From contig JAPLVL010000001.1 in NCBI GenBank assembly GCA_026397135.1, positions 12,753 to 76,752 of the forward strand: DNA of 64,000 nucleotides. The letters are read 5' to 3'. This stretch comes from Candidatus Berkelbacteria bacterium (GTDB taxonomy: Bacteria; Patescibacteriota; UBA1384; XYA2-FULL-43-10; 1-14-0-10-43-13). This document shows, piece by piece, positions 1 to 64,000 of this stretch. Position numbers and translations under genes: made by a program. The notes beneath the pieces are model-generated. The model saw only the letters and a program-made list of their open reading frames with translations. It was not told the origin of the DNA and searched no databases. Each line of letters starts with the position of its first letter. Within the stretch, counting starts at the first letter, position 1.

Positions 1-176
1 GTTGTGGTGGTGTGGGCATGGCTGCCCACCAGAGCTTCGGCACGATGCGGAAAGAGCATTTCAAGTTCTTCCCTGCAAAGCATTCCGCCATGCAAAAGCT
101 TCCAATACAGCGTCTCTTCGCTGCATTCAGATTGCGAGTGGCTTGAATAAAGATCAACCATCAAAAGCCTCCTTTG
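1..176 (-). CDS. Hypothetical protein, N-terminal ~58 codons only; the gene continues beyond the window start
   Basis: Minus-strand ATG at ~176 preceded by AGGAGG RBS. An ORF under 60 aa before the window edge is not in the ORF track. Translation begins MVDLYSSHSQSECSEETLYWKLL. Confidence 0.3.
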
Positions 177-194
177 TCTGGAGTATAGTTTGAT

Positions 195-223
195 ATTTTA
201 CATTATTTAAATATTTCTGTCAA
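195..223 (-). promoter_or_regulatory. Sigma70-like promoter (TTGACA - 17 nt - TAAAAT) on the minus strand, driving the partial gene at 1..176
   Basis: Reverse complement of tgtcaa at ~218-223 and of atttta at ~195-200, with a 17-nt spacer. Confidence 0.4.
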
Positions 224-243
224 CACAAAAATAGCCACCTCGT

Positions 244-1212
244 TTACTCTTTGATGATTTCGTCCCGAGACAAAAGACCCTTTTGGGCTCCAATATATTG
301 AATCACCGATCCGGAGTTGGCAATTCCCCAGTCTAGCGATTCTTCGATAATTTTAGCTGAGATATCTTCGTCTGAAATAATAACCCGTCCCAAAAATCCG
401 GTAGCAAAAGCATCTCCTGCTCCAGTCGAATCAACTTTCTTGATATGCAAATCTGGAACTTTGTGATAAAAATCGGTCCCGTCATAAACTGTTGCGCCCT
501 CTTTGCCATTTGTGATTACAACTATCTTGACGCCTAGACGTTGCAAACCCTTTGCTGCTTCTTCGATCTGAGGTCGAATCGGAAAATTCAAAAATTTGAT
601 CGCCTCTTCACGATTCAAAAACAAAATTGAGGTACAATGCAGCAAATGGCGGTAATGATTCGCTCCCTTGGCAATCTGTTTTGATCCAGGATTCCAAGCA
701 AATTTAGCACCATGCTCAGCAACTTCTTCGACCACTCTCTTCTCTACGTCATCCGTATTGTCTCCCAGAGAAGTCATGAAAAGCCAATTCGCATGCACTC
801 CCTTCTTGATTTTCAATTCAGAATAGTCCCTAAGCCCATGATAGACGAAAACAGTTCGCTCGCCGTCAATAGAAAATATAACCGAAAAACCGGTTTGATT
901 TTTCGAGCTGATCAAAATCTGATTTGTATCAACATCTTCATCAATTAATTTATCAATCACTTTAGTCTTGGGCGAGTCATCCCCCAAAGTGGTTGCCAGA
1001 GCGGTTTTGAGTCCAAGTCTAGAAAGCCCAACCGCAATATTACATGCCGAACCGCCGACTTCGTATTGAACCGACTTGAGCGGAATTTTTTCGCCAAATT
1101 CAAATGCAATCCCTTTGCCCGATGCGAAAGTTCGGTCGTAGTGAATATCCATCTCCGGTTCGACAAAAACATCTTCAAACGCATCACCAATTGTCAAAAC
1201 ATCGTATTTCAT
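244..1212 (-). CDS. PfkB/ribokinase-family carbohydrate kinase
   Basis: 322 aa. Carries the DSTGAGDAF ATP-binding signature near the C-terminus and a GG dipeptide region typical of the ribokinase fold. Confidence 0.8.
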   Translation of the reverse strand: MKYDVLTIGDAFEDVFVEPEMDIHYDRTFASGKGIAFEFGEKIPLKSVQYEVGGSACNIAVGLSRLGLKTALATTLGDDSPKTKVIDKLIDEDVDTNQILISSKNQTGFSVIFSIDGERTVFVYHGLRDYSELKIKKGVHANWLFMTSLGDNTDDVEKRVVEEVAEHGAKFAWNPGSKQIAKGANHYRHLLHCTSILFLNREEAIKFLNFPIRPQIEEAAKGLQRLGVKIVVITNGKEGATVYDGTDFYHKVPDLHIKKVDSTGAGDAFATGFLGRVIISDEDISAKIIEESLDWGIANSGSVIQYIGAQKGLLSRDEIIKE

Positions 1213-1809
1213 TTATTGCGATACCTTCAAACTTTCTATCATTTTGTAAAGTCGGGCCAGATCATCATCGAGATTGCTCTGGTCTGTATTTAGCGAGAAA
1301 TAAGCGCTCGCTTTGCTGTCAAAGGTAGCGAAGCAATCAACTTCTATTCTACTATCTTTGGGGGACTGCGCGCAGCGATATTGCCCGCCCTCTATGCTGT
1401 TATTTTCGACAATGAATTTTTGAAACCCGAGTGTTGACTGAAATCGACTGTCAAAAAATTTGATGTCTTTCTTGCTGACAGCACTTTTGGCTGGAAAAAT
1501 AAAAATTGAGACCGTTCGCGCCTTCTTGCCAAACCAATTTTGGACCGCTTTGTCGCTCTCAGCAGTTTTCTTCTCGCTTGCGCTTGGATAAAGCAAAAAT
1601 GCTGAATTGCTGTCAGCCTTCTCCTCGGCGAGCCAATTGTGTGGGATAGAAACCGTCGCAAGATTAGCACTATCGGCAGATTTGAGAGTGACGACCTTCG
1701 TCTGGAAATAGTACAAAAGTCCACCTGTGACCAAAAGCGCGAAAACTACTAAACCCACAACCAGATACTTGAACTTCTGAGCCGTTTTTTTCTCTTCTTC
1801 TTCCATCAT
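1213..1809 (-). CDS. Membrane-anchored hypothetical protein (single N-terminal TM helix)
   Basis: 198 aa. Hydrophobic segment LVVGLVVFALLVTGGLLYY after a charged N-terminus. Overlaps the neighbouring genes by 1-4 nt, so it is operonic. Confidence 0.5.
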   Translation of the reverse strand: MMEEEEKKTAQKFKYLVVGLVVFALLVTGGLLYYFQTKVVTLKSADSANLATVSIPHNWLAEEKADSNSAFLLYPSASEKKTAESDKAVQNWFGKKARTVSIFIFPAKSAVSKKDIKFFDSRFQSTLGFQKFIVENNSIEGGQYRCAQSPKDSRIEVDCFATFDSKASAYFSLNTDQSNLDDDLARLYKMIESLKVSQ

Positions 1810-2621
1810 GCCCCCCTAAACAATTTAATATATTGCAAAACTACTTTTTCGACATGTGCCATCGCATCTTCCATCGCAACACGATAATCAGTCTCGTCAG
1901 AGCTCTCCAGCGCAGAAGTGAAGGCTTTTCTAATATTAGTGTCAATATTGAACTTTGCAACTCCGATTCCCATAGCATGGCGGATATCGCCATGTGAGAG
2001 CCCAGATGCACCGTGCATCACGAGTGGAATTTCTACAACATTAGAAATTCGCTCCAGGAGAGACAAATCCAATTTTTCGCCCTCAGGTGCACCATGCTCA
2101 TTGCCGACTGAGATCGCGATACTATCTACCCCTGTCTCTTCTACAAATTTTACCACCTCGGGAGGCCCTGAATATACTGCCTTGCCCGATAACCGCCCAC
2201 CCTCCTCTCGGCCAATAATTCCAACCTCGGCTTCGACAGAAACTCCAAACTTGTGGGCGTAATCAACGACCTTTTCGGTCATCAAAATATTCTCTTCGTA
2301 TGGATATTTGGAACCATCGAACATAACTGACGAATATCCAATATCGATCGCTTGCTTCACTGTCAAGAAATCATGCGCATGGTCGAGGTGAATCCCAGCC
2401 TTGGCACCACTTGATTTGATTTCGTCGGTAATGATATCGAAGAGTTGCTTCAACCCAGCGTATTCAATTGCTCCCGGGGTCGTTTGAATCAGGATCGGAA
2501 AATCAGCTTTGCTAGCAGCACTACAAATTGCCTTCGTCACCTCGAGATTGGCAGTGTTAAACGCTCCAATTGCATATCCGTTAGCTCGAGCTTTCTTTAA
2601 TTCATGTGCAACATTTATCAT
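1806..2621 (-). CDS. fba: Class II fructose/ketose-bisphosphate aldolase
   Basis: 271 aa. N-terminus MINVAHELKKARANGYAIGAFN, a HLDHAHDF metal-binding segment and a VMFDGS motif are typical of class II FBA/TagBP aldolases. Confidence 0.85.
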   Translation of the reverse strand: MINVAHELKKARANGYAIGAFNTANLEVTKAICSAASKADFPILIQTTPGAIEYAGLKQLFDIITDEIKSSGAKAGIHLDHAHDFLTVKQAIDIGYSSVMFDGSKYPYEENILMTEKVVDYAHKFGVSVEAEVGIIGREEGGRLSGKAVYSGPPEVVKFVEETGVDSIAISVGNEHGAPEGEKLDLSLLERISNVVEIPLVMHGASGLSHGDIRHAMGIGVAKFNIDTNIRKAFTSALESSDETDYRVAMEDAMAHVEKVVLQYIKLFRGA

Positions 2622-2658
2622 TTTACCTCTTGCGTTTATTTAATTTACCAATCCCAGA

Positions 2659-2766
2659 TTATCTGCCTGCCAATTTTATTATTGTAACCACAATCACAGC
2701 CAAAACAGCGACCAATACCATCGCCGCGAGAAGTTCAATCAGAGAAAACGCTCTACTGCTCTTCAC
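2659..2766 (-). CDS. Micro-ORF (35 aa) that is entirely a prepilin-type N-terminal domain
   Basis: GGAGGG SD, 5-nt spacer, GTG start. Translation VKSSRAFSLIELLAAMVLVAVLAVIVVTIIKLAGR* matches the class-III signal / methylation motif (K/R-x-x-[GA]-F-[ST]-L-I-E-L-L + hydrophobic helix). Below the 60-aa cutoff of the ORF track. Confidence 0.45.
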   Translation of the reverse strand: MKSSRAFSLIELLAAMVLVAVLAVIVVTIIKLAGR

Positions 2767-2830
2767 AAACCCTCCTACTTTATTCTCGCTATTCAACCAG
2801 TTTGATAACTTTATAACTTGATAAACTTAT

Positions 2831-3952
2831 TTATTTCAACGCTTCGATTCCGGGCAATTTCTCGCCAGCCAAGAATTCCAATGCAGCTCCGCCACCAGTC
2901 GAAATGAAGCTAATATTCTTGTCTAATCCCTCTGATTTGACGAAACCAACCGTATCACCGCCGGCAATTACACTTGTCTTACCCACAAGCTGTGACATTG
3001 CTTTTGCGACTGCGAGCGAACCATCACGATATTTCTCCGATTCAGTATAGCCGAGATTTCCATTCCAAAGCACAGTCTCAGCTCCTTTGATGATCTCCGC
3101 AAATTTTTTCTGTGCATCTGGACCAATATCCATAATCTTCCATTTGCCACCGCTCTGCTCTTCCTTCAGCGAATCAATCGGCAAGATGATTTTCTTTGAT
3201 AATTTCTTCAGCATCTTCTCACAATCAGCCACCATTTCTGTATCATAAACAGATTCGCTAATCTCTTCACCCCTTGCCTTCAAGAAGGTATTTGCCACTC
3301 CTCCACCGATCAAAATCTTGTCAGCTTTCGGCGCCAATTTCTCAATCATGCCTGCTTTGTCTTTAATTTTAACACCGCCAACTACGATAATAAAGGGCTT
3401 TTTCGGACTCTCAATAATCTTGCCCAGATTTTCAATCTCGCTTTGCAAAAGTAATCCAGCAAAACTAGGCAAGAACTTAGTAATTGCTTCGACTGAAGCA
3501 TTGGCACGATGGCTGACAGCAAAAGCATCGTTAACATAAACATCAGCGTATTGCGCTAGCTCCTTCGCAAATCCTGCATCGTTTTCTTCTTCCCGCTTGT
3601 CCCAGCGCAAATTTTCCAATACCAAGATACCGCCAGGCTGAAGCGATTCGACCAGTTTTTCGACAGGAGCACCAAAAATTCCCGGCGCCATCGCCACCTT
3701 CAAATTCAGCATCCGCTGCAATTCCCTAGCAACCGGAGCGATTGAAGTCTCTTCGCTCGGCTTACCCTCTGGACGACCCAGATGAGTTCCAATAATTAAT
3801 TTGCACCGACTTTCGACTAGATATTTAATTGTCGGCAAAACGGCACGAATTCGGTTCAAATCGGAAATTTCTCCATCTTTGACCGGCACATTGAAATCAA
3901 CTCGCAAAAAAACTCTTTTGTCAGCTACTTCGGCCTCTTGAACTAATTTCAT
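2831..3952 (-). CDS. pgk: Phosphoglycerate kinase
   Basis: 373 aa. VFLRVDFNVP N-terminal signature and a GGGA..LEF..G.KLPG C-terminal hinge motif. Confidence 0.9.
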   Translation of the reverse strand: MKLVQEAEVADKRVFLRVDFNVPVKDGEISDLNRIRAVLPTIKYLVESRCKLIIGTHLGRPEGKPSEETSIAPVARELQRMLNLKVAMAPGIFGAPVEKLVESLQPGGILVLENLRWDKREEENDAGFAKELAQYADVYVNDAFAVSHRANASVEAITKFLPSFAGLLLQSEIENLGKIIESPKKPFIIVVGGVKIKDKAGMIEKLAPKADKILIGGGVANTFLKARGEEISESVYDTEMVADCEKMLKKLSKKIILPIDSLKEEQSGGKWKIMDIGPDAQKKFAEIIKGAETVLWNGNLGYTESEKYRDGSLAVAKAMSQLVGKTSVIAGGDTVGFVKSEGLDKNISFISTGGGAALEFLAGEKLPGIEALK

Positions 3953-4067
3953 CTTTCTCCAATTCTTAACTTTGATTTAATTTTAGCACTCAATCTTTTC
4001 ACAATCAAATGGCTTGCCCTCTGGACAAAAAATAGAGTAGAATAAAGATAGAAAATATCGGAGGGAA

Positions 4068-5033
4068 ATGAAATCAGTTGTCTCTATTCATCAGCTCGGT
4101 CAGATTTTTGATTTTATCAAAAAGGATTATCGTGTTCTCGGGACGAAGGAGGAAAACGGTAAGCCTATTTTCGGCGAAATCTCTAGCGCAAGAGAAATCC
4201 TAATCCCGACACCCAAGACGATTTTGCCTTTCAAAAAACTGATCTACCCTGCAATACTCGACCTGGCCAAAACGGAAAACGGAAAACCGGTCGCATTTTT
4301 CGGTATGACAAATTGTGATGCCGAAGCTCTCTGCGTCTTTTTGGACAAATTCAAAGACACCGGCCTCGTACCTCCGTTTAGAAATATCCTGGTAATTTCG
4401 ACGACCTGTGTCCCCGATGAAAATTGTTTCTGCACAGCCTTTGGCAACGGAAAAATTACAAATTTTGATCTCCACATCACCAAAGAAAAGGATCAGTACG
4501 CAATCTTCTCCGGTTCTGCGCTGGGGCGGAAAATTCTCAAACTGAACCGAATCAAAGTTTCAAATACTATATCGAAACCAACTGCAGTCAAGCTAGAAAA
4601 TGTCAGGAAAATCCAGTTAGAAAAACTAGGCAAGGCAATCGACGACAAAACCGGAAAACTGCCCTTCTGGCAGGAAATTGCAGACGAGTGTTTCGGCTGC
4701 GGCGCTTGTACTGCCGTCTGCCCGCTTTGTTTTTGCACCGGCAAAGACTTTGAAAATGATGCCGAGGGCGGCTGCAAACATTGCCTCAAATGGGATTCTT
4801 GCTATGCCAAAAGTTTCTCCGAAATTCAAAACCATTTCGACCTGCGCCCAAGCAATGTCAATCGGCTTTACAACTGGTATCATCACAAATTCGTCCGCTC
4901 ACCCAAGGAGGACGGCGAGATCCTCTGTACCGGTTGCGGCCGCTGTATCAAAGCCTGCCCTGCGTATCTGAACCAACATCGAATCATCGAAACTGTCCAA
5001 AATTATACAAAAGTAATCGACAAAAGCAAATAA
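4068..5033 (+). CDS. hydB: [NiFe] hydrogenase (group 3b-like) beta subunit, 2x[4Fe-4S] ferredoxin-like
   Basis: 321 aa. Two CxxCxxCxxxCP-type motifs (CFGCGACTAVCPLC and CTGCGRCIKACPAY). First gene of the beta-gamma-delta-alpha string. RBS GGAGGG before the ATG. Confidence 0.7.
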   Translation: MKSVVSIHQLGQIFDFIKKDYRVLGTKEENGKPIFGEISSAREILIPTPKTILPFKKLIYPAILDLAKTENGKPVAFFGMTNCDAEALCVFLDKFKDTGLVPPFRNILVISTTCVPDENCFCTAFGNGKITNFDLHITKEKDQYAIFSGSALGRKILKLNRIKVSNTISKPTAVKLENVRKIQLEKLGKAIDDKTGKLPFWQEIADECFGCGACTAVCPLCFCTGKDFENDAEGGCKHCLKWDSCYAKSFSEIQNHFDLRPSNVNRLYNWYHHKFVRSPKEDGEILCTGCGRCIKACPAYLNQHRIIETVQNYTKVIDKSK

Positions 5034-5044
5034 TCAATTCCAAA

Positions 5045-5854
5045 ATGCCAAACCAAGATTCAAAATTTAAATATACTTCATACGAAATTATCAAAAAGGA
5101 AGAGATGATGCCTGGCATGTTTCTCTTCCGATTGAAGGGTCGACTTGATTTCAAGCCCGGTCAATTTGTCCAAGCTGCGCTTGAACATTTCGGCGAAGGG
5201 ACATTTGCCCCCTGCTCCGATCCAAACCAAAAAGATTATTTCGAACTTTGCATCCGTGGTTGCGGTTCGACCTCAAACGGGCTAATCACTCTTTTGCCCG
5301 GTGATGAAATGCTCGTCAGGGGTCCTTACGGAAATGGCTGGCCAATCAAGAAACTCTGGTACAAAGACACTCTCCTGATCGCCGGCGGTATGGGGCTGGT
5401 CCCACTGCGACCGCTAATCTTCGAGATGCTACGAAGCAAGATCAACTTCGACAAAATCACTCTGGTTGCTGGCTTCAAGACAGATGAACATTTGCTTTTC
5501 TCACATGATTTGGAAATCTGGCGCAAGAAGTTATCCAAGGTCATCCCAGTAGTCGAAATCGGCAGCAAAAATTTCTGGGGTGAAATCGGAATGATCACCG
5601 AACCGCTCAAAAATCTAGTCTTCAACAAGAAAAAGACAATCGCTCTGATTTGCGGACCAGAAGTGATGGTGCCATTCGTCAACCAAGTTTTGGAGGAAAA
5701 AGGTCTCCCTCACAACCAAATTTATATTTCCTACGAGCGCCGAATGGAGTGCGGGATCGGCATCTGCCAACATTGCAATATTGGCAGCCACTTGGTCTGC
5801 AAAGACGGACCGATCTTCCGATACGATCAGATAAAGGAAGAGGTGGGCAAATGA
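5045..5854 (+). CDS. hydG: Hydrogenase gamma subunit: FAD/NAD(P)-binding oxidoreductase with C-terminal [2Fe-2S] (PyrK/FNR-like)
   Basis: Track ORF 4781..5854. Its first 88 codons overlap hydB in another frame, so the start is taken at ATG 5045 (MPNQDSK). FNR-like FAD region, LIAGGMGLVP NAD-binding motif, and C-terminal CGIGICQHCN...C cluster. Confidence 0.75.
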   Translation: MPNQDSKFKYTSYEIIKKEEMMPGMFLFRLKGRLDFKPGQFVQAALEHFGEGTFAPCSDPNQKDYFELCIRGCGSTSNGLITLLPGDEMLVRGPYGNGWPIKKLWYKDTLLIAGGMGLVPLRPLIFEMLRSKINFDKITLVAGFKTDEHLLFSHDLEIWRKKLSKVIPVVEIGSKNFWGEIGMITEPLKNLVFNKKKTIALICGPEVMVPFVNQVLEEKGLPHNQIYISYERRMECGIGICQHCNIGSHLVCKDGPIFRYDQIKEEVGK

Positions 5855-6567
5855 AAAAATCACTCGCCATATTTTCACTTACCTCCTGTGAGGGCTGTCA
5901 ATTCGAAATGTTAAATCACTACGAAACTTTCAACGGACTCCTAAAATACTTCGAGATCAAAAATTTTCGTCTAGGACAAGAAAATAATTTTGACGAAAAT
6001 TTCGACATTGCCATCATCGAAGGTAGCGCCGACGGCGAAGAACAAATTAAATTTTTGAAAAAAATACGCAAACAATCCAAGGTGATTGTCGCCATCGGTG
6101 CCTGCGCTCATCTAGGGGGCATTCAGTCCGAACGCAACAGTTTGCCACAGGGAATCTTCCACAAAAAACCGACCAAGATAGTCCCTGCTGTGATAAAAAC
6201 CGAATATATCATTCCGGGCTGTCCCATAAATCACGCGGAACTTTATCATTGTCTTTTGGATATTTACTGGGGCAAACAGTTTTTTCTGCCTGATTTAGCC
6301 GTTTGTTTCGAGTGTCGAGTGAATGAAAATGAATGTTTGATCAAATCTGGCAAACCCTGTCTTGGTCCAATCACCAGAAGCGGCTGCAACTCTGTCTGTG
6401 TCAACGCTGGCGAAGCTTGTCTCGGCTGCCGTGGAGCCAAACCAGAGCCAAACATCGAGAAATTGAAAAAAATCCTTGAGCCAATGATTGGAGAAAAAGA
6501 AACTGAAAATATAATGACAATTTATGGAGACTTAACAAATGAAATCGACCCCAGTGCAAAAAAATAA
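5851..6567 (+). CDS. hydD: [NiFe] hydrogenase small (delta) subunit
   Basis: Track ORF 5650..6567. Real start taken at ATG 5851 (MKKSLAIFSLTSCEGCQ), which overlaps the hydG stop (ATGA). Proximal-cluster Cys motif CEGC, then GxCA..GG and a C-terminal Cys pattern typical of group-3 small subunits. Confidence 0.75.
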   Translation: MKKSLAIFSLTSCEGCQFEMLNHYETFNGLLKYFEIKNFRLGQENNFDENFDIAIIEGSADGEEQIKFLKKIRKQSKVIVAIGACAHLGGIQSERNSLPQGIFHKKPTKIVPAVIKTEYIIPGCPINHAELYHCLLDIYWGKQFFLPDLAVCFECRVNENECLIKSGKPCLGPITRSGCNSVCVNAGEACLGCRGAKPEPNIEKLKKILEPMIGEKETENIMTIYGDLTNEIDPSAKK

Positions 6568-6853
6568 GATTCTTTCGCTAAGAAATCCGATAGTAATAAT
6601 CGTGATAGTGCTCCTTCTGATTTGGCTTTGTCCAAAACCATATTCACTATCAACAAACATCGTATCTATACCCAAATCTAGTCCTGGAAATAGCATTTCA
6701 AATCTAATCTATGAACAAGAGAGTTCCGGCTGGTGTATCGGAATCATTTATCCGGAAAAATCAAAATCTGATGTGCTTGGATTCAAGCTGGAAACTACCG
6801 GACTTGATTGTATCGGATTTCGTTTGCAGAAAAAGGGCCAGATTGCGCTTTAA
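6539..6853 (+). CDS. Hypothetical small membrane protein (doubtful)
   Basis: 104 aa with one TM segment. Overlaps the hydD 3' end and lies just outside the left inverted repeat of the GIY-YIG element. Confidence 0.25.
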   Translation: MKSTPVQKNKILSLRNPIVIIVIVLLLIWLCPKPYSLSTNIVSIPKSSPGNSISNLIYEQESSGWCIGIIYPEKSKSDVLGFKLETTGLDCIGFRLQKKGQIAL

Positions 6854-6885
6854 ACAATAAGAAGTAATTACCAATACACAAATAA

Positions 6886-7256
6886 ATAGTCATTCTGAGC
6901 CGATCTAGCTTGGAGGCGAAGAATCTAGCGAAGCGCAAAATGTTTGTTTACATTATCACAAACTATAAAAATAATGTTTTCTATATTGGCGTCACGAATA
7001 ATCTGACAAGACGAATATATGAACACAAAAATAAGTTATTTAGCAATTCCTTTTCCAGTAGATACAACTTATACAAATTAATTTGGTTCGAGGAGTTCAA
7101 TACTGCAATTGAAGCAATTACCGCTGAGAAAAAAAGGGATGGAAACGAGAAAGAAAAATTGAGATGATCAAGAAAACAAATCCCAATTTTCAGGAAATTG
7201 AATCTTATTAGTTTACGCTTCGCTAGATCCTTCGCAAGAACACTCAGGATGACTAT
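6886..7256. mobile_element. GIY-YIG gene-carrying element bounded by ~45-bp imperfect terminal inverted repeats, inserted between hydD and hydA
   Basis: Left end atagtcattctgagccgatctagcttggaggcgaagaatctagcgaagcg (~6886-6935). The reverse complement of the right end (~7216-7256) is atagtcatcctgagtgttcttgcgaaggatctagcgaagcgt. The termini share ATAGTCATYCTGAG and GCGAAGRATCTAGCGAAGCG. Confidence 0.6.
6940..7167 (+). CDS. GIY-YIG (URI-domain) nuclease superfamily protein, COG2827-like
   Basis: MFVYIITNYKNNVFYIGVTNNLTRRIYEHKN has the GIY...YIG...R...EH signature. The track ORF begins at 6910, but the ATG at 6940 follows the left inverted repeat directly. Confidence 0.65.
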   Translation: MFVYIITNYKNNVFYIGVTNNLTRRIYEHKNKLFSNSFSSRYNLYKLIWFEEFNTAIEAITAEKKRDGNEKEKLR

Positions 7257-7297
7257 TCAAGAGTCAACATTATCTGAAATTTAAATAAGGTAAAACA

Positions 7298-7606
7298 ATG
7301 GACAAGAATATCAAATTGATCAAGACTTTAATGATAATTATTGCCACCATCGACTCGATCGCAGCGATTGTCATATTTATCGGTATTAACCTTCTGGGAA
7401 ATATTGATTGCAGTTTGCCCCAAAAACCATGCTCAACCGAGTATTGGCCACTTTTGCTTTTATTGCCAACCATCATCTACACCATTGCTTCGCTCCAGAA
7501 GAACAAGATAGTTGGTATTGTCCTGAAATCAATAAGTATTCCCTTTTTGATAATATTCTTTCTTGTAACCTTAAATTACTTGTTAATGGCCAAAATAGGA
7601 AGGTAA
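7298..7606 (+). CDS. Hypothetical integral membrane protein (3 predicted TM helices)
   Basis: 102 aa, strongly hydrophobic. RBS aaggtaaaacaATG. Lies between the GIY-YIG element and hydA. Confidence 0.4.
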   Translation: MDKNIKLIKTLMIIIATIDSIAAIVIFIGINLLGNIDCSLPQKPCSTEYWPLLLLLPTIIYTIASLQKNKIVGIVLKSISIPFLIIFFLVTLNYLLMAKIGR

Positions 7607-7609
7607 AAA

Positions 7610-8860
7610 ATGGAAACAGCTGTTCCCAAAATTGAAGGTCATGCCGCATTTTATACTCATTTAAAGAGTGGCCATGTCGATAAAGCTAGAATCATCGGAC
7701 TCGAAAATGATCGTTTCGTTGAGAGAATTTTGGTTGGAAGAAAATACTGGGAAGCACCGATAATTACTTCTCGCATTTGCGGAATTTGCCCAGTTATCCA
7801 CAACATCACCTCGACAAGAGCGATAGAGAATGCCTGCAACATCGAAGTGAGCAATCAGACAATTCTACTCCGGAAGCTGATGCTAGCAGGACAGATGGTC
7901 CAGAGCCATTCTCTCCATCTCTACCTTCTGGTTTTGCCTGATTTTGTCGGAGCAAGTTCCTCCTTCGAGTTACAAAGGGATCATCCTGAGATTTTTCAGA
8001 ACGCAATTGAATTGAAGAAATATGCTGACAGAATTATCGAGACTGTCGGCGGCCGAGCCGTTCATCCCGTCGCTTCCGTTCCTGGCGGCTTCAAATCTTT
8101 CCCCACCAAGGAGAAGATTACTGCCCTAATTCCAATTGGGCAGAAGACAACAGAGATTGCCGAAACAACTCTCCGACTTTTTGCTACATTTAAGTATCCA
8201 CAGTTGAAACGAGAGATAATCTCGAGTGCATTATATCTTGATCACGAATACGCAATCTACAATGGCGATATCTGGAACAGTAAAGGCGATATTTTCAAAG
8301 CAGAGAAATATCATGACTACATTTATGAGGAGCTAAAACCTTACACTCGGGCAAAATTCGGAACACTCAAGGGATACGAGATGGTCGTCGGCGCTGCCGC
8401 CAGACTCAATATCAACGGTTTCAAAAACCTAAGCCCAAAAACACAGGAGCTGATTGAGGAATTTAATATTACGCTTCCACTTAATAATCCGTTTGATAAT
8501 ATTATGGCTCAGGCAATCGAGAATCATCACTTCGCCGCGCAATCAGTCGAGCTTTTGGAGTATTTCCAGAAAACAGGTGTCAAAAATGAAAAATTAGTTG
8601 TACCCTCCGATTTTGGCAAAGGCACCGCCGCTTGTGAGGCTCCGCGAGGAACACTTTTTCATTATTACAATCTCGACAAAGATGGATTTATCGAAAAGTG
8701 TGACATTATCACACCTACAGTTCAGACCCTGCCCGCAATAGAATTTGACCTAAAGAATCTCTCACCTCTTCTCAAGGATCTATCTCCATCCGAGAGAAGC
8801 ACTCTGATCGAAACCTTGATTCGAGCATATGACCCCTGCATTACCTGTGCCACACATTAA
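7610..8860 (+). CDS. hydA: [NiFe] hydrogenase large (alpha) subunit; ends exactly at the L5 motif histidine
   Basis: 416 aa. N-terminal RICGICPVIH (RxCGxC L1 motif). C-terminal DPCITCATH followed directly by the stop codon, so there is no C-terminal extension. Confidence 0.85.
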   Translation: METAVPKIEGHAAFYTHLKSGHVDKARIIGLENDRFVERILVGRKYWEAPIITSRICGICPVIHNITSTRAIENACNIEVSNQTILLRKLMLAGQMVQSHSLHLYLLVLPDFVGASSSFELQRDHPEIFQNAIELKKYADRIIETVGGRAVHPVASVPGGFKSFPTKEKITALIPIGQKTTEIAETTLRLFATFKYPQLKREIISSALYLDHEYAIYNGDIWNSKGDIFKAEKYHDYIYEELKPYTRAKFGTLKGYEMVVGAAARLNINGFKNLSPKTQELIEEFNITLPLNNPFDNIMAQAIENHHFAAQSVELLEYFQKTGVKNEKLVVPSDFGKGTAACEAPRGTLFHYYNLDKDGFIEKCDIITPTVQTLPAIEFDLKNLSPLLKDLSPSERSTLIETLIRAYDPCITCATH

Positions 8861-8863
8861 AAG

Positions 8864-8904
8864 TGGGCAAGTACGCAAGTGGGGTGGGCAAGTACGCAAG
8901 TGGG
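8864..8904. repeat. Tandem direct repeat, 2 x ~21 bp (gtgggcaagtacgcaagtgg), directly after the hydA stop
   Basis: Read directly: gtgggcaagtacgcaagtgg g gtgggcaagtacgcaagtgg. Confidence 0.6.
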
Positions 8905-8990
8905 TATGTAAATAAGCTAGACAAACAAAAGTTTATCCCTGTGTCTACTTGTAACTTGCACACCTATTACCTGCGCACTAGTTAATTTAC

Positions 8991-9019
8991 TTGCAAACTG
9001 ATACACTTACATTTATAAT
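8991..9019 (+). promoter_or_regulatory. Sigma70-like promoter TTGCAA - 17 nt - TATAAT for the 9053 gene
   Basis: ttgcaa actgatacacttacatt tataat, then GGAGGG RBS 6 nt before ATG 9053. Confidence 0.45.
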
Positions 9020-9052
9020 AAAATTAAAATTAAAAGTTCTCTAGGAGGGAAA

Positions 9053-9409
9053 ATGGCAAAGAAAGTAGCAAAAAAGGCTCCAGCAAAGGCGCTTGATTTC
9101 AGTCAGGGAGGTAAAATCTCCAAAGTTCTCATTTATTTAATGTTGGCAGTCAATGTTATCACTGTTGCCTATTTTCTGGCTTTCAATCCAGCAGAGACAA
9201 CTGTCAACAACTTCACCAAGTTCCTGTCTCAATTTTCCAGCTACCTCTTCTTGACGATCCTCCTGATCGTGATCGCTGAATATTTCACGAAGCAAATCAA
9301 TGCCAAGCAAATGATGATGAAACTTCTGTCAGTTTTCGGTCTGATCGTTGGCATTATGCTTTCATACGCAATCGCACAAGTCGTCTTGGGTCTTATTGCT
9401 GTTAAATAA
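9053..9409 (+). CDS. Hypothetical membrane protein (Lys-rich N-terminus, 3 TM helices)
   Basis: 118 aa. Strong promoter and RBS upstream. Hydrophobic segments are clear. Confidence 0.5.
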   Translation: MAKKVAKKAPAKALDFSQGGKISKVLIYLMLAVNVITVAYFLAFNPAETTVNNFTKFLSQFSSYLFLTILLIVIAEYFTKQINAKQMMMKLLSVFGLIVGIMLSYAIAQVVLGLIAVK

Positions 9410-9420
9410 CAAGGTAGTCC

Positions 9421-9726
9421 ATGGTGTTTGAAGCCGGTGCTTCACCTTCAGATTTTGCATTTAGCAAAACCTCGCAGGCAGACAAAACAAAAAACGATCA
9501 AGTGGCAGCAATTTTGCCGATCCCAAATCAAACATTGGACAAAGTCAAAGAATTGGAAATGCAGATTTCACACCTTGAAGAGAATTTGAGAGCGACCAAG
9601 CGAGCTCTCATGGGTGGAAATCCGGATTTGGCCAAAAATATCAAAATATGGGAAGATCAACTGCAATTCAAATACCAAAAACTCCATCACTTCCGCCAGA
9701 AACTGAAAAATGAAAATTTAAACTAA
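9421..9726 (+). CDS. Hypothetical coiled-coil protein
   Basis: 101 aa, heptad-rich (LEMQISHLEENLRATKRAL). Confidence 0.4.
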   Translation: MVFEAGASPSDFAFSKTSQADKTKNDQVAAILPIPNQTLDKVKELEMQISHLEENLRATKRALMGGNPDLAKNIKIWEDQLQFKYQKLHHFRQKLKNENLN

Positions 9727-9752
9727 CATTTAGTTCACCGAATATAGTACTT

Positions 9753-9783
9753 AAAAAAATTCTCCACCGTGTTGACGGTGGAG
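9753..9783 (-). terminator. Rho-independent terminator between convergent genes: 9-bp perfect stem ctccaccgt/acggtggag, T7 run on the minus strand
   Basis: aaaaaaa ttctccaccgtgttgacggtggag, i.e. A7 on plus = T7 on minus right after the hairpin. The stop of the 9790..10257 gene abuts it. Confidence 0.6.
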
Positions 9784-9789
9784 CGGAAT

Positions 9790-10257
9790 TTAATATTCGT
9801 AATAGTAGCGCTCTTTGGGCAGTTCCAGTTTGTAAAACTTGAGCAAGCTCAAATTGGCCGGATTGTTAAGAATCGAAGTGAAAAAGTTGAAGACTTTGTC
9901 ATCGTGATTCTTGCCCTCGCAAGTAGCAACACAAGACGCCGGGATCTGACGGCTCTCAAATTCAATCAACTTCTCTCTTTTACCGGCCTCGTCCCCATTC
10001 CAGACTACCAACGCGAAGCTAAAACCAGCACGAGAAGAATGGATAGAGACAGGAAGATAATATTCCTGCACATAAGCAAGGATTCGCTCAAATTCCTGTA
10101 TTGTAAGATTGCGCCGTTCTTCCCAATTCGGCGCAGAGTGAGAAGTCCCGCTAATATTTGTCCGATAATGGATATAGCCTCGCTGCACCCAGATTGCCTC
10201 CTCGAGAGTCCTGAAAAACTCCAGAGCTTCAGTGGACAATGTTACCACCGATTCCAT
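9790..10257 (-). CDS. Hypothetical acidic protein
   Basis: 155 aa. Preferred over the overlapping plus-strand ORF 9769..10284, which starts inside the terminator hairpin and is Arg-rich low-complexity. Confidence 0.45.
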   Translation of the reverse strand: MESVVTLSTEALEFFRTLEEAIWVQRGYIHYRTNISGTSHSAPNWEERRNLTIQEFERILAYVQEYYLPVSIHSSRAGFSFALVVWNGDEAGKREKLIEFESRQIPASCVATCEGKNHDDKVFNFFTSILNNPANLSLLKFYKLELPKERYYYEY

Positions 10258-10390
10258 AGCGACATTCCTCCTCTTGTGATCTAGTTTGATTTATACCAAA
10301 AACAAACCCCAAAAGCAAAGTTGGTGTAGGATTACTTATTTTAACTGCTTGACTCGGTTGATTTCGTGTAACTGTTCACTTACACCGTTC

Positions 10391-10570
10391 GTCATCCTGA
10401 GGAATCGAAGGACCCATTCGGCTACGCTCAGCAGGTTCTAGAGCATGTGACCTGGGCTCGCAAAAAATGCGCCACGCTAGATTCCCATACTTACCGGTCA
10501 TCGACTCCAAGGTCGCTCAGACTCGAGGAGCAGGCAGGTTCGCCTTCAAGCATCATCTGCCCAGAATGAC
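10391..10570. repeat. Miniature (~180 bp, no ORF) copy of the GTCATYCTGAG-terminated inverted-repeat element, in a GC-rich intergenic region
   Basis: Plus-strand gtcatcctgagg at ~10391 and cccagaatgac (reverse complement of gtcattctggg) at ~10560. An internal cgctagattc is shared with the termini of the GIY-YIG element. Confidence 0.5.
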
Positions 10571-10602
10571 GGAAAATCACAATTTCACAACTCCTTGGCA
10601 AA

Positions 10603-10830
10603 TTAGTCCCGACAGGCCATTTCATCATGCGTTTTTATAAATTTCAAATTTTCTTTTGCTTCCTTGGCACTAATTTTCGACAAAGCTCGACCATCATGCA
10701 TCAGTATCCAATCCCCTTTCCTGACCTGCGGTGCAAGCGAAATGTCAGCCGAATATTCTCTGTCTTCATAATCAAAGAAGGCAATATTGCCCTTAATTTG
10801 TTTGATTTTACCCGGAATTGCTAGACACAT
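10603..10830 (-). CDS. hypC: Hydrogenase maturation factor HypC/HupF family
   Basis: 75 aa, begins MCLAIPGKI. This is the HypC N-terminal MC[LI][AG][IV]P signature, with the essential Cys2, on a small OB-fold-sized protein. Confidence 0.8.
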   Translation of the reverse strand: MCLAIPGKIKQIKGNIAFFDYEDREYSADISLAPQVRKGDWILMHDGRALSKISAKEAKENLKFIKTHDEMACRD

Positions 10831-10848
10831 AATTTTCCTATTAGTTAA

Positions 10849-11502
10849 CTATTGATTATTCGAACGACCAGATGAATCCCGTCTTAGACTTTTTTCTTTG
10901 TTTTTGACCAAAATCAATTTAACCTTTTCCAGCCGAAAAATCTTCTGTTTGAACTCATGCATTTCAGTCTTATCCACCAACCAATCATAGACGTATTCGG
11001 ATAGGTGTCTATAGATACCATCGCTTTCAAACGGATCATAAAGCATCCTCGTTATTATAACTCCGATACTTACACTATCATCTTTTTTGGCTCGTCCGCG
11101 AAAATATTCGCCCAAACTTTCACATGAGGCAATCACCTCGGCTGGCGTATCCCGTCTGGATCTAGAAGGATTATTAAACAATTCCTTGTAGCATTCGAAT
11201 AGGACACCCTCTCTCTTTTGAGCAATCCGAAACAGCATATCAGTAACAGCAGTGTCATCCCCTGGGAGAACTTTCTTGCCACGCAAAGTTTCATCCAGTA
11301 CGATCAAATAATTCCGACGAAGATAAATATCCAGATGCTCTGGAAATTCCAAAAAATCGTGAATCACAGGCTCGACCTGACGATGAAGCTGACCAAGCTC
11401 TTGACTGGACAAACCATCTAGATTTATTTCATCCAATTTCTTGATTATCGGAAAACAGGAAATTATTTTTGTTAATTTTTGGCAATCGAGAAATTCCATC
11501 AA
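10849..11502 (-). CDS. Hypothetical protein; N-terminal Cys-x2-(L)-T-K motif related to the CGEIT proteins upstream
   Basis: 217 aa. MMEFLDCQKLTKIISCFPIIKKLDEINL aligns loosely with the N-termini of the two upstream proteins. Overlaps the upstream gene by 4 nt (operon). Confidence 0.45.
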   Translation of the reverse strand: MMEFLDCQKLTKIISCFPIIKKLDEINLDGLSSQELGQLHRQVEPVIHDFLEFPEHLDIYLRRNYLIVLDETLRGKKVLPGDDTAVTDMLFRIAQKREGVLFECYKELFNNPSRSRRDTPAEVIASCESLGEYFRGRAKKDDSVSIGVIITRMLYDPFESDGIYRHLSEYVYDWLVDKTEMHEFKQKIFRLEKVKLILVKNKEKSLRRDSSGRSNNQ

Positions 11503-12617
11503 AATTTATCCTTCTTGATTTCACGAATTGCTCCATCGCTCGTACCAATCAAGATCCTATCACCATCAACGAGAAGCGAAGTAATGATGATTATTTCATT
11601 CCCTTTTTTGGAATCGATCATATGGGAGAAAATATATTTATCCTGCATCGGATCATAAACTTTTAGCTCATTGAGCCAAGCAATACAAACCTGGCCGCGG
11701 TCAGTAAAGACAGGCTTGATATCCGGATTCAGAGAATAAGGCAATAGAAGTGGTCGATTGTCTCCTCTGATCACGCGAAGACCTCCGTCTATTTCAACAG
11801 CAATCGTATCCTCAAAAACACTGATTTCATGGATTGATCTTGTTGGATCCGGAGAGTTCTTGCCATTATCTGAGACATTAATATTACGAAGTAATTCCTG
11901 CGTTTCAATATTATAGACATAAATATTACCTAGATTTGTGCCAACATAGAGCTTGCCATCTCTGACTGCCAAAGCGGTGAAAATTTCCTGGCTATATTTC
12001 AGCTCCGGCTCGAGGAAAACCTCCTGACTGCCATCAAAATTCACCTTTTGGACAAAGCCATAACCGCCAACAAAGAGGTAGTCGCCCTCACCTTTGGTCG
12101 CACAGGTAGGAGAATCAACAATCCCCATCCCCCCTACACCGTTTACCAGATGAGGAAAACCATTCTGATATTTGTTTACATACCCAGATCGAAAATCGAT
12201 CGTAAACACCCACTCACTTGAAGCCATTACCTCGCCCTTGAATCGACTCCCCATCAAATAATAATCAGTTTGGGTATAATTTTTGTCGAAGAAATTGAGT
12301 TTATTATGATTATCACTGAAAACAACTTGGTCGCCAAGAAGAAGCAGATTCTCCACTCGCAAATCCCCAACACTAAGTACCCTGCTTTCGTGCCAACTCG
12401 ACCAGTATTCCTGCCAATAATCCGACATTATCCGCCGTGTTTCCAGAACAATCTGGTCCTTGATTCCAATTGCTTCGCTGGCACTAAACTTCTCGATCGC
12501 CCGATCGAGATCGTATTGAAATTTCTTCAAGTCATTTAAATTGTCTGTAATTTCACCGCAAGTCATAATAATATAAATTCCGCTTTTTTCTTCTTGAAAT
12601 ATTTTCCCTCTACCCAT
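11499..12617 (-). CDS. Beta-propeller (PQQ/BamB-like repeat) protein with N-terminal M-T-CGEIT motif
   Basis: 372 aa. Repeats such as KLYVGTNLGNIYVYNIETQELL and RILIGTSDGAIREI. Probable true start at the internal Met (MTCGEITDNL, ~12566). No signal peptide. Confidence 0.5.
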   Translation of the reverse strand: MGRGKIFQEEKSGIYIIMTCGEITDNLNDLKKFQYDLDRAIEKFSASEAIGIKDQIVLETRRIMSDYWQEYWSSWHESRVLSVGDLRVENLLLLGDQVVFSDNHNKLNFFDKNYTQTDYYLMGSRFKGEVMASSEWVFTIDFRSGYVNKYQNGFPHLVNGVGGMGIVDSPTCATKGEGDYLFVGGYGFVQKVNFDGSQEVFLEPELKYSQEIFTALAVRDGKLYVGTNLGNIYVYNIETQELLRNINVSDNGKNSPDPTRSIHEISVFEDTIAVEIDGGLRVIRGDNRPLLLPYSLNPDIKPVFTDRGQVCIAWLNELKVYDPMQDKYIFSHMIDSKKGNEIIIITSLLVDGDRILIGTSDGAIREIKKDKF

Positions 12618-13924
12618 TTTCTCAAATAAAGAACCACCCCACCGGGCCTTTCGTCTTTTGGTGCAACTCTGGATTTTGCTTCTTCGAGGTCAACTGATGG
12701 GTCATCGACAATAATGATGCCGTTTGTCATCCCCTTGCCAATTGTTCTACAGATTCCAGCGTCTTTTACAAAAACGACGCCGCCTTCAACCCACGAAAAG
12801 ACAATATTGTCACCAAATTTTTCAGGGATAGTAAAATTAATAACACCATGGTCAATTCTCAAGCTGTTAATATACGGGCTACTTTCGAAATATGTCACTT
12901 CGCGAACTGTCTCATAAGGATTCACAAAACCAACTTTATCTTTTTCTTCATCATAATATGCGATCGTGGTAGATTCACCGGGGGAAGTTGCTCCTGGTTG
13001 ACGATTACGAATTCTATTTCGCTTTGATTTCAGAAATATTGTTGGCGATAATGTTGGTCTGACTGAGATTTGTTCAAATCCAATATTTTCAATCAAAAAT
13101 GTACCGCCAGCCGTACCAAAACAAATTTCTGTGGTTAATTGGTCCTGCTTCGCCAAAAAATCCTTGACGTAAACCGTACCGCCGGAAGCTTTGGGAGCAA
13201 TCTCACCCCAACGCAATGTATTTATGATAATTGTGCCATTTTGCATTACTTCCCCGATAACACCAACTGCTTCGCCAACCTCCAGTCGTCCACCAAGCAT
13301 CTCTGGGGCAAGTTTTGGCACATTATCAGGCTGATTTTGTTCGAACTTTTCCAGTTTTACATCTCCAGCAAGCATTCTCAAAAAAGCAAACTGTTCTAGA
13401 CGATCAATCATAATATTGCCACCGTTTAAAGACGAACCAAAATTATGACAACGAGGGTCGTTTGAATAATTTGACAGATCATCAAATTTAATCCTGATCG
13501 GCTTCTTGCTTTGCTTGTAAATTGAGAAGAAAAGCCTAATTGCCTCAATTTGAAATGCGTCTGAAATTTCTCCGCTGCTAAACTGACCTTTAAGATATTC
13601 CATCAACCGATCAAAGTCAGACTGCCTAATCGACTTGTCTCTGTGTAATACTGGAACAGAATGCGGATCTACAATAATATCATTAACAGATGCTTTAACA
13701 AACGAACGCTTTGTTTGAGGCATACCGATTGCTGTCAAAAAATCCAGATCCAGCCGCGGGTATTCAGTCAGAAACTCATCGATTAACAATTTAATTTTAT
13801 CAGCAAAACCACGGGTATCTCCTTGCTTTTCACGACTCAAAGACAGAGAGAATTTCCGTTCAAGAGCTACCAAACTATTCATCATTTTTGTAATTTCACC
13901 GCAAATCATCACTTCATCACCCAC
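12563..13924 (-). CDS. GXGXG beta-helix-like repeat protein (GltB-domain-3/FwdC-like segments) with N-terminal M-I-CGEIT motif
   Basis: 453 aa. Segments GGRLEVGEAVGVIGEVMQNGTIIIN...GGTVYVKD and GGVVFVKDAGICRTIGKGMTNGIIIVDD resemble GXGXG repeats. Probable start MICGEIT (~13909). Confidence 0.45.
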   Translation of the reverse strand: MGDEVMICGEITKMMNSLVALERKFSLSLSREKQGDTRGFADKIKLLIDEFLTEYPRLDLDFLTAIGMPQTKRSFVKASVNDIIVDPHSVPVLHRDKSIRQSDFDRLMEYLKGQFSSGEISDAFQIEAIRLFFSIYKQSKKPIRIKFDDLSNYSNDPRCHNFGSSLNGGNIMIDRLEQFAFLRMLAGDVKLEKFEQNQPDNVPKLAPEMLGGRLEVGEAVGVIGEVMQNGTIIINTLRWGEIAPKASGGTVYVKDFLAKQDQLTTEICFGTAGGTFLIENIGFEQISVRPTLSPTIFLKSKRNRIRNRQPGATSPGESTTIAYYDEEKDKVGFVNPYETVREVTYFESSPYINSLRIDHGVINFTIPEKFGDNIVFSWVEGGVVFVKDAGICRTIGKGMTNGIIIVDDPSVDLEEAKSRVAPKDERPGGVVLYLRKWVEGKYFKKKKAEFILL

Positions 13925-13965
13925 TTAATTCTTACTGCTTACTTCTTAATCCTTGCTACTTATTC
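13925..13965. repeat. Heptamer-periodic CTTAAT/CTTACT-type intercistronic repeat
   Basis: ttaattcttactgcttacttcttaatccttgctacttattc, the same family as at 23598, 34238 and 47490. Confidence 0.5.
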
Positions 13966-16515
13966 GTACCCAAATTTCTTGATGAACCAAACCTTGACTA
14001 TTTGAACCAAAAATATATATACAGCGGCCAACCCCAGAATAATCAGGAAAAAGAGTGCTGGTAGCGGCGTGAAGCCAAACCACCTAGCCAAAACAGTGTA
14101 GGGGATAATCGCCCCGACAAAAATAACTGCGATTAATGTATAGAGCAAATATTTGCTCGCTCTGCTCTGGATAAGAGGGATTTTCTTGGTTCGGATAATC
14201 AGGACGACCAGAGTTTGGGTCAAGAGTGACTCAACAAACCAACCAGTGCGAAAGAGTGGAGGCGTGGCGCGAAAGACATACCACATAATACCGAAGGTAG
14301 CAAAATCAAAGAGCGAACTAACTGGGCCGATCGTCCACATAAATTCCTTGATGAAGTTAACATCCCACGGTCGCGGCTTCTGTAAGTCTTCTGCGTCAAC
14401 ATTATCAAGCGGCAGGGCTACCTGGGACAAATCATAGAGAAAATTGTTGAGCAGTACCTGCGGCGGCAACATCGGCAGAAATGGTAGGAGAATACTGGCA
14501 CCAGTCATACTGATCATATTTCCTAAGTTAGAGCTCGCTCCCATTTTGATGTACTTAATCACATTGACAAAGGTCTTCCTGCCCTCGATAACGCAATCAC
14601 ATAGAACTCTGAGATCCTTTTCCAATAGGATAATCGCGGCCGTTTCCTTGGCAATATCCATACCAGTGTTGACCGAAATCCCAACATCAGCCGACTTCAA
14701 GGCTGGTGCATCATTGACTCCATCACCAAGGTAACCGACAACATGACCATTCGACTGGAGCGCTTTGATAATTTTTTCCTTTTGCAAAGGCGTCAGCCTG
14801 ACAAAAACGTTTGCCTTTGCCACCAGCTCTCGCAGGACATGTTCGCTCGCGCTGCTAATCTCATTGCCATTTACGATACCGCTGATCGAAAAATTAACTT
14901 CGTTACAAATTTTCCTGGTCACCATTTCGTTGTCGCCTGAAAGAATCTTGAGAGATACTCCCAAGCCTGCCAAGCTCGTAATAGTATCGCTAACATCAGG
15001 TTTGGGCGGATCGAGGAAGGTTACAAATCCCTGGAAAACCAAATCAGATTCGTCTTCAAATTGAAGCTTGGTTTTGCTACGAATCTTCTTGGTCGCTATT
15101 GCCAAAACACGAAAACCTTCGCGGCTGAGCGATTCATATAGAGATATAATCTTTTCCTTTGATTTCTTGGAAAGAGGTAGAGCGACCTCTTTCAGCGAGA
15201 AATGGCTTGATTTGGCAATTATTTCCTCCGGCGCTCCCTTTGCGACCAAGAGATCCTTGCCAGCACGACGCAACACGACCGACATCATTCGCCTTTCAAA
15301 ATCGTAGGGCAGTTCATCAATTTTCTCGTAATGAGACGTTTCAATTTTTTGATGCTTTAGAATCGCTTGATCCAAAACATTTTTCAAACCGGTTTCAAAA
15401 TGACTATTCAAATATGCATAACGAAAAATCGAGATGTCTTCCCTACCCTTAGCGTCGCAATATTTAATCAGAGCGATACTGTCGAGTGTCAGCGTGCCCG
15501 TCTTGTCGGTACAGAGGATATCCATCGCACCGAAATTTTGGATCGAATCCAGCTTTTTGACAATTATTTTTTTCTTCTCCATCTGCATCGCGCCGCGGGA
15601 GAGATTGACCGTCACAATCATCGGCAACATCTCAGGTGCCAAGCCAACTGCTACCGCCAAGGAAAATAATAACGCATCGACAATGTTACCCTTGAAAATC
15701 GCGTTAAAGAAGAAGATAAATGCTGCCAAGATGATAATCAAACGAATCATCAGCCAGGTGTAGGATTTAATACCTTTTTCGAAGGCCGTCTCAACTCCGA
15801 CTTTGGAAATATCTTCACTCAACATTCCAAACTGAGTTCCCTTGCCGATTGCTAAGACAACTCCGATTCCGGTGCCTCCGACAACACTTGAGCCCATGAA
15901 AATAATATTATCGGAGTCTAAAATATCGTCACTTTTAATTTCGCTTGCCCATGAATCTTTGATCACCGGGAAAGATTCGCCGTTTAGGGACGACTGATTA
16001 AGATACAGACGATTGGCTGAAATCAGCCTAATATCAGCTGGAACCATATCCCCAACCCCAAGCGCGACCAGGTCACCTGGCACCAATTCCTCCAGATTTG
16101 TCGTCCTTTCGTGGCCATCACGAATTACCTTGACTTTGATTTTGACTCTCTCGGCTAGTTTCTGAGCATTTCGGTTGGCTCGATATTCCTGAACAAAAGA
16201 AAGGATCACACTCAAAACAGCCAGAGCAATCACAATAATTGAGTTTATTTGTTCACCGAAATAGAAAGAAACCCCAGCCACCACAAAGAGAGTGATAACT
16301 AGAGGGTTAGCAAACTTAGACAAGAGCTGAACAACTGGCCCATATTTCTGAGCCGCAATTTTGTTGGCACCATAAAAACGCTGGCGGCGGCGGACTTCCC
16401 GCTCCGACAAACCTTTTCTGCCTGTTTTGTATTGCTGCAAAGCTTTCTCCGGAGCAAGACGACTAATTTCAAAAACAAGGCTTTGGGTTACGACCTGATT
16501 TTTCATTCCCTCCAT
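13960..16515 (-). CDS. mgtA: P-type ATPase, MgtA-like (Mg2+-importing) cation transporter
   Basis: 851 aa. Phosphorylation motif CTDKTGTLT, hinge GDGVNDAPAL, and an MgtA-like N-terminal cytoplasmic region. Confidence 0.8.
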   Translation of the reverse strand: MEGMKNQVVTQSLVFEISRLAPEKALQQYKTGRKGLSEREVRRRQRFYGANKIAAQKYGPVVQLLSKFANPLVITLFVVAGVSFYFGEQINSIIVIALAVLSVILSFVQEYRANRNAQKLAERVKIKVKVIRDGHERTTNLEELVPGDLVALGVGDMVPADIRLISANRLYLNQSSLNGESFPVIKDSWASEIKSDDILDSDNIIFMGSSVVGGTGIGVVLAIGKGTQFGMLSEDISKVGVETAFEKGIKSYTWLMIRLIIILAAFIFFFNAIFKGNIVDALLFSLAVAVGLAPEMLPMIVTVNLSRGAMQMEKKKIIVKKLDSIQNFGAMDILCTDKTGTLTLDSIALIKYCDAKGREDISIFRYAYLNSHFETGLKNVLDQAILKHQKIETSHYEKIDELPYDFERRMMSVVLRRAGKDLLVAKGAPEEIIAKSSHFSLKEVALPLSKKSKEKIISLYESLSREGFRVLAIATKKIRSKTKLQFEDESDLVFQGFVTFLDPPKPDVSDTITSLAGLGVSLKILSGDNEMVTRKICNEVNFSISGIVNGNEISSASEHVLRELVAKANVFVRLTPLQKEKIIKALQSNGHVVGYLGDGVNDAPALKSADVGISVNTGMDIAKETAAIILLEKDLRVLCDCVIEGRKTFVNVIKYIKMGASSNLGNMISMTGASILLPFLPMLPPQVLLNNFLYDLSQVALPLDNVDAEDLQKPRPWDVNFIKEFMWTIGPVSSLFDFATFGIMWYVFRATPPLFRTGWFVESLLTQTLVVLIIRTKKIPLIQSRASKYLLYTLIAVIFVGAIIPYTVLARWFGFTPLPALFFLIILGLAAVYIFLVQIVKVWFIKKFGYE

Positions 16516-16528
16516 ATTTTTCTCAAAA

Positions 16529-17521
16529 TTATTTTCCGATGTGCATTGTCAAATCGACAAGTCTCTCTGAATAGCCCCACTCGTTGTCATACCAGGAGAT
16601 TACTTTAACTAAATTGCCTCCGACAACCTGAGTCAGGGATAGGTCGACCATGGCAGAATTTTTCATCGCTGTGAAATCACTTGAGACAAGCTCCTCTTCT
16701 GTGGTTGCCAAAATCCCTTTCAATTCACCCTTCTCTGCACTCTTGAAAGCCTTGTTTATTTCCTCAACAGTCACTTCCTTTTTCAAGACAGCCGTAATGT
16801 CGGAGAGTGAGACTACAGGTGTTGGGACGCGAACAGCCAAGCCGTCAAACATACCTTTCAGGGTTGGAATTGTTTTGTATGCCGCTTTGGCCGCGCCAGT
16901 CGAAGTCGGGACAATATTACAAGCAGCTGCTCTGGCACGACGAAGATCTTTGTGGGGGCCGTCAACCAAATTTTGGTCAGCGGTGTAGGAATGGATGGTC
17001 GTCATCAGAGATTTTTCGATTCCAAATGTGTCTTCCATGACTTTCATCACAGGTGTAATGCAATTAGTAGTACAGGAGGCATTGCTTACGATCTTCTCAT
17101 CTGCATACTTTTCAGAGTTGACTCCCATCACAAAAGTTGGAGTTTCCTCATCTTTGGCTGGGGCTGACATCACTACTTTCTTCGCCCCTGCCTTCAAATG
17201 AGCTTCTGTGTCGGGAATGGTCAGAAATTTTCCTGTACATTCAATAACTACATCAATTCCAAGTTCTCTCCAAGGCAAAGCCGATGGATCTTTCTCCGCA
17301 TAAGAGTGAATACGGCGCTTTTCTATTATCAAATCCCCTTCGTCATGGCCGACTTCATGATCCCAAATGCCATAGCACGTATCGTATTTAAGCAAATGAG
17401 CCAAAGTCGCTACATCCGTCAAATCATTGATCGCAACTAACTCGATCCCTTCACGCTCTGTAATAATTTTGGCCGCCGCTCGGCCAATTCGGCCAAAGCC
17501 GTTGATAGCAATCTTCAACAT
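16529..17521 (-). CDS. gap: Glyceraldehyde-3-phosphate dehydrogenase, type I
   Basis: 330 aa. NGFGRIGR Rossmann motif and catalytic SCTTNC. Confidence 0.9.
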   Translation of the reverse strand: MLKIAINGFGRIGRAAAKIITEREGIELVAINDLTDVATLAHLLKYDTCYGIWDHEVGHDEGDLIIEKRRIHSYAEKDPSALPWRELGIDVVIECTGKFLTIPDTEAHLKAGAKKVVMSAPAKDEETPTFVMGVNSEKYADEKIVSNASCTTNCITPVMKVMEDTFGIEKSLMTTIHSYTADQNLVDGPHKDLRRARAAACNIVPTSTGAAKAAYKTIPTLKGMFDGLAVRVPTPVVSLSDITAVLKKEVTVEEINKAFKSAEKGELKGILATTEEELVSSDFTAMKNSAMVDLSLTQVVGGNLVKVISWYDNEWGYSERLVDLTMHIGK

Positions 17522-17592
17522 TGTAACTCCAATCTTAAATATTAAATATTAAACATTAAAACTTAAATCCATATCTTATTATCTTTTATCTA

Positions 17593-17985
17593 TTATGTTT
17601 TTCCTTTTAGGGTTAATAGACTTTTGGCAATCATTTTACTTATTTGCTCAAGCTCATCCAGTAAATTTTCAACACAAGAAATCTCCAAACCAGACCCTTC
17701 AATTTCATGCAAAATCCAGAGCCAATATTCTGATTCATTAGCACTTTTCAGAGCTATTTCGTAAAACTTAATAAAATCGCGCCTCGACGAAGACGATTTG
17801 GCTTCAATAATATTTGCTCCGATTGAAGTAATGGCACGAACCAACTGATCCGTTATAATCCAGAATATTTTTGACTGTGGCAATTTTTGGCATAATTGAA
17901 TAATCTGTAATGACAAATTGAATGCTCTGAGCTTGACGTTGGATTTCACGTTAAGTTTTTCGTTGTTAAGATATGGGTTTAACAT
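17593..17985 (-). CDS. Four-helix-bundle protein (TIGR02436 / 23S rRNA intervening-sequence protein family)
   Basis: Track ORF 17593..18138 overlaps tpiA. The family is ~120-130 aa, so the start is taken at Met ~17985. Conserved core IGANIIEAKSSSSRRDFIKFYEIALKSANESEYWL. Confidence 0.6.
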   Translation of the reverse strand: MLNPYLNNEKLNVKSNVKLRAFNLSLQIIQLCQKLPQSKIFWIITDQLVRAITSIGANIIEAKSSSSRRDFIKFYEIALKSANESEYWLWILHEIEGSGLEISCVENLLDELEQISKMIAKSLLTLKGKT

Positions 17986-17992
17986 TTGAGAT

Positions 17993-18736
17993 TTAAGATT
18001 TAAAATTCTTAGAATTACTCCAAACTCGACAGATTTCAATAAATTCTGCCGCCCGCACACTTGCTCCGCCGACCAATACACCATCGATTTCAGGACGCTC
18101 TGCGTAGCCTGCAATATTGCTCCCCTTGACACTACCACCGTATAATATCGGCGTCGCAGTATGTAGTAATTCCCGCAGTTTTACCGCCACTTTCGCGACA
18201 TATTCCGGCTCAGCATTTTCGCCAGTCCCAATCGCCCAAATTGGTTCATAGGCGACAATGATATCCTTGAAATATTTCTTCGGTACATGATAGAGCGCCG
18301 CAGCCAATTGACGAGTCGGTTCAGCCGCATTATTTTGACGCTTCCTTTCCCCCACGCAAATAATTGGCGTAATTCCATGTTTCAGAGCAGCCAAAACCTT
18401 TTCGTTTACATCTTGGTCTGATTCGTCAAAATATTGTCTCCTCTCAGAGTGACCGACAATGCAAAATTTGGCCATTTCTGCAACCATCGATGGTGCAATC
18501 TCTCCAGTGAATGCACCTTCCTCTTCGTAAGCCATATTCTGAGCGCCGAGCAAAATTTTCTTGTTGTCGCCCAAAATATTCTTGATCTCAGGAAGCCAAA
18601 GAGCCGGCGGACAGAGAACGACTTCTATCCCGATGACAGGCGCCACTTTGTTCCGAATCGTAGTTGCCAAGATGTGCGCATCTGCGATACTGGTTGCATA
18701 CATTTTCCAATTGCCAACGATAATCGAGCGCTTCAT
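17993..18736 (-). CDS. tpiA: Triosephosphate isomerase
   Basis: 247 aa. AYEPIWAIGTG active-site signature and a GGSV loop. Confidence 0.9.
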   Translation of the reverse strand: MKRSIIVGNWKMYATSIADAHILATTIRNKVAPVIGIEVVLCPPALWLPEIKNILGDNKKILLGAQNMAYEEEGAFTGEIAPSMVAEMAKFCIVGHSERRQYFDESDQDVNEKVLAALKHGITPIICVGERKRQNNAAEPTRQLAAALYHVPKKYFKDIIVAYEPIWAIGTGENAEPEYVAKVAVKLRELLHTATPILYGGSVKGSNIAGYAERPEIDGVLVGGASVRAAEFIEICRVWSNSKNFKS

Positions 18737-18797
18737 ATATCCCTCCAGACCAGTTACAAGCTAAAAGCCAAAAGCTAGAAGCTGATTTATAATATAA

Positions 18798-19823
18798 TCA
18801 TTTTCTCTTGTTTTCATTATACAATTCTATTAGCTCTTTGGCTAGTTTGTTCGAATTGTGAAAAAGAGGATTCACTTCATCAATCACATCTGCCAAAATA
18901 ATCTTGATACCCTCAATCTCAGGTTCAAGAGTCGTAATATTGTTGATCTCGCCAAGCTTAGCTTCATCAGACGAAGTTCGAATAATTTTGCTATTGACCA
19001 AAACATAATCAAATAATTTTCGTCCGCCGTAACTTTTGATCTCTCTAATATGATCATCAATCGTAAAATTTCTTGTCTGGGTTCGCTCTGTCGAACAGTT
19101 GGCAACATAGACCCGCAAAGCTGTTTTGTTTTTCGCGATCGCCTCTCTAATACCATGAATCAAGAGATTGGGCACAAGACTACCGTACAGGCTACCAGGA
19201 CCAAGCACGATCAGGTCAGCAGACAAAATTGCTTCCTCTGCTTTCTTATAAGCCTTAACTTTGGGTTTATTTAGACTTATTCGCTTAATCTTCTTCAGTT
19301 CCTTGTCCAAATGGGATTCCCCCCGACAAATCGTATTGTCAGCATATTCGATCACAAGATCGATATTGGCCAAAGTCGAGGGCAAGACGCGACCAGCTGT
19401 CTGAAAAATTTCACTCGTGACCTCGATCGCTCGTTCGAAAGAACCGAGGTAATCAGTCAATCCAGTAATCCAAATATTGCCGAGAGTGTGGCCACCAAAT
19501 GTTTTCTTCTTTGCATCGAAACGATGTTCAAATATTTTGGCGATCAAGTCTTCATCGTAAGCCAGAGCCGAAATACATTTTCGAATATCCCCTGGAGCAA
19601 CCATATCAAAATCCTGACGAATTTCTCCAGTCGAGCCACCCGCATCAGCCACCGTCACTATCGCCGAAATATCACTCGAGTATGCCTTGAGTCCACGCAA
19701 AAGATTGGCCAGCCCAGTGCCGCCGCCAATGACAGCGATCTTGACTACGCCTCCCGCATTGAACCGTGGATCTGTCGGTGCGTAGCGCAACCATTTCCAC
19801 CAAGTTTTGATAATATTTGACAT
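18798..19823 (-). CDS. YvcK/UPF0052 family (CofD-like, gluconeogenesis factor) protein
   Basis: 341 aa. VKIAVIGGGTGLANLLRGLK...VTVADAGGSTG is typical of the family. Confidence 0.8.
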   Translation of the reverse strand: MSNIIKTWWKWLRYAPTDPRFNAGGVVKIAVIGGGTGLANLLRGLKAYSSDISAIVTVADAGGSTGEIRQDFDMVAPGDIRKCISALAYDEDLIAKIFEHRFDAKKKTFGGHTLGNIWITGLTDYLGSFERAIEVTSEIFQTAGRVLPSTLANIDLVIEYADNTICRGESHLDKELKKIKRISLNKPKVKAYKKAEEAILSADLIVLGPGSLYGSLVPNLLIHGIREAIAKNKTALRVYVANCSTERTQTRNFTIDDHIREIKSYGGRKLFDYVLVNSKIIRTSSDEAKLGEINNITTLEPEIEGIKIILADVIDEVNPLFHNSNKLAKELIELYNENKRK

Positions 19824-19913
19824 GAATTAAATCTATCATTTGCACTCAAATAGTTCAATCACACAAGAGATAATATTATAAACAAAATAAACAAAAACTC
19901 ACAAATATTCATT

Positions 19914-19955
19914 GCGTCGTGAAAAATGGGACGATCGTCCCATTTTTCACGACGC
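19914..19955. terminator. 42-nt perfect palindrome (19-21-bp arms) downstream of uvrC: terminator-like hairpin or operator
   Basis: gcgtcgtgaaaaatgggacgatcgtcccatttttcacgacgc. On the minus strand it follows the uvrC stop by ~40 nt and precedes a T-rich stretch and a TATAAT upstream of yvcK. Confidence 0.5.
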
Positions 19956-20008
19956 AACCTTAGAACAATATGAGACTGGAAAATATAACTGTGATTAAAA
20001 GATGGAAA

Positions 20009-21406
20009 TTAATTTTCAATCATCCCCTCGCGATGCAGTTTGCGGTAGAACGAAATTGCAAATCTATGCGCTTCATCCCGAGTCGCAATACAGACATTTT
20101 GAAGAGAGATATTGCCGGCAAAATATTTGGCGACTTCAGAATTGGCAAAATGAAAGTCGTTCTTCTGTCTCTTGGGTCCTTTGGAGATAGAGACAAGCGG
20201 TATTTGTAACTCAAAATCACTCAAAACTTCCTTTGCCACCCGCAATTGCATCTCTCCTCCATCAATTACAATTAAATCTGGTTTTGGCCAATCATTCCGA
20301 AACCTCCGCTCCAGAACCTGCTTCAACCGAAACAGATCATTATTGTCATTTCGACCCGTCTGCACGGCAGGCAGGCTCGACGAAGTCGGTGGAGAAATCT
20401 GGAGTGAAGTGTCATCCTGATCTTGTCGAAGGATCTCATCCTTTGCGGAAAATCTATCAACCCCAGGAACATCGCTCGAGATGACAGAATTATTAATTTT
20501 GAACTTTCTGTACTCATCAGAGGCTTTTCTTCCGTCAACAAATACGACCATTGAGCCAACAACATATTCATCCCCAATATTAGCAATGTCGTAGCACTCA
20601 ATCCGTTTGAATAATATTTTATTACTATCAAAAACGTCATCGCGAAGTCCGATCACTACTTCAGAGATATGTTGCAGGGCATACAATTTATTACGAACAA
20701 TGGCCGCTTCTTCAAATTTCTCTTTTTTTGAAAAACGTGTCATTTCCTTCTCGAGATCGCGAATTATCTCCTGCTTTTTACCACGCAAGAACGCTTTCAA
20801 ATATTTAATATTTTTATTGTAATTTTCCGCACTAATACTACCAACACAAGGTGCCGTACAAATTTTTATATCTCCATAAATGCACGATCGACCCTTTTTG
20901 GCGGCTGAACTATATTTCGTCTTTGTACAATCACGAAAAGGAAAAATTTTGCGAAGATATCGTATCGATTTCTTAAGCAACAATCCTGCAGGGTAAGGTC
21001 CGAAATAGTCAGCCGACTTGTCCGAAAAATCAACATTCTTAACCCGAACCAGCTCAAGGACGGGAAATGCTGTTTTTGTAATTTTCTTGGCTATCTTAAT
21101 AACCAAGAAGGATTTATCGTCCTTTAGTCTCACGTTGTACTTCGGCTTCAATTTGTTGATCAGCTCAGCCTCAAGCAAAACCGCTTCAATCTCTGACCCA
21201 GTTTCGATATATTTAATATCAAAAGCCTTTTCTACCATTTGCTCAATCGCTGGTCCACGGCCCAACTCTTTCAGGAAATATTGCTTCAGGCGATTCTGCA
21301 AGTTTTTCGCTTTACCCACATACAAAATCCCTCCCTTTTCATCAAGGAAGCGATAAACACCCGGCTTTTTGGGCAAATCTTTAATTTTGTCTTTTGAATT
21401 TATCAT
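20009..21406 (-). CDS. uvrC: Excinuclease ABC subunit C (UvrC), apparently lacking the C-terminal (HhH)2 domain
   Basis: N-terminal GIY-YIG (KPGVYRFLDEKGGILYVGKAKNLQNRLKQYF) and a C-terminal RNase H-like region ending RDEAHRFAISFYRKL. Track ORF runs to 21505; likely start MINSKDK (~21406). The protein stops ~12 aa after AHRFAI. Confidence 0.8.
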   Translation of the reverse strand: MINSKDKIKDLPKKPGVYRFLDEKGGILYVGKAKNLQNRLKQYFLKELGRGPAIEQMVEKAFDIKYIETGSEIEAVLLEAELINKLKPKYNVRLKDDKSFLVIKIAKKITKTAFPVLELVRVKNVDFSDKSADYFGPYPAGLLLKKSIRYLRKIFPFRDCTKTKYSSAAKKGRSCIYGDIKICTAPCVGSISAENYNKNIKYLKAFLRGKKQEIIRDLEKEMTRFSKKEKFEEAAIVRNKLYALQHISEVVIGLRDDVFDSNKILFKRIECYDIANIGDEYVVGSMVVFVDGRKASDEYRKFKINNSVISSDVPGVDRFSAKDEILRQDQDDTSLQISPPTSSSLPAVQTGRNDNNDLFRLKQVLERRFRNDWPKPDLIVIDGGEMQLRVAKEVLSDFELQIPLVSISKGPKRQKNDFHFANSEVAKYFAGNISLQNVCIATRDEAHRFAISFYRKLHREGMIEN

Positions 21407-21546
21407 TATCAAATATTTCTCCACCCTCCTTGAGGAGTCGAAATGACAACAAAAGGAAGTTTGCGAATTTCCGCTCATTATATGAGTTTTCATCAAAATA
21501 TTCAAGCTATAGGCACGGAAACAGAAATTGCTTGAACAATATAGAG

Positions 21547-22455
21547 CTAGTTTACAAGTCCGCGCAAAAGCTCTGCTTGGTCAGTTGTTACGACACTACC
21601 ATCAGAATTTCGATAGCTTACAGCGACTCGATCGTGTTCCGTCCCAAGAGATTTCTTGGCGATCTTCTCGAGCTCCCCGGCATTATTTATTTTCTCTTGG
21701 AGATAGCTTGCAAACTTTTCCGGCTCGTTGATCGGATCCGGATGAGTCGGAGAGCACGGCTCCACTCCAACAACGTAGGTGATTGGGACTTCCTCAGTCT
21801 CACCTGCAATATTTACCCCTGTAATTGGTGCATCCAAAAGAATTTTGTATATTCTCCTCGCGATAATCTGACCGGCCAACGCCGGATTTGCCTTCGGCAA
21901 GAAGATCACAAATTCATCACCATTATTTGAACGCCTAGCCGGAATATCATAGACCCGAAGCTCCTTTGAAAGCATTGCGAAGCGTTCAATAATCCGGTCA
22001 GTTTCATCGTAGCCAAATTGATCGTTCAAACCTTTCATTCCGTTTAGATCAATAAACACAAAGCATCCGTTCATAGTTGAGCGAAGTTTGTTCTCTGTCT
22101 TTTGATATTCGCCAGAAGCAAAATATTTTTTGATTTCTTCGGTAAACCCAAGCATATTTAGAAGCTCGGTCTTCGGCTCGTGGGTCAGTTGGTAATGCAG
22201 AAATTCATTTTCTTTAACCAAACTAAGCACATTTAAATGAAGTTTTTCGGCCGTTTCCCTAATCTTATACACAAACTTTGTAATTTTTTCAGGTGGCAAA
22301 TTAAGCTCGGCCGCAAAGGAAATAAGCTCCTGCAAATTTTGATACACGAAATCAGCTCTATTTTCAGAGTTTGACTCCGGCTTTGTTTCTACCGGTTTTT
22401 CACCCACCAATGTTTCAGGCTTGATGCCAGTATCAACTGGCTCTCCTTGCTGCAC
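21547..22455 (-). CDS. GGDEF-domain protein with degenerate NGDEF active-site motif
   Basis: 302 aa. FVFIDLNGMKGLNDQFGYDETDRII...RRSNNGDEFVIFL matches the GGDEF fold, with NGDEF in place of GG[DE]EF. Confidence 0.6.
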   Translation of the reverse strand: MQQGEPVDTGIKPETLVGEKPVETKPESNSENRADFVYQNLQELISFAAELNLPPEKITKFVYKIRETAEKLHLNVLSLVKENEFLHYQLTHEPKTELLNMLGFTEEIKKYFASGEYQKTENKLRSTMNGCFVFIDLNGMKGLNDQFGYDETDRIIERFAMLSKELRVYDIPARRSNNGDEFVIFLPKANPALAGQIIARRIYKILLDAPITGVNIAGETEEVPITYVVGVEPCSPTHPDPINEPEKFASYLQEKINNAGELEKIAKKSLGTEHDRVAVSYRNSDGSVVTTDQAELLRGLVN

Positions 22456-22471
22456 CGCCCCTCCAATCTCA

Positions 22472-23572
22472 CTATTTCACGATCAAATGAATAATATCTT
22501 TGTAAGTAATCGCCAAAATCAACAATATAAGTATAGCAAATCCAACCAAATGAACAATGTTTTCAACATTTTCTTTCAGTACCCGTTTCTTGGTAATTTT
22601 TTCGATAATCGTAAGGAGAGCACGACTTCCATCAAGGGAAGGGAAGGGCAGAGAATTAACTAGACCCAGATTGATCGACAAAATTGCGATAAACTGTAAG
22701 AAAGCAATAATTCCCGCTCGAGCTGCTACTCCGCTAAGATTGAAAATTGCGACTGGACCGCCAACTTGATCCGAAACATGACCAGTAGAGAAAAGCTCCT
22801 TGACGAAACTACCCAGAAAATCAAAGGTAATTTTCAGAATCTCGTAGGACTCACGCAAACTAACAATCGGTGCCTTGTACCAAGGGACTCGAACGATTGA
22901 CTGATTCGTAATCGACACCCCGAGTGGAGCGCTCTTATCCTCTGAAATAGTAACTGTTTTCTCTAGCGTTTGATTGTCCCGTTTTAATTCAATAATTATT
23001 GAATTACCCAAATGTGCAGTTGTAAAATTGCTAACATCGGCCAGCGACTTCGGCCGAACAGCCTGATCCTGATATTTAAGCTCAATAATTTGATCACCGG
23101 CTTCGAGCCCACCCTTAGCAGCAGGAGAATCAGCCAATGTTTCCACTATGAATACTTGTGCCTTAACCACTTTTCCCGGAATCATCTCCGACGGGGTCGC
23201 AATCGGTGTCATGCCGACAGTGAAGCCAATTGTGATCAAAATCCAAGCCAACAGAAAATTCATCACTACACCGGCAATCGAGATGAAAAAACGACGGAGA
23301 GGAGATTGATTGTTGTAAGCTCTGGGATCTTTCGACTCTTCTTCTTCACCCAACATTTGGACATACCCACCAAAAAGCAAAAGGCCAATTGAATATTTGG
23401 TTTCTTTTCTCTTGAAGGTATAGATTCTGGGTGGAAATCCAATCGAAAATTCCAGCACTTTGACCCCTGCAGTTTTGGCTGCCAGAAAGTGACCCAACTC
23501 ATGAACAAGCACCAGGAGACCGAGACAAACAATAAAGGCAACAATTGTTAGTAACATTTGTATTTTTTCCAA
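22472..23572 (-). CDS. rseP: Site-2 protease RseP-family (M50 zinc metalloprotease with PDZ domain)
   Basis: 366 aa. HELGHFLAAK HExxH in the first TM region, a PDZ segment, and LDGS near the C-terminus. Confidence 0.85.
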   Translation of the reverse strand: MEKIQMLLTIVAFIVCLGLLVLVHELGHFLAAKTAGVKVLEFSIGFPPRIYTFKRKETKYSIGLLLFGGYVQMLGEEEESKDPRAYNNQSPLRRFFISIAGVVMNFLLAWILITIGFTVGMTPIATPSEMIPGKVVKAQVFIVETLADSPAAKGGLEAGDQIIELKYQDQAVRPKSLADVSNFTTAHLGNSIIIELKRDNQTLEKTVTISEDKSAPLGVSITNQSIVRVPWYKAPIVSLRESYEILKITFDFLGSFVKELFSTGHVSDQVGGPVAIFNLSGVAARAGIIAFLQFIAILSINLGLVNSLPFPSLDGSRALLTIIEKITKKRVLKENVENIVHLVGFAILILLILAITYKDIIHLIVK

Positions 23573-23597
23573 TAATTAGAGAGACCCATGACCACAC

Positions 23598-23660
23598 ATT
23601 CTTAATTCTTACTGCTTAATTCTGAATTCTTAATCCTGACTCCTGACTCCTGAAATAATT
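23598..23660. repeat. Heptamer-periodic intercistronic repeat (cttaattcttactgcttaattctgaattcttaatcctgactcctgactcctga)
   Basis: Between the frr end and the rseP start. The minus-strand sense reads TCAGGAGTCAGGAGTCAGGATTAAGAATTCAGAATTAAGCAGTAAGAATTAAGAA, i.e. SD-like AGGAG/AGGAT plus TAA stops. Confidence 0.55.
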
Positions 23661-24231
23661 AAATCTTCATCACATCTTGTTCTTTTTCGGCAATCAAAAG
23701 GTCAACTTCACTATTAAATTCAGTGACCTGCTTGTTTAGTTCTTCTTCAGCCCAACGACGATCATCTTCAGTTGCCTGACCAGCCTTTTCGGCCGCCTGA
23801 ACTTTGTCCCAAGCTTCTCTGCGAACATTCCGAAGCGAAACTTTTGTCTCTTCGCCCAACTTCTTGACTGTTGTAGCGATTTCTCTACGCCTCTCCTCTG
23901 TCATCGGTGGCAAAATCAGTCGAATCTGCTGACCATCATTTATAGGAGAGATGCCCAAATTTGAATTTCTGATCGCAGTCTCAATATCATTTAGTGAGCT
24001 TCTGTCCCATGGCTTGACCACAATTTGATTCGGCTCCGGCACGGTTATCGACGCTAGTTCCTTGATGCTTGTCTTGGCACCATAATAAATCGCCGTTACC
24101 CCATCAAGAATACTTGGATTTGCTCGTCCGGTCCTAATTCGGCTCAATTCGAGTTTGAAGTTTTCAATCGCCGCTTTCATCTTTGGCTTAATCTCTTTCA
24201 GAATCGTGTCAATCATATTTTCCTTCCCCAA
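23659..24231 (-). CDS. frr: Ribosome recycling factor
   Basis: 190 aa, RRF family throughout (…RTGRANPSILD…VPEPNQIVVKPWD…). Confidence 0.9.
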   Translation of the reverse strand: MGKENMIDTILKEIKPKMKAAIENFKLELSRIRTGRANPSILDGVTAIYYGAKTSIKELASITVPEPNQIVVKPWDRSSLNDIETAIRNSNLGISPINDGQQIRLILPPMTEERRREIATTVKKLGEETKVSLRNVRREAWDKVQAAEKAGQATEDDRRWAEEELNKQVTEFNSEVDLLIAEKEQDVMKI

Positions 24232-24324
24232 AACTAGCCTTAGATTTGTAAGGTTTGTCTTGGTTTTAGTTATTAAAGATTCAGAGAGAGCAAATTAAAT
24301 TCTCTCTCACGAAAATTATAGCAG

Positions 24325-24921
24325 TTAGGCACCAATTTGGAAACGGCAGAATCTGCTGATAATAATTTTTTCACCAATTTTGGTAGTGAGATCATTTAGA
24401 AGATCTTCAATCTTCTTGTCCTGATCCTTTACAAAAGGCTGGTAAAGCAGACAATTTTCTTCATAAAATTTGTTCAATCTGCCCTCTACAATTTTTTCTG
24501 CAATTTCAGCTGATTTTCCAGAAGCTTTGACTTCTTCGAGCAAGAATGTCTTTTCCTTTTCAACTTCTGAGGCAGGGACATCTTCTTTGCTAATATATTT
24601 GGGAGCCATAGCAGCAACATGGAGTGCTACATCATGAGCAAATTGTTTGAATTCATCATTTTTGGCAACAAAATCAGTTTCGGCCAAAACTTCGACCATC
24701 ACTCCAATTTTACCATTTGAATGAATATATGATTCAATCAAACCGGCTTTTGTTTCTCTCTCTGCTCTCTTGGCAGCCTTGGTAGCACCGCGTTTTCTCA
24801 TTATTTCAATCGCATTCTCTTCGTTTCCACCAGCTTCTTCGAGCGCCTTCTTGCACTCCATCATACCGATGCCGGTTTTGGCACGCAGTGCAGCGATTTC
24901 TTTGGCTGTAATAGTCATCAT
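24325..24921 (-). CDS. tsf: Elongation factor Ts
   Basis: 198 aa. N-terminal UBA-like TAKEIAALRAKTGIGMMECKKALEEAGGN. Confidence 0.9.
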   Translation of the reverse strand: MMTITAKEIAALRAKTGIGMMECKKALEEAGGNEENAIEIMRKRGATKAAKRAERETKAGLIESYIHSNGKIGVMVEVLAETDFVAKNDEFKQFAHDVALHVAAMAPKYISKEDVPASEVEKEKTFLLEEVKASGKSAEIAEKIVEGRLNKFYEENCLLYQPFVKDQDKKIEDLLNDLTTKIGEKIIISRFCRFQIGA

Positions 24922-25012
24922 GCTCCTTTGTTATTGATGAACGGCCAACATCCTGTAGAGATAATATTATCCTTGAACACAGTTGCTGGCTAGTTCTTCG
25001 TCCATTTGTAGT

Positions 25013-25723
25013 TTATTTTTCGACTTTTGCACTTTTTTCTCTAGCTTCTTTGATCACATCTGCGAACAAATTAGCAAAGAGAGTAACCGATTTGGTAGCA
25101 TCATCATTGGCTGGGATTGGATATTCAACTACAGTCGGATTGGTATTTGTGTCGACGAGAGCGACAACTGGAATTCCGGCAACTTTTGCTTCCGCCAGCG
25201 CATTTTTCTCATCATGAGAACCAAAAAGAACCAAAACATCAGGCTTTCTGTCCAAATTAACCAAGCCACCCAAGAATTTCTCGCCTCGAGCAACTTCTTT
25301 TCTAACCTTGGAAAGTTCGGCTTTGGTTAGAGCGCTTTTGCCTGCAGCCGACAACTCAAGCTCTTCAAGCTGTTGTTTGTATTTCTTGACGGCACCTCTA
25401 ATCGCATCAAAATTTGTAATAGTACCACCAAGCCAACGAATGTTTACATATGAAACACCAGCAGCAGTCGCAGCTTCTTTGACGATCGCCCCAGATTGCT
25501 TCTTCGTTCCAACAAAAACAAAACTTTTGCCCGCAGCTGCTTCATTTCGAATGAAATTAAGTGCACTGTCCAGCAATGAAGCTGTCATCTCAAGATTGAT
25601 TACATGCACTCCCGACTTCGACGTGAAGATATAAGGAGCCATTTTTGGATGCCATCTCGAGGTCTTGTGACCAAAATGAACACAAACATCAAGCATTCCA
25701 CGGAATGTAGGAGCTTTTACCAT
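25013..25723 (-). CDS. rpsB: 30S ribosomal protein S2
   Basis: 236 aa. GMLDVCVHFGHKTSRWHPKM N-terminal signature. Confidence 0.9.
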   Translation of the reverse strand: MVKAPTFRGMLDVCVHFGHKTSRWHPKMAPYIFTSKSGVHVINLEMTASLLDSALNFIRNEAAAGKSFVFVGTKKQSGAIVKEAATAAGVSYVNIRWLGGTITNFDAIRGAVKKYKQQLEELELSAAGKSALTKAELSKVRKEVARGEKFLGGLVNLDRKPDVLVLFGSHDEKNALAEAKVAGIPVVALVDTNTNPTVVEYPIPANDDATKSVTLFANLFADVIKEAREKSAKVEK

Positions 25724-25924
25724 TTTATTCCTTCATTATTATTTATGAAATTAAACCCAAAAAAGTCTGGCAGGACCAAACATCACAAAAAAGATCTGGA
25801 TGCTTGATTTCTTTTTAATCTCGGCCGCTCAACGTGACTCCGACAGAATAGTCGGAGAGAAACCTTAATAGATGAGCGTGAATATTTCCCCTTGAATGTT
25901 ACTTCTAGGATACTAACACATTCT

Positions 25925-25952
25925 TGACTTGAATTCAAGAGTGTGCTAGAAT
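25925..25952 (+). promoter_or_regulatory. Sigma70-like promoter TTGACT - 16 nt - TAGAAT upstream of rpmE
   Basis: ttgact tgaattcaagagtgtgc tagaat, ~55 nt before ATG 26009. Confidence 0.45.
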
Positions 25953-26008
25953 CTATGAGCAAAAGTCAATAAATGAGCTAGTCATTTATTTGTTAATCTA
26001 CAAAACCA

Positions 26009-26347
26009 ATGAAAAAAGAAATTCACCCAACTTATCATTCAAATCTGACAGCTGTCTGCGCCTGTGGCGCTAAGTTTTTGACCGGCTCAACCCGCGACGA
26101 AATTAAGGTTGAAATTTGTTCTGCCTGCCACCCCTTCTTTACTGGCAAGCAAAAGCTTCTCGATACTGCCGGACGCGTTGATAAATTCAAAGCCCGAGTT
26201 GAAGCAGCCAAGAAAATCCAAGAAGCTACTGCCAAAAAAGTTGCTGCAAAAGTTGTCAAAGTCAAGGATACTGCTCCGATGACTTCACCGAAGGCGGATC
26301 TCGAAGTTCCAACCAGAAGCGTCGAAAAGAAAACCGAAGAGAAATAG
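26009..26347 (+). CDS. rpmE: 50S ribosomal protein L31 with Lys/Ala-rich C-terminal extension
   Basis: [10 protein letters not shown], then a CxC...CxxCH zinc-ribbon pattern (CACG...CSACHP). Confidence 0.85.
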
Positions 26348-26362
26348 CTACGTTCTATATAC

Positions 26363-26410
26363 AAAATCGGCTCAAAACAAGCTATAATCTTGTTGCGGCC
26401 GATTTTTGTT
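26363..26410 (+). terminator. Rho-independent terminator of rpmE (compound hairpin + T-run)
   Basis: aaaatcggc...aacaagctataatcttgtt...gccgatttttgtt. Confidence 0.5.
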
Positions 26411-26477
26411 TAACCGCAAACTGCAAAAAGTAAAAGCTAATCCTTTCTATTTGTAAATTTGTATTTATTTGTAATTA

Positions 26478-27557
26478 GTGATTTTTATTATGAACAACGA
26501 AAAACTACAATCTATTCTCGATCATTACAACACTCTTGGCAAAAGCCTCGAAGACCCAGCAACGATGCAAAATCAAGCAGAATTTACCAAAATTGCCCGC
26601 GAGAAAGCCAGCCTTTCTGATCTTGCAAACTTAATTAGGCGTTATTTTGGTATTCTCGAAAACCTCAAAGAAAGCAATGAACTTCTCGAATCAGACGATG
26701 AAGAGCTGAAAGAAATGGCCAAAGAGGAAATCTCCAGTTTAAACCAAGAAAAAGAAGCTTTGACAAAAAATTTAGAAATTGCTCTCCTGCCAACTGACCC
26801 CAATGATGACAAAAATGTTATCATCGAAATCAGACCAGGCGCCGGTGGTGACGAATCGGAACTTTTCGCCGCTGAAATTTTTCGTATGTACACTAGATAT
26901 GCAGAGCGCTTAGGTTGGCACACCAATATTTTAACCTCTCAAACAACGGGGATCGGTGGAATCAAAGAAATTTCATTTGAAATCAGCGGCGACAAAGTAT
27001 ATTCAAAGATGAAATATGAGTCAGGTGTTCATCGCGTTCAGCGTGTGCCGGAGACAGAAAAACAGGGTCGGGTTCATACTTCAACCGTCACTGTTGCAGT
27101 ACTTCCTGAGGCAGAAGAGGCTGACATTGAAATCAAAAATGAAGATCTTCGAATCGACACATATTGTGCCGGCGGACATGGCGGCCAATCGGTCAATACA
27201 ACATACTCAGCCGTCAGAATCACCCATATTCCCACAGGTACAGTTGTGGTTTGCCAAGACGAACGAAGCCAGTTGAAGAACAGAGACAAGGCGATGAGTA
27301 TTTTGCGCTCTAGAATCATGGCCGATCGCGAAGAAAAAGCTGCTCGCGAACGCGGCGATATCCGCAGATCCCAGGTCGGAACAGGGGACAGATCTGAAAA
27401 AATCAGAACTTATAACTTCCCACAGGATCGCGTCACCGATCATCGAATCAATCAATCTTGGCATTCACTCCCAAACATTATGGATGGCGAGATCGAGCCT
27501 ATTATTTCCTCGCTAATGAACGAAGATCAGGCACGAAAACTGGCCGCCAGTGAGTGA
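26478..27557 (+). CDS. prfA: Peptide chain release factor 1
   Basis: 359 aa. GGQ motif ([11 protein letters not shown]) and an RF1-type P-x-T codon-recognition loop ([17 protein letters not shown]). Confidence 0.9.
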
Positions 27558-28599
27558 TTTTTTGATGAATTTATCACAAACGAATAAAAAACTATTTGAG
27601 TTATTTAAGTCAGCCAAATCACCAAATCCAGAGCTTGATGCTTCTATAATTCTGGAATTTGTTTTGAAGATCAAAAGGGCAGAGGCACTCACCCACCCCA
27701 AGCTAATTCTCAAGGAGAGCCAAACTGCCAAGATTTTCAAACTCGCGAAAAGACGCTTAATTGGTGAACCTATCGCCTACCTCACTAACCACAAAGAATT
27801 TTTTGGGTATGATTTTTTCGTAAACAAAAATGTCCTTATCCCCCGCCCCGAGAGTGAATGGCTAATTGAGCATTCGCTCGAGCTTATAAAGTCCAAGGTC
27901 CAAAAAGTTGAAGGCAGATTTCATATTCTTGATCTCGGCACCGGTTCCGGCTGCCTAATCATATCGCTAGTGAGTCAGTTAATCAGCGAGCCAGCGACTG
28001 GGCTATTTAATTTTTTCGCGAGCGATGTTTCGAGCAAAGCCATCGTAGTTGCCAAGAAAAATAGCAAAACTTTACTTAGCCGTCATTCTGAAAGAAGTGA
28101 AGAGTCCTATAAAGGTGAGGGGATCCTTCGCCATGCTCAGAATGACACAATCAAATTTATTCATTCTAGCCTCTTCTCCAACCATCTACTTCGCAAGAAA
28201 TTTGATCTCATTATCGCCAATCTCCCCTATGTGCCCATCACCGATTATCATCTCGACTCTTCGACACTTTCGTCGAAGTTGGAGAGATCTTCTACTGAAG
28301 AAAATTATATAAAATTGCAAGATCTCTCGACTCCACTTCGTTCCACTCGAGATGACAATGGTATTGCATTCGAGCCAGCCTCCGCGATTTTTGCACAAGA
28401 CAACGGAGCCGAGATCATCAAAATATTTTTATCCGAATCGCTAAAATATTTAGCCAAGAACGGAGTCATCTTAATCGAACTTGATCCTCGCAATGCAATC
28501 GAACTGGAGAAATTTTCCAGAAAAACCTATCCGAACGCCAAAATAAAACTCGAAAAAGATCTGGCTGGGCTTGATCGGTATCTCTCGATAGAAAACTAA
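27550..28599 (+). CDS. prmC: Release-factor glutamine N5-methyltransferase (PrmC/HemK) with a large internal insertion
   Basis: 349 aa. SAM-binding [15 protein letters not shown] and catalytic IANLPYVP (NPPY variant), with ~90 extra residues between them. Overlaps prfA by 8 nt. Confidence 0.8.
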
Positions 28600-28600
28600 A

Positions 28601-28630
28601 AGAATCCGCCATGATGGCGGATTCTTTTAG
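28601..28630 (+). terminator. Rho-independent terminator of prmC
   Basis: agaatccgcc atgat ggcggattct tttag: 10-bp stem followed by a T-run. Confidence 0.6.
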
Positions 28631-28736
28631 AGATATTTACCTTTTCATACTTTTATCAGATTCGTAATTGCGTAGGAAGTCTGAAATATTTGTAAATTCG
28701 TAATTTAGTCTGATTCGTACTTTGGTAGGAGTAAGA

Positions 28737-29957
28737 CTACTTACTTTCTTCCAAAGTTAATTTGACATCTTTTTCTTTACTCTTCGAAAGCACTTTCAAG
28801 GTAATCGTGTCGCCAACTTGATGTTGTTGGATCAAGTTTACAAGTGGGTGATCCTCATCGACAGTTTGTCCGTCAATGGATTCAATAATATCATTTGCTT
28901 GCAAACCCGCCTTGTCAGCCGGAGAGCCAGGAATTACAGCGTAATCAAGAAAGCCACCTGTACTTGTAATGATTGCACCATGGTCAAGTGGCAAGCTGTA
29001 CTGTTTGGCCATATCAGGTGTGATATCGTAATACTTTACTCCGATATATGGTCTGATGATTCGCCCTGTTTTCTTGATGCTGTCGATTGCCGATTTGGCC
29101 GCATTGATCGGGATAGCAAAACCAATTCCCTGAGCATTCGAAGCGACTGCCGTATTTATCCCTACAACTTGACCAGCAAGATTCACGAGTGGGCCACCAG
29201 AATTTCCTGAATTTATAGCAGTATCAGTTTGAAGCAAACCAGACAATTGTTCCGACGAACTGGAACCGCTAGAGCTGGAAGCACTTATTTTTCGATCTTT
29301 TGCTGAAATAATTCCAGCAGTGACAGTATTTTGGAATTGACCTAGGGCATTGCCAACAGCAACTACCCACTGCCCGACCTTGAGTTGATCTGAGTCACCG
29401 AGATCAACAACTGGCAAAGAATGAGCGTCTATTTTCACAACAGCCAAATCGTTGACTGGGTCGAGAGATTGCACTTTTGCATCATAAGTTTTGCCATCAA
29501 GCATAATCACCTGATAAGTCGCGTTTGCGTCTGAAACGACATGTTTGTTGGTCAAGATCAAACCGTCCGCTGTAATGATAAAGCCTGTCCCAGCTCCCTG
29601 TTGCTCTACAGTCTGGCCAAAGATGTTAGTCGCGGTAGATTTTGCTGTGATTGAGACTACTGAGTTTGAAACTTTGTTTGCAACATCAATAATTGAACTT
29701 GACTCCTCGACCACTATCTTTTCTGTCTTGGTTGTGGGAATTGTCAAATTTTTAAAGCTACTTAGACCCAGTTTTGAAGCAATAGCACCACTATCAGCCG
29801 AGAACAGCAAGACACCACCCACTCCACCGATGCCACCAGCGATAAAAATCAGGAGGACAGCCAAAATCATAAAAACAAGTTGCGCTGTCTTTCTCTTTTT
29901 CCCTGGTTGAATCAATGATTCCCTCGGATCCTTTTCCTCAAACTCAATCTTTGCCAT
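28737..29957 (-). CDS. htrA: HtrA/DegP-family serine protease (trypsin-like + PDZ), N-terminal TM anchor
   Basis: 406 aa. GNSGGPLVN catalytic-Ser motif, His/Asp context and a C-terminal PDZ domain. Confidence 0.9.
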   Translation of the reverse strand: MAKIEFEEKDPRESLIQPGKKRKTAQLVFMILAVLLIFIAGGIGGVGGVLLFSADSGAIASKLGLSSFKNLTIPTTKTEKIVVEESSSIIDVANKVSNSVVSITAKSTATNIFGQTVEQQGAGTGFIITADGLILTNKHVVSDANATYQVIMLDGKTYDAKVQSLDPVNDLAVVKIDAHSLPVVDLGDSDQLKVGQWVVAVGNALGQFQNTVTAGIISAKDRKISASSSSGSSSSEQLSGLLQTDTAINSGNSGGPLVNLAGQVVGINTAVASNAQGIGFAIPINAAKSAIDSIKKTGRIIRPYIGVKYYDITPDMAKQYSLPLDHGAIITSTGGFLDYAVIPGSPADKAGLQANDIIESIDGQTVDEDHPLVNLIQQHQVGDTITLKVLSKSKEKDVKLTLEESK

Positions 29958-30020
29958 AACAAAATTCCTCTATTTTTATTTTTGTATATTCAGAATTATT
30001 CCGCAGGCAAGTAGTCGAAA

Positions 30021-30281
30021 TTAAGACATTTTTTTCGCAACCAAATCAGCAGTGTCCTTAATTTTTTCTTTCGCAATCTCTTTGCCCTTCTCTACCATTT
30101 CCTTGCAATCTTTGGTGTACTCCTTTACCTTTTTGCCCAAAACCTCTCTGGTTTCCTTGCCACTTTGAGGTGCCAGAAGCAAACCGGCAGCAGCTCCTGC
30201 CAAAGCACCAAATACAACTCCCAAGAAAAATTTTCCTTCACTATTCGCCATCTGTCTCTCCTTTTTTATTGATATTTTCAA
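30021..30281 (-). CDS. YtxH-like (general stress) small membrane-associated protein
   Basis: FLGVVFGALAGAAAGLLLAPQSGKETRE matches the YtxH GxxxGxxxG…APxSG pattern. Confidence 0.6.
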   Translation of the reverse strand: MKISIKKERQMANSEGKFFLGVVFGALAGAAAGLLLAPQSGKETREVLGKKVKEYTKDCKEMVEKGKEIAKEKIKDTADLVAKKMS

Positions 30282-30531
30282 CGAAATGCTTGATTGATTT
30301 TACAATACCAAGCGAATAAACAAATCCACTAACAGTATCACGCCAGCCAGAAAGTGTTGCCTTCAGTTCGTCGACTTTCTGATCCATTTCCAAAACTCTC
30401 TTGGCAACAGTTTGGGTAATTTTCTTAATATCATCGAGAATATCAAAACATCGCCACAAAACTGCAATCAGACAAACCACCGCAACAATCAAAACTATCA
30501 ATAATATTTGAACCAATACAGTCGTTACCAT
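30241..30531 (-). CDS. DUF948 (YtxG-like) membrane/coiled-coil protein
   Basis: 96 aa: N-terminal TM then coiled coil, paired with a YtxH-like gene as in Firmicutes ytxGH. Confidence 0.5.
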   Translation of the reverse strand: MVTTVLVQILLIVLIVAVVCLIAVLWRCFDILDDIKKITQTVAKRVLEMDQKVDELKATLSGWRDTVSGFVYSLGIVKSIKHFVENINKKGETDGE

Positions 30532-30645
30532 CTTGCCTCCTTATTAATCCAATGTGTGATTAAATTATATACACAAGTATATGGCAACTCAATATCTGTC
30601 TATATTTATTGTTGCCCAATTTACTTAAAAATTGCTGAGAAATAA

Positions 30646-31101
30646 TTACTTTTTGCGTTCAATTACAGTCCAGCCATTCGCATTGTCGATTTTCGAGTTT
30701 GGTACTACATTGATAAGCCCATTGTCCGAAAGTATCCGAACTTTTCTGACATCAATTCCCTGAATTATACCCTCAACATCGCCCACCTTGATTCGAAACC
30801 CAACCTCAAAGTCGCGATCTTTGGCCAGAGATAGACCAGCAATTACATCACTGGCCAGAGCAGAAGCGCCGCTGGCAATAGCAAAACCAAAGGCAACAGC
30901 AGAGCCAGAAATGGCGATTGCCAAATTTGAAAGCCCCAAAAGGGTAGCGATTTCCGCAGCAAATAAAACCCAAAGGAAAACTGAAGCTAGGGATGTCAGA
31001 AGCTCCCTCATAGCATGATTGAGACGAAACAATTTCAAAATCCTCTTCAAGAAGAATTGAGCTAATCGAATCAAAATATAGCCGAGAATAATAGCAACCA
31101 A
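30646..31101 (-). CDS. Small MscS-like mechanosensitive channel family protein
   Basis: 151 aa. TM region followed by a beta-domain: RIKVGDVEGIIQGIDVRKVRILSDNGLINVVPNSKI, cf. the MscS IGDWV…IPNS region. Confidence 0.65.
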   Translation of the reverse strand: MVAIILGYILIRLAQFFLKRILKLFRLNHAMRELLTSLASVFLWVLFAAEIATLLGLSNLAIAISGSAVAFGFAIASGASALASDVIAGLSLAKDRDFEVGFRIKVGDVEGIIQGIDVRKVRILSDNGLINVVPNSKIDNANGWTVIERKK

Positions 31102-31165
31102 AACATTCGGTAATTTCGGAATTACTGCTTCAAAGATTGAGATAAAACGCTCACCACGCTTGTTA

Positions 31166-32608
31166 TCATTTAGTCTCCAATTTTTCTCTTAATAATTGAT
31201 TTAATTTTTGTGGATTCGCCTTCCCCTGCGTCTCTTTCATCAATTTCCCCATGAAAAATCCGAAAAGCTGCTTCTCACCCTGACGGTATCGGTTTAATTC
31301 ATTTGGATTTTTTTCGATAATATCAGTAATCAGGGTTCCAATTTTTTCATCATCAAATTCATTCATTTCTGAATCAATAATTGACTTAATTTCCAGATAT
31401 GTCATTTCTGGATTTGCCAGAGCTTTTTCAAATATTTTTCGCATCGCACTTTTTGTGCTTCTGTTCTTAATTACCTCAGCCTTGAAATCAATTTCACCCA
31501 CTGCATTACCTTTTAGATCACCAAAATAGGTGGGTAATTGCGCGATCGCTTCTGCAATATCAATGCAATAATCGTCTCCGATTCTTTGACGTAAAAGTAT
31601 GAAAGAATCATACCATTTGTTATTAAGTGCGATGGTACCAGCATAAGTTCCAGGAACATCTAAATCGCGCAGCAAGGTTAATTTCTGTTCAACATCCTCC
31701 TTCAATTCTGATCTTAATTTATTCAGATCAAATACACTACTTTCAAATGGTGGCAAATCAGGGCAAGGGAAATAGCGATAATCAGCCGCTTCTTCCTTGC
31801 GCCTTTGAAGGTAAACTTTGTTATTCACACTGTCGTAACCCCAAGTCTCCTTAGACAGCTTCTTTGGCCGACTATCATACGTTTCAGCCAAATGAGCACG
31901 AACCAAAGTCAAAGCTTTTTCGACAAATTTGAAAGAATTTAAATTTTTCAATTCAATAATCGGAGACATAATAGTGCCATCAGTCAGGGAGATATTGGCG
32001 TCACAGCGCATATGACCCTTTTCCATACTGGCTTCAGAGACCTCTGAAACATCACGAACAATTTTCTGCAGTTTGCGCAGAAAATCCCCAGCCATTTCCG
32101 GCGAGGTAATATCAGGCTCAGTCACAATCTCCATGAGAGGTGTGCCAGCCCGATTTAAATCTACCAAACTTTTCCCGCCAGAGTGAATTAGTTTTCCTGC
32201 ATCCTCTTCGAGATGTATCCGATTCAATCTAATTTTTATAGTTTCTTCCTTGCTATTTGAAGTTTGGTATTTGTAATTTGACATTTCGACCCGTCCATGG
32301 GTTGCGAACGGCTCGTCATACTGTGATATCTGATAGCCTTTTGGCAGGTCAGGGTAAAAGTAGTGCTTGCGGTCAAATTTCGCAACTTTGGCAATCTCGC
32401 AATCAAGAGCAAGTCCAGTCTTGATGGTCCATTCAATTGCTTGATAATTCGCAACCGGCAGTGCGCCAGGCAAACCCAAACAGACCGGGCAAACTACCGT
32501 ATTTGGCGCCTTGCCTTCTGCAAAATTATCACAGCGACAAAACATCTTGCTCTTTGTCTTGAGCTGAACATGAATTTCCAATCCGATTGTAGTTTTTAGA
32601 TCTTTCAT
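31166..32608 (-). CDS. gatB: Asp/Glu-tRNA(Asn/Gln) amidotransferase subunit B
   Basis: 480 aa. MKDLKTTIGLEIHVQL…FCRCDN…VCPVCLGLPGALPV N-terminus. Confidence 0.9.
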   Translation of the reverse strand: MKDLKTTIGLEIHVQLKTKSKMFCRCDNFAEGKAPNTVVCPVCLGLPGALPVANYQAIEWTIKTGLALDCEIAKVAKFDRKHYFYPDLPKGYQISQYDEPFATHGRVEMSNYKYQTSNSKEETIKIRLNRIHLEEDAGKLIHSGGKSLVDLNRAGTPLMEIVTEPDITSPEMAGDFLRKLQKIVRDVSEVSEASMEKGHMRCDANISLTDGTIMSPIIELKNLNSFKFVEKALTLVRAHLAETYDSRPKKLSKETWGYDSVNNKVYLQRRKEEAADYRYFPCPDLPPFESSVFDLNKLRSELKEDVEQKLTLLRDLDVPGTYAGTIALNNKWYDSFILLRQRIGDDYCIDIAEAIAQLPTYFGDLKGNAVGEIDFKAEVIKNRSTKSAMRKIFEKALANPEMTYLEIKSIIDSEMNEFDDEKIGTLITDIIEKNPNELNRYRQGEKQLFGFFMGKLMKETQGKANPQKLNQLLREKLETK

Positions 32609-32611
32609 AAT

Positions 32612-33031
32612 TTATTGTTTTAGTTCTTCCTCTGTAAATTTGCCCACCGTTCTCATTTTGTTATAAATAGCTCCAACCTTCTCAAAATAATCCTCCAAGA
32701 ACTCAAGATCAAGCTCTGTCACCATACCAGGCTGCTTGGATTTTATCTCTTTGTATCTTTTCACTTCTTCTTGGGAAAGCTGAAGTTCAGTTATGAAATT
32801 ATTTAAGCTCTCATCAAAACGCTTGAAATAAGCGCTCTCTACTTCGTCTTCCTCGATATTGTACTGCTTAAGCAATTCTGACGTCTTTGAGTTTATATCT
32901 CTTCCTCCCATTTCGATAGAATGCAAGAAATTGTTGTATTTAACGGCTTTGTCGGAAATTATTTGATGAGCTGCCTGATATTTTGGATCATTTTGTCCAT
33001 CGAAATCTGGACGAAATTCATCAAAACTCAT
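32612..33031 (-). CDS. Hypothetical acidic helical protein
   Basis: 139 aa, no recognisable motif. Overlaps its neighbour by 4 nt. Confidence 0.4.
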   Translation of the reverse strand: MSFDEFRPDFDGQNDPKYQAAHQIISDKAVKYNNFLHSIEMGGRDINSKTSELLKQYNIEEDEVESAYFKRFDESLNNFITELQLSQEEVKRYKEIKSKQPGMVTELDLEFLEDYFEKVGAIYNKMRTVGKFTEEELKQ

Positions 33032-33489
33032 ATTTGCCTTATATATTTTAATAACTTCTCCGTTGCACCTCGCAATTCATTTTGCGATATTTGATTCTCC
33101 GTCTCGTGAGCTATTTGATTTCTGATTTTGTGACCCTGCCAAATTTCCTGATATAGATTTTGGTTTATATAAGATTCAGCATTGCGCAATCGATCAGCAA
33201 ATGTCTCCCCTCTGTAGCCTTTTGCCTTCAAGACATAATCAACCAGCTTGTCCGCTTCCATTACCGCATGTTTTTGCTCGATAACAGATTGACTATCAAC
33301 AAATTGTTCAATTTCAAGTCGTTTGCGTGCAATGAAGTTGCGATCGGCTACGGACAGACCAGATTTGGCTCTACCCCACCTAATTCCCCTAAATGGCAAA
33401 CTAATAAGCCACCAAAGGAGTTTGAAGATACCCAGGAATATTGTGGAGATGATATCTTGTTGCTGATTTTTGGAATAATTTTTCGTCAT
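33028..33489 (-). CDS. Hypothetical membrane-anchored protein with a C-terminal Rx4H (HEPN-like) motif
   Basis: 153 aa. TM segment IISTIFLGIFKLLWWLISLPF. C-terminal HKIRNQIAHE contains R-x4-H; this is weak evidence on its own. Confidence 0.35.
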   Translation of the reverse strand: MTKNYSKNQQQDIISTIFLGIFKLLWWLISLPFRGIRWGRAKSGLSVADRNFIARKRLEIEQFVDSQSVIEQKHAVMEADKLVDYVLKAKGYRGETFADRLRNAESYINQNLYQEIWQGHKIRNQIAHETENQISQNELRGATEKLLKYIRQI

Positions 33490-34227
33490 TTATTTCAATT
33501 CAATTGATTTAATATAAATAGGATCAACTGGCTTATCGTTGCTATCGGTTTTGACTTCGGAAATTACTTTCGCCACATCCAGACCCTTCGTCACATGAGC
33601 AAAGACAGTATGTTGACCGTTCAGATGAGGCTGATCCTTCTCTGTTACAATAAAGAATTGACTACCATTTGTATTTGGTCCGGAATTTGCCATCGCCACC
33701 GAGCCAACCTGAACCGGATGCGAAGTCAAATTATAATTATAGGCATAGCCTTTGTCAGTGTATGTTTTAATATCACTATCGGTCATATTCAATGACTTCG
33801 GATTGATTTCGTCTGCAAAGGTTCCTCCCCAAATACTTGCACCCCCAGTACCATCGCCTTTGGGATCACCGCCTTGGATCATGAAGCCTTTGATCACACG
33901 GTGCCAGGTCAGCCCGTTGTAGTACCCTTCAGCAGTCAATTTCGAAAAATTTTCAACCGTTTTGGGTGTAGAATCAGTATAGAAAGAAATTTCGATGTCA
34001 CCCTTGGAAGTGTGAATAATCGCTTGATCCCCATAGACCAAATCATCTTTCTTTACAAACGGAAAAGCAACTAGCGCAACAAAACAAAGCGCATAAACCC
34101 AAAAATCAAACCGCCGCCAGAAAAACAACCAGGGGATCTTCGACTCTTCGGCCTTTTGGCGATAAGTCTTCTTCTCTGTTTCTAGTTTTTCCTTCTTCTC
34201 CCTCCGTAGCTGTGAATTCTTGCCCAT
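33490..34227 (-). CDS. ppiB: Cyclophilin-type peptidyl-prolyl cis-trans isomerase with N-terminal TM anchor
   Basis: 245 aa. FHRVIKGFMIQGGDP-type core (WHRVIKGFMIQGGDP here). Confidence 0.9.
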   Translation of the reverse strand: MGKNSQLRREKKEKLETEKKTYRQKAEESKIPWLFFWRRFDFWVYALCFVALVAFPFVKKDDLVYGDQAIIHTSKGDIEISFYTDSTPKTVENFSKLTAEGYYNGLTWHRVIKGFMIQGGDPKGDGTGGASIWGGTFADEINPKSLNMTDSDIKTYTDKGYAYNYNLTSHPVQVGSVAMANSGPNTNGSQFFIVTEKDQPHLNGQHTVFAHVTKGLDVAKVISEVKTDSNDKPVDPIYIKSIELK

Positions 34228-34237
34228 TTTTCCACCA

Positions 34238-34310
34238 GAATTAAGAATTAAGAATTAAGAATTAAGTAACATTTTACTTACTGCTTAATCCTTACTGCTT
34301 ACTACTGAAT
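34238..34310. repeat. Heptamer-periodic intercistronic repeat (attaagaattaagaattaagaattaag…cttactgcttaatccttactgcttact)
   Basis: Between the gatA end and the ppiB start; same family as at 23598 and 47490. Confidence 0.55.
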
Positions 34311-35828
34311 TTCCGGTTTTCTCTTGTGCCAATCAGTCGACTGCTGGAAAGTGTGACCCGCCATCAAAATTGTCTCTTCACTCCACATCGGACCGATCAA
34401 CTGAAGACCAACTGGCAAACTTTTGTCATCTTTTTCGACGAAGCCAGCTGGAATGCTGATTGCCGGCAAGCCAGCCGGATTGACCGGCACTGTCATAATA
34501 TCCGAAAGATACATCGAGAGTGGATCGGCAGATTTCTCACCAAATTTGAATGGCAAAGTTGGTGAAACAGGAGTCGCCAAAAGATCAACTTCCTCAAATA
34601 TCTTTTCAAATTCAGCTTTGATCAAAGTTCGGACCCTCTGTGCCTTTTTGTAATAGGCGTCATAATATCCAGCCGACAAGACATAGCTCCCAAGCATAAT
34701 TCGGCGTTTAGTTTCGGCACCAAAACCCTCTTCCCTGCTCAAATTATAAACATCCTCTAGACTTTCAGCTTTAGACATTTGGCTTTCGGATTTCGATTTG
34801 AGGACAGAATGTCCAAACCGAATCCCATCATATCTTGCTAAATTCGAGCTAACTTCCGCAGGCATCAATATATAGTAAACTGCCAAGGCATAATGTACCA
34901 TCGGCAAAGATACTGGGACTATTTTTGCTCCCAATTTTTCAAATTCAGATATTGCATTTCGGACAACAGCCTCAACTTCACTATCCAGTCCTTCACCAAA
35001 AAACTCAGCAGAAACCCCAATTCTCATTGACTTTAGACTTTTCACCTTTAGCTTTTCGCAATAATTTGGAATTGGTTTGTCAGAACTAGTAGAGTCAAAT
35101 TTGTCGTAGCCAGAAATGATATTGAGCAAGATGGCTGCGTCTTCAACAGTCTTGGTCATTGGCCCAGCCTGGTCCAAAGAAGATGCCATTGCGATCGTGC
35201 CATAGCGCGAAACTCTGCCGTATGTTGGTTTCAAACCCGTAATTGAGCAAAGGCTGGCTGGCTGACGAATTGATCCACCGGTATCTGTCCCTATAGCTGC
35301 AACACAGAGATCTGCCGCTACCGCAGCCGCTGAACCACCTGAGGACCCACCAGGAATCCGGTCCAAGTCCCAAGGATTTCGAGTTGTGGAATCAAAATCA
35401 GTCGCAGTATTATAAGCAGAAGTCTCTGTCGATGAACCCATTGCGAATTGATCCAAGTTCGTCTTGCCAATCAAAACTGCGCCGGCTTCCCAGAGCTTTC
35501 GAGTCACAGTCGATTCATAAATCGGTACAAAATCATTCAAAATATTGGAAGCTGCCGTTGTCCTAACCCCTTTGGTCAAGAATAAGTCTTTGACCGCAAC
35601 CGGAATTCCATCAATTTCCGAGAGAGTCGCACCGTTTTTGCGACGCAGATCTGATTCTCTTGCCATTTCAAGCGCTTTTTCCTTGCAGAGAGTAATATAT
35701 GCACCAACTTTCGAATCAATCTCTTCAATGCGCTCGAAAATCGCTTCAGTTAATCTTTCTGAAGTAATCTCACCACTGGCGAGTTTCTCTGAAGCTTCTT
35801 TGATTGTAAATGAATACAGTTCGTTCAT
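34302..35828 (-). CDS. gatA: Glutamyl-tRNA(Gln) amidotransferase subunit A
   Basis: Amidase signature (GGSSGGSAAAVAA…). Track ORF extends to 35924; likely start MNELYSFTIKEA (~35828). Confidence 0.9.
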   Translation of the reverse strand: MNELYSFTIKEASEKLASGEITSERLTEAIFERIEEIDSKVGAYITLCKEKALEMARESDLRRKNGATLSEIDGIPVAVKDLFLTKGVRTTAASNILNDFVPIYESTVTRKLWEAGAVLIGKTNLDQFAMGSSTETSAYNTATDFDSTTRNPWDLDRIPGGSSGGSAAAVAADLCVAAIGTDTGGSIRQPASLCSITGLKPTYGRVSRYGTIAMASSLDQAGPMTKTVEDAAILLNIISGYDKFDSTSSDKPIPNYCEKLKVKSLKSMRIGVSAEFFGEGLDSEVEAVVRNAISEFEKLGAKIVPVSLPMVHYALAVYYILMPAEVSSNLARYDGIRFGHSVLKSKSESQMSKAESLEDVYNLSREEGFGAETKRRIMLGSYVLSAGYYDAYYKKAQRVRTLIKAEFEKIFEEVDLLATPVSPTLPFKFGEKSADPLSMYLSDIMTVPVNPAGLPAISIPAGFVEKDDKSLPVGLQLIGPMWSEETILMAGHTFQQSTDWHKRKPEIQ

Positions 35829-35871
35829 TAAATATTTGCAATTAGTAAAATTCGTTATTTGTATGGTTCGG

Positions 35872-36159
35872 TCACTCGAATACACCCGGCACAACAAAAC
35901 TGCCATCCTTGAATTCAGGGGCATTTTTTTCTAGGTCATCATATTTAAATCCGGAGTCCGAAACAGCATCATCACGCCAAATATTTTGAAGCCCAGTTAC
36001 ATTTGCAGTTGGCTCAACGCCAGTAGTGTCAATTTCACTTAGTTGCTCGACATATTCCAAAACACCAGAAAGTTGATCGGCATACAGAACAGTCTCTTTC
36101 TCCGATAATTCGAGACGAGACAGCTTCGCAATATGTTTAATTTCGTCCAAACTCAATTT
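35872..36159 (-). CDS. gatC: Asp/Glu-tRNA amidotransferase subunit C
   Basis: MSKLSLDEIKHIAKLSRLELSEKE is a typical GatC N-terminus. The track ORF has a spurious N-terminal extension to 36231. Confidence 0.85.
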   Translation of the reverse strand, partial: KLSLDEIKHIAKLSRLELSEKETVLYADQLSGVLEYVEQLSEIDTTGVEPTANVTGLQNIWRDDAVSDSGFKYDDLEKNAPEFKDGSFVVPGVFE

Positions 36160-36247
36160 ACTCATAATAAAATAAAAAAATATTAAACCGCTACTTGGCT
36201 TAATACTAGCATTATTCATCTCGTCATTCAACAGCGATTGTATTCAA

Positions 36248-37105
36248 TTATTCCTTCGGGGTTTCGATCGAGATTCCATCGCTTTTGCCAGGTTTTGGAA
36301 TATTGACAAGCTCCGGCCTTTTGTCCAAGCGACCGTGAGTCAAAGTGTACCAAACCATTCTAACCCCCTTAGGGATGAAGAAAAACAAATAACGCAAAAG
36401 AGCGAAGAATGTCCATTTGGCATACATTGCCTGAGTCTGATGATGAATCAGAGCGTGTCGCAAATCGGCTGCTGTTTTGCCTTCGAATAATGTATATCCC
36501 TTGCCAATCGCTTCCAAAATATGAGCATCACTTGCTCCTGTCTCAGCTTTGAACATCAATGTCCGATTCACAAATGCGGCCTGCAAATTTTCCTCACCCA
36601 AAGTCGGGGTAGCATTAACTATTTCAACACCGTCGAGGTGATCCTTTTCCCGCATCAGTGCTACAAAACCGATGCCATCCATCATAATAATTTTTGGATT
36701 TCGCCAGCGTGTATGCATGAAAGGATGAGCGGCAATAGCGACGCCCCCCTGCTCTTTGATTCGCTTGATTACAGTGTGAACCTCGAGACCTGGAGGAATT
36801 GGCTCTTTTAGAAATAAGCCCAGGATATGGCCTTCTTTGCTTGTGATTTCCTCTGCCAAAACAAGTTCAAAACGATAATTCTTCGTCTTCATCATTTCCT
36901 GTGCCAAGAAAGCGCCCTCCATCGTATCATGGTCAGCGATAGCTATAATATCTAAGTCGGTTTTGTTTTGAACATAATCAAGCACAGCCTCAACATCAGG
37001 CCGCCCGTCAGAATAGCAGGTATGAATATGAATATCGGCCTTGCTCAGATGAGCAATGTCTTGAAGTTTGTGAATTCCTTTGTGTTCCATAAATATATGA
37101 TACAA
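36248..37105 (-). CDS. PHP-domain metal-dependent phosphoesterase
   Basis: 285 aa. IHIHTCYSDG…IADHD PHP His motifs. Confidence 0.75.
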   Translation of the reverse strand: MYHIFMEHKGIHKLQDIAHLSKADIHIHTCYSDGRPDVEAVLDYVQNKTDLDIIAIADHDTMEGAFLAQEMMKTKNYRFELVLAEEITSKEGHILGLFLKEPIPPGLEVHTVIKRIKEQGGVAIAAHPFMHTRWRNPKIIMMDGIGFVALMREKDHLDGVEIVNATPTLGEENLQAAFVNRTLMFKAETGASDAHILEAIGKGYTLFEGKTAADLRHALIHHQTQAMYAKWTFFALLRYLFFFIPKGVRMVWYTLTHGRLDKRPELVNIPKPGKSDGISIETPKE

Positions 37106-37159
37106 AAATTAATGTATTAGAGCAATCTAACCACCTGGGGAAAGATCTTGCAGCAACTA

Positions 37160-39205
<2,046 letters not shown>

Positions 39206-39271
39206 TCAATAAATTATGAACATTTCATACCAATTCTACCCCTTTCACCTCATTTCTTCAAGAAAAAAGGT

Positions 39272-39298
39272 GCCCGGGAAAGTAATTATTCCCGGGCG
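39272..39298 (-). terminator. Rho-independent terminator of the 39317..39763 gene (8-bp GC stem + T-run on the minus strand)
   Basis: Minus sense: GCCCGGGAATAATTACTTTCCCGGGCACCTTTTTTCTT. Confidence 0.6.
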
Positions 39299-39316
39299 AA
39301 AAAGCAAAACTATAGG

Positions 39317-39763
39317 CTAATTGGAGACAACACAGTCAAAATCAAACGGAAGAGCTGCATCATCCTCTTCGCAATCAGATGCCTCCTCAAGCTGTTCGGC
39401 CAAAGTGTTGACCCCAATCGTCGCGGACATCACCGCTTCGGAAAGCATCATCAGATATTCTACCAGCGAAAGCCGGTAATATTGAATCAGTCCTGCACTG
39501 CTCTCGATCAGCAAAATTGCAGCTTCCTGCACGACTCCAGTCAGAGTCTCCATCGCTTCTTCTTTGTGGTCTCGATCCAAAATAATGAAGTTTGGGGACT
39601 GACGAACCAATTGATCAGCTGTACCATTGATAATACCGGCACCAATCATCAAAACATCATACTCGTTGCCGCCCCTTTCGGCCACCAGCCTGTTCAACTG
39701 GCCAACTAGATATTGGCCAATCTCCGCATGATCAGAACGCTCAAGCATTTTGCCTCCCTTCAA
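39317..39763 (-). CDS. Hypothetical protein with acidic C-terminus
   Basis: 148 aa. Own terminator downstream; no recognised motif. Confidence 0.4.
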   Translation of the reverse strand: MKGGKMLERSDHAEIGQYLVGQLNRLVAERGGNEYDVLMIGAGIINGTADQLVRQSPNFIILDRDHKEEAMETLTGVVQEAAILLIESSAGLIQYYRLSLVEYLMMLSEAVMSATIGVNTLAEQLEEASDCEEDDAALPFDFDCVVSN

Positions 39764-39823
39764 GATCTAGCAAGATCCCCTGCTTGACTTAGCGAACCCA
39801 AAAATCCCTTGAACAACAAACCT

Positions 39824-40729
39824 CTATTTGAGATTCATTCCTCGAAGGATTTTTATTCGCTCACTAAGCGGCGGATGAGTCGAGAATAGCTTGAGCCAAA
39901 AAGATTGATTCTCTTCGTCTTCACCATTTCCTAGTGGACTGGCGATGAAAAGGTGAGCAGTAGCAGTGCTTACATGCTCGAGAGGTTGCTTTACCTTTGC
40001 AATTTTGGAAAGAGCACTGGCCAGACCATCAGGATAACGGGTCAGAAGCGCACCATCAGCATCAGCCAGAAATTCCCGTTTTCGCGAAACGGCAAGTTGA
40101 ATAATAACTGCAACAATAGGAGATAGCACCGCCGCCAAAATCCCGATCAGCACAATAACACCGCCGCCCTCGCTATCACGCCGGCGCCCCAAGCCGAGCC
40201 ACTGCGAACGGATAAACAGGTCTGAGAGAAGCGCGATCACACTAACCAAAATAGCAATTATCATCGACAATCTAATGTCGTAATTGCCAATATGCGACAT
40301 CTCATGCGCAACCACACCTTCAAGTTCAGATTTGTCCATCATTTGCAAAAGACCATTCGTTACTGCAATCGAAGCATGATCAGGATCACGCCCGGTCGCA
40401 AAAGCATTTGGCGAAGAATCAGGGATTATATAAACTTTTGGCATCGGCAGTCCAGCAGTAATTGTGAGATTTTCGACGACATTCCAAAGAACTGGTGAAT
40501 CCTTTTTCTCGATTTGTTCTGCTCCAGACATCGAGAGAACAATCGAATCACCAAGATAATAGCTAGAATAAGCTTGAACCAGAGCGATCAAGACAGCTAT
40601 TACCAAAATCACAGGGGAGTTGTAAACATAAGAAAAAAGCCAACCAATTGCTATCACAAAGACAATAAAGGCGGTCACAAAAAGTGCACTCATCCGTTTG
40701 TTTTTGTCAACTTCTTTCCAGAGATTCAT
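39824..40729 (-). CDS. htpX: HtpX-family M48 zinc metalloprotease
   Basis: 301 aa. HEMSHIGNYD HExxH motif, 4 TM segments; a LemA gene lies nearby. Confidence 0.85.
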   Translation of the reverse strand: MNLWKEVDKNKRMSALFVTAFIVFVIAIGWLFSYVYNSPVILVIAVLIALVQAYSSYYLGDSIVLSMSGAEQIEKKDSPVLWNVVENLTITAGLPMPKVYIIPDSSPNAFATGRDPDHASIAVTNGLLQMMDKSELEGVVAHEMSHIGNYDIRLSMIIAILVSVIALLSDLFIRSQWLGLGRRRDSEGGGVIVLIGILAAVLSPIVAVIIQLAVSRKREFLADADGALLTRYPDGLASALSKIAKVKQPLEHVSTATAHLFIASPLGNGEDEENQSFWLKLFSTHPPLSERIKILRGMNLK

Positions 40730-40748
40730 AATGAATGATTAGAGAGAT

Positions 40749-41150
40749 TTATACGGCCAGGAAACCGAGTAGTGGCAAGGGGCGACTTTTGCCGGTAGAA
40801 ACATTGACGATACCGACAACAAGGCAAAAGACCAGATACAAACCGACTAGCCAAGGCAAGAGTGGCAGATAAAATGAAAAGATAAAGATAATCCAAACAC
40901 CTGACAAAACAATTCCCTGGCGAACATGATACCAGACAAAATCGTTCTTAAACATTTTGAAAATAAGCGGAATGAGGAAGAGAACTGGCAGGTAAGCCAA
41001 GATCGACAGAATCATCTCCCAGTTGCAGCTAGAACAGACTGTTTTGACCTTCGACAATTTAAATTTGGAAAAATCTATTTTGACTTTGGGAAATTTAATT
41101 TTGGGTAGTTGAATTTTTGAGGTCATATACTCCTTATTTATTAAAATCAA
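40749..41150 (-). CDS. Small integral membrane protein (hypothetical)
   Basis: 133 aa, three hydrophobic helices; sits between lemA and htpX. Confidence 0.45.
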   Translation of the reverse strand: MILINKEYMTSKIQLPKIKFPKVKIDFSKFKLSKVKTVCSSCNWEMILSILAYLPVLFLIPLIFKMFKNDFVWYHVRQGIVLSGVWIIFIFSFYLPLLPWLVGLYLVFCLVVGIVNVSTGKSRPLPLLGFLAV

Positions 41151-41691
41151 CTTTTACCGCCTGCTTCTCTGCGGCATCGTCCAATTCGAAAAGATCTCTC
41201 TTTTTGAAGCCAAACCAACCTGCCAAAACGCTGGTTGGGAAAGTCATGATGGCAATATTGAGATCGCGTACATTGGCATTATAAAATCGTCTCGAAGCCT
41301 GAATTTTGTCCTCAGTGTCTGTCAAATCACTCTGCAACTGAGCAAAATTTTCGTTTGCCTTTAGTTCAGGATAAGCCTCAGCAATCGCGAAAACAGATTT
41401 GAGCGCTCCCTCCAATTGATTTTCGGCCTTTGCCTTGTCAGGAATCGACTTGGCAGAAATTGAATCAGCTCGAGCCTCCGTCACCATCTCGAAGGTGCTT
41501 TTCTCATGTTTGGCATAACCCTTTACTGTCTCTACCAAATTTGGGATCAGATCATATCGTCTCTTTAATTGAACATCGATATCGCTCCAAGCTTCATCTG
41601 TTCGAACATTCAAACGAACCAAGCTGTTGTAAATTGCGATTCCAATCAGAACCAAGACTACGACTATGATCAAAATAGTCCAGACTATCAT
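41134..41691 (-). CDS. lemA: LemA family protein
   Basis: 185 aa. N-terminal TM, then YNSLVRLNVRTDEAWSDIDVQLKRRYDLIPNLVETVKGYAKHEK: LemA signature. Confidence 0.85.
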   Translation of the reverse strand: MIVWTILIIVVVLVLIGIAIYNSLVRLNVRTDEAWSDIDVQLKRRYDLIPNLVETVKGYAKHEKSTFEMVTEARADSISAKSIPDKAKAENQLEGALKSVFAIAEAYPELKANENFAQLQSDLTDTEDKIQASRRFYNANVRDLNIAIMTFPTSVLAGWFGFKKRDLFELDDAAEKQAVKVDFNK

Positions 41692-41732
41692 TTTTCTCCT
41701 TTTGTTACATATTTAATCATATTGGGAATATA

Positions 41733-43967
41733 CTACTTGTCCGACAGATAGTAAATAGTCGGAGTGGATCCAGGGCTGGCCAAATCAGGCGACTCGAGCC
41801 GCGCAGAAAGGGTAAATCCGTGTCCATCCGATTTATAACCGTACGACCAGCCAGCAGCGTCTTTTGGATCCTTGGGTAAGGCCGCCAAATAGGTCGGTAC
41901 CAAAGCTTGTTCTACCACATTCGCAGCTGTGTTTAATTTAATTTCTGTAGCCGCCAGCGGATAGGATGAATTGGCTTTCATGTATTTTACAAAGGCAGCT
42001 TTGACCGCAGATAGATCAATTCGGCGCTGGGCATCATTCTTGGCTGCCGTCTGTGCGGCCACCGAATCTGTACTTCCGGCCGCCACAACTACTGTCGGCT
42101 GGACAATCTTGGCCGGTTCAGCAAAGGTATTTTTGACACCGTAATCGGAAAAATTGAATTTTACTTCCATCTTTATAATCGGATAAGAGGCAGCCATATC
42201 CATTGTAAAATCAACCTGCTTGATCAAATGATCTTTGACTCCGAGCCAGATATCGCCGGTGATATTCTGAACCATGTCTCCTTCGATTCCAAATGACTTC
42301 AGGGAATCACCAATATCTATGCTGTCAAACTGATAATGATAGACCTGCTCACCATTTAGCTTTTCGGTCGCCACCCTTGCTCCATTCACAGAAAGACCGG
42401 ATTTGTCAGCATTTTCAGCGAAGAAAACACTGCTTCCTAATTTCGTCGGCAGAGTGTACTCGAGCCAACTATCATTTGTTTGATTGGAAGCAAAGGTAAC
42501 GTTACTGCTATTAACCCAGAGTTTATCGAGAGATTGGCGAATCTCAAGTGCCTTTTGATTTTCACCACTGAAATTTAAATTCACATCATTTCCATCAGTA
42601 CTCATGGCAGCTTTGACATCACAACTCAAAGCAAGATAATTCGAGGGTGAGGTTGTTGAGAAAATATCGCTACTCGTACTTCCTGTGCTGGCAGCAGTAG
42701 TACCAGTTGCAGTATTTGTTGTGGTGTTTGTGGTTGTAGCTGCTGCCAAGATAATCTTGGTTGGCGAAATCATAGAGGTTGTCGAGGTTGGATTTGCTTT
42801 CAGAATCGGAGCAACGATAGATGAGCCGGTCGTTTTGTCGACAGTCATCGCAATCGAACCGGTAATTTTGTAATCCGTTTGAGCTTTCATTGCTGAATAT
42901 GATTGCAACAAAGAAGTTCCGCCGTCAATTCCTAATCCTCCCCACAATTTCTGAAGTCCGTATTTGTCATAGATATTCTCGAGTCCGAGAGAAACTTTGC
43001 CATTTTCGGTCAAATATACAAGAGTTGAGATTGTCGCAAGTGGCAAGACAACTAGGACAAAAACAATTAAAAGGATAAACATAAGGCGTTTCTTGGGCTG
43101 AAGATTCTTCCATGATTCAAATATTTTCAAAGACTTCTTCGGTTTCTGATCGGGCGAGACAGGAGCAGCTGGGGCTGTCGGATTTGCAATAGGAGTTGGT
43201 GAAGCTAGGGGAGTAGCTAATACTGGAGTTTCGACTTTTGGTTCAACAGGGCTTATTGGCTTCGCGTCAGTCTTCTCTGTCTGATCCTCAGTCTTATCGT
43301 CTTTGATTGTTGTATCCTTGGGCACTTCCGTTGTCGGTGCGGGCGAAATCAAAGCGCCAACTCCCGACGGAGCAGCACTTTTTCCGAAAAGATCCCCTCC
43401 AAGTCCAGGAGTTGCCGTTGCTGCTGGTTGAGCAGTCGGATTTGCCGGCAATGATGGTGTTGCTGAAACATCTGGGCTCGCGGCCGGCGTTGGATCGTCA
43501 GCCATCGGAATATCAGCAATATTTGTATCAGGCATAGCGGCTGGAACATCAGAAGACAGGATTGGAGGTGGCGTCACTGGCACAATATTCGGCACATTAG
43601 AATCGGCTGGAGGATTCGGTGGCAAAGTCACAGGAGAAGCTGTAGCTGCCGAGTCATTCGCTGCAGTCGCATCGGGAGTCGGAGGCGTAGCCGGAGTTAA
43701 TGGCACGCCAGTTTGACCCGCATCATTGCTGTCTTCCACAGGTAGTTTGAATGGCTCAGGCGTTCCTGCATAGTGAACATCGCCCGCCAAATTGCCAATT
43801 ACCTTTGGCGCGGGATTTTCTCCCGGCACATCAAGCGGTTCATCCCAAGGACTACTTCCACCAGTTGAAGCTTGAGGTGGAGCTGGAACTGGAGTTGGTG
43901 TAGCTGCAGCCGGAGAAGCGGCAGGAACATTACTTTGATCTGCTAAATTATTTTGTGTGTCAGCCAT
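41733..43967 (-). CDS. Large membrane protein: ~280-aa N-terminal Pro/Ala/Thr-rich disordered region, internal TM helix, C-terminal GspG/type-IV-pilin-like domain
   Basis: 744 aa. C-terminus ALPKDPKDAAGWSYGYKSDGHGFTLSARL resembles the pseudopilin/pilin C-terminal beta-sheet motif (PKDPWG..Y.Y…F.L.S.G). No prepilin leader. Confidence 0.5.
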   Translation of the reverse strand: MADTQNNLADQSNVPAASPAAATPTPVPAPPQASTGGSSPWDEPLDVPGENPAPKVIGNLAGDVHYAGTPEPFKLPVEDSNDAGQTGVPLTPATPPTPDATAANDSAATASPVTLPPNPPADSNVPNIVPVTPPPILSSDVPAAMPDTNIADIPMADDPTPAASPDVSATPSLPANPTAQPAATATPGLGGDLFGKSAAPSGVGALISPAPTTEVPKDTTIKDDKTEDQTEKTDAKPISPVEPKVETPVLATPLASPTPIANPTAPAAPVSPDQKPKKSLKIFESWKNLQPKKRLMFILLIVFVLVVLPLATISTLVYLTENGKVSLGLENIYDKYGLQKLWGGLGIDGGTSLLQSYSAMKAQTDYKITGSIAMTVDKTTGSSIVAPILKANPTSTTSMISPTKIILAAATTTNTTTNTATGTTAASTGSTSSDIFSTTSPSNYLALSCDVKAAMSTDGNDVNLNFSGENQKALEIRQSLDKLWVNSSNVTFASNQTNDSWLEYTLPTKLGSSVFFAENADKSGLSVNGARVATEKLNGEQVYHYQFDSIDIGDSLKSFGIEGDMVQNITGDIWLGVKDHLIKQVDFTMDMAASYPIIKMEVKFNFSDYGVKNTFAEPAKIVQPTVVVAAGSTDSVAAQTAAKNDAQRRIDLSAVKAAFVKYMKANSSYPLAATEIKLNTAANVVEQALVPTYLAALPKDPKDAAGWSYGYKSDGHGFTLSARLESPDLASPGSTPTIYYLSDK

Positions 43968-44004
43968 AATCCCTCCTTAGGAATAGGTCTAAATATATTT
44001 GTTT

Positions 44005-45234
44005 TTATTTGCCGGTTTCGAGAAAGTTAATAGCACGATTAAGTTGCGCATCAACTTTTGAATTATCATCATTTTTGATCACAACATCTGGCGTATTTCC
44101 CGTGCCAGAGATTCCTCGGCCATTCGGCGTGTACCAGTTTGCTACCGTCACCTTGATCGCCGATCCACCAGCGAGATCAATTAGTTCCTGGACACAACCT
44201 TTGCCGAATGTTTGTTCACCGATCAGAGTCGCAGCTTTGTGATCTTGGAGAGCTCCTGAAAATATTTCCGAAGCCGAGGCAGAACCGCCATTGACCAGAA
44301 TCGTAGTTTTGTAGTTTTTCAAAGTTGCAGAATGAACAGTACTGTAGTCTTTGTTGATATCCTTTCCCTTTTCGCTCACTACGACACCATCGACAAAGTA
44401 GCTCGAAAGATCAACTGCTGTCTCTAGATACCCCCCTGGATTATCACGCAGGTCAATAATAATGCCATCCGGCTTATCTTTCGCAACCTGATCAGCGAAA
44501 TCCGAAAAGAGGGAAGACGTATCGTCGCCAAATTGGCGAACCTTGACATAATCGTATTTCTTGCCATTATCGGTCTTCGTTTCCCATTCCACACTCTTCA
44601 CTACTATTGTATCACGTACCACTGAAATTTCCAGCGGTTTGTCGCTCCCCTCTCGCGAAATTTGCAATTTGACAGTAGTACCCTTGTCCCCACGAATATT
44701 GTCAATAATTTCATTGAAACCCATCTCTGAGGTCTTCTTGCCATCGACTTGCAAGATAATATCGCCCGCCTTGATACCGGCTGTTTCAGCAGGAGTCTTG
44801 GACAATGGCGCTACTACCGTCGGATAACCGCTTTTTTCGACAAGTTCAACTCCGATCCCGACAAACTGACCACCAATATCTTCTTTGAATCGTTTGTTGT
44901 CCTCAGGAGTGAAAAAGACAGTGTATGGATCATTTATCGAATTCATCATGCCAGAGATGGCACCATAAAGCATTTTTTGATTGTCAGTAGCGGCAACTGA
45001 TTTTTCTTTCAGTTTATTCCAAGCATCCCAAAAGAGAGAGAAATCGACACTGGCTGGCTTGCCGACTTCTGTATTGACTATATTCGCCTGTTTTGTAAAA
45101 CCAATTACCGGTGTCCCCTTTTGGCCATTTGAATAACCATATGCGAACGAACCATAAAGCATTGCGGCCAAAACAACAAAAACACAAAGAGCCTTAATCC
45201 AGTTTTTCTTCAATTTCTTCATCAAATTTCCCAT
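44005..45234 (-). CDS. ctpA: C-terminal processing (S41, tail-specific) protease with PDZ domain
   Basis: 409 aa. GGSASASEIFSGALQD catalytic-Ser region and a TLIGEQTFGKG lysine region. Confidence 0.85.
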   Translation of the reverse strand: MGNLMKKLKKNWIKALCVFVVLAAMLYGSFAYGYSNGQKGTPVIGFTKQANIVNTEVGKPASVDFSLFWDAWNKLKEKSVAATDNQKMLYGAISGMMNSINDPYTVFFTPEDNKRFKEDIGGQFVGIGVELVEKSGYPTVVAPLSKTPAETAGIKAGDIILQVDGKKTSEMGFNEIIDNIRGDKGTTVKLQISREGSDKPLEISVVRDTIVVKSVEWETKTDNGKKYDYVKVRQFGDDTSSLFSDFADQVAKDKPDGIIIDLRDNPGGYLETAVDLSSYFVDGVVVSEKGKDINKDYSTVHSATLKNYKTTILVNGGSASASEIFSGALQDHKAATLIGEQTFGKGCVQELIDLAGGSAIKVTVANWYTPNGRGISGTGNTPDVVIKNDDNSKVDAQLNRAINFLETGK

Positions 45235-45323
45235 TTAATATTTACCACTCAACTTGTTTGCCCTGCCCAAGTTCAAGGCGAGGCGAGCTTGCTCACCTGC
45301 TCACTTGCTTACCTGTAAACTAT

Positions 45324-46574
45324 CTAATTCGATCTAATAATTCTCATCGCCTGAACCCAGCTCTTATTATAACCACGGTTGGTTCCGAGCGGATCTTGCA
45401 TCACATATTTACCATTACTCAGTTTATCGGTCACGACCACAAAATGTGAGACACCATAGGAATTACCCATATCAACTCCATTAAGCGAAACACCCAAGAC
45501 GACCGGATGGCCACTTGCCAGCTCGCTATCAACTACATTCCAATCAATTCGTCTCGATCCACTATCATTCACTATCGAAGTACTGATAAGCGCTCCATCA
45601 CTCGAACCCCAAGTGTGAACAAAGCTGGAATTATCAGCCGCTGTCGCTGGAGTATAGTGAGCGCCATAATAATCAGCAATCATAGTTAGTGAAGTTAGCA
45701 AACATCCATATGATCCGATTGTGGCATAATAGCCCATCTTGTAGTCGCTCCAGGGCTGACCGCCACCATATCCTTGCTGATAATACCATGATTCAGGAAC
45801 ACCAGAAACCAGGTCACCCGCGGTTCCAACAGAAGCCTTCTGAATTTTCGTAATTCTTGATGACAGATCAGAAATAAGTGCATCGGCCTTGGCCTGTTCT
45901 GACTGCAGATCAGTAACCGCGCTTGCTGTATCAGTCAGGAGCCGGTCTTTCATAGTTTTTCGACTTTGCAAATAATTCTTTTGATCAACCTGCGAGTTTT
46001 TCAGGTCCGACAGTTCAGTTAGTTTCTGATCCATTTGACTTTTCTGAGTCGCCAAATCAGTCTTGAGTGTATTGATTTTATCGATTTCCACTTCGACTTG
46101 CTGACGGACGGAATCAAAATATTGTTCCTTTGTAATCGCCTCTGAAATATTATCCGAACCCAAGACAAGCTGCAAGAGACCACTTTCACCCTCAGTGTAC
46201 CACGAGGCAATAATCTTGCTCATGAGCGCCTGTTCGGCGTCGATATCAGCTTGTGCTTTGTCGATCTGAGTTTGCAAATCGGCAACATTCTGCGTCGTTT
46301 TGGTGATTTCACTATCAGTTGAAGATATTGCACTCGTAGTGGTATTGATTTGCCCAGCAACATAATCAATCTGTTGTTTCAAATCATTGATTTGCTGCTG
46401 TTTGGCTGTAATTGCTTGAGTATTTTGCTTTTTCTGGTTCATCAAAACTTTCAACTGGTTTTGCAAATCGGTCAAAGTATCGGCGTATGTCAAATCGAGC
46501 GGAGCCAATACTATTACAAACACCGCCAAAAATATGGCCAACCGCATACAAAATTTTGAAAATTTGTTTTTCAT
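45324..46574 (-). CDS. PcsB-like protein: N-terminal coiled coil + C-terminal Cys/His peptidase (CHAP/C39-like) domain
   Basis: 416 aa. ~250 aa of heptad-rich sequence after the signal/TM region. C-terminal GSYGCLLTSLTMIADYYG…SHFVVV fits a Cys-His papain-fold hydrolase. Directly downstream of ftsEX, as pcsB is in streptococci. Confidence 0.6.
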   Translation of the reverse strand: MKNKFSKFCMRLAIFLAVFVIVLAPLDLTYADTLTDLQNQLKVLMNQKKQNTQAITAKQQQINDLKQQIDYVAGQINTTTSAISSTDSEITKTTQNVADLQTQIDKAQADIDAEQALMSKIIASWYTEGESGLLQLVLGSDNISEAITKEQYFDSVRQQVEVEIDKINTLKTDLATQKSQMDQKLTELSDLKNSQVDQKNYLQSRKTMKDRLLTDTASAVTDLQSEQAKADALISDLSSRITKIQKASVGTAGDLVSGVPESWYYQQGYGGGQPWSDYKMGYYATIGSYGCLLTSLTMIADYYGAHYTPATAADNSSFVHTWGSSDGALISTSIVNDSGSRRIDWNVVDSELASGHPVVLGVSLNGVDMGNSYGVSHFVVVTDKLSNGKYVMQDPLGTNRGYNKSWVQAMRIIRSN

Positions 46575-47482
46575 CTAAGATACTTTTTGACAGCAAAAAG
46601 TGAGCAGACTGTCCCGAGAATCGAACCTGCAATCACCTGAGCAAAAATCAGATACCAAAATTTCAGGCCTGAGAAGAGAGAAAGCGCTCCTCCAACTCCC
46701 AAATAATTTACTACTGTTGGAAAGGTTAATCGAAATGCCAGATAGAGCAAGACTGAACCGCCAATCGCAGCAATCAGCCCATAGGCAACGCCCTCGATGA
46801 AAAACGGTCCTTGGACATACCAATCCGAAGCACCAACAAGTCTCATGATTCCTATTTCGTCTTGTCTAGCATAAATTGTCAAGCGAATCGTGTTGTAAAT
46901 TATCAAAATTGAAATCAGCGTAAATAAAGCAGACAAAATCCAACCGATTTTTTTCACCAACGAAGTGATCGCAATCAGACGATCAATGATTATCTTGTTC
47001 TTAACATAACTGATTTCCCTGATCATTGGCTTATAGTCATCGCCGTTGACAAAATTGTAGATTGGCTCCAGATCCTCCGGACGATTTCCTTTGATTTCCA
47101 GACTGATTGGCAAGGGGTTGTAAGTTTCATTGATAATATCGCGGACTTTGTCATTGTTTTGATTTTGCGATCTCCAGCGTGCCAAAGCCTCGTCCTTAGA
47201 TACATATGTCACCTGTTTTACGTCGGAACGGCCAGCCAACTGATTTTGCATTGCATAAATTTGATCTTTTGATGCGTCATCGTTGAAAAAAACAGCAATA
47301 TCAACCTTGTCGTGCAGTGAGTCTGTCGCCTGATTTATCACCACCAGGAGACTACCAAAGAAGGAGATGGTGAAAAGTGTCAGTACCATGACCAAAATTG
47401 CGGCAAGCGAAAGCCAGCGGTTTCGCCAGAGCGAAATAACCGCCATCTTAAATATTCGATAAATTGAAGTAAAATAATTCAT
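46571..47482 (-). CDS. ftsX: Cell-division ABC transporter permease FtsX
   Basis: 303 aa. 4 TM helices with a large extracytoplasmic loop. 4-nt overlap with the downstream gene. Confidence 0.85.
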   Translation of the reverse strand: MNYFTSIYRIFKMAVISLWRNRWLSLAAILVMVLTLFTISFFGSLLVVINQATDSLHDKVDIAVFFNDDASKDQIYAMQNQLAGRSDVKQVTYVSKDEALARWRSQNQNNDKVRDIINETYNPLPISLEIKGNRPEDLEPIYNFVNGDDYKPMIREISYVKNKIIIDRLIAITSLVKKIGWILSALFTLISILIIYNTIRLTIYARQDEIGIMRLVGASDWYVQGPFFIEGVAYGLIAAIGGSVLLYLAFRLTFPTVVNYLGVGGALSLFSGLKFWYLIFAQVIAGSILGTVCSLFAVKKYLR

Positions 47483-47489
47483 ACTATTT

Positions 47490-47555
47490 ATTACTAGCCG
47501 CCTACTTGCTTAATGCTTAATACTGAATCCTTAATCCTGAACCCTTAATCCTTAT
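47490..47555. repeat. Heptamer-periodic intercistronic repeat (cttaatgcttaatactgaatccttaatcctgaacccttaatcctta)
   Basis: Between ftsE and ftsX. Confidence 0.55.
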
Positions 47556-48355
47556 AAAAGATATTTTCCCTTCGCCTGATCGGAAACAACTCGCCCCTCT
47601 CGCATCGTCACCACCCGTTTTTCTAGCGCATCAACTACTTCGCGGTCATGAGTTGCGAGAAGCACGATTGTGCCCTGCTTGTTGATTTTGAAAAGCAATT
47701 CGATAATTTCCCAGGTTGAGACAGGATCAAGATTTCCGGTCGGCTCATCAGCAATCAGAAGTTTTGGGTTGTGAACAAGCGCACGAGCTATCGAAACTCG
47801 CTGTTTTTCTCCACCCGACAACTCCTCAGACAAAGCATTCGTCCGATTGGTCAAACCAACCAGATCAATGATCTTTGGCACCTTTTCGTGAATTTCTTCG
47901 TTGCTGGAGTCAGAAACTTCGAGAGCGTAAGCAACATTTTCATAGACTGTTTTCTTGGCCAAGAGTCTAAATTCCTGAAAAATTATCCCCACCTTACGAC
48001 GATAAAATGGCAATTCTTTCTTCTGCAATTGCGAAATATCTCTGCCTGCAACCGACACTCTTCCACTCGTCGGTCTCTCCTCGCAAGTCAAAAGTTTGAT
48101 CAGCGTTGATTTGCCAGCACCGGACGGACCAACAAGTGAGATGAATTCCCCAATCTTGATTTTCAAATTGACTTCCACGACGGCCCGAATATCTCCTGGA
48201 TAAATTTTCGAAACATCATCAAACTGAATCACAATATCATCAGACTCTGCCGAGACTGTCTTCTCGGCTGGTTCTGCTGGTGATTTTTCCTTCTTCAATT
48301 TTTGTTTCAGGTCCAAATCCATAAGTTCCTTCATCGTCTTAACCACAGATAGCAA
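47552..48355 (-). CDS. ftsE: Cell-division ABC transporter ATPase FtsE (with ~45-aa N-terminal extension)
   Basis: Walker A GPSGAGKST, ABC signature LSGGEKQR, Walker B LLIADEPT. Confidence 0.85.
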   Translation of the reverse strand: MLSVVKTMKELMDLDLKQKLKKEKSPAEPAEKTVSAESDDIVIQFDDVSKIYPGDIRAVVEVNLKIKIGEFISLVGPSGAGKSTLIKLLTCEERPTSGRVSVAGRDISQLQKKELPFYRRKVGIIFQEFRLLAKKTVYENVAYALEVSDSSNEEIHEKVPKIIDLVGLTNRTNALSEELSGGEKQRVSIARALVHNPKLLIADEPTGNLDPVSTWEIIELLFKINKQGTIVLLATHDREVVDALEKRVVTMREGRVVSDQAKGKYLL

Positions 48356-48428
48356 ATCCTACGAATAACGCAAGTAGACGGGAATTCTCTCTTTCGTTTG
48401 ATTTGTATAATCTGTCCTTATCTCCATT

Positions 48429-50003
48429 TTACAACATCGCAACACTCAAATCTATCCCCGACATCTCGGCTGGTTTTTTGATTCCCATGTTTGCCAAAAT
48501 CGACGGTGCAACATCAGCCAAAACACCGATAGGGATACTGGTCGCATATTGCAAATAATAATCCTTTGAAATCACTTTGCCCGTTTCTGGCGCAAAAGGA
48601 TGTTTCTCGAAGTTAAGATAAACGAACGGTACGGGATTGGTAGTGTGCTCCTTGTCAACTTCACCTGTCTCATCGTTTATCATTGTCTCACAATTACCAT
48701 GATCAGCCGTCACAAATACTCGGTATTCCTGGGCTGCTGCGATTTTCAAGATTTCTCCGAGACAATTATCAACAGTCTCACAAGCTTTTATCGCTGCTGG
48801 TATAACTCCGGTATGTCCTACCATATCGCCGTTCGCGAAGTTAACAACTACAAAATCATACTTTTTATTCAGGGAATATATTACTTTGTCCCTGACTTCA
48901 AAGGCAGACATTTCAGGCAATTTGTCATAGGTAGGTACTTTCTTCGAGGGCACTATTTGGTCTTTCTCTCCATGAAGCACTTTCTCAGAACCAGCCTTGA
49001 AGAAGTAGGTCACATGAGCAAATTTCTCTGTCTCAGCAGTATGAAATTGCGTCCTTTTCGCTTTGGAAATCATCTCCGAAACCGTATTTGCCATATTGAT
49101 CGACGGAAACAATATTTTAGTCTTTTGCTCTTTCTGGTATTGCGTCATCGAGAGAAGCTGTAATTTGGTGGGTGGTTTCCACTTTCTCTGTCCACCCTCA
49201 AAGAGGGAGAGTAATTGTCTCATACGATCGCTTCTGTGGTTAAACAAAATTACCCCATCCCCTGATTCGATTTTGCCACCTTCCCCAATCACAGCCGGCT
49301 TAATAAACTCATCCGAAGTGTCATGTTTGTAGCTGTCCAAGATCGCCTCTTCCGCTTTCAGATAATGAGCACCGACATTATTAACGAAGAGATCAAAGGC
49401 CTGAGATTCACGATCCCAGTTTTTGTCACGATCCATCGCAAAATAACGCCCGACAATGGTTGCAATTCTTCCAAATTTGAAAAATTTAAAAGCTGATTCT
49501 AACTGACGGACAAATTCCAAAGCTTTGCTCGGAGCAGTGTCCCGCCCATCCGAGATGAAATGAACGATTACTTTTTTCAATCCTTTCATCTTGGCCATTT
49601 CCAAGAAAGCGACCAGGTGACGGAAATGAGAGTGAACACCACCGTCAGAGACGAGTCCAATCAGATGCAAGGTTTTGTCTTGTTTGATTAAATTATCATA
49701 CAGTGAGATTAAATCCTCGTTTTTGAAAAAATCCTGGCTACTGATCGATTGATCAATTCTTGGCAAATTCTCCCAAACGACTCGGCCAAGTCCAATGCTC
49801 ATATGGCCAACTTCAGAGTTTCCCGGCTCGCCCACGCTCAATCCGACTTCTATTCCAGAAGCCGATATCGAGGTCTTGGGGTATTCTTCGTAAATATAAT
49901 CAAGAGTCGGCGTCTTTGCCAAAAAAGGGGCATTCCCCTTCTCGGTTGGCGAAAGACCCCAGCCATCCATTATAACTAATAAAACTTTGCTTTTTGTTGC
50001 CAA
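48429..50003 (-). CDS. gpmI: 2,3-bisphosphoglycerate-independent phosphoglycerate mutase
   Basis: 524 aa. LLVIMDGWG N-terminal metal-site motif, full iPGM length. Confidence 0.9.
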   Translation of the reverse strand: MATKSKVLLVIMDGWGLSPTEKGNAPFLAKTPTLDYIYEEYPKTSISASGIEVGLSVGEPGNSEVGHMSIGLGRVVWENLPRIDQSISSQDFFKNEDLISLYDNLIKQDKTLHLIGLVSDGGVHSHFRHLVAFLEMAKMKGLKKVIVHFISDGRDTAPSKALEFVRQLESAFKFFKFGRIATIVGRYFAMDRDKNWDRESQAFDLFVNNVGAHYLKAEEAILDSYKHDTSDEFIKPAVIGEGGKIESGDGVILFNHRSDRMRQLLSLFEGGQRKWKPPTKLQLLSMTQYQKEQKTKILFPSINMANTVSEMISKAKRTQFHTAETEKFAHVTYFFKAGSEKVLHGEKDQIVPSKKVPTYDKLPEMSAFEVRDKVIYSLNKKYDFVVVNFANGDMVGHTGVIPAAIKACETVDNCLGEILKIAAAQEYRVFVTADHGNCETMINDETGEVDKEHTTNPVPFVYLNFEKHPFAPETGKVISKDYYLQYATSIPIGVLADVAPSILANMGIKKPAEMSGIDLSVAML

Positions 50004-50092
50004 ATTTACCCTCCAAAATTGATATTAGCTCTATTATAATTCATTCCAGTAATTAGCTCAATCTACCAGCAAACAGATCCACCCAAAACAAA

Positions 50093-52912
50093 TTATTTTC
50101 CACAGCATTTCTTGTATTTCTTGCCGCTTCCACATGGACAAGGATCATTGCGGCCCGGTTTGGCCACGTGTTTCACCTGTGAAGCAGGGCCAGTCGCCGC
50201 CGATTCTTTCATCCGATCGAAGACAGTCTTCTTTTGCGACAACATTACGCTTTCGCTATCAGCCCTGTTTGTATTAGATTCAGCCATCATCTTCTGTGCC
50301 ATTGCTAAATCTTCTTTTTCTTTGTCAAATCCGCCAACTTTATCAACCACTGGTTCAGAATAAAGAAGAGGTTTTGATTCTTCAGAAACTGGCTTCGGTG
50401 CCTGATTGTTTATCTTTATTTCAATTTTGAAGATTGTGCGGGCAACCATAGCTTCAATATTCTGTAAAAGCGCCTCAAAAAGTCGGTACGCTTCCTGTTT
50501 GTACTCAACCAATGGATCACGCTGACCGTAACCCTGCAAGCCAATTCCGGTACGCAATTCATCCATCGTTGTCAGGTGTTCAATCCAGAGCATATCGATT
50601 GTCCGAAGATAAACCATCTTTTCAACCTCTCTGGTGACATTTGATCCGTACTTTTGCTCTCGATCATCATAAATTTTTCTTACAAATTGTTTCAATTCGA
50701 CAATATCAAGTGAAGGCAGGATAATCTCGCCGAAAATCGCTTTGAGTTCCATTCTCAATTTATCCTGATCTTCGATATAGAGATTGCAGATTTTTTCAAT
50801 TTCCTCTTCCAATATCTCCAAAATCTCATCCTTCAGCGAAAACTCTTCTTCCTCACTCCTGACTTCTGACTCCTGACTTCTGGCTTCTGAGTCTTGGCTT
50901 CTGGCTTCTGAGTCCTGACTTCTGACTTCCGACTTCCCGTCCTCCTCTTGTCGAATGGATTTGCTTTCAGATTCTAATACTCGACGGCGTTTTCGGTAAA
51001 TAACCTCACGGTGCTTATTCATCACATCATCATACTCAACCAGATGTTTGCGGATATCAAAATTGTATCCTTCAACCCTCTTCTGTGCCGATTCAATCGA
51101 GTTGGAGATCATCCGATTTTCAATCGGCATCTCATCGGGCAGACCCAGAGAGTTCATAATATTCTTTAGCCGATCACCACCAAAAATCCGCATCAAATCG
51201 TCATCCATCGAAACAAAAAACTGAGATGAGCCGGCGTCACCTTGGCGACCAGAACGACCGCGCAACTGATTATCAATACGACGCGCTTCGTGTCGCTCAG
51301 TTCCAAGCACATGCAGACCACCCAATTCCCGCACCCCTTCACCAAGTTTAATATCAGTACCACGACCAGCCATATTAGTCGCTACCGTGACAGCACCAAC
51401 CAAACCGGCCTTGGAGATTATTTTTGCTTCGCGTTCATGATTCTTCGCGTTCAATACCTCATGTTTTATCCCAGCTCTCTTCAGAGCTTTTGACAGAATT
51501 TCATTCTTGGACACAGAAACAGTACCAATCAAAATCGGTTGGCCCTTGTCGTGGCGTATTCGAACATCTTCGGTAATAGCAGTAATTTTCGCTTCCTCAG
51601 TTTTGTAGATCCGATCGGGAACATCAAGCCGAGCAACCGGTTTGTTTGTTGGAATTTCAACAACATCAAGCTTATAAATTTTGAAAAATTCCTCCGCTTC
51701 GGTCGCGGCAGTACCGGTCATACCTGACAATTTCTTATACATCCGGAAAAGATTTTGGAACGAAATCGTGGCCAAGGTTTGTGACTCATTTTTGACTTCA
51801 ACATTTTCCTTCGCCTCAATCGCTTGGTGCAGACCTTCAGAATACCGGCGGCCAACCATCAACCGTCCTGTAAACTCATCTACAATCATTATTTCGCCGT
51901 CCTGGACTACATAATCTCGATCTTTCTGGAAAAGAGCATGCGCCTTAAGTGCCTGTTCTAGATGGTGAACCATCGTAATACCACCAACTTCGTAAATATT
52001 GTCGATATGGAGCATTTTCTCCATCTCGTGAATTCCTTTATCGGTCAGTGTGACAGTCTTTTCCTTCTCGTCAATAACATAATCATCTGTTTCAGTAAGC
52101 CGAGGAACCAAGGCGGCAAATTGTTGATACATCCCGCCCGATTCTTCAGCCGGAGCTGAAATAATAAGCGGCGTCCTGGCTTCGTCAATCAATATCGAGT
52201 CCACCTCATCAACAATTGCAAAATATAGCTCCCGCTGGACGCAAAGTTCTAGATTTGGCGCCATATTATCGCGCAAATAGTCGAACCCAAATTCGTTGTT
52301 TGTACCATAAGTAATGTCAGCATGATATGCATCGCGCCGACTACATGGTTCCAGGTTCAATCCCTCACACTCCGAATAGTGTTTGTAATCATGGCTTTTT
52401 TTGAAACGATAAGTCTCTTGATTGCTCTGAATGATACCAGTCGAAAGTCCCAAAAAGTCAAAAACTTGTCCCATTCCCTCGCCCTGATGTTTCGAGAGAT
52501 AATCATTTACCGTTACCAAGTGAGCGCCGCGACCGGCTAATGAATTTAAATATAGAGGGAGTGTCGCTACGATTGTCTTACCTTCACCAGTTTTCATCTC
52601 GGCGATTTTGCCTTGGTGAAGCACGAGGCCACCAATTATTTGTACGTCAAAATGGCGCTCTCCCCAGACACGCTTCATCGCTTCTCGCAATACAGCAAAG
52701 GCCTCAGGCGCGATCTGCTCAAGTATCTCGTCTTCGGAAATCTCTGATTCTCTGTCTTTGATTCGATTCCGAAACTCAGTCGTCTTCTGTTTCAACTCCT
52801 CGCCAGAGAGATTACTGACCTCCTTTTCGAAATCACTGATTTCCCTAACCTGACGCTCCAAAGCGCCAATCACTCTTTTGCTCGGATTGTAAAATTTATC
52901 AATTAAACCCAT
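50093..52912 (-). CDS. secA: Preprotein translocase ATPase SecA, with an in-frame heptad-repeat insertion
   Basis: DEAD-like motor motifs and C-terminal zinc finger CPCGSGKKYKKCCG. Likely start MGLIDKFYNPS (~52912; track ORF extends to 52978). Insertion EVRSQDSEARSQDSEARSQESEVRSEEEE. Confidence 0.9.
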   Translation of the reverse strand: MGLIDKFYNPSKRVIGALERQVREISDFEKEVSNLSGEELKQKTTEFRNRIKDRESEISEDEILEQIAPEAFAVLREAMKRVWGERHFDVQIIGGLVLHQGKIAEMKTGEGKTIVATLPLYLNSLAGRGAHLVTVNDYLSKHQGEGMGQVFDFLGLSTGIIQSNQETYRFKKSHDYKHYSECEGLNLEPCSRRDAYHADITYGTNNEFGFDYLRDNMAPNLELCVQRELYFAIVDEVDSILIDEARTPLIISAPAEESGGMYQQFAALVPRLTETDDYVIDEKEKTVTLTDKGIHEMEKMLHIDNIYEVGGITMVHHLEQALKAHALFQKDRDYVVQDGEIMIVDEFTGRLMVGRRYSEGLHQAIEAKENVEVKNESQTLATISFQNLFRMYKKLSGMTGTAATEAEEFFKIYKLDVVEIPTNKPVARLDVPDRIYKTEEAKITAITEDVRIRHDKGQPILIGTVSVSKNEILSKALKRAGIKHEVLNAKNHEREAKIISKAGLVGAVTVATNMAGRGTDIKLGEGVRELGGLHVLGTERHEARRIDNQLRGRSGRQGDAGSSQFFVSMDDDLMRIFGGDRLKNIMNSLGLPDEMPIENRMISNSIESAQKRVEGYNFDIRKHLVEYDDVMNKHREVIYRKRRRVLESESKSIRQEEDGKSEVRSQDSEARSQDSEARSQESEVRSEEEEFSLKDEILEILEEEIEKICNLYIEDQDKLRMELKAIFGEIILPSLDIVELKQFVRKIYDDREQKYGSNVTREVEKMVYLRTIDMLWIEHLTTMDELRTGIGLQGYGQRDPLVEYKQEAYRLFEALLQNIEAMVARTIFKIEIKINNQAPKPVSEESKPLLYSEPVVDKVGGFDKEKEDLAMAQKMMAESNTNRADSESVMLSQKKTVFDRMKESAATGPASQVKHVAKPGRNDPCPCGSGKKYKKCCGK
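50845..50935. repeat. 7-nt-periodic tandem repeat inside the secA coding sequence (ctgacttctgactcctgacttctggcttctgagtc…)
   Basis: Read directly: ~13 heptamer units, in frame (21 nt = 7 aa). Same heptamer family as the intercistronic repeats, e.g. ctgactcctgactcctga at 23640. Confidence 0.6.
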
Positions 52913-53033
52913 TTTTTCCTTTATTTGACCGCATAGGTGCGGCATATAAATATCGATACACAACAATGGCACTAGCAAAGTACCAAATCTATTTTAGTCT
53001 AATTTACAGCTTTTGCAAGAGCACAATGTACTC

Positions 53034-53414
53034 CTAGATTTCCTCAGCCCCGCCAATCCTCAATTTCCGCAATATTTTTGCCAATTTATTTTCATCAAAT
53101 TTCTGAGCTTCTTTGATCCTCTTGCGATGAAATCGGCTCAAGTTTCGCTCAATGCCTTTGTAAGCATAGGCAAAGGCTCGCATCAATCGGTCATCAACCT
53201 CACGAACAAATATTTTTTCCTTGCCAAAGTTAGTCGATATTTCAACTGCTTGGTCAACCCCGCCCTTTTCCGCACTCGTTTCGTCTCGCAAGAAAACATC
53301 AATCAACATTGGTTCGTCCTTGAGATAGCGTTTTAGTTTCCTCAGCTTTCTCTCCATCAGGGACTTGTCGCGTGCCGACAGCACGATCTCCTTTGTGTGG
53401 AATTCGATTTTCAT
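53034..53414 (-). CDS. hpf: Ribosome hibernation-promoting factor / RaiA family (short form)
   Basis: 126 aa. MKIEFHTKEIVLS…RKLRKLKRYL…, beta-alpha-beta-beta-beta-alpha pattern of YfiA/HPF. Confidence 0.75.
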   Translation of the reverse strand: MKIEFHTKEIVLSARDKSLMERKLRKLKRYLKDEPMLIDVFLRDETSAEKGGVDQAVEISTNFGKEKIFVREVDDRLMRAFAYAYKGIERNLSRFHRKRIKEAQKFDENKLAKILRKLRIGGAEEI

Positions 53415-53568
53415 ATTGCTCTCCTTCCTGGCCGATCGGTGGACAGCTCCATCGCATCAACCAATTTAATGCTTCCTTCCTATATTGTACACCAAAGTGT
53501 CAAATTTTGAGCTGTAATTATGCAAATGCTAAACCGATGAATGAATTTCCGCTTTTCTGATCTAAAAT

Positions 53569-53997
53569 TCATGTCAAGGCAGTACCTCCGGTTTTATGCA
53601 TTTCCTCCGGCTTGGCGCCCAATTTTGTCGCTTCCGAAGCTATTGCCTCTTCTGCCTTCATTGTCGCTTCCGAAGCCGGCCCGGGATTTGCTTCATTCCT
53701 CAATGTTCTGACATCTCCAAGCGACTTCAACCTCTTCGCTTTTGATTCAGCTGTCCGTATCGCAGCCTCGCGGCTTAGCTCATTAACTTCGACCGGATGA
53801 TCAGTTTCGTTTGTCTTTTTCAGCTCTTGATACCGTGTCCAAAGCTGTCCGACTTTGGCAACATGGTCTCTTGCCTGCTCAGTCAAGGCCACAGCTCTGT
53901 CTCGTGGTGTTTCTGGTGCTGCAACCGCCTCGCTTGATTTCTCTCTATTTGCCTCGTCAATTTCAAGCCCATTGCCACCGAGTTCCAATATTGCCAT
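53569..53997 (-). CDS. Hypothetical charged helical protein (GC-richer than its surroundings)
   Basis: 142 aa, Ala/Glu-rich. Confidence 0.4.
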   Translation of the reverse strand: MAILELGGNGLEIDEANREKSSEAVAAPETPRDRAVALTEQARDHVAKVGQLWTRYQELKKTNETDHPVEVNELSREAAIRTAESKAKRLKSLGDVRTLRNEANPGPASEATMKAEEAIASEATKLGAKPEEMHKTGGTALT

Positions 53998-54109
53998 TTA
54001 CCCTCCTCCAAAACTGCTTAATTCACTTTGCATACTACACCACAGAATATGAACTACCTCAACGATTATCAAACTAAAGTTTGAGCTACGAGTGTTTGGT
54101 ATAAGTTGC

Positions 54110-55168
54110 TTAATATTCGATCGGTCTGACCTGGGCTTTGACTGTAAAATATTTAATCATGGCCGCGACCGATACCTCTGGCCTGAAATCATTATTTTGA
54201 ATTTCTTTGCCGACACCCTCTGGCGTCTGTTTTGATCGCAAGCGAATCAGACTGGCGCCAAATGGGTTTTCTTGACCATCTGGTTCAGTTGCTCTAGCTT
54301 TGTTTATCATTTCAAGCGAGAAATTTTTGTCCTGATCGTTAACTTCCCCAAATGTCGAAGTTCCTGTCACCTTCTGATAATATTCAAGCTTGCCAAGTAA
54401 TCCTTTCGCCATCTTGTCGCGATCATATTTATACCCAGCTTCAAGTGTACGAAAAGCTGGCATCATTGTCAGAATCATTTTCTCTTCGTCAGTCCGCATA
54501 TTTTCCGGTTTTTGTTTAATTTCAACCTCACGGCGATTTGCGTCCAAAAACCAATTTTGCAAATCTTTGACCTTGGCTTCGAACTGATTCATCGCGCTCT
54601 CAATTTGCTGTTTCTGTTCCTCAACCTGGCTTAGCATTTTCCTACCCTTCTCTTCATCATCGACGACTCGGTCTGCATCCGGCGAAACCATACCGATTGG
54701 ATTTTCCCGTATCGCTGAATTCGGGGCTTTTTCAATTTCCTTGTTTGGACCCATTTCTACGACTTGCCCTGCCCAAGCAGCCTTGATCTGCTCCTCGTTC
54801 GCCCCCAAACGCACCGCATCTTTGATAATTATTTCGCGAACTTTGTTGATCGACTCTAGAGCCTCCGGTCCCGCCTGAGGCTCCAGTTGAGCTAATGTTG
54901 AAATCGCCTCGAGTCGTTGTCCGATCGATTCTCTGTTTCTCTCTGCCAATGTGCTTTCATAAATAGTCGCCTCGGCCGGATTTTCAGTCGCCGAGAGGTC
55001 AACTGCTTTGTCGAGCTTCTGTTCTAACTGTGTCAAGTTTCCGAACCCAGCATTTGCCTTTTCGGCCAAACCGTCAACATGTTGCGAAGGATCATCTGGT
55101 TTTCTGACATCATTTTCGATCCTCTGGCCATTGTCCGGACGATACTTTTCGATATCCATATCACTCAT
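54110..55168 (-). CDS. Hypothetical acidic protein
   Basis: 352 aa. 4-nt overlap with the 69-aa gene upstream. Confidence 0.45.
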   Translation of the reverse strand: MSDMDIEKYRPDNGQRIENDVRKPDDPSQHVDGLAEKANAGFGNLTQLEQKLDKAVDLSATENPAEATIYESTLAERNRESIGQRLEAISTLAQLEPQAGPEALESINKVREIIIKDAVRLGANEEQIKAAWAGQVVEMGPNKEIEKAPNSAIRENPIGMVSPDADRVVDDEEKGRKMLSQVEEQKQQIESAMNQFEAKVKDLQNWFLDANRREVEIKQKPENMRTDEEKMILTMMPAFRTLEAGYKYDRDKMAKGLLGKLEYYQKVTGTSTFGEVNDQDKNFSLEMINKARATEPDGQENPFGASLIRLRSKQTPEGVGKEIQNNDFRPEVSVAAMIKYFTVKAQVRPIEY

Positions 55169-55374
55169 AAACCCTCGATTTCTTGTTTAATATTTGAAAT
55201 TTTTTTGCTATCGACTTTGCCCTGAAATTCACTAAAATACTTGGTTTGCGTCCGACGCAAATCTTCCTGGTCAGCCACCACCTCCGTCATAATTTTGTTT
55301 AACTCATTGAAAACTTCTTCGTCGCTTTTCTTTTGCACCATTTTCCTCCACTCAACTTCTGCACCGGAGAGCAA
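55165..55374 (-). CDS. Hypothetical small protein
   Basis: 69 aa, helical, operonic with the 352-aa gene. Confidence 0.35.
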   Translation of the reverse strand: MLSGAEVEWRKMVQKKSDEEVFNELNKIMTEVVADQEDLRRTQTKYFSEFQGKVDSKKISNIKQEIEGL

Positions 55375-55499
55375 ACTTTAGTTTGTCGGGAGAAAATATT
55401 TCAATCAAGCAAGCCTTTTTCCCAACACGCTAAAGTGTAGTCTACGATTTATATTTATTCAATTACAATATATCACAATTCTTCTTTTGAAAAAAATTA

Positions 55500-55535
55500 G
55501 GGGCAAAGAAATTACTTTGCCCCAGAGAAAGCGAA
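55500..55535 (-). terminator. Rho-independent terminator of the MFS transporter gene
   Basis: Minus sense: GGGGCAAAGUAAUUUCUUUGCCCC + UAAUUUUUUUC (9-bp stem, T-run). Confidence 0.6.
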
Positions 55536-55548
55536 CCAGCGGATCAGG

Positions 55549-56763
55549 TTAGGAAATGCGAGATTTCCTCGCCTGCCAGCACCAAAGTAGCCATACCGCC
55601 AAGATCAGAATTATACCAGACCAGAGCCAAGAAGTTCCGATCGAGAAGGTGTCCGCCAACCAACCGCTGACGATTAGGCCAATCACAGCTGCCAAGTGAC
55701 CCGAGGTTGAGCTGCAAGAATCAATCGTTGCCCGATCACGGCTTGGAATATCCTTGTGTAAATAGTCCAAGCGAATCGGGTCATGTGCTCCACGAAAAAT
55801 TTCGTGAGAGTAGAAGAAGAGCAGGGACGTGCCCAAGATTGGCACGAAACCAGAAAGCACGATGAAAACGCCAGTACCAAGCAAACAGAGCAGAAGTGCT
55901 CCGCGCTCTGACTTCATTTTCAAAACCAGATAACTGGCCAAACCACTCCCCACGAGAACCGAGATCTTGATCGCGGCTGAAATCCAGCCGAGATAAACAA
56001 GGTTTCCATGTAAAAGCCATTTGTAAAACGGCATCGATTGCATGTTGATACCCTGGACTGCGAATGAGAGTGCCGCTCCGGCCAAGATAAGAAAGAAAAC
56101 TTTCTCATCTTTGACCGAATAAACAACGCTCCGCTTCATAGTCGCGATACCTTCACTAATCTTCTTGCGCCAATCGAACGAATGTTGCTTGGGCCGATAA
56201 TCCTCTTTCATGAAGGAAAAGGCAAAAGCAAAATTGATCGCGGCAGCAACCCCGGAAAAAATCCAGGGGAAAGAATCGTTCAGAGTAGCGGCGTACGCCC
56301 CAATCACGGTTGCCAGCATTCCGGCGATGAGCCCGGCTTGATTTGCCATCGCGAAGATTTTCAAAAATCTGTCGTCATCATCGCGAAACCCATGATGAAT
56401 CATGCTGTCCTTGAACCAGGCAGTAAAAGCCCCGTTCTCACATGTTCGGCCCAGTGCCGCAATTACCTCTGCAAGAGCGAACCCGCCAAATGTAGTCGAT
56501 ACGGCATAGACAAAAGGATCGACCACACGGAAGAAGCAGGCCAAGAGGTATGAATTGCGACGTCCGAAAACATCAGCAAAGATACCCGTCGGGATCTCAA
56601 AAACAAATTGGGTAGCGAAGAAGATCGAGTTGATCAACCCGCAATCCAAATAGTTTTGCCCGTGGGCAAGCAGAAACAGAACATAGGTAGCGTTGATAAA
56701 ATTCATCGAAAAACGAAGAATTACCAACATGGTGACGTAGAGGATAGTTAACCGTGTACTCAC
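55549..56763 (-). CDS. MFS-family transporter
   Basis: 404 aa, 12 predicted TM helices. GRR-type loop motif FGRRNSYLLA between TM2 and TM3. Confidence 0.75.
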   Translation of the reverse strand: MSTRLTILYVTMLVILRFSMNFINATYVLFLLAHGQNYLDCGLINSIFFATQFVFEIPTGIFADVFGRRNSYLLACFFRVVDPFVYAVSTTFGGFALAEVIAALGRTCENGAFTAWFKDSMIHHGFRDDDDRFLKIFAMANQAGLIAGMLATVIGAYAATLNDSFPWIFSGVAAAINFAFAFSFMKEDYRPKQHSFDWRKKISEGIATMKRSVVYSVKDEKVFFLILAGAALSFAVQGINMQSMPFYKWLLHGNLVYLGWISAAIKISVLVGSGLASYLVLKMKSERGALLLCLLGTGVFIVLSGFVPILGTSLLFFYSHEIFRGAHDPIRLDYLHKDIPSRDRATIDSCSSTSGHLAAVIGLIVSGWLADTFSIGTSWLWSGIILILAVWLLWCWQARKSRIS

Positions 56764-57054
56764 AGTTCACCCCTTTTTAATGTGCTGGAAATGAATTTGC
56801 CGCTATTTCCAAAAAGCGTCCTGAAATATTCAGGACGCTTTCTTCAATATTGTAGAGAAATTAATTCTAGTTATTTATATTCAAAAAAATGTCCTGATTG
56901 TCTATCGCAAAATTGGCCGGATTGTAGTTAGTGCCGGTCTGGCGAGAAAGCATTTCAATTTTGTGACAAACGATAATCATTTTTTCGAATTATATTTCTC
57001 TTGGTTTCCCAAGTTATTGATTAATACTATAAATTATTGGGTATTCTTTGTCAA
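56764..57054 (-). promoter_or_regulatory. Leader upstream of the MFS gene (minus strand): sigma70-like promoter - ~200-nt untranslated leader - intrinsic terminator/attenuator; candidate riboswitch or sRNA
   Basis: Minus strand: TTGACA (~57054-57049) - 17 nt - TATAGT (~57031-57026). Terminator: AAGCGUCCUGAA AUA UUCAGGACGCUU + UUUUGG at ~56840-56808. Then RBS AAAAAGGGGTGA and GTG start at 56763. Upstream CAAUCAGGACAUUUUU can pair with the terminator's 5' arm (anti-terminator). Confidence 0.5.
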
Positions 57055-57096
57055 TAGCTGATCTCGACACTTATCCACAGCTTACAGCTTGCACTC

Positions 57097-57528
57097 TTGC
57101 TATTACTCTTCAATAATGATGGAAGGGGAAGATTTTATTATGAAAGGAGAATTATGGCCGAAGGCACAAGCGCATCACCAGAAGAAGAAAAGGCAGCCCA
57201 ACAAGACCTGATTGATGAACACATGGGTGATTCCAAATTTGTTGATTTTCTGACAGGTGCTGAGAAAGGTTCACTCGATCTAACTTCGCTCAAGGATGAG
57301 AGAATTCTGAAGTTTATCGAGGTTTACGACCAGATTGAGAGTACTTCTGACCAAATCACCGAGATCTTGCAGAATCGATTGTTCGAAGGTTTGAACCTAA
57401 ATGAAGTCAGCAACGATGCCAAGAAACAAATCAAAGAGTTTTTGCTCGAAAAGGCGAAGGAAGCCTGCCCTCTGTCGGCAAATATATCAAGAAGATTCGA
57501 GAATATCAGGAAACGACAGTTGAAATAG
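57097..57528 (+). CDS. Hypothetical acidic protein
   Basis: 143 aa. May be the N-terminal part of a longer gene; see findings. Confidence 0.4.
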   Translation: MLLLFNNDGRGRFYYERRIMAEGTSASPEEEKAAQQDLIDEHMGDSKFVDFLTGAEKGSLDLTSLKDERILKFIEVYDQIESTSDQITEILQNRLFEGLNLNEVSNDAKKQIKEFLLEKAKEACPLSANISRRFENIRKRQLK

Positions 57529-57740
57529 CCAAGAAAGAACATGAAATTGCTCAATTTGGCGACAAAGCAGCCCTAAATCAAGTCCGGACCGAAACTGCTC
57601 TAAATTTAGGCCAAGCTCAAGCCGAGCAAGCTGCCTTTACAGCCGAACAACTCCACAACAACTCCAATATTTGGAACAATCTAAAAAGGCTTGGCAATGT
57701 TTTCACCGGGAAAGGCTATCATTCCCAAACTGATTTCGAG

Positions 57741-58376
57741 TTGGAATCTCGCATCGGTGAATCGAATTTGGCTGCCCGCCTCCCGGAATTGACCCAAAAA
57801 CTAGCAGAAATTGATGGCAAATTAGTCAACTTAACTAATGCCGAAGTCGAAAAAGCCTCGCTTGAGACAACAATTCAGAAATTGGAAAACGGGCTACTCA
57901 AGGATGCCGACATGCTGAAAGATGTGAAAGAGTGCATGCTCAAAGCTGCCAAAGACAGACTAGAAAAGTCAGTTGGCAAGCTCGCTTCACAGGGCAGTAA
58001 ATACGGTGGCGAAGACCAAATTGGATTGGGTGAATATGCCAAATTGCAGGCCGATTATTCTCTCTGGTCTGGCAGCAAATATTTCGGCGAAATTTCGACC
58101 GATCCTGAAGCCAAAGCTCTATCTGACGAACTGATCAATGTTCTAAATACAGCTATTACCAACGAAGTCAAAGCTGTTGACCCAAGCAATGTTGGCCGTA
58201 GCATCGACAAAACCTGGCAGACAATCGAAAGTGCCTTGCCAAAAGACGAGGCCAAGAGCAAGGAAGCACTGAAATTGATCCGCTCAACCCTGACCGATCG
58301 ACTGAACACCGAGACTGATCGACCGAAACAGCTATTCCTAAATCGCGTCCTGGCCAAAATAAAAAATAACTATTAG
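57741..58376 (+). CDS. Hypothetical helical protein; its frame is open well upstream of the annotated TTG start
   Basis: 211 aa. By my reading the same frame stays open for ~70 codons upstream with no ATG/GTG/TTG (…IAQFGDKAALNQVRTETALNLGQAQAEQAAFTAEQLHNN…). Confidence 0.4.
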   Translation: MESRIGESNLAARLPELTQKLAEIDGKLVNLTNAEVEKASLETTIQKLENGLLKDADMLKDVKECMLKAAKDRLEKSVGKLASQGSKYGGEDQIGLGEYAKLQADYSLWSGSKYFGEISTDPEAKALSDELINVLNTAITNEVKAVDPSNVGRSIDKTWQTIESALPKDEAKSKEALKLIRSTLTDRLNTETDRPKQLFLNRVLAKIKNNY

Positions 58377-58389
58377 ACAAGGATTCAAG

Positions 58390-58683
58390 ATGAAAGATTT
58401 AGATAAGGATCTCCTAAAATCACTTTTCGAAGATGAAAAATACGGTGAAGCCCGTCAAGTTCTCGATCAATATTTGGCTCAGGATTTGAGCGATGCAGAG
58501 AAGGGAGAGGCATATGTCGAAGCAGTAATGGAATACATGACAATGGCCAACGAAATTAATACTCGCTACCTCTCCTCACTCCAAGAGATTGTTGCTTCTC
58601 TGAAAGAATTAGAGGAAAAGAAAGAAGAATACATCAAAAAAATCGATGTCTCTGGGCTGAAAAGCAAAATCGATCAACTCTAG
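58390..58683 (+). CDS. Hypothetical acidic helical protein
   Basis: 97 aa, 13-nt gap after the previous gene. Confidence 0.4.
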   Translation: MKDLDKDLLKSLFEDEKYGEARQVLDQYLAQDLSDAEKGEAYVEAVMEYMTMANEINTRYLSSLQEIVASLKELEEKKEEYIKKIDVSGLKSKIDQL

Positions 58684-58705
58684 ACCAATACAACTGGATA
58701 TATGA

Positions 58706-58738
58706 AAAAATGCCCGAGACGGGCATTTTTTCATATCG
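58706..58738. terminator. Bidirectional rho-independent terminator between convergent genes (A6-hairpin-T6)
   Basis: aaaaaatgcccgagacgggcatttttt. Confidence 0.65.
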
Positions 58739-58785
58739 TTTAAAAGCTGACTTGCTCACCTGCTTACCTGCATACTTGCAACTAT

Positions 58786-60078
58786 TTATCTTCTAATTTC
58801 CGAAAATCCGGTATATTTCTGCAGAACCTCTGGTATTTGAATCGAGCCGTCAGACTGCTGACCGTTTTCCATGATTGCAATTATAGCACGGCTGTTCGCA
58901 ATTGCAGTACCGTTAAGCATATGGACAAAATCTTTTTTGCCAGAATCGTCAACAAATTTAATATTTAGAGCACGGGACTGATAATCAGTACAATTTGAAG
59001 TAGATGTAATTTCAGCCCAATCACCCATGCTCCCGTCTTTGTTCGGCTTGCCTGGCATCCAGGCTTCCAAATCAAAGGTGCGAATCGATGGTGCACCCAA
59101 GTCCGCCGTGCAATGATCAATGACGCGATATGGAATTTTCAAACCATCAAACAATTCTTTTTCGATTACCAACATTTCATCGTGAGCTTTTTCAGAATTT
59201 TCTGGCGTCGTATACTGAAACATTTCAATCTTCGTAAACTGATGAACTCTGAAGGTACCTTTGGAAAATTTGGAGTAACTGCCAGCTTCTGTACGAAAAC
59301 AATGCGAGACAGCTATATATTTCTTTGGTAATTCAACAGCTTTAAATAACTCATCTTTGTGATAACCGCCCATCGTGATTTCGGCAGTAGCAATCAAACT
59401 CAAATCAGAGTTTTCAATGTTATAAATCTGAGTCGCTTCGCCCCGTGGGTTGAAACCCATGCAAGCCAAAATTTCCCGTTTGGCCAGATCAGGAGTAGTG
59501 AAAGGCGTAAAACCGTGTTTCGTTGCCACCGACAGCGCATACTGGATTAGAGCAAATTCGAGAACAGCTAGTTCATTTTTGAGATAATAAAATTTAGCAC
59601 CAGAGACTTTTGCTGCTCGTTCAAAATCGATTAGATCTAACTTTTCCGCTAACTGAACATGATCAAGCGGCTTAAATTCAAATTTGGTTGGCTTGTATTT
59701 CTGTTCTACGACCGGATTATCGTCTTCGTCATCACTAACCTTTACCGACTTGTGAGTCAAATTTGGCACCTGAAAAAGCAATGCGGTGAATTCTTCCTCA
59801 AACGGAAGCAAACTTTTTTCGGCCTCGGCAATTTCTGCCCCGACTTGTTTCATCTCCACAATTTCTTCAGGCGTCGGCTTGTTCTTGGAAACCTTGTTGC
59901 GTTGAGCCCTCAAATCTTCAATTTTTGCCTCCAGCTCCCTTTTGCTCTTGTCGAGGAGAAGCAAACGGTCAATATCAACATCAGAAAGTCGAATCTTGCA
60001 ATTTTCCCTAATCAGCTCCGCATTCTCACGAATAAATTTAATATCAAGCATATTTTTCCTCTGTCGTTCCGGATTCAA
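58786..60078 (-). CDS. serS: Seryl-tRNA synthetase
   Basis: Class II aaRS motifs and N-terminal coiled-coil arm. The track starts at a TTG; more likely start is the ATG 9 codons in (~60050), giving MLDIKFIRENAELIR, preceded by AGGA. Confidence 0.9.
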   Translation of the reverse strand: MNPERQRKNMLDIKFIRENAELIRENCKIRLSDVDIDRLLLLDKSKRELEAKIEDLRAQRNKVSKNKPTPEEIVEMKQVGAEIAEAEKSLLPFEEEFTALLFQVPNLTHKSVKVSDDEDDNPVVEQKYKPTKFEFKPLDHVQLAEKLDLIDFERAAKVSGAKFYYLKNELAVLEFALIQYALSVATKHGFTPFTTPDLAKREILACMGFNPRGEATQIYNIENSDLSLIATAEITMGGYHKDELFKAVELPKKYIAVSHCFRTEAGSYSKFSKGTFRVHQFTKIEMFQYTTPENSEKAHDEMLVIEKELFDGLKIPYRVIDHCTADLGAPSIRTFDLEAWMPGKPNKDGSMGDWAEITSTSNCTDYQSRALNIKFVDDSGKKDFVHMLNGTAIANSRAIIAIMENGQQSDGSIQIPEVLQKYTGFSEIRR

Positions 60079-60109
60079 TCCGGAAATTATTTAATTCTTT
60101 TTTGGATCC
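60040..60109. repeat. Direct repeat copy 1 (70 bp; serS promoter/RBS/first codons), pairs with 61114..61183
   Basis: aatatcaagcatatttttcctct [16 divergent nt] tccggaaattatttaattcttttttggatcc: 54/70 identical to copy 2. Confidence 0.7.
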
Positions 60110-60117
60110 TGAATCAA

Positions 60118-60302
60118 GCTCAGGATGACAAAATATTTTTACCTATTTGCTGGCTCACTATTTCTTATCACCTAATAGTTTTTTAATTTTAGTGGCAGGC
60201 AAAAAGTTCTCTCCTGTAACTACATTTTGCCCTGTTTTTTGCTCAAGCGCAATCCTCGCATCCTTGGCAACGCTGTCACTTTCTAATTTTGTCATTGCGA
60301 GC
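60118..60302. repeat. Miniature inverted-repeat unit (~185 bp, no ORF) with gctcaggatgacaaaat / attttgtcattgcgagc termini, adjacent to GIY-YIG gene 2
   Basis: Termini are reverse-complementary (14/17 match). A hairpin cccactcagagtggg lies just beyond, at ~60305-60319. Confidence 0.55.
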
Positions 60303-60332
60303 CATCCCACTCAGAGTGGGAGGCGCGGCAAT

Positions 60333-60632
60333 CTATCCAATAATTTCCTGATACAAATCCAGAAAATTGGGATTATCCTTGGTTATTAAATCGATTTTCT
60401 TCTGCCTTGACCCTGCTTTAATTTGTTTTTCTCGATTGATAGCAGAATTTGAATCGCTATATAATTCGTAATAAACTAGCTTCGTTACATTATATCTTCC
60501 GGTGAAACTTTCGACAACCTTGTTTTTATGTTCGTAAACTCTACGGATAATGTTATTTGTTACTCCAGTATAAATTACCGTATTGGTATGATTTGTCATC
60601 AGATAAACATAGTAATATTGTTCCAATTTCAT
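60333..60632 (-). CDS. GIY-YIG (URI-domain) nuclease superfamily protein, second copy
   Basis: 99 aa. YYYVYLMTNHTNTVIYTGVTNNIIRRVYEHKN, paralogous to the 6940..7167 protein (YIITNYKNNVFYIGVTNNLTRRIYEHKN). Confidence 0.7.
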   Translation of the reverse strand: MKLEQYYYVYLMTNHTNTVIYTGVTNNIIRRVYEHKNKVVESFTGRYNVTKLVYYELYSDSNSAINREKQIKAGSRQKKIDLITKDNPNFLDLYQEIIG

Positions 60633-61067
60633 TTATAAGATTGCCACGGCCTGCGGCCTCGCAATGACAGAAAAGGTAATTTCCTGCATTCTTTCATACC
60701 CAACCTTTGCAAGCCAAAGTTTGATCGGCTCGGCTTTCTTGCTCGGGACTAATTGAACCAGTCTTAGAATCGTCTCAACATCCGCCACATCGGTTTTATA
60801 AAATTTGCCATCAGCAGACATCATTTTCAGTTTGTCACAATTTGTGACTAACTGACTTCCTTCCTTTTTCAGACGATTCTTTAATGTTGTCCAATAGCTC
60901 TGGGCCTTCTTGAAATCCAGCTGTTCAGTCAACGCCGCGACGATATCAATCACCGAAAAATACCACGCCTCTTTTTTCTCATCATAGAGCCTGCGGATCT
61001 TAAAATTCTCAAATATTGCTAAACTGTTTTGATCTTGTTCCATATTTCTATTCAATGTTTTTCCCAT
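60633..61067 (-). CDS. Bro-N domain (phage antirepressor-like DNA-binding) protein
   Basis: 144 aa. FENFKIRRLYDEKKEAWYFSVIDIVAALT matches the Bro-N core (F..IR…g..WF.a.DVa.aL). Its stop abuts the GIY-YIG start. Confidence 0.6.
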   Translation of the reverse strand: MGKTLNRNMEQDQNSLAIFENFKIRRLYDEKKEAWYFSVIDIVAALTEQLDFKKAQSYWTTLKNRLKKEGSQLVTNCDKLKMMSADGKFYKTDVADVETILRLVQLVPSKKAEPIKLWLAKVGYERMQEITFSVIARPQAVAIL

Positions 61068-61113
61068 CTTGTCGCCATTTCAGCTTCGTTTTAGGAAGCG
61101 TCCCCGATTTTCT

Positions 61114-61183
61114 AATATCAAGCATATTTTTCCTCTATCACTCTGGACTTGCTCCGGAAATTATTTAATTCTTTTTTGGATCC
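61114..61183. repeat. Direct repeat copy 2
   Basis: See copy 1. On the minus strand it supplies AGGAAAAATATGCTTGATATT (the serS-like RBS + MLDI), continuing into a 25-codon leader ORF that overlaps the Bro-N start. Confidence 0.7.
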
Positions 61184-61282
61184 AAATCCGCCAGCTGGCG
61201 AAAAATTCAGAGTCTGGCTTCGACTTGATAAATAATAGCAAAGTTACTTATTCACTGATTTACATATTTACTTATCTGCTTC

Positions 61283-62676
61283 CTATTTCTCCGGTTTCAT
61301 CAGTGGGAACATTTGGGCTTCACGGGCGGGAAGATCGACTAAAAATGAAAATAATCTTTCGGAGAAACCAAAGCCGGAAGTTGGGGGCATACCATATTCG
61401 AGCGCCTCGACGAACTCCTGATCATGCATCTGTGCCTCCGCATCTCCTGCTTCACGCAGTTTTGCCTGCTCCTTGAATCGATCGGCCTGGTCGATCGGAT
61501 CATTTAGCTCCGAGTAGCCATTGCCCATCTCGGAACCAGCCAAAATGACCTGGAATCGTTCGACGACACGTGGATCATCTGCTTTTCGCTTGGCTAGTGG
61601 GGAAACTTCAACCGGATGATTGATCAGAAAGACTGGCCCCGCAATCTTCTTGCGCAGAACTTTCCAGATCGCATCGATCAAGCGACCACGGCGATCAGCC
61701 GGGCTGAATTTAACATTTAATTCTCTCAGCTTAGACTTCAAATCTTCCTCTGAAGCTTCGAGCACATCTATATCGAAATGTTCTTTGATCGTCTTGGTAT
61801 AGTCAATTTTCTCCCAGTCTTTTTCCAAATCGACATCATGCTCACCTATTTTGAATTTCAAAGTCCCGAAGGTCTCCTTGGTAATATATTTATACATTTC
61901 CTCGACCAATTTCATCGAGTCCTCATAATTGGCATATGCCCAATAGAATTCCATTTGGGAATAATCTTGAAGATGCTCTCTCGAGACTCCCTCGTTTCGA
62001 AACTGTCGACCGATCTCAAAGGTTTTTTCAAACCCGCCGACCATCAAACGTTTCTGCCAGAGTTCTCCCATCGAAATACGGAGAAAAACATCAATATCGA
62101 AGGCGTTGTGATGAGTAATGAAGGGATTAGCGTCAGCACCGCCAGCACAATTTTCTAGTACCGGTGTCTCAACTTCCAAGAAACCTTTTTCGGTCAAGAA
62201 ATTACGAGTTGACTGCCAAAATTTGGCCTTTTTGTAAACCATTTCTCGGGCAACGGCCTGGTAGCTTTGGCTAGCAATTTAACGCCATGGCCTTCGATCG
62301 AAAGCTCGCCGGCATTAGTTACGAAAATAGTACCGGAAATTTGCAAAAAGTCACCAACTTCGATGAGAGTCGCAATTTCAAAATTTTTCTCATCCAGAAG
62401 GTCGGCCCGCAAAACAGCTTGCAGTTTCCCTGATTCATCGACAATATCTAGGAAGAAAAGTTTGCCATGTCCGCGCTTGGCGATAATCCGCCCCGCAATT
62501 GTAATTTCTTTTTTCGATTCGACAAGCTCATCCTGCTGTCCTCTCACTTCGGCAAGAAGAGTGTCCCGCTCTGACTTCGAAGGATAAGCAGAAACACCGA
62601 GGTTTTCCAAAAGATGCAGTTTTGCAATTCTGTTTTCGATTAGTTCTTTTTCGGTCGCGCCGAGCTCTTGTGACAT
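61283..62676 (-). CDS. lysS: Lysyl-tRNA synthetase (class II), interrupted by a frameshift near an A5 run at ~62215-62235
   Basis: ORF 62194..62676 is the N-terminal anticodon-binding OB domain (…LPEKW). ORF 61283..62242 is the catalytic domain (…RNFLTEKGFLEVETP…, motifs 1-3). They overlap by 49 nt in different frames, around acaaaaagg. Confidence 0.8.
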
Positions 62677-62840
62677 GTTATTCCTTTCAATATCTTTATC
62701 TTTTTATAACACAATTACAGAAAGAAATGAAGTTTAACATCAATTCTTCGCAATATTCCAAAAGGATGATTATATACAAGAGATTAAAACCAAATTCCTC
62801 AAAAACTTATCGAGCCATTATTTGTGTTTATTAATTAGAA

Positions 62841-62869
62841 AACGGGCAGCTCATGATGAGCTACCCGTT
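62841..62869 (-). terminator. Hairpin + T-run terminator of the 62976..63332 gene
   Basis: aacgggcagctcat gatgagctacccgtt (1 mismatch), then ttttctaatt on the minus strand. Confidence 0.45.
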
Positions 62870-62975
62870 CAAGATTTGTTTCAACAAATTGATGTAAATT
62901 ATCGCGGAGTACTATTTCCTTTCGCCTGCAAGATATACACCTAGCAATAGTCAGAATCTGTCTAGGTTCCTGAAA

Positions 62976-63332
62976 TCAGACAACTGCAGGGCTGCCAGCA
63001 GGGCCTTTGGGGTGAGTTAAATCTTCATTGGTTGGACTACCTTTAGGACCAACATTGAAATTGCCACCCGTTGGACCGTGATAGTTGTCTTTTGCAAGCA
63101 CCCTCTGAGTGCCGCTTTGTAACTGGCGCGCTTGATCAACCTTAGACGGAACATGATTATCATGGTTTCCGCCACCATCGGCGAGACCATGCTTTGAATG
63201 TTCCGGCCAATCAGTATGTGCACGCCCAGTGTTGGGCATGTCGGATACCATCGACGCAGACGGAGCTGAGTCAGAGATCATTGATTCAGACGGGACCGAG
63301 TCAGAGACCATAGTTATCTCCTCTGTTTCCAC
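62976..63332 (-). CDS. Hypothetical low-complexity protein with N-terminal tandem 9-aa repeats (M[VI]SDS[VA]PS[EA]S) x3
   Basis: 118 aa. Nucleotide-level repeats at ~63240-63310. Gly/His/Pro-rich C-terminal half. Confidence 0.4.
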   Translation of the reverse strand: METEEITMVSDSVPSESMISDSAPSASMVSDMPNTGRAHTDWPEHSKHGLADGGGNHDNHVPSKVDQARQLQSGTQRVLAKDNYHGPTGGNFNVGPKGSPTNEDLTHPKGPAGSPAVV

Positions 63333-63459
63333 ACCTCAGATTTGTCAAGTATAGAAACTAAAATTATTTTATCACTATTGATTAATTTGTCAACATAGCT
63401 TTTGAAAAAATGCCCGATCACCATGACGGATATATAAAAAATGAAATTTTATTGCAGAG

Positions 63460-63999
63460 CTACTTTTTCCCGATTGTCATCCGAGCCAATCGCAATTGTT
63501 CATAGGAGTAGCGGCCGCCAAAAAACTGAAAAACAGGCGACAGATTGTCGGTATTTAATTTCTTGAAGGCAGCCGTAATTTTGGCCAAATCCGGCAATAT
63601 TTTGGCTGGGATAATTCTGATTAGCTCTCCTCTTCCAATTTTACCGGCAGCTACTAGATCTTCGATGTGCCCAACAACTGTTTTCTCGCTCATTTTTCGC
63701 GTTTTGGCAATTTCTGCGATATTTCCTCCCTCCTTCCAGAGCCTTAGTGTCTCATCCGCCGTTGCCACTTTCTTTTTCTTCACTTTCTTCACCGTTTCGG
63801 AAGCTTCAAGCTCACCTCCACGGGAGAGAATGAAATCATCCCACATTTGCTGGAGTTCCGTGTCTGAAAATTTGGCAAAAACTCTCTCTGCACTTGTGGA
63901 CTCGAAGCGAAAAGTCTCATCCTTTTTCAAAACTTCAGGATCAACCAAGAAAGCCTTCTCGTTCCAGCCCAAAATATAAATTCCCGAAAGTCGTCTCAC
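63460..63999 (-). CDS. C-terminal part of a helicase-associated HTH-like protein (gene start lies beyond the window end)
   Basis: 179 aa shown. …IAEIAKTRKMSEKTVVGHIEDLVAAGKI… resembles the C-terminal HTH of RecQ-associated/YpbB-like proteins. Weak. Confidence 0.3.
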   Translation of the reverse strand: MRRLSGIYILGWNEKAFLVDPEVLKKDETFRFESTSAERVFAKFSDTELQQMWDDFILSRGGELEASETVKKVKKKKVATADETLRLWKEGGNIAEIAKTRKMSEKTVVGHIEDLVAAGKIGRGELIRIIPAKILPDLAKITAAFKKLNTDNLSPVFQFFGGRYSYEQLRLARMTIGKK

Positions 64000-64000
64000 A

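Follow-up and report, generated by a model that had tools for sequence, protein, structure and literature searches.

The window, a 64,000-nt stretch of a Candidatus Berkelbacteria contig, has a G+C content of about 42%, and the majority of its genes are encoded on the minus strand. Because nearly all of the genes lie on one strand, the effects of transcription and those of the replication strand are inseparable here. Pfam identified a P-type ATPase, GAPDH, TIM, CofD, a cyclophilin, a gatA-like amidase, FtsX and FtsE as neighbors of the tandem arrays described below, which bears out the names given in an earlier note on this DNA to the ATPase, cyclophilin, amidase, FtsX and FtsE genes. The name rseP is backed by a precomputed M50/RseP annotation, while frr is so named only from its synteny with RRF-annotated genes in relatives. 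The next-nearest genomes to this organism encode SecA proteins that are at most 74% identical to its own. The tandem arrays read in the window are listed by position:

13928–13962, minus strand: spacer between the P-type ATPase gene and a 453-aa gene; five units, TAAGTAG CAAGGAT TAAGAAG TAAGCAG TAAGAAT
17522–17592, minus strand: spacer between a 116-aa-type gene and gap; lag-7 z = 4.6, entirely other heptamer units
17978–18007: other heptamer units at the tpiA stop
18758–18783, minus strand: cofD/tpiA spacer; TNAGCTT, 3.7 copies, z = 4.4
23598–23653, minus strand: frr/rseP spacer; eight heptamers of the T[A/C]AGNA[G/T] family, TCAGGAG TCAGGAG TCAGGAT TAAGAAT TCAGAAT TAAGCAG TAAGAAT TAAGAAT
34237–34266, plus strand: reverse arm of the gatA/ppiB spacer; AATTAAG, 4.3 perfect copies, inverted
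34274–34308, minus strand: forward arm of the gatA/ppiB spacer; five units
45290–45315, minus strand: octamer array, CAGGTAAG CAAGTGAG CAGGTGAG, 8 nt past the stop of a 416-aa gene
47506–47554, minus strand: ftsE/ftsX spacer; seven units
50849–50932, minus strand: in-frame array in secA; 12 heptamers (TCRGAAG YCAGAAG YCARGAS, four times), or 4 × 21 nt
58745–58779, minus strand: second octamer array, of the same period-8 family as 45290–45315

The heptamer family and its units

The spacers at frr/rseP, gatA/ppiB and ftsE/ftsX and the one between the ATPase and 453-aa genes had been proposed to carry a common heptamer family, and both the pattern matches and the reading of the arrays agreed with this proposal. 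The family has the mRNA-sense consensus T-[A/C]-A-G-N-A-[G/T] (T-M-A-G-N-A-K), and it forms arrays at five places in these four intergenic spacers and one 84-nt in-frame array in secA, which shares the pattern, as had also been suggested. The three-unit pattern TMAGNNNTMAGNNNTMAG matched the window 20 times, with 0.05 matches expected, and all matches fell at 13924–13948, 23601–23653, 34242–34266 (plus strand), 34277–34308, 47509–47554, and in secA at 50859–50925. Two arrays of the family also share an exact 18-nt match. On the other hand, the sequences near 45290 and 58750, which had been counted as related copies (the former at about 45281), repeat with a period of 8 (CAGGTRAG) and belong to a family of their own.

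The comparison with block-wise dinucleotide shuffles showed that the head-to-tail heptamers are more frequent than composition predicts. TRF returned 11 rows of period 7 (1.7 in shuffles, maximum 6), four of period 14 (0.3 in shuffles), and four of period 21 (0.03 in shuffles). A uniform lag-p scan of the window for periods 4–12 found seven period-7 arrays covering 273 nt and one period-8 array, and nothing else. The frr/rseP spacer was identical base for base in an independent Logan assembly (run SRR20698641), and hence this array is not an assembly artefact. The arrays are mainly noncoding, located in six spacers, and the only coding copy preserves the reading frame. The strongly periodic spacers (lag-7 z ≥4.4) were 6 of the 43 that are at least 28 nt long, and the remaining 37 spacers of the window had no heptamer periodicity, which argues against the genome-wide spread that had been envisaged. 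In the autocorrelation of the intergenic sequence of the window, which the earlier note had recommended as a check, peaks were present at lags 7, 14 and 21, but they were modest, because the arrays fill a minority of the spacers.

To describe the units themselves, the 31 intergenic copies were compared. Positions T1, A3, G4 and A6 were nearly invariant, position 2 was A or C, position 7 was T or G, and position 5 could be any of the four bases. The units differed within an array almost as much as between arrays (1.71 versus 1.92 differences), and adjacent units were marginally more alike than in shuffled order (permutation test, p = 0.07), a marginal result which neither proves nor excludes recent slippage. 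The variation falls mostly on positions 2, 5 and 7, a pattern that is not expected if pure arrays had decayed simply and independently. The four fixed positions together with the nearly equal divergence within and between arrays suggest that the unit is under selection, or else that the arrays share descent or have exchanged sequence.

One form that such selection could take is a binding array, at the DNA or RNA level, for a nucleic-acid-binding protein with a small regulon, for which S1, cold-shock (OB-fold) proteins, or CsrA-like proteins recognizing A(N)GGA could be considered. The nearly invariant positions with a degenerate position 5 look motif-like, and the same unit vocabulary recurs at five loci, including the 18-nt match. 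Units such as CAGGA(N)G are also reminiscent of CsrB repeats. The same candidate proteins have been proposed for the TAACTGA repeats (PMC4679880). However, the analysis brought up no candidate binder, the genes on either side have no function in common (the ATPase, frr/rseP, gatA/ppiB and ftsEX), the arrays are missing in relatives, and the ascertainment of arrays by their periodicity biases the alignment toward conserved positions. We consider a protein-binding role very unlikely.

Stops, ribosome-binding sites and RNA structure

The earlier note held that the units supply stop codons and Shine-Dalgarno-like cores between genes. The first part was confirmed: the first unit of the 13928–13962 array contains the ATPase stop TAA (13960–13962), that of the 34274–34308 array the gatA stop TAG (34302–34304), and that of the ftsE/ftsX array, TAAGGAT, the ftsE stop TAA (47552–47554), while TAAG units give stops in all three frames. 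The frr/rseP array starts 5 nt past the frr stop (23659–23661) and ends 40 nt ahead of the rseP ATG (23557). Most arrays run from the stop codon or its vicinity toward the next ribosome-binding site, which they adjoin directly in three cases. Thus, the repeats at 17522–17592 (TAGATAA AAGATAA TAAGATA ... AATATTT AATATTT AAGATTG) fill the whole interval between the stop codon and TGGAG, the Shine-Dalgarno sequence of gap, and those at 18758–18783 reach the tpiA Shine-Dalgarno sequence GGAGGG. The ATPase/453-aa array is followed by GGTGA, which precedes the probable ATG of the 453-aa gene, and the frr/rseP array by GTGTGG, which precedes a 13-codon mini-ORF (23548–23589) whose stop overlaps the rseP start.

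The second part was only partly borne out. The array units do resemble a stop fused to a Shine-Dalgarno sequence (TAAGGAG), and AGGAG- or AGGAT-type cores are present in about one-third of them (G at position 5 in 9 of the 31 intergenic units), but these cores lie 29–94 nt upstream of the next start codon, well outside the approximately 5–13 nt at which a Shine-Dalgarno sequence would be placed. This spacing rules out the arrays as the Shine-Dalgarno sites of the downstream genes. The genuine sites of this organism are of the (TA)AGGAGG type, for example TAAGGAGG or GGAGGG at −8 to −13. About 26 of 72 ORF starts have a GGAG, AGGA or GGTG site at −6 to −18, several of them downstream of arrays; a separate GGAG/GGTG-type site is present 9–13 nt before the start of ppiB, gap, tpiA, and probably also of the 453-aa gene, and no such site was found ahead of the rseP or ftsX start.

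Other signals were also sought at the arrays. There were no start codons in the units of the arrays inspected, and neither a sigma-70-like promoter consensus nor an intrinsic terminator consensus was found at the two arrays (13925 and 23598) within the scanned stretch 12000–25000. Rfam at gathering thresholds gave no match in the whole window, and the 16S rRNA of this genome is encoded outside it. Direct arrays folded no better than their shuffles (z about +0.9). The gatA/ppiB spacer is different in being an inverted pair of arrays, the arms of which are predicted to pair into a hairpin (−22.6 kcal/mol, z = −5.5) extending up to GGTGG, the Shine-Dalgarno sequence of ppiB; this hairpin is A/U-rich and lacks the U tract of an intrinsic terminator. 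A MITE-like or other mobile origin was considered and rejected, as the arrays share no terminal sequences except a GTGG-type motif after three of them, and this motif is the downstream Shine-Dalgarno sequence of ppiB and probably that of the 453-aa gene.

These features could be explained if the arrays were functional intercistronic RNA elements, in which an unstructured, stop-rich array free of start codons, with units that would in part pair with the 16S 3′ tail, retained terminating ribosomes or served as a standby or landing site, and so kept downstream translation coupled or tuned. The beginning of the arrays at the stop and the reach of several to the next ribosome-binding site are consistent with such a role, as are the likeness of the units to the extended Shine-Dalgarno sequence TAAGGAGG, the folding of direct arrays, which are less structured than shuffles, the position-specific T-M-A-G-N-A-K conservation common to five arrays, and the similar divergence of units within and between arrays. 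Comparable roles have been proposed for the hupS/hupL STRRs (PMC2670836) and the TAACTGA repeats (PMC4679880). On the other hand, the arrays occupy only 6 of the 43 spacers, a GGA-type core is present in only about one-third of the units, and the related octamer array at 58745–58779 is located in a 3′ UTR of a convergent spacer, between the stop of a 430-aa gene and a canonical hairpin terminator, where there is no downstream cistron. A functional RNA element thus appears unlikely, and the comparison with relatives, described below, bears on it from both sides.

The same junctions in relatives and the insert in secA

To see whether the arrays are conserved, the same junctions were compared in relatives with syntenic loci, which were L088/L084 (rseP 69% and secA 74% identical to the window genes), L089 (rseP 64%), and L083 (rseP 59%). 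The last of these was the useful one of three loci returned by a metagenome scan with RseP. The spacer lengths at five junctions were as follows:

frr/rseP: window 101 nt, with array; relatives 72 nt (L088), 10 nt (L089), 9 nt (L083)
cofD/tpiA: window 61 nt, with array; relatives 47 nt
tpiA/116-aa gene: window 30 nt; relatives 18–25 nt
116-aa gene/gap: window 71 nt, with arrays; relatives 17–27 nt
gap/ATPase: window 13 nt; relatives 2 nt

No arrays were found at these five junctions in the relatives examined, and no period-7 arrays in 21 kb of L088. Because the junctions of the relatives are array-free, the arrays are recent, lineage-specific expansions of junctions which work without them elsewhere. 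Such rapid turnover, with arrays that differ or are missing at orthologous sites, is a known property of simple sequence repeats. That close relatives have the same junctions tight and free of arrays also weighs against the RNA element reading. Together with the spacing of the cores and the 37 nonperiodic spacers, it speaks against the proposal that the repeats act as a genome-wide translational insulator and re-initiation cassette.

The ftsE/ftsX junction behaved differently. In all four Berkelbacteria for which DNA of this junction was available, a repeat-bearing spacer of 69–198 nt directly follows the ftsE stop, with clear short-period tandem repeats in three of them and a weak AT-rich signal in one, and the units are completely different between the four genomes:

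Window: TAAGGAT-type units, 69 nt
L084: AATTTAA/GAATTTA, 198 nt, weak AT-rich signal
L087: AAATCTC, three copies, 134 nt
L001: period-8/16 repeat, 179 nt

The persistence of this spacer hints at selection for some array at ftsE/ftsX and can be counted in favor of the RNA element reading, but the units of the relatives (AAATCTC, AATTTAA) are not Shine-Dalgarno-like. One could propose that the Berkelbacteria heptamer arrays are selected, fast-turnover intercistronic spacers, with little structure, no start codons, many stops and some complementarity to the anti-Shine-Dalgarno sequence, which would hold terminating ribosomes and set the coupling ratio at particular junctions. The persistence of the ftsE/ftsX repeat spacer and the constraint on the T-M-A-G-N-A-K unit in five arrays speak for this proposal, but we regard it as decidedly unlikely.

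The coding array in secA was examined by similar comparisons. It had been described as about 13 tandem, in-frame copies; the tandem arrangement and the frame were confirmed, while the array consists of 12 heptamers (84 nt). Only stop-free variants of the family occur in it, and its translation reads SEVRSQD SEARSQD SEARSQE SEVRSEE. The units are arranged in four 21-nt blocks of three units each, and this higher-order 21-nt periodicity is expected if only frame-preserving indels survive. The alignment to Bacillus subtilis SecA placed the array just past the long scaffold helix and at the start of the wing domain. The placement given earlier, between the motor domains and the C-terminal zinc finger, was therefore too simple. 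In the AlphaFold model of SecA a helix spans residues 600–658, residues 658–688 have pLDDT below 50 and no regular structure, and helices resume from residue 693, and so the insert is predicted to lie in a disordered loop.

The insertion had also been suggested to be lineage-specific and variable in length, and this was supported by the comparison of 120 Berkelbacteria SecAs, in which the insert is absent or different. The linker at this site is 2–47 residues long (median 11), and the SecA of the window has its cleanest 7-residue periodicity. Other lineages have inserts of the QNPKSEIRNP type, in which KSEIRNP is the exact translation of three AAATCCG units. The DNA of the L087 insert consists of AAATCCC/AAATCAC units, the same family as the AAATCTC array at its ftsE/ftsX junction, and in L001 this position of secA is occupied by a CAACAAC array. 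These differences between lineages mean that the insert is neither ancient nor conserved, and that the site is a hotspot filled with each genome's own repeats. Like the tandem-repeat disordered regions of Borgs (PMC9879509), the secA array is an in-frame, low-complexity repeat that is missing in homologues and predicted to be disordered. Borg repeats pervade an extrachromosomal element, while here one bacterial housekeeping gene carries the only example, and the 7-nt unit of this example needs triplets (21 nt) to remain in frame.

Known heptanucleotide repeats and the origin of the arrays

Repeats of this length are common in prokaryotes. According to the accounts of Mrazek 2007 given in PMC4679880 and PMC4692102, heptameric SSRs are over-represented in many prokaryotes, heptamers are the most abundant class of the 5–11-nt repeats termed LSSRs, and their excess possibly results from contacts between DNA polymerase and its template. 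A similar excess was present in 1.41 Mb of loci from diverse bacteria, which contained 65 period-7 arrays and at most 17 arrays of any other period from 4 to 12; many of the period-7 arrays were inverted pairs. The 34 co-directional intergenic arrays (about 90 loci) showed no consistent purine bias of the sense strand (19 versus 13) and no consistent polarity between stop and start (20 versus 14), which argues for a DNA-level origin.

The closest parallels are the cyanobacterial STRRs, 7-bp repeats which sometimes form intercistronic hairpins, as between hupS and hupL, and which have been suggested to act in transcript stability or translational coupling (PMC2670836). As in Nostoc and Anabaena, tandem 7-bp units of one family recur at many intergenic or intercistronic sites (PMC2670836; PMC4692102), and some are inverted pairs able to form hairpins; in the window, one unit family is found at five intergenic sites and in secA within 64 kb. 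The differences are in the host, which belongs to the Patescibacteria (Berkelbacteria), in the T[A/C]AGNA[G/T] units in arrays of five to eight, and in the in-frame copy inside an essential gene. The STRR units CCCCAGT and TTGGTCA differ from T[A/C]AGNA[G/T]. Another STRR unit, CAACAGT, was reportedly described by Mazel in 1990. Judged by host and unit sequence, the window arrays are STRR-like and not STRR members.

In related species, the GGGNATC repeats of Xanthomonas occupy the gaps between the same genes but are not constant in length or sequence (PMC4692102). The window arrays resemble them, and LSSRs in general, in the heptamer excess, the intergenic location, the inverted pairs, and a degenerate position in a fixed unit. 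On the other hand, quadruplexes are formed by the G-rich units of Xanthomonas and Nostoc, while the window units, A/G-rich in the mRNA and stop-containing, cannot form G4. The TAACTGA repeats of marine Beggiatoaceae, cyanobacteria and Bacteroidetes also form many short intergenic sets of a heptamer, one with two stop codons, for which a post-transcriptional or translational role has been proposed (PMC4679880). Their reverse complement TCAGTTA fits the TMAGNNN class, but the nearest plus-strand unit of the window, TTACTGC, matches TAACTGA at only five of seven positions. Also, in Beggiatoaceae these repeats stand ahead of start codons (PMC4679880), in the forward orientation and a few nucleotides before the start, where they replace the ribosome-binding site, while the window arrays abut the upstream stop and run the other way with respect to the mRNA, and several of the downstream genes have their own Shine-Dalgarno sequence.

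A further precedent comes from Haemophilus influenzae, where (ATCTTTC)n upstream of hmw1A is a phase-variable heptameric tract proven by experiment; this 5′-UTR repeat contributes to a hairpin that RNase III processes (PMC12721329). By analogy, the window arrays could be contingency loci, in which changes in 7-bp copy number switch or tune expression, and the long gatA/ppiB hairpin, which adjoins the ppiB ribosome-binding site, can be counted in favor of this. However, the arrays are imperfect mixtures of units, which implies low slippage rates, and the sole perfect array is that at 34237–34266. Moreover, housekeeping genes flank the arrays, no promoter consensus overlaps the two arrays that were scanned, a one-unit change in secA would frameshift an essential gene, and the two assemblies of the organism agree exactly in the frr/rseP spacer. 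Phase variation is therefore highly improbable.

The explanation that we consider probable is that the arrays are lineage-specific heptanucleotide SSRs, similar to STRRs and LSSRs, which expanded in the neutral interval between stop and Shine-Dalgarno sequence and in a tolerant protein loop. Tandem T-M-A-G-N-A-K units would have multiplied where a compact operon junction carries no signal, between the upstream stop and the downstream ribosome-binding site, and so lengthened formerly tight junctions to 35–101 nt. We infer that replication slippage, together with some exchange between arrays, brought this about, and that the arrays are nearly neutral. The constraint on four positions of the unit and the repeat spacer kept at ftsE/ftsX count against this reading. 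The likeness of the arrays to a stop followed by a Shine-Dalgarno sequence (TAAGGAG) probably comes from seeding by native junction sequence of the AATTAAGGAGG type. Filtering would keep arrays that lack start codons and have little RNA structure; coupling would survive in the arrays inspected, as start codons are missing from their units and the direct ones fold no better than shuffles. The same process would have brought 12 stop-free units, a length divisible by 21 nt, into a SecA surface loop that tolerates variation in length, the product being a disordered insert rich in acidic residues and serine.

The finding is descriptive at present, and the arrays are no demonstrated translation device. 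Heptanucleotide SSRs were already known in cyanobacteria, Xanthomonas and Beggiatoa, and this new, lineage-specific case shows that the unexplained bacterial excess of 7-bp tandem repeats also reaches into Patescibacteria, whose genomes are reduced. Junctions with short spacers in relatives have become longer in this organism through the repeats, which probably loosens translational coupling, and the same kind of process builds a new disordered insert in the essential SecA protein, at a site that has been independently filled in many related lineages. If the persistence of a repeat spacer at ftsE/ftsX reflects selection, such arrays would offer a handle on how intercistronic spacing is tuned in uncultured organisms.

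Heptamer arrays in other genomes and the ftsE–ftsX spacer

The occurrence of tandem arrays was compared across 80 secA loci of diverse bacteria (L001–L080, 1.41 Mb). The data showed that 65 arrays had period 7, as compared to 17 or fewer for any other period from 4 to 12. Period-7 arrays often formed inverted pairs, examples of which are found at 15547/15597 in locus L074, 1526/1576 in L058, 8291/8338 in L038, and 8113/8152 in L070, and units containing TCAG or TAAG reappeared in unrelated phyla (L026, L070, L074). In L001, which represents the closest relative in the genome collection, an intergenic array of 135 nt (9065-9199) contained about 17.6 heptamers of the types GTAGAAC, GGGGAAC, and GTGGAAC, and inverted arrays of the AACTTAA/TTAAGTT type were located upstream of secA (9870-9990).

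The spacer between ftsE and ftsX was expanded to 69-198 nt, directly past the ftsE stop codon, in all four Berkelbacteria compared.

ftsE–ftsX spacers of four Berkelbacteria
Window, 47483-47551: unit TAAGGAT
L084, 16081-16278: unit AATTTAA, weak AT-rich signal
L087, 15074-15207: unit AAATCTC
L001, 21349-21530: period 8/16, AAGTGCATAAAGCTAA

The units are unrelated among the four genomes, and short-period tandem repeats were clear in three of them, the signal in L084 being weak. The ftsE–ftsX junction is tighter in more distant bacteria (L020).

The octamer family and a 21-nt direct repeat

A separate family has period 8, with units CAGGTAAG, CAAGTGAG, and CAGGTGAG.

45290-45315, minus strand: period-8 copy
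58745-58779, minus strand: period-8 copy
8863-8904, plus strand: perfect direct repeat, two copies of 21 nt, GTGGGCAAGTACGCAAGTGGG

Each of the two period-8 copies has ATAGTT in front of it and begins 6-8 nt past a stop codon. In the convergent spacer that holds the copy at 58745-58779, the array comes after the stop codon and is followed by a canonical bidirectional terminator (AAAAAATGCCCGTCTCGGGCATTTTTT, at about 58700-58730); therefore this copy cannot be an intercistronic device. The 21-nt repeat, which begins 2 nt past the stop codon of a plus-strand gene of 416 aa, contains GCAAGTG, which resembles the octamer family and has the same orientation relative to its own mRNA.

Other elements of the window

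23548-23589, minus strand: mini-ORF of 13 codons, MGLSNYWKKYKCY
19911-19958, minus strand: hairpin with a perfect 20-bp stem, GTTGCGTCGTGAAAAATGGGAC GATC GTCCCATTTTTCACGACGCAA
17593-17962, minus strand: small ORF between tpiA and gap

The mini-ORF starts 3 nt past a GTGTGG motif, itself directly 3′ of the frr–rseP heptamer array, and its TAA overlaps rseP codons 2-3. This arrangement could reflect translational coupling restored after array insertion, or alternatively, it could have arisen by chance. Upstream of cofD, a spacer of 185 nt contains the hairpin, whose stem is far longer than that of an ordinary terminator. The small ORF is overlapped by a longer frame, with which it was fused in the greedy ORF list; its positional counterpart in the syntenic relatives L088 and L089 is a gene of 115/116 aa without Pfam matches.

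Repeats in SecA linkers

The secA gene of L087 contains a second heptamer array (12559-12575, AAATCCGAAATCCGAAA), located in the C-terminal linker of SecA, ahead of the zinc-finger tail; in the SecA of the window, this region (residues 836-916) is another for which disorder is predicted. Inserts of the DPSTSLGMT, RSFATAQDD, and PFGFAQGE types were found in some SecA linkers of other Berkelbacteria (P0021, P0027, P0028, P0035, P0040, P0047, P0016, and P0076). DNA similar to a G+C-rich dispersed repeat is present in the window at 60110-60135 and 60290-60335 (AAGCTCAGGATGACAAA; GTCATTGCGAGCC...GGCGCGGCAATC). Because the linker inserts look like translations of this repeat, the SecA loop seems to have been colonised also by a second, G+C-rich dispersed class of repeats.

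Follow-up and report, generated by a model that had tools for sequence, protein, structure and literature searches.

Among the closest described counterparts of the leader analyzed here are the attenuators of the E. coli trpL, hisL, leuL, thrL, pheL, and ilvL type, with an intrinsic terminator downstream of a short leader ORF. The leader family presented here, which precedes an MFS transporter gene in Patescibacteria, has the same order of parts, overlapping helices 2:3 and 3:4 with a candidate 1:2, among which the position of the ribosome is expected to decide, and, in the family as a whole, an over-representation of one amino acid's codons, here Asn, apparently in and around segment 1. In contrast to trpL-type leaders, however, its uORF is longer (33-51 codons) and holds both segments 1 and 2, with the stop codon 3' of segment 2 instead of between segments 1 and 2, and its Asn codons are spread out, the longest run being 1-2 as a rule, and do not form a tight run. 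Moreover, it is usually leaderless, serves a single MFS gene rather than a biosynthetic operon, resides in a Patescibacteria host, and has no sequence or Rfam relationship to the trpL type.

Three other groups invite comparison. An efflux gene of MFS or other type likewise follows a leader peptide and a Rho-independent terminator in mef(E)/mel, erm(K), and bmrCD, where a stalled ribosome picks the anti-attenuator fold (PMC4335068; PMC4191407). The mef(E)/mel-type leaders respond to a known drug and encode a peptide of 8-14 codons that follows a Shine-Dalgarno sequence and bears the conserved stall motif MTASMRLR (PMC4335068), whereas the present family is as a rule without a Shine-Dalgarno sequence or a conserved peptide and is chromosomal and lineage-wide. 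Mycobacterial polycysteine sORFs, leaderless like most members of our family, lie at the 5' end of the mRNA and make the ribosome a sensor of one amino acid for the genes downstream (bioRxiv 10.1101/834739), but they do so through consecutive Cys codons and by unmasking a ribosome-binding site, thus at the level of translation; here the output is a terminator, the amino acid is Asn, and there is no Cys tract, and the copy studied in detail itself has a predicted leader of ~39 nt. Transcriptional OFF riboswitches also have a helix whose 3' strand is common to the anti-terminator, followed by a terminator and a transporter gene. Unlike them, the present leader has no conserved aptamer core, fixed P1 register, or Rfam match, and a conserved frame runs through the whole of what would be the aptamer. 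Our literature search found no paper on a comparable leader, riboswitch, or attenuator in CPR/Patescibacteria, and a single search for an asparagine-specific attenuator returned none. With no match in Rfam or the literature, the leader family is previously undescribed.

The locus belongs to a genome of Candidatus Berkelbacteria (CPR), and the window is the whole stretch of 64,000 nucleotides that was analyzed. All leader features are on the minus strand, upstream of the MFS gene, and are given below from 5' to 3' together with their equivalents in L083, the nearest relative.

57049-57054, minus strand: -35 hexamer TTGACA, kept as TTGACA in L083
57026-57031, minus strand: -10 hexamer TATAGT after a 17-nt spacer, with TATAAT at the equivalent position of L083
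57000-57013, minus strand: 5'-UTR hairpin CUUGG-GAAA-CCAAG, from sequence and fold
56989-56994, minus strand: a further -10-like hexamer, TATAAT, with its end 8 nt upstream of the uORF ATG, from sequence and the family pattern
56956-56990, minus strand: segment 1, the 5' strand of a long imperfect hairpin in the MFE fold, spanning the uORF start codon and codons 1-8
56867-56980, minus strand: uORF of 37 codons plus stop, MIIVCHKIEMLSRQTGTNYNPANFAIDNQDIFLNINN, with an ATG start and homologous uORFs in relatives
56917-56937, minus strand: apical stem CCGG...CCGG inside the uORF, from the fold; its L083 equivalent is GACCA/UGGUC
56879-56915, minus strand: segment 2, the 3' strand of the hairpin, with the putative anti-terminator core AUCAGGACA at 56898-56890, from family covariation and compensation in L083
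56829-56841, minus strand: segment 3, the 5' arm of the terminator, AAAGCGUCCUGAA, from sequence and fold
56811-56825, minus strand: segment 4, the 3' arm of the terminator, UUCAGGACGCUUU, at 56825-56813, its final bases opening a U-run to 56811, from sequence, fold, and family counts of 3:4 pairs
56768-56775, minus strand: Shine-Dalgarno-like AAGGGGUG of the MFS gene, aligning with AAGGAGAGG in L083
55549-56763, minus strand: MFS transporter gene, the putative regulated gene, 404 aa with a GTG start (Pfam MFS_1, E = 1.9e-20)

The MFS protein is 100% identical to one Candidatus Berkelbacteria protein at NCBI; exact-protein look-ups with it found no record, and a PDB sequence search gave zero matches. 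Its closest homologue, P0002, comes with just 21 nt of upstream sequence. The promoter named in the initial annotation, TTGACA-17-TATAGT, matches the consensus at 11 of 12 positions, outranks every other promoter-like site within 4 kb, and is retained in L083, where the uORF frame is kept as well. Transcription is predicted to start near 57019, which would give a 5' UTR of ~39 nt. Within this UTR lies the GNRA-capped hairpin that had been reported (57013-57000); L083 has a hairpin of other sequence, GUAAC-GCACA-GUUAC, at the equivalent position, and most family members, being leaderless, have none. The TATAAT at 56989-56994 occupies the place of the family's usual -10 box, a good -35 is missing here, and it may be a relic. 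The terminator before the MFS gene was also described correctly: a stem of 12-13 bp with a UAU loop and a U-run ends 47 nt before the GTG at 56763.

Between promoter and terminator the initial annotation saw no credible ORF. This was wrong, as the 37-codon ATG ORF (56980-56867) fills the leader and has an equivalent in 90 of 93 homologous loci. Its upstream context in the window is A-rich, without a Shine-Dalgarno sequence, and not leaderless. Its AUG falls inside the predicted helix 1:2; codons 18, 20, and 23, which encode Asn, are in the loop and outside segment 1. The second stem that had been proposed, GGCCGG…CCGGUC, exists, although its letters were those of the plus strand; in the RNA it reads (GA)CCGG...CCGG(CC), pairing 56937-56934 with 56920-56917. 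Likewise, an upstream segment can indeed pair with the 5' arm of the terminator, UCAGGAC (56897-56891) with GUCCUGA, at -12.2 kcal/mol. In the window alone, however, this pairing is not above chance (z = -1.6), and its significance derives from the family comparison together with the compensatory changes between the window and L083.

Approximately 90 unique homologous Patescibacteria MFS loci have a common layout of a 33-51-codon uORF, an intrinsic terminator, and an MFS gene whose product is homologous to that of the window at 30-44% identity. Typically, the terminator starts 20-35 nt from the uORF stop codon and its end is 40-75 nt from the MFS start; such an intrinsic terminator is found in ~105 of 116 unique loci. 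In every case the element is in cis and on the strand of the same MFS gene, 40-75 nt 5' of it. With its 37 codons, 28 nt from stop codon to terminator start and 52 nt from terminator to MFS start (both measured as in the family layout), and a same-strand homologous MFS gene downstream, the window fits this spacing.

Covariation across the homologous leaders, suggested earlier as a check, reveals a conserved structure that includes both 2:3 and 3:4. By RNAduplex, the median energy of the 2:3 pairing is -16.3 kcal/mol and 77% of loci have z < -2, and the RNAalifold consensus structure is this same helix, with compensatory changes at 12 of its 12 pairs. Its cells are paired in 90.7% of cases, compared to 73.8% in shuffles (a level reached by 0 of 500) and 29-49% in slid controls, and 175 of them are double changes, compared to 37 in shuffles; one key pair divides into CG in 35 and UA in 31. 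The terminator helix 3:4 is paired in 78%, and its 67 double changes compare with 25.6 in shuffles (0/500). Helix 1:2 is seen in individual folds and its RNAduplex z is mostly negative. One conserved 1:2 helix was dropped as a candidate, since neither of the two incompatible registers tested (58.6% and 47.6% paired) holds family-wide and no single register was found. A conserved mid-uORF hairpin, as a pause element or P2, was also set aside as weak (53.5% paired), the middle region varying in both length and sequence. Taken together, the parts, their geometry, and the covariation of 2:3 and 3:4 indicate that a terminator/anti-terminator switch precedes the MFS gene.

Between the window and L083, the pairing is preserved by a triple compensation in segments 2, 3, and 4, from CAGGAC/GUCCUG/CAGGAC in the window to CGGAAC/GUCCCG/CGGGAC. 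A covariance model of the region from segment 2 to the terminator (R1), built with the window sequence left out, recovers 26 held-out loci with E down to 3e-15. On the window it gives no match with default filters; with filters off, it aligns 56830-56897 (minus strand) in the correct register at 14.4 bits (E = 0.025 in 801 nt), and L083 scores 15.1 bits. The window copy is probably a divergent family member, with a marginal family-model score.

In 97% of loci (90/93, picked without reference to ORFs) compared to 11% in shuffles, an ATG ORF extends across segment 2 and ends short of the terminator, indicating that the uORF is under selection as an open frame. The encoded peptide behaves differently. 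Codon-position variability in family uORFs is flat (0.47, 0.44, and 0.50), YAGYCR, a conserved RNA motif, falls in each of the three frames (42:6:2), and the C-terminal frame varies among members. Over 35 gap-free codons, the window and L083 uORFs differ by 5 synonymous and 20 non-synonymous changes, with differences by codon position of 11/14/11, and Pfam and NCBIfam searches with the uORF peptide gave zero matches. A functional small or exported peptide was rejected on the flat variability, the frame switching, the 5:20 ratio, and the missing Pfam/NCBIfam match. We infer that the uORF is translated and that its translation matters while its peptide sequence does not. As a separate observation, a GG in the middle of the uORF, belonging to a Gly codon, is almost invariant in the family.

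The start signals of the uORFs differ from those of the genes they precede. Shine-Dalgarno-like sequences are upstream of only 5 of 90 uORFs versus 48 of 90 MFS genes. A -10-like hexamer ending 4-11 nt from the ATG is found in 67 of 90 loci (null 21%), mostly 6-9 nt before it, and in many of these it belongs to a full TTGACA-17-(TGn)TAnnnT promoter. Since the -10 box is directly before the ATG, translation is predicted to be leaderless in most copies. In the putative stall zone, 12.1% of in-frame codons are Asn, against 2.7% and 3.8% in the other two frames and a proteome level of 4.2% (p ~1e-13). The enrichment is concentrated at codons 2-18 of the family uORFs and persists without the conserved motif and with 16 representatives at no more than 60% identity. 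As it applies to Asn only and not to His, Tyr, or Asp, the idea of queuosine (NAY) codons was dropped.

A conserved mini-gene in the leader, of 37 codons in the window, points to a translating ribosome, and not a small-molecule-binding RNA, as what most likely sets the switch. The lack of an Rfam match and of a conserved 1:2 register or junction, combined with a conserved uORF that usually begins at the transcription start, likewise argues for ribosome-mediated attenuation. Thus, we consider it probable, though well short of assured, that the leader is a ribosome-dependent, trp-like leader-peptide attenuator of MFS transcription. Transcription from the TTGACA-17-TATAGT promoter would yield a leader RNA with the 37-codon uORF. 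Segment 2, in the 3' third of the uORF with the core UCAGGAC, could pair either with segment 1 or with segment 3 (GUCCUGA), and a 2:3 helix would preclude the terminator hairpin 3:4. A ribosome that slows or stops before the last third of the uORF would cover segment 1 and leave segment 2 free, so that 2:3 forms, transcription reads through, and MFS is made. A ribosome reaching the stop codon would rest in the spacer of ~45 nt that separates segment 2 from segment 3 and block 2:3, and the terminator would form. Without translation, 1:2 would form first and again lead to the terminator, transcription stopping ~50 nt before the MFS start. Both the translation of the uORF and the choice of fold by ribosome position are predicted here from sequence.

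Equilibrium folding does not reproduce a clean switch. When transcripts are truncated upstream of the 3' arm, 82% of loci adopt 2:3 without a ribosome mask, and 66% still do so with a mask at the stop codon. We count this simulation against the model. As 2:3 is favored in equilibrium folds, the outcomes expected for no translation and for full translation rest on kinetic and steric arguments. In E. coli trp, 1:2 and 2:3 are likewise nearly isoenergetic. Also against the model are the lack of a single 1:2 register, the 5' UTR, missing Shine-Dalgarno sequence, buried AUG, and loop-bound Asn codons of the window copy, its marginal score with R1, and the almost invariant GG, for which the model does not account.

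Under ribosome-mediated attenuation, the best candidate for the sensed signal is slow Asn decoding or Asn-tRNA supply, and drug-induced stalling is the main alternative. A more specific proposal is that a mostly leaderless, Asn-rich uORF senses the charging of Asn-tRNA(Asn) and, by way of the covarying anti-terminator and terminator, switches on a conserved MFS that imports asparagine or a related compound, which would make this the first native cis-regulatory family to be described for Patescibacteria; we offer this in full only tentatively, as an account that may well prove incorrect.

A drug-sensing leader-peptide attenuator, in which a ribosome-targeting antibiotic would halt translation near the uORF start and so allow the anti-terminator to form, with the MFS serving as a drug/H+ efflux pump, appears unlikely to us. 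The models nearest to the window MFS in NCBIfam are indeed Tet(40), TetA(P), DHA3 (TIGR00900), and Tap, efflux MFS genes under leader-peptide attenuation are on record (PMC4335068; PMC4191407), and an unconserved peptide fits the sensing of a general slowing of translation. However, all these models score far under their cut-offs (53.7 bits for Tet(40) compared to the 800 required), so the likeness to efflux pumps holds at the family level only. Stall motifs of the MRLR/IFVI type are absent from the window and family peptides, the Shine-Dalgarno-like sequences are as scarce as described above, and the in-frame Asn enrichment is left unexplained. Moreover, the leader is a vertically conserved core feature in many Patescibacteria and no mobile resistance cassette.

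Less probable still is a metabolite riboswitch, with the uORF region as aptamer and 1:2 as P1, in which a ligand would steady P1, withhold segment 2, and turn MFS off. Such a design has its attractions: a P1 3' strand common to the anti-terminator is standard for OFF switches, the 1:2 and 2:3 energies are close, the whole leader folds well (z = -4.8 against shuffles), and a transporter is a typical riboswitch-controlled gene. The initial annotation recognized no known riboswitch class, and Rfam agrees, with no match to any family at the gathering threshold in the 64-kb window and only tRNA and rRNA in 20 relatives at the same threshold. The P1 registers vary between subfamilies without a conserved junction, and the variable middle region offers only the poorly paired helix noted above. 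In addition, a riboswitch leaves an ATG at the transcription start, a 97% open frame, and in-frame Asn codons unexplained. Thus, the attenuation of a transporter by mutually exclusive helices, as first suggested for this leader, is supported by covariation, whereas a ligand or protein sensor on a riboswitch-like RNA is not, given the absent Rfam match, the lack of a fixed register, and the conserved uORF.

An independent small gene or a trans-acting sRNA, with MFS read-through incidental or MFS transcribed from another promoter, is very improbable, although a small RNA may arise as a by-product. A discrete transcript of ~200 nt is expected, attenuator-derived RNAs and peptides can work in trans (PMC6614838; PMC7298713), and Rfam returns terminator-driven sub-threshold sRNA matches, the only ones in the leader region at E <= 10, with SR1 (20.9 of 45 bits) and ncr1575 (23.3 of 60 bits) as the best, but the peptide is without purifying selection and differs in C-terminal frame, the element keeps its strand and distance to the same MFS gene, no promoter-like site was found between terminator and MFS start in the window, and a simple terminator would have no use for a 2:3 helix that covaries. 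An SR1-like dual-function sRNA was rejected, with its score below threshold and the peptide unrelated.

To our knowledge, how Patescibacteria regulate their genes is almost wholly unexplored. If ribosome-mediated attenuation of this MFS gene is true, coupled transcription-translation attenuation operates in this superphylum. The switch is sharply delimited and conserved widely, and its start codon, its Asn codons, and its segments 2, 3, and 4 each lend themselves to testing. For genome annotation, the family represents a recurrent small ORF with a terminator that gene callers ignore or call a hypothetical protein. An inducible expression system for Patescibacteria has yet to be developed, according to a 2024 overview (PMC11665869), and the leader could become a native inducible promoter-leader cassette. 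It also provides a handle on the substrate of one of the most conserved Patescibacteria transporters, and if the reading as an Asn importer is true, this MFS would be central to scavenging by reduced-genome epibionts.

The MFS gene's leader occupies a divergent intergenic region, with the MFS gene on the minus strand and a plus-strand gene, preceded by a strong Shine-Dalgarno sequence, starting at 57154. The unit comprises the following features:

57054–57026, minus: promoter, TTGACA-17-TATAGT
57013–57000, minus: hairpin, CUUGG-GAAA-CCAAG
56994–56989, minus: TATAAT lacking a good −35, at the family-typical −10 position and still present in the window
56980–56867, minus: leader ORF (uORF) of 37 codons with an ATG start, MIIVCHKIEMLSRQTGTNYNPANFAIDNQDIFLNINN
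56897–56891, minus: UCAGGAC, complementary to GUCCUGA of the terminator 5' arm
56841–56829 and 56825–56813, minus: terminator arms, with a UAU loop and a U-run reaching 56811
55549–56763, minus: MFS_1 transporter gene, 404 aa, the regulated gene downstream of the leader

The initial annotation had proposed the promoter, the hairpin, the terminator and the UCAGGAC pairing, and all four hold; the promoter has 11/12 matches and is the top promoter-like site within 4 kb. A "second stem" described there is real, but its letters were those of the plus strand, and the statement that the leader has no credible ORF was wrong, since the uORF fills most of it. The leader folds at −64.4 kcal/mol, far more stably than shuffles (z = −4.8). 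The Rfam search suggested as a check found no match at gathering thresholds in the whole 64 kb, and at E ≤ 10 gave only sub-threshold, terminator-driven sRNA matches.

In a homology search, the MFS protein matches a Candidatus Berkelbacteria MAG protein at 100% identity, which places the window in the Candidate Phyla Radiation (Patescibacteria); close homologues of the protein are few, the second-best match having 44% identity. Each of the first three distant homologues for which upstream DNA could be used has a 36–43-codon ORF and a terminator-like hairpin ~100 nt upstream of the MFS start. Nearly all of the 160 loci that an MFS profile retrieved from GTDB genomes and metagenomes are labelled Patescibacteria, including Paceibacterota/Parcubacteria, Saccharibacteria-labelled MAGs, Magasanikiibacteriota, Falkowbacteria, Wolfebacteria, Komeilibacteria and others. 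A 33–51-codon ATG ORF lies at about −240 to −105 from the MFS start in the large majority of loci, and about 105 of 116 unique loci have a hairpin with U-run. Typically, 20–35 nt separate the uORF stop from the terminator, and a further 40–75 nt separate the terminator from the MFS start; the corresponding distances in the window are 28 and 52 nt.

Genomic surroundings were also recorded. The window's MFS locus is flanked on both sides by charged, coiled-coil-like ORFs of 142, 352, 124, 211 and 97 aa (53569-55168, minus; 57154-58683, plus) with no Pfam match, and in the relative locus L047 (1-1214) the leader and MFS unit lies immediately 3' of a 23S-5S rRNA operon. Elsewhere in the window, an acidic, low-complexity repeat, SEVRSQDSEARSQDSEARSQESEVRSEEEE, is inserted in SecA (50093-52978, minus). 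A 99-aa ORF, GIY-YIG-like by eye only, and its 144-aa neighbour (60333-61067, minus) lie between the genes for seryl- and lysyl-tRNA synthetase and may represent a small mobile or homing-type insertion. A lysyl-tRNA synthetase-like gene (61283-62676, minus) is apparently split into two overlapping ORFs, which could reflect a frameshift, a pseudogene or an assembly error:

62194-62676, minus: N-terminal part, 160 aa
61283-62242, minus: catalytic part, 319 aa

The element is real and conserved, and its core is the alternative pairing of the terminator. Across relatives, the terminator 5' arm together with the first bases of its loop (segment 3) can base-pair with the last third of the uORF (segment 2); the loop sequence is conserved because the loop bases also take part in 2:3 pairing. 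The 2:3 duplex is comparable in stability to the terminator (median −16.3 versus −15.6 kcal/mol), with z < −2 versus shuffles in 77% of loci. In an alignment of 73 leaders, the RNAalifold consensus is exactly the 2:3 helix, with compensatory changes in 12/12 pairs; at one pair, 35 sequences have CG and 31 have UA. By pair counting, 90.7% of 2:3 cells are paired versus 73.8% when shuffled (0/500 shuffles reach the observed value), with 175 double-change cells versus 37, and slid-register controls give 29–49% paired. The terminator helix itself, segment 3 with the 3' arm (segment 4), has 67 compensatory changes versus 25.6 shuffled (0/500). From the window to L083, its only close relative, segments 2/3/4 changed together, from CAGGAC/GUCCUG/CAGGAC to CGGAAC/GUCCCG/CGGGAC.

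A covariance model spanning segment 2 through the terminator, built from 71 relatives with the window and L083 left out, finds 26 held-out loci where expected (E down to 3e-15). It does not match the window copy with default filters; with filters off, the window scores 14.4 bits (E = 0.025 in 801 nt), marginally but in the correct register, and L083 scores 15.1 bits. Thus, the two Berkelbacteria copies resemble the main family of Patescibacterial MFS leaders in gene context, uORF, spacing and switch logic but have little primary sequence in common with it, and we treat them as divergent relatives.

In 93 loci picked by terminator and 2:3 duplex only, an ATG ORF starting 60 nt or more ahead of segment 2, open through it and stopping before the terminator is present in 90, versus 11% of dinucleotide shuffles. 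Codon-position variability is flat in three subfamilies (e.g., 0.47, 0.44, 0.50), and the RNA motif YAGYCR is conserved while its frame is not, with all three frames used, reading FSRD, YLTKAM/FYSVAM or RIQSA* in different members. Over 35 codons without a gap, the window and L083 uORFs differ at 11/14/11 sites by codon position, with 5 synonymous versus 20 non-synonymous changes. These observations show no purifying selection on the peptide, leaving the RNA and the open, ATG-initiated frame as the conserved items; judged from sequence, this pattern is what a leader ORF would show if its translation mattered and its product did not. The otherwise variable middle of the uORF has one conserved feature, a near-invariant GG (alignment columns ~106-112; window about 56930-56915) forming a Gly codon GGN with all four wobble bases used and U-rich codons next to it, which may act as a pause signal or reflect a feature of the peptide.

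Shine-Dalgarno-like sequences precede 5/90 uORFs versus 48/90 MFS genes. A −10-like hexamer ends 4–11 nt from the uORF ATG in 67/90 loci versus a 21% null, most frequently 6–9 nt ahead, and in many loci it is the −10 element of a complete TTGACA-17-(TGn)TAnnnT promoter. Transcripts would therefore start at or beside the AUG, and, as predicted from promoter position, the uORF should be leaderless in most members. The window and L083 depart from this pattern: in both, a consensus promoter lies 39–50 nt ahead of the uORF, which supports the promoter originally proposed. Small 5'-UTR hairpins, absent from the leaderless members, occur in these two leaders with different sequences (window 57000-57013, minus, CUUGG/CCAAG; L083 2221-2235, GUAAC/GUUAC) and could serve 5'-end stabilization or the timing of events.

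Overall, ribosome-mediated attenuation is the probable mode of control. In individual folds, the uORF 5' part (segment 1) pairs with segment 2; the 1:2 register differs between subfamilies, family-wide pairing is moderate (58.6% and 47.6%), and a candidate mid-uORF hairpin is weakly supported. In equilibrium folds of transcripts ending before the terminator 3' arm, 82% of loci adopt 2:3 without a ribosome, and 66% still do so with a ribosome masked at the stop codon. In E. coli trp, too, 1:2 and 2:3 are nearly isoenergetic, and kinetics decide the outcome. A 70S ribosome at the uORF stop would cover about 30 of the ~45 nt between segments 2 and 3, sterically blocking 2:3 and leaving the terminator free, which would explain the constant stop-to-terminator spacing. 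With trp-like kinetics and this steric block, the attenuator model would be viable despite the equilibrium folds.

If control is ribosome mediated, Asn-tRNA supply is a possible signal, tentatively preferred. Within the part of the uORF where ribosome stalling would release segment 2, the in-frame share of Asn codons is 12.1%; the two alternative frames have 2.7% and 3.8%, and proteins encoded nearby 4.2% (p ~1e-13). The Asn codons cluster at codons 2–18, with at least one in 88/90 loci (the window's are codons 18, 20 and 23, in the loop), and the excess persists without the conserved GAAUA motif codons and among 16 representatives at ≤60% identity (9.8% versus 3.3% and 3.3%; p = 0.004, 0.009). 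They resemble the regulatory codons of classical attenuators but are scattered rather than in a run. Stalling by a drug or other translation stress is a rather unlikely signal; the drug-induced variant stays a candidate because the nearest curated families of the transporter are tetracycline and DHA3 efflux pumps, at scores far below cut-offs, and a PDB sequence search found no structurally solved relative.

The element probably works similarly to trp/his-type attenuators and to the mef(E)/mel, erm(K) and bmrCD leader-peptide attenuators (PMC4335068; PMC4191407), and its leaderless members also resemble mycobacterial leaderless polycysteine sORFs (10.1101/834739); it falls outside all of these groups, whether sequence, stall motif, codon type or output is compared. 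No account of this kind of element in Patescibacteria emerged from a full-text literature search, and Rfam 15, scanned with the window and 20 relatives, has no model for it. The element is a new family of a known mechanistic kind, probably ribosome-dependent transcription attenuation.

Follow-up and report, generated by a model that had tools for sequence, protein, structure and literature searches.

The 64-kb stretch of DNA analysed here (the window) contains, between lysS and serS, 1003 nt bracketed by two direct repeats, everything being on the minus strand. The bracketed DNA (the cassette) holds the two remnants of a Bro-N gene, the GIY-YIG gene ssn, which separates them, and hairpins. The features discussed in the following are:

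58786–60051, minus: serS, intact, 421 aa (ORF; Pfam Seryl_tRNA_N and tRNA-synt_2b)
60039–60109, minus: direct repeat copy 1, the working serS leader, with the Shine-Dalgarno sequence AGAGGA, ATGCTTGATATTA
60067–60085, strandless: perfect palindrome TTCCGGATT-G-AATCCGGAA, centre of copy 1
60104–60129, minus: SRM-C, third Ssn-type hairpin, GTCATCCTGAGCTTGATTCAGGATCC, capping the cassette
60158–60286, minus: 3′ remnant of the Bro-N/PDC-S13 gene (...SVAKDARIALEQKTGQNVVTGENFLP... to a final K and stop)
60290–60334, plus: SRM-B hairpin, TGTCATTGCGAGCC...GCGGCAATCT, inverted relative to SRM-A
60333–60632, minus: ssn, 99-aa single-domain GIY-YIG protein of the Ssn family (Pfam PF01541)
60633–61043, minus: 5′ remnant of the Bro-N/PDC-S13 gene, 136 aa by NCBI annotation
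60638–60669, minus: SRM-A hairpin, TGTCATTGCGAGGCCGCAGGCCGTGGCAATCT, unit boundary by homology to locus L202
61044–61112, minus: 69-nt spacer from copy 2 to the Bro-N start, holding leader codons 5–25
61048–61125, minus: 25-codon ORF, MLDIRKSGTLPKTKLKWRQDGKNIE and stop, beginning at the duplicated serS ATG
61113–61183, minus: direct repeat copy 2
61189–61200, minus: lysS terminator-like hairpin, CGCCAGCTGGCG
61283–62676, minus: lysS, in two frames (62194–62676 and 61283–62242), upstream flank of the insertion

The serS start region and its second copy

The serS gene, which is 72% identical to serS of related Patescibacteria, begins within copy 1, where the first 13 nt of the gene and its 58-nt leader are found (minus strand, into the gene: AGAGGAAAAAT-ATG-CTT-GAT-ATT-AAA...). 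As the initial annotation had it, copy 1 is the genuine serS 5′ region, leading into the gene for a 421-aa product with Seryl_tRNA_N and tRNA-synt_2b domains. The two copies also lie where they had been placed, each being one base longer (71 rather than 70 nt), with a start-to-start spacing of 1074 and with 63 of 71 positions identical. The identity first given, 54/70, counts the perfect arms only and becomes 62/70 in the same coordinates; the differences do fall inside the central 16 nt, but the copies differ at eight positions (7 transitions and 1 transversion) and not at 16, the other 8/16 positions of this span being kept. Under random placement, such tight clustering would have a probability of ~4e-5. 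Outside this span, the arms (24 and 31 nt) are perfect, with 0 differences over 55 nt, and each has exactly two occurrences in the window versus 0 expected; indeed, the 71-nt repeat is the sole long dispersed direct repeat of the window. The palindrome at the centre of copy 1 folds with ~−10 kcal/mol on either strand, and its counterpart in copy 2 (61141–61159) is degenerate (−3.7 kcal/mol in the sense strand and −7.4 in the plus strand via a G.U pair).

Independent data are provided by the Logan assembly of run SRR20698641, whose unitigs are identical to the window. One unitig (L002) leads from the 31-nt arm through the centre of copy 2, the cassette and SRM-C into the 31-nt arm again, and another (L001) from this arm through the centre of copy 1 into serS. 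Thus, reads support the two copies as well as the joint from copy 2 into the cassette, and the duplicated contig end that had been envisaged as a source of the repeats is excluded. In the k=31 graph alone, the integrated form looks the same as an empty site accompanied by a 1074-bp circle, the model junctions being GATTT-GGATCC...CCGGA-TTGAATCC for the empty site and TTCA-GGATCC...CCGGA-GCAAGTCC for the circle or tandem.

That the cassette was inserted between lysS and serS is borne out by the related loci: the order lysS then serS is kept in 52 of them, with a gap of at most 150 nt in 23, and a Bro-N or GIY-YIG gene occurs at this site in 0 of 161. Removal of 1074 nt from the window leaves a lysS–serS spacer of 157 nt, to be compared with 150 nt in locus L006. 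The T-run of the lysS terminator ends after GATTT, exactly where copy 2 begins, while in locus L098 the same hairpin has its full T-run. The lysS gene beside the cassette also has a suspicious frame-breaking deletion. A search for a genome of the same species brought up none: look-ups of the exact serS, Bro-N, ssn and lysS products returned the same Logan sample only, or nothing, and scans of GTDB genomes and JGI metagenomes yielded no serS closer than 72–74% identity. Beyond ATGYTNGAYAT, the serS upstream regions of 24 relatives have nothing in common with the 71-mer; with the leader so little conserved, the duplication most likely arose in this lineage. Rfam models, those of T-box type included, gave no match over 58500–62900, serS leader included, other than a sub-threshold Thr_leader (58700–58736, terminator).

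Through the repeat, the Shine-Dalgarno sequence of serS and its first four codons plus 1 nt are present twice, and the 25-codon fusion ORF reported to start in copy 2 is indeed present. Its overlap with the Bro-N ATG applies only to the ATG of the longest ORF (61067), but not to the start at 61043, 4 nt past the leader TAG, which is backed both by homologues and by NCBI annotation. Homology to locus L203 begins only ~12 nt before this ATG, and neither the 69-nt spacer nor the two repeat centres nor the lysS-side flank has a significant match in the window or in ~200 loci; that the leader ORF stays open over its 21 foreign codons may be due to chance. Of the housekeeping promoter and leader that the cassette was thought to have captured, the ribosome-binding site and four codons are duplicated, but neither copy has a sigma-70-like site called on its minus strand. 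Inside the repeat there is only a −10-like AATAAT, any −35 element lying outside it and differing between the copies; duplication of a promoter is, on these motifs, unproven. Gaps of 4–50 nt between lysS and serS in relatives suggest that serS is co-transcribed with lysS, and no minus-strand terminator is called in 59900–61400. The Bro-N start is without a Shine-Dalgarno sequence of its own; coupling of the leader ORF to Bro-N by re-initiation is plausible from the arrangement of the reading frames, and the cassette may be expressed.

A disrupted Bro-N gene and the ssn unit

Pfam Bro-N (PF02498) does match the window ORF (E 1.1e-4), as had been anticipated, but with 23.1 bits, below the cut-off of 25.6, whereas full-length homologues score 26–27.9 bits. 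The PADLOC PDC-S13 profile matches with E 1.3e-53 over positions 3–119 of 286, and phrog_15286 is matched as well. The homologues are ~80% identical and, when full-length, ~250–286 aa long, an architecture that is not found in the window: 130 aa from the N-terminus and 40 aa from the C-terminus are retained, on opposite sides of ssn, the tail being a separate fragment, and ~290 nt of the middle of the gene are lost and replaced by a hairpin–ssn–hairpin unit of 380 nt. Within the 5′ remnant, DNA homology to relatives is limited to 60676–61039, and the 12 C-terminal residues of the ORF are encoded by SRM-A, as a foreign tail (SVIARPQAVAIL); the 3′ remnant matches the C-termini of full-length homologues (e.g. 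P0067 and P0055), with DNA homology to locus L163 at 60225–60270. The Bro-N domain itself is intact.

PDC-S13 is a candidate phage-defence family of PADLOC with a putative function, and no paper in the literature names it. The window protein resembles it in its N-terminal 120 residues, which match the profile, but differs in being a remnant (positions 3–119 of 286 and the last 40 residues). JGI labels the PDC-S13 protein as ‘DNA-damage-inducible protein D’; the NCBIfam DinD model does not match the Bro-N protein of the window, and NCBIfam has no match for either cassette protein. Homologues adjoin Fic, AbiEi, an IS30-type transposase or tightly packed large ORFs. A viral origin of the gene was considered and rejected, since relatives occur at only 11 loci of IMG/VR.

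The ssn product is an Ssn-type GIY-YIG protein, predicted to be a single-stranded DNA nuclease. PF01541 covers its residues 6–79 (E 2.8e-14), with no other domain, and it is 43% identical over 90 aa (E 4e-30) to a 94-aa, NTS-flanked gonococcal protein, presumably the SsnA orthologue in view of its length and of 8 NTS copies within 1 kb. In tblastn against N. gonorrhoeae, the E value of 6e-20 lies below the published threshold (E < 1e-10). At least 8000 homologues have 95–99 aa; in the PDB there is only a weak match to 1ZG2, a UPF0213 protein. As nucleases, Ssn proteins are single-domain and self-sufficient, with the sequence-specific cleavage of single-stranded DNA only as their hallmark (Chenal et al. 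2025, Nat Commun; PMC11893778).

SRM-A and SRM-B flank ssn at its 5′ and 3′ sides as inverted hairpins in the GTCAT...AATC frame. The SRM hairpins fold in the NTS register, SRM-B (−13.3 kcal/mol, z −4.5) overlapping the ssn stop codon. SRM-C is a complete element that overlaps repeat copy 1 by 6 nt, its end (GGATCC) being the beginning of the repeat, and near-identical elements are found in other Patescibacteria loci (L029 and L021). A regular-expression scan of the window with the published degenerate SRM pattern, HGTCWYN(0-2)YYVSBRHN(0-5)WNVSBRGN(0-2)RNCYNB, gave one unrelated match and none at the hairpins, which are SRM variants of the same architecture missed by that pattern. The GTCATYCYGAGC-type repeat has 9 matches in the window versus 0.97 expected, and the GTCATTGCGAG-type repeat only the two flanking copies.

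The same composite of Bro-N remnant and ssn, in the same orientation and with the same TAA-ATG junction, is present in locus L202 of another metagenome, where the homology begins and ends exactly at the two hairpins. The Bro-N/ssn junction of the window looks derived from that of L202 by a 24-codon deletion, judging from the two sequences, which points to a single ancestral accident; only 2 of the ~120 closest Bro-N homologues are associated with ssn. The 1003 nt between the repeats are, in the end, a composite of decaying accessory DNA and not a purpose-built operon. Flanking direct repeats are not a hallmark of the Bro-N family either, an idea rejected because, at 12 other Bro-N loci, they were found only in L163, as a weak case (26 nt, 85% identity, with a 15-nt exact core versus a shuffle maximum of 14).

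Origin of the insertion and of the duplicated leader

The best explanation, creditable though far from assured, is that the composite of Bro-N remnants and ssn unit was inserted illegitimately into the 5′ end of serS, duplicating its start. The first step, of which the disrupted gene is itself the record, was the invasion of a widely transferred PDC-S13 Bro-N gene by the unit, i.e. a 99-aa Ssn-type nuclease between inverted GTCATTGCGAG...GGCAATCT hairpins. The composite, ending in SRM-C, would then have entered the lysS–serS spacer of the Berkelbacteria by illegitimate recombination of the staggered-break, template-switch or transformation type, with the left joint after serS nucleotide 13, the right joint 71 nt upstream at the 6-bp microhomology GGATCC, and ~65 nt of target duplicated. 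Since serS is essential, an insertion at codon 5 would be survivable only if an intact leader, ribosome-binding site and start were regenerated, and this need would explain the unusual length of the duplication. With all genes co-oriented and no minus-strand terminator in the cassette, read-through from lysS or from a leader promoter is possible; the upstream copy would offer its Shine-Dalgarno sequence and ATG, ribosomes that had read the 25-codon MLDI... ORF would start again, 4 nt further on, at the truncated Bro-N and then at ssn via TAA-ATG. Finally, the eight clustered differences may mark the palindrome as an element kept perfect where the leader works and left to decay in the redundant copy, or else as a mutational hot spot. 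Several features count against an insertion with duplication in situ, namely that the copies should be identical at first, eight differences in 16 nt versus 0 in 55 calling for a special explanation, that 65–71 nt far exceed the target duplication of any classical transposase, that no recombinase gene lies nearby, that flanking repeats are not general in the Bro-N family and that the foreign codons of the leader ORF may be open fortuitously. Excision by recombination between the repeats, as the initial annotation suggested, is possible from their arrangement.

Clearly less probable is a homology-driven import from a related Berkelbacteria donor strain in which the cassette already lay upstream of the serS leader, the copies being the donor and recipient alleles brought together by a Campbell-type circle recombining in the leader, or by a linear fragment anchored in leader/serS homology with an illegitimate far joint. 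The excess of transitions and the conserved half of the 16-nt span would be those of diverged homologues rather than unrelated sequence, the arms have about the minimal length for RecA pairing, copy 2 adjoins the native lysS terminator and copy 1 the foreign SRM-C, and unitig L002 has one and the same 31-mer at both ends, as expected of a circle. However, allelic divergence should reach the arms too, which are without differences; a donor- or recipient-type leader is not found among the relatives, the nearest serS being ~72–74% identical; and for a circle to carry both repeat and cassette, a duplicated state must have existed before.

It is doubtful that the cassette came first, without duplication, and that templated break repair or template switching subsequently placed the 71-nt leader copy upstream, where it was kept for its translation start and possibly promoter. 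The GGATCC at the head of copy 2 corresponds, in copy 1, to the end of SRM-C, suggesting that the copied template included the hairpin end; the break of the lysS T-run exactly at the start of copy 2 and the lack of a Shine-Dalgarno sequence at the Bro-N start are also in keeping with such a capture. It is, however, difficult to see why expression of an already truncated remnant would be selected for, the joint between copy 2 and the spacer shows no microhomology, and the 57 nt past copy 2 are left unexplained. Improbable, too, is the more ambitious proposal that hairpin–ssn–hairpin is an autonomous, IS-like mobile element moving via single-stranded DNA, the serS duplication being the footprint of Ssn-associated integration or repair and the 1074-nt cassette being excisable as a circle and spreading among Patescibacteria via housekeeping-gene leaders. 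A classical insertion sequence or transposon was rejected, there being no transposase ORF, no inverted repeats at the joints and a duplication of 65–71 nt; an integron cassette was likewise rejected, its defining features being missing.

The two-gene module that the initial annotation may be taken to imply, in which Bro-N (DNA binding) and GIY-YIG (cleavage) act as a free-standing homing-endonuclease-like pair with a housekeeping promoter brought along or captured, is scarcely credible: the adjacency, TAA-ATG junction and orientation recur in L202 and the Bro-N domain is intact, but the Bro-N ORF ends in 12 hairpin-encoded residues with its own C-terminus downstream of ssn, so that the Bro-N ends lie on either side of a self-contained unit, the association with ssn is rare among the homologues, the window junction looks like that of L202 minus 24 codons, as from one ancestral accident, and Ssn proteins are self-sufficient single-domain nucleases (PMC11893778). 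A free-standing GIY-YIG homing endonuclease of the I-TevI/Seg kind (a fusion of ~200–250 aa) was rejected as well, ssn encoding a 99-aa single-domain protein and Bro-N being separate and truncated. That the cassette is a separate circle, or comes from another locus, and was threaded in by the assembler via the shared 31-mer is highly improbable, for although the cassette unitig begins and ends with this 31-mer in the k=31 graph and the neighbouring lysS has its frame-breaking deletion, the copies differ in their centres, allowing reads of at least 100 nt to span a whole copy unambiguously, the copy 2/cassette junction lies inside a single unitig and the 98-kb NCBI MAG contig is continuous through the region.

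Relation to known systems

The minimal mobile or intergenic mosaic elements of the neisseriae occupy a fixed site between housekeeping genes, with varying accessory content and with dRS3/NTS-type hairpins at their borders. The present locus resembles them in its fixed lysS–serS site, in accessory content that varies by lineage and in the hairpins at the block borders, but differs in the 71-nt duplication of the start of the downstream gene, which flanking-homology exchange would not create. A likeness, by analogy only, is also found in homology-facilitated illegitimate recombination and transformation merodiploids, where incoming DNA is attached through short microhomologies and recipient sequence is in some cases duplicated (PMC3240628, PMC3784515); here, too, a putative microhomology joint and a duplication occur together.

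The closest parallel is the NTS-ssnA-NTS arrangement of Chenal et al. 2025 (PMC11893778), with which the window shares a protein of 95–99 aa, inverted GTCAT...AATC hairpins on both sides and, apparently, further solo hairpins scattered in intergenic DNA. It departs from that system in its host, Patescibacteria being a group without mention in PMC11893778, in its hairpins (GTCATTGCGAG..., GTCATYCTGAG...), which fail the published degenerate search pattern, and in the position of the unit inside a disrupted gene, with exact boundaries common to the copy of another metagenome. The Ssn/hairpin system thus reaches into Patescibacteria, where its hairpins are variants overlooked by the published pattern. 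At the sequence level, the disrupted gene and the same boundaries in two genomes indicate that hairpin–ssn–hairpin behaves as a discrete insertable block and provide evidence for its movement as a unit, which Chenal et al. 2025 had only hypothesised (PMC11893778). Furthermore, the locus illustrates how an insertion in the first codons of an essential gene may be tolerated, when the start region is restored by a long duplication, which incidentally equips the incoming DNA with a ribosome-binding site. No major concept is altered by these results, and the whole case is an instructive yet essentially ordinary insertion of genome junk. A second ssn, with an apparent A7 frameshift, lies near 6940–7211 of the window and has the same hairpin-flanked layout.

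Layout of the lysS–serS interval and its direct repeat

Between 58.7 and 62.7 kb of the window every gene lies on the minus strand, and the cassette inserted between lysS and serS is bracketed by two copies of a direct repeat. The Bro-N and GIY-YIG proteins that it encodes each have a 100% identical NCBI counterpart on a 98-kb contig of the Candidatus Berkelbacteria MAG to which the window belongs.

Features of the lysS–serS interval, in transcription order
62676 to 61283, minus strand: lysS
99 nt between lysS and copy 2, minus strand: spacer closing with the hairpin CGCCAGCTGGCG, then GATTT
61183 to 61113, minus strand: repeat copy 2
69 nt between copy 2 and the Bro-N ORF, minus strand: spacer
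61043 to 60633, minus strand: Bro-N ORF
60632 to 60333, minus strand: GIY-YIG ORF (ssn)
60310 to 60158, minus strand: 50-codon ORF
60109 to 60039, minus strand: repeat copy 1
ATG at 60051, minus strand: serS

The direct repeats reported in the initial annotation are real: they extend over 71 nt with 63/71 identity and have two mismatch-free arms (24 and 31 nt), each confined to these two sites in the window (zero expected), which contains no further long dispersed direct repeat. The confinement of the differences to a central 16 nt, also claimed there, holds, all 8 falling within 16 consecutive positions (P about 4e-5 under random placement) and 7 of them being transitions. At its centre copy 1 carries a perfect palindrome, TTCCGGATT-G-AATCCGGAA, with a fold of about -10 kcal/mol; the palindrome in copy 2 is degenerate (-3.7 kcal/mol on the sense strand). 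On the plus strand, antisense to serS, both copies (60067-60109 and 61142-61183) score as intrinsic-terminator-like, with a hairpin and ATTATTTAATTCTTTTTT; the stem of copy 2 survives on this strand alone, via a G.U pair, and there is no nearby plus-strand gene for which a terminator would be needed.

Content of the cassette

Both components of the cassette are of known kinds. One is a unit of the Ssn family of single-domain GIY-YIG ssDNA nucleases, the hairpins of which are variants; the other is a PDC-S13/Bro-N gene in decay. Homologues of the Bro-N ORF number more than 5000, the closest being about 70-89% identical and found across phyla. Full-length homologues measure about 245-250 aa, with the C-terminal pattern ...KKGG.IAKDAR.ALE.KTGK.VVTG.NFL..., and the window ORF can be aligned with them only as far as ...KVGYERMQEIT, after which it continues with SVIARPQAVAIL, a tail encoded by a hairpin element. 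The Bro-N C-terminus (SVAKDARIALEQKTGQNVVTGENFLP...) is encoded by the small ORF that follows the GIY-YIG gene, DNA homology to relatives is limited to 61039-60676 and 60270-60225, and about 290 nt of the gene have been replaced. The remnant matches the PADLOC profile of the candidate phage-defence family PDC-S13 at E 1.3e-53, and a full-length member does so at 2.4e-98; the family also corresponds to phrog_15286, and in Pfam Bro-N the remnant lies slightly under and full-length members slightly over threshold. Genes for Fic, AbiEi and transposases neighbour the homologues, many of which are likewise truncated or internally deleted.

Among homologues P0001-P0120 (query 60633-61067), identities of about 70-89% are found across Patescibacteria, Omnitrophota, Elusimicrobiota, Nitrospirota and Margulisiibacteriota, and a large share is truncated, frameshifted or internally deleted, at varying points; judged from these sequences, cross-phylum identity and frequent damage would fit rapid horizontal spread and decay. 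Flanking repeats were rejected as a hallmark of the family, a short one being found in only one (L163) of 12 other Bro-N loci. In L163 (also L164-L171) a frameshifted Bro-N/PDC-S13 gene lies between 26-nt direct repeats (2928-2953 and 3775-3800, 22/26 identical), the core of which, AAAACCTGCTATAAT, resembles an extended -10 box. On the downstream side the repeat directly precedes the ATG of the next gene, and on the upstream side it is followed by a 12-codon ORF ending in a TGA that overlaps the Bro-N ATG. The window may have a weak parallel in this locus.

The GIY-YIG gene codes for a single-domain protein of 99 aa, which has at least 8000 relatives in the range of 95-99 aa. By tblastn, it is matched by a 94-aa N. 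gonorrhoeae ORF (43% identity over 90 residues, pairwise E 4e-30) with eight copies of GTCATTCCCGCGnnnGCGGGAATC around it within 1 kb, an organization that Chenal et al. 2025 (PMC11893778) describe as NTS-ssnA-NTS, NTS being a gonococcal hairpin repeat. In that study SsnA is a site-specific ssDNA nuclease, hairpin ‘Ssn-related motifs’ (SRMs) border most SsnA homologues, and this layout is likened to an insertion sequence. The comparison was possible because PLSDB wrongly lists N. gonorrhoeae chromosomes as plasmids (2.17 Mb; L198, NZ_CP119140.1). In the window, ssn is flanked by TGTCATTGCGAGGCCGCAGGCCGTGGCAATCT (60669 to 60638) and an inverted partner (60290-60334), both folding in the NTS register (GTC, ATT...AAT stem, C); the published degenerate SRM pattern has no match at these hairpins, which are therefore variant motifs. 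A third hairpin, GTCATCCTGAGCTTGATTCAGGATCC (60129 to 60104), of the type found at a second ssn gene, caps the cassette; it has near-identical copies in other Patescibacteria loci, and repeat copy 1 opens with its six terminal bases, GGATCC.

The second hairpin-ssn-hairpin unit lies at 6886-7256 (ssn about 6940-7211, plus strand, 44% identical to the cassette copy), with imperfect inverted repeats of 40-49 nt of GTCATTCTGAGC type at both sides (TAGTCATYCTGAG...GAAGRATCTAGCGAAGCG) and a frameshift in an A7 run (7127-7133). ORF-less hairpins of the GTCATTCTGAGC type are dispersed in the window (9 matches versus 0.97 expected). ORF-less hairpin elements with GTCAT...ATC termini lie at 10391-10570, 19703-19733, 20345-20485, 28082-28146 and 28320-28356, some forming MITE-like inverted pairs and none matching the published SRM search pattern; the GTCATYCYGAGC-type hairpin is 9-fold over-represented.

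A second Bro-N::ssn composite is present in a groundwater metagenome contig (L202/L203; L202:470-890), where a truncated Bro-N gene is joined to a hairpin-ssn-hairpin unit, with two hairpins upstream of ssn, and then to an unrelated membrane-protein gene in place of the Bro-N tail. DNA homology between window and L202 (77% identity) starts exactly at TGTCATTGCGAGG and stops at CTCGCAATGACAA, the sequence outside being different; thus, the unit is a discrete block, and evidence of its moving as such is a by-product of the analysis. The upstream Bro-N/ssn junction of the window resembles that of L202 with a 24-codon deletion between similar Bro-N segments (RMQE.. and RM.GQE..), which argues for a single ancestral insertion, and subsequent spread of the composite, as more likely than two independent insertions.

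Insertion and origin of the duplication

Relatives of serS in GTDB genomes and JGI metagenomes gave 161 loci, 52 of which have lysS upstream in the same orientation. The lysS–serS gap is 4-150 nt in 23 loci (some being the same contig in both collections), including 46-135 nt in the five (L003, L014, L008, L114 and L090) with a lysS 3′ part at least 70% identical to that of the window and a gap of at most 150 nt; where other relatives have wider gaps, these are occupied by unrelated housekeeping-type genes. At this site beside serS, all 161 loci lack both Bro-N and ssn genes, and if one repeat and the cassette (1074 nt) are taken out of the window, lysS and serS come to lie 157 nt apart. These comparisons support, at the family level, the proposed insertion between lysS and serS, the two collections containing no genome above 72-74% serS identity and exact-protein look-ups returning the same sample only. 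Since the serS leader is not conserved among the relatives, it was in this lineage that the duplication arose.

The duplicated stretch is long and takes in the first 13 nt of the essential serS gene. One cassette border falls where a complete hairpin element ends, with a 6-bp overlap; the other has no microhomology, and the T-run of the lysS terminator ends where copy 2 starts. These features call for a joint explanation, as does the clustering of the differences between the copies. The favoured explanation is that a pre-formed composite was inserted illegitimately into the serS 5′ end. A first joint would have formed after nucleotide 13 of serS and a second through the GGATCC microhomology 71 nt upstream, duplicating the interval; survivors would be limited to events rebuilding an intact serS start, with selection of a long duplication, and the palindrome would be maintained in the working copy and decay, or mutate faster, in the redundant one. 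The locus would also offer an example of an essential-gene start restored through long duplication.

The main rival, homology-driven import from a related strain with the two repeat copies as alleles, accounts for the transition-rich divergence, but leaves the perfect arms unexplained. Less likely than illegitimate insertion is that the leader was copied and pasted upstream of the cassette later. The same applies to a functional Bro-N + GIY-YIG module, a reading implied by the initial annotation and not supported here: hairpin-encoded Bro-N tails occur in only 2 of about 120 closest homologues, and the pairing is therefore not a general module. Artefactual placement of the cassette is also less likely: Logan unitigs (SRR20698641) contain both repeat copies and the copy 2/cassette junction, so that the repeat is not a duplicated contig end; these k=31 unitigs break at the 31-nt arm, their graph fitting an integrated state or an empty site plus a circle alike.

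Expression and neighbouring features

In those relatives whose lysS–serS gap measures 4-50 nt, the two genes must share a transcript, so that read-through transcription of the cassette is plausible and no captured promoter is needed; no minus-strand terminator is predicted between the two genes. Capture of the serS promoter, as initially suggested, is not supported, no sigma-70-like promoter being called in the repeat, which contains just a -10-like AATAAT. Copy 2 certainly does supply a ribosome-binding site and start codon (AGAGGA-N5-ATG), and these give the 25-codon leader ORF described earlier, but this ORF stops at a TAG 4 nt ahead of the Bro-N ATG (61043) instead of overlapping it, and an Rfam search of the leader gave no known element. 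The start at 61043 is backed by homologues, the NCBI annotation and DNA homology from about 12 nt upstream, and the Bro-N stop adjoins the ssn start (TAA-ATG); we infer translational coupling along the chain from leader ORF to Bro-N to ssn.

The lysS gene (61283-62676) is itself in two frames, with PLPEKW abutting VYKKAKFW (junction near 62242-62260), and lacks residues 145-167 of the L003 orthologue (RHGIQDEETRLRKRYLEFAINHE); an exact look-up of its 319-aa product found no record in other assemblies, and either this essential gene is truly a pseudogene or the assembly is wrong here. At 58700-58736, between convergent plus-strand genes and serS, a perfect 17-bp inverted repeat (ATATGAAAAAATGCCCG/CGGGCATTTTTTCATAT), with sub-threshold matches to Rfam Thr_leader, is a bidirectional terminator. 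Intergenic arrays of 7-nt period (CTTAATC, CTGACTC, CTTGCTCAC-like) occur at 13924-13979, 23601-23657, 34270-34325, 47509-47550, 50852-50936 and 58743-58781, one of them directly 3′ of the serS stop codon, and arrays of similar kind lie upstream of serS in relatives (e.g. L006, L090, L091 and L126).
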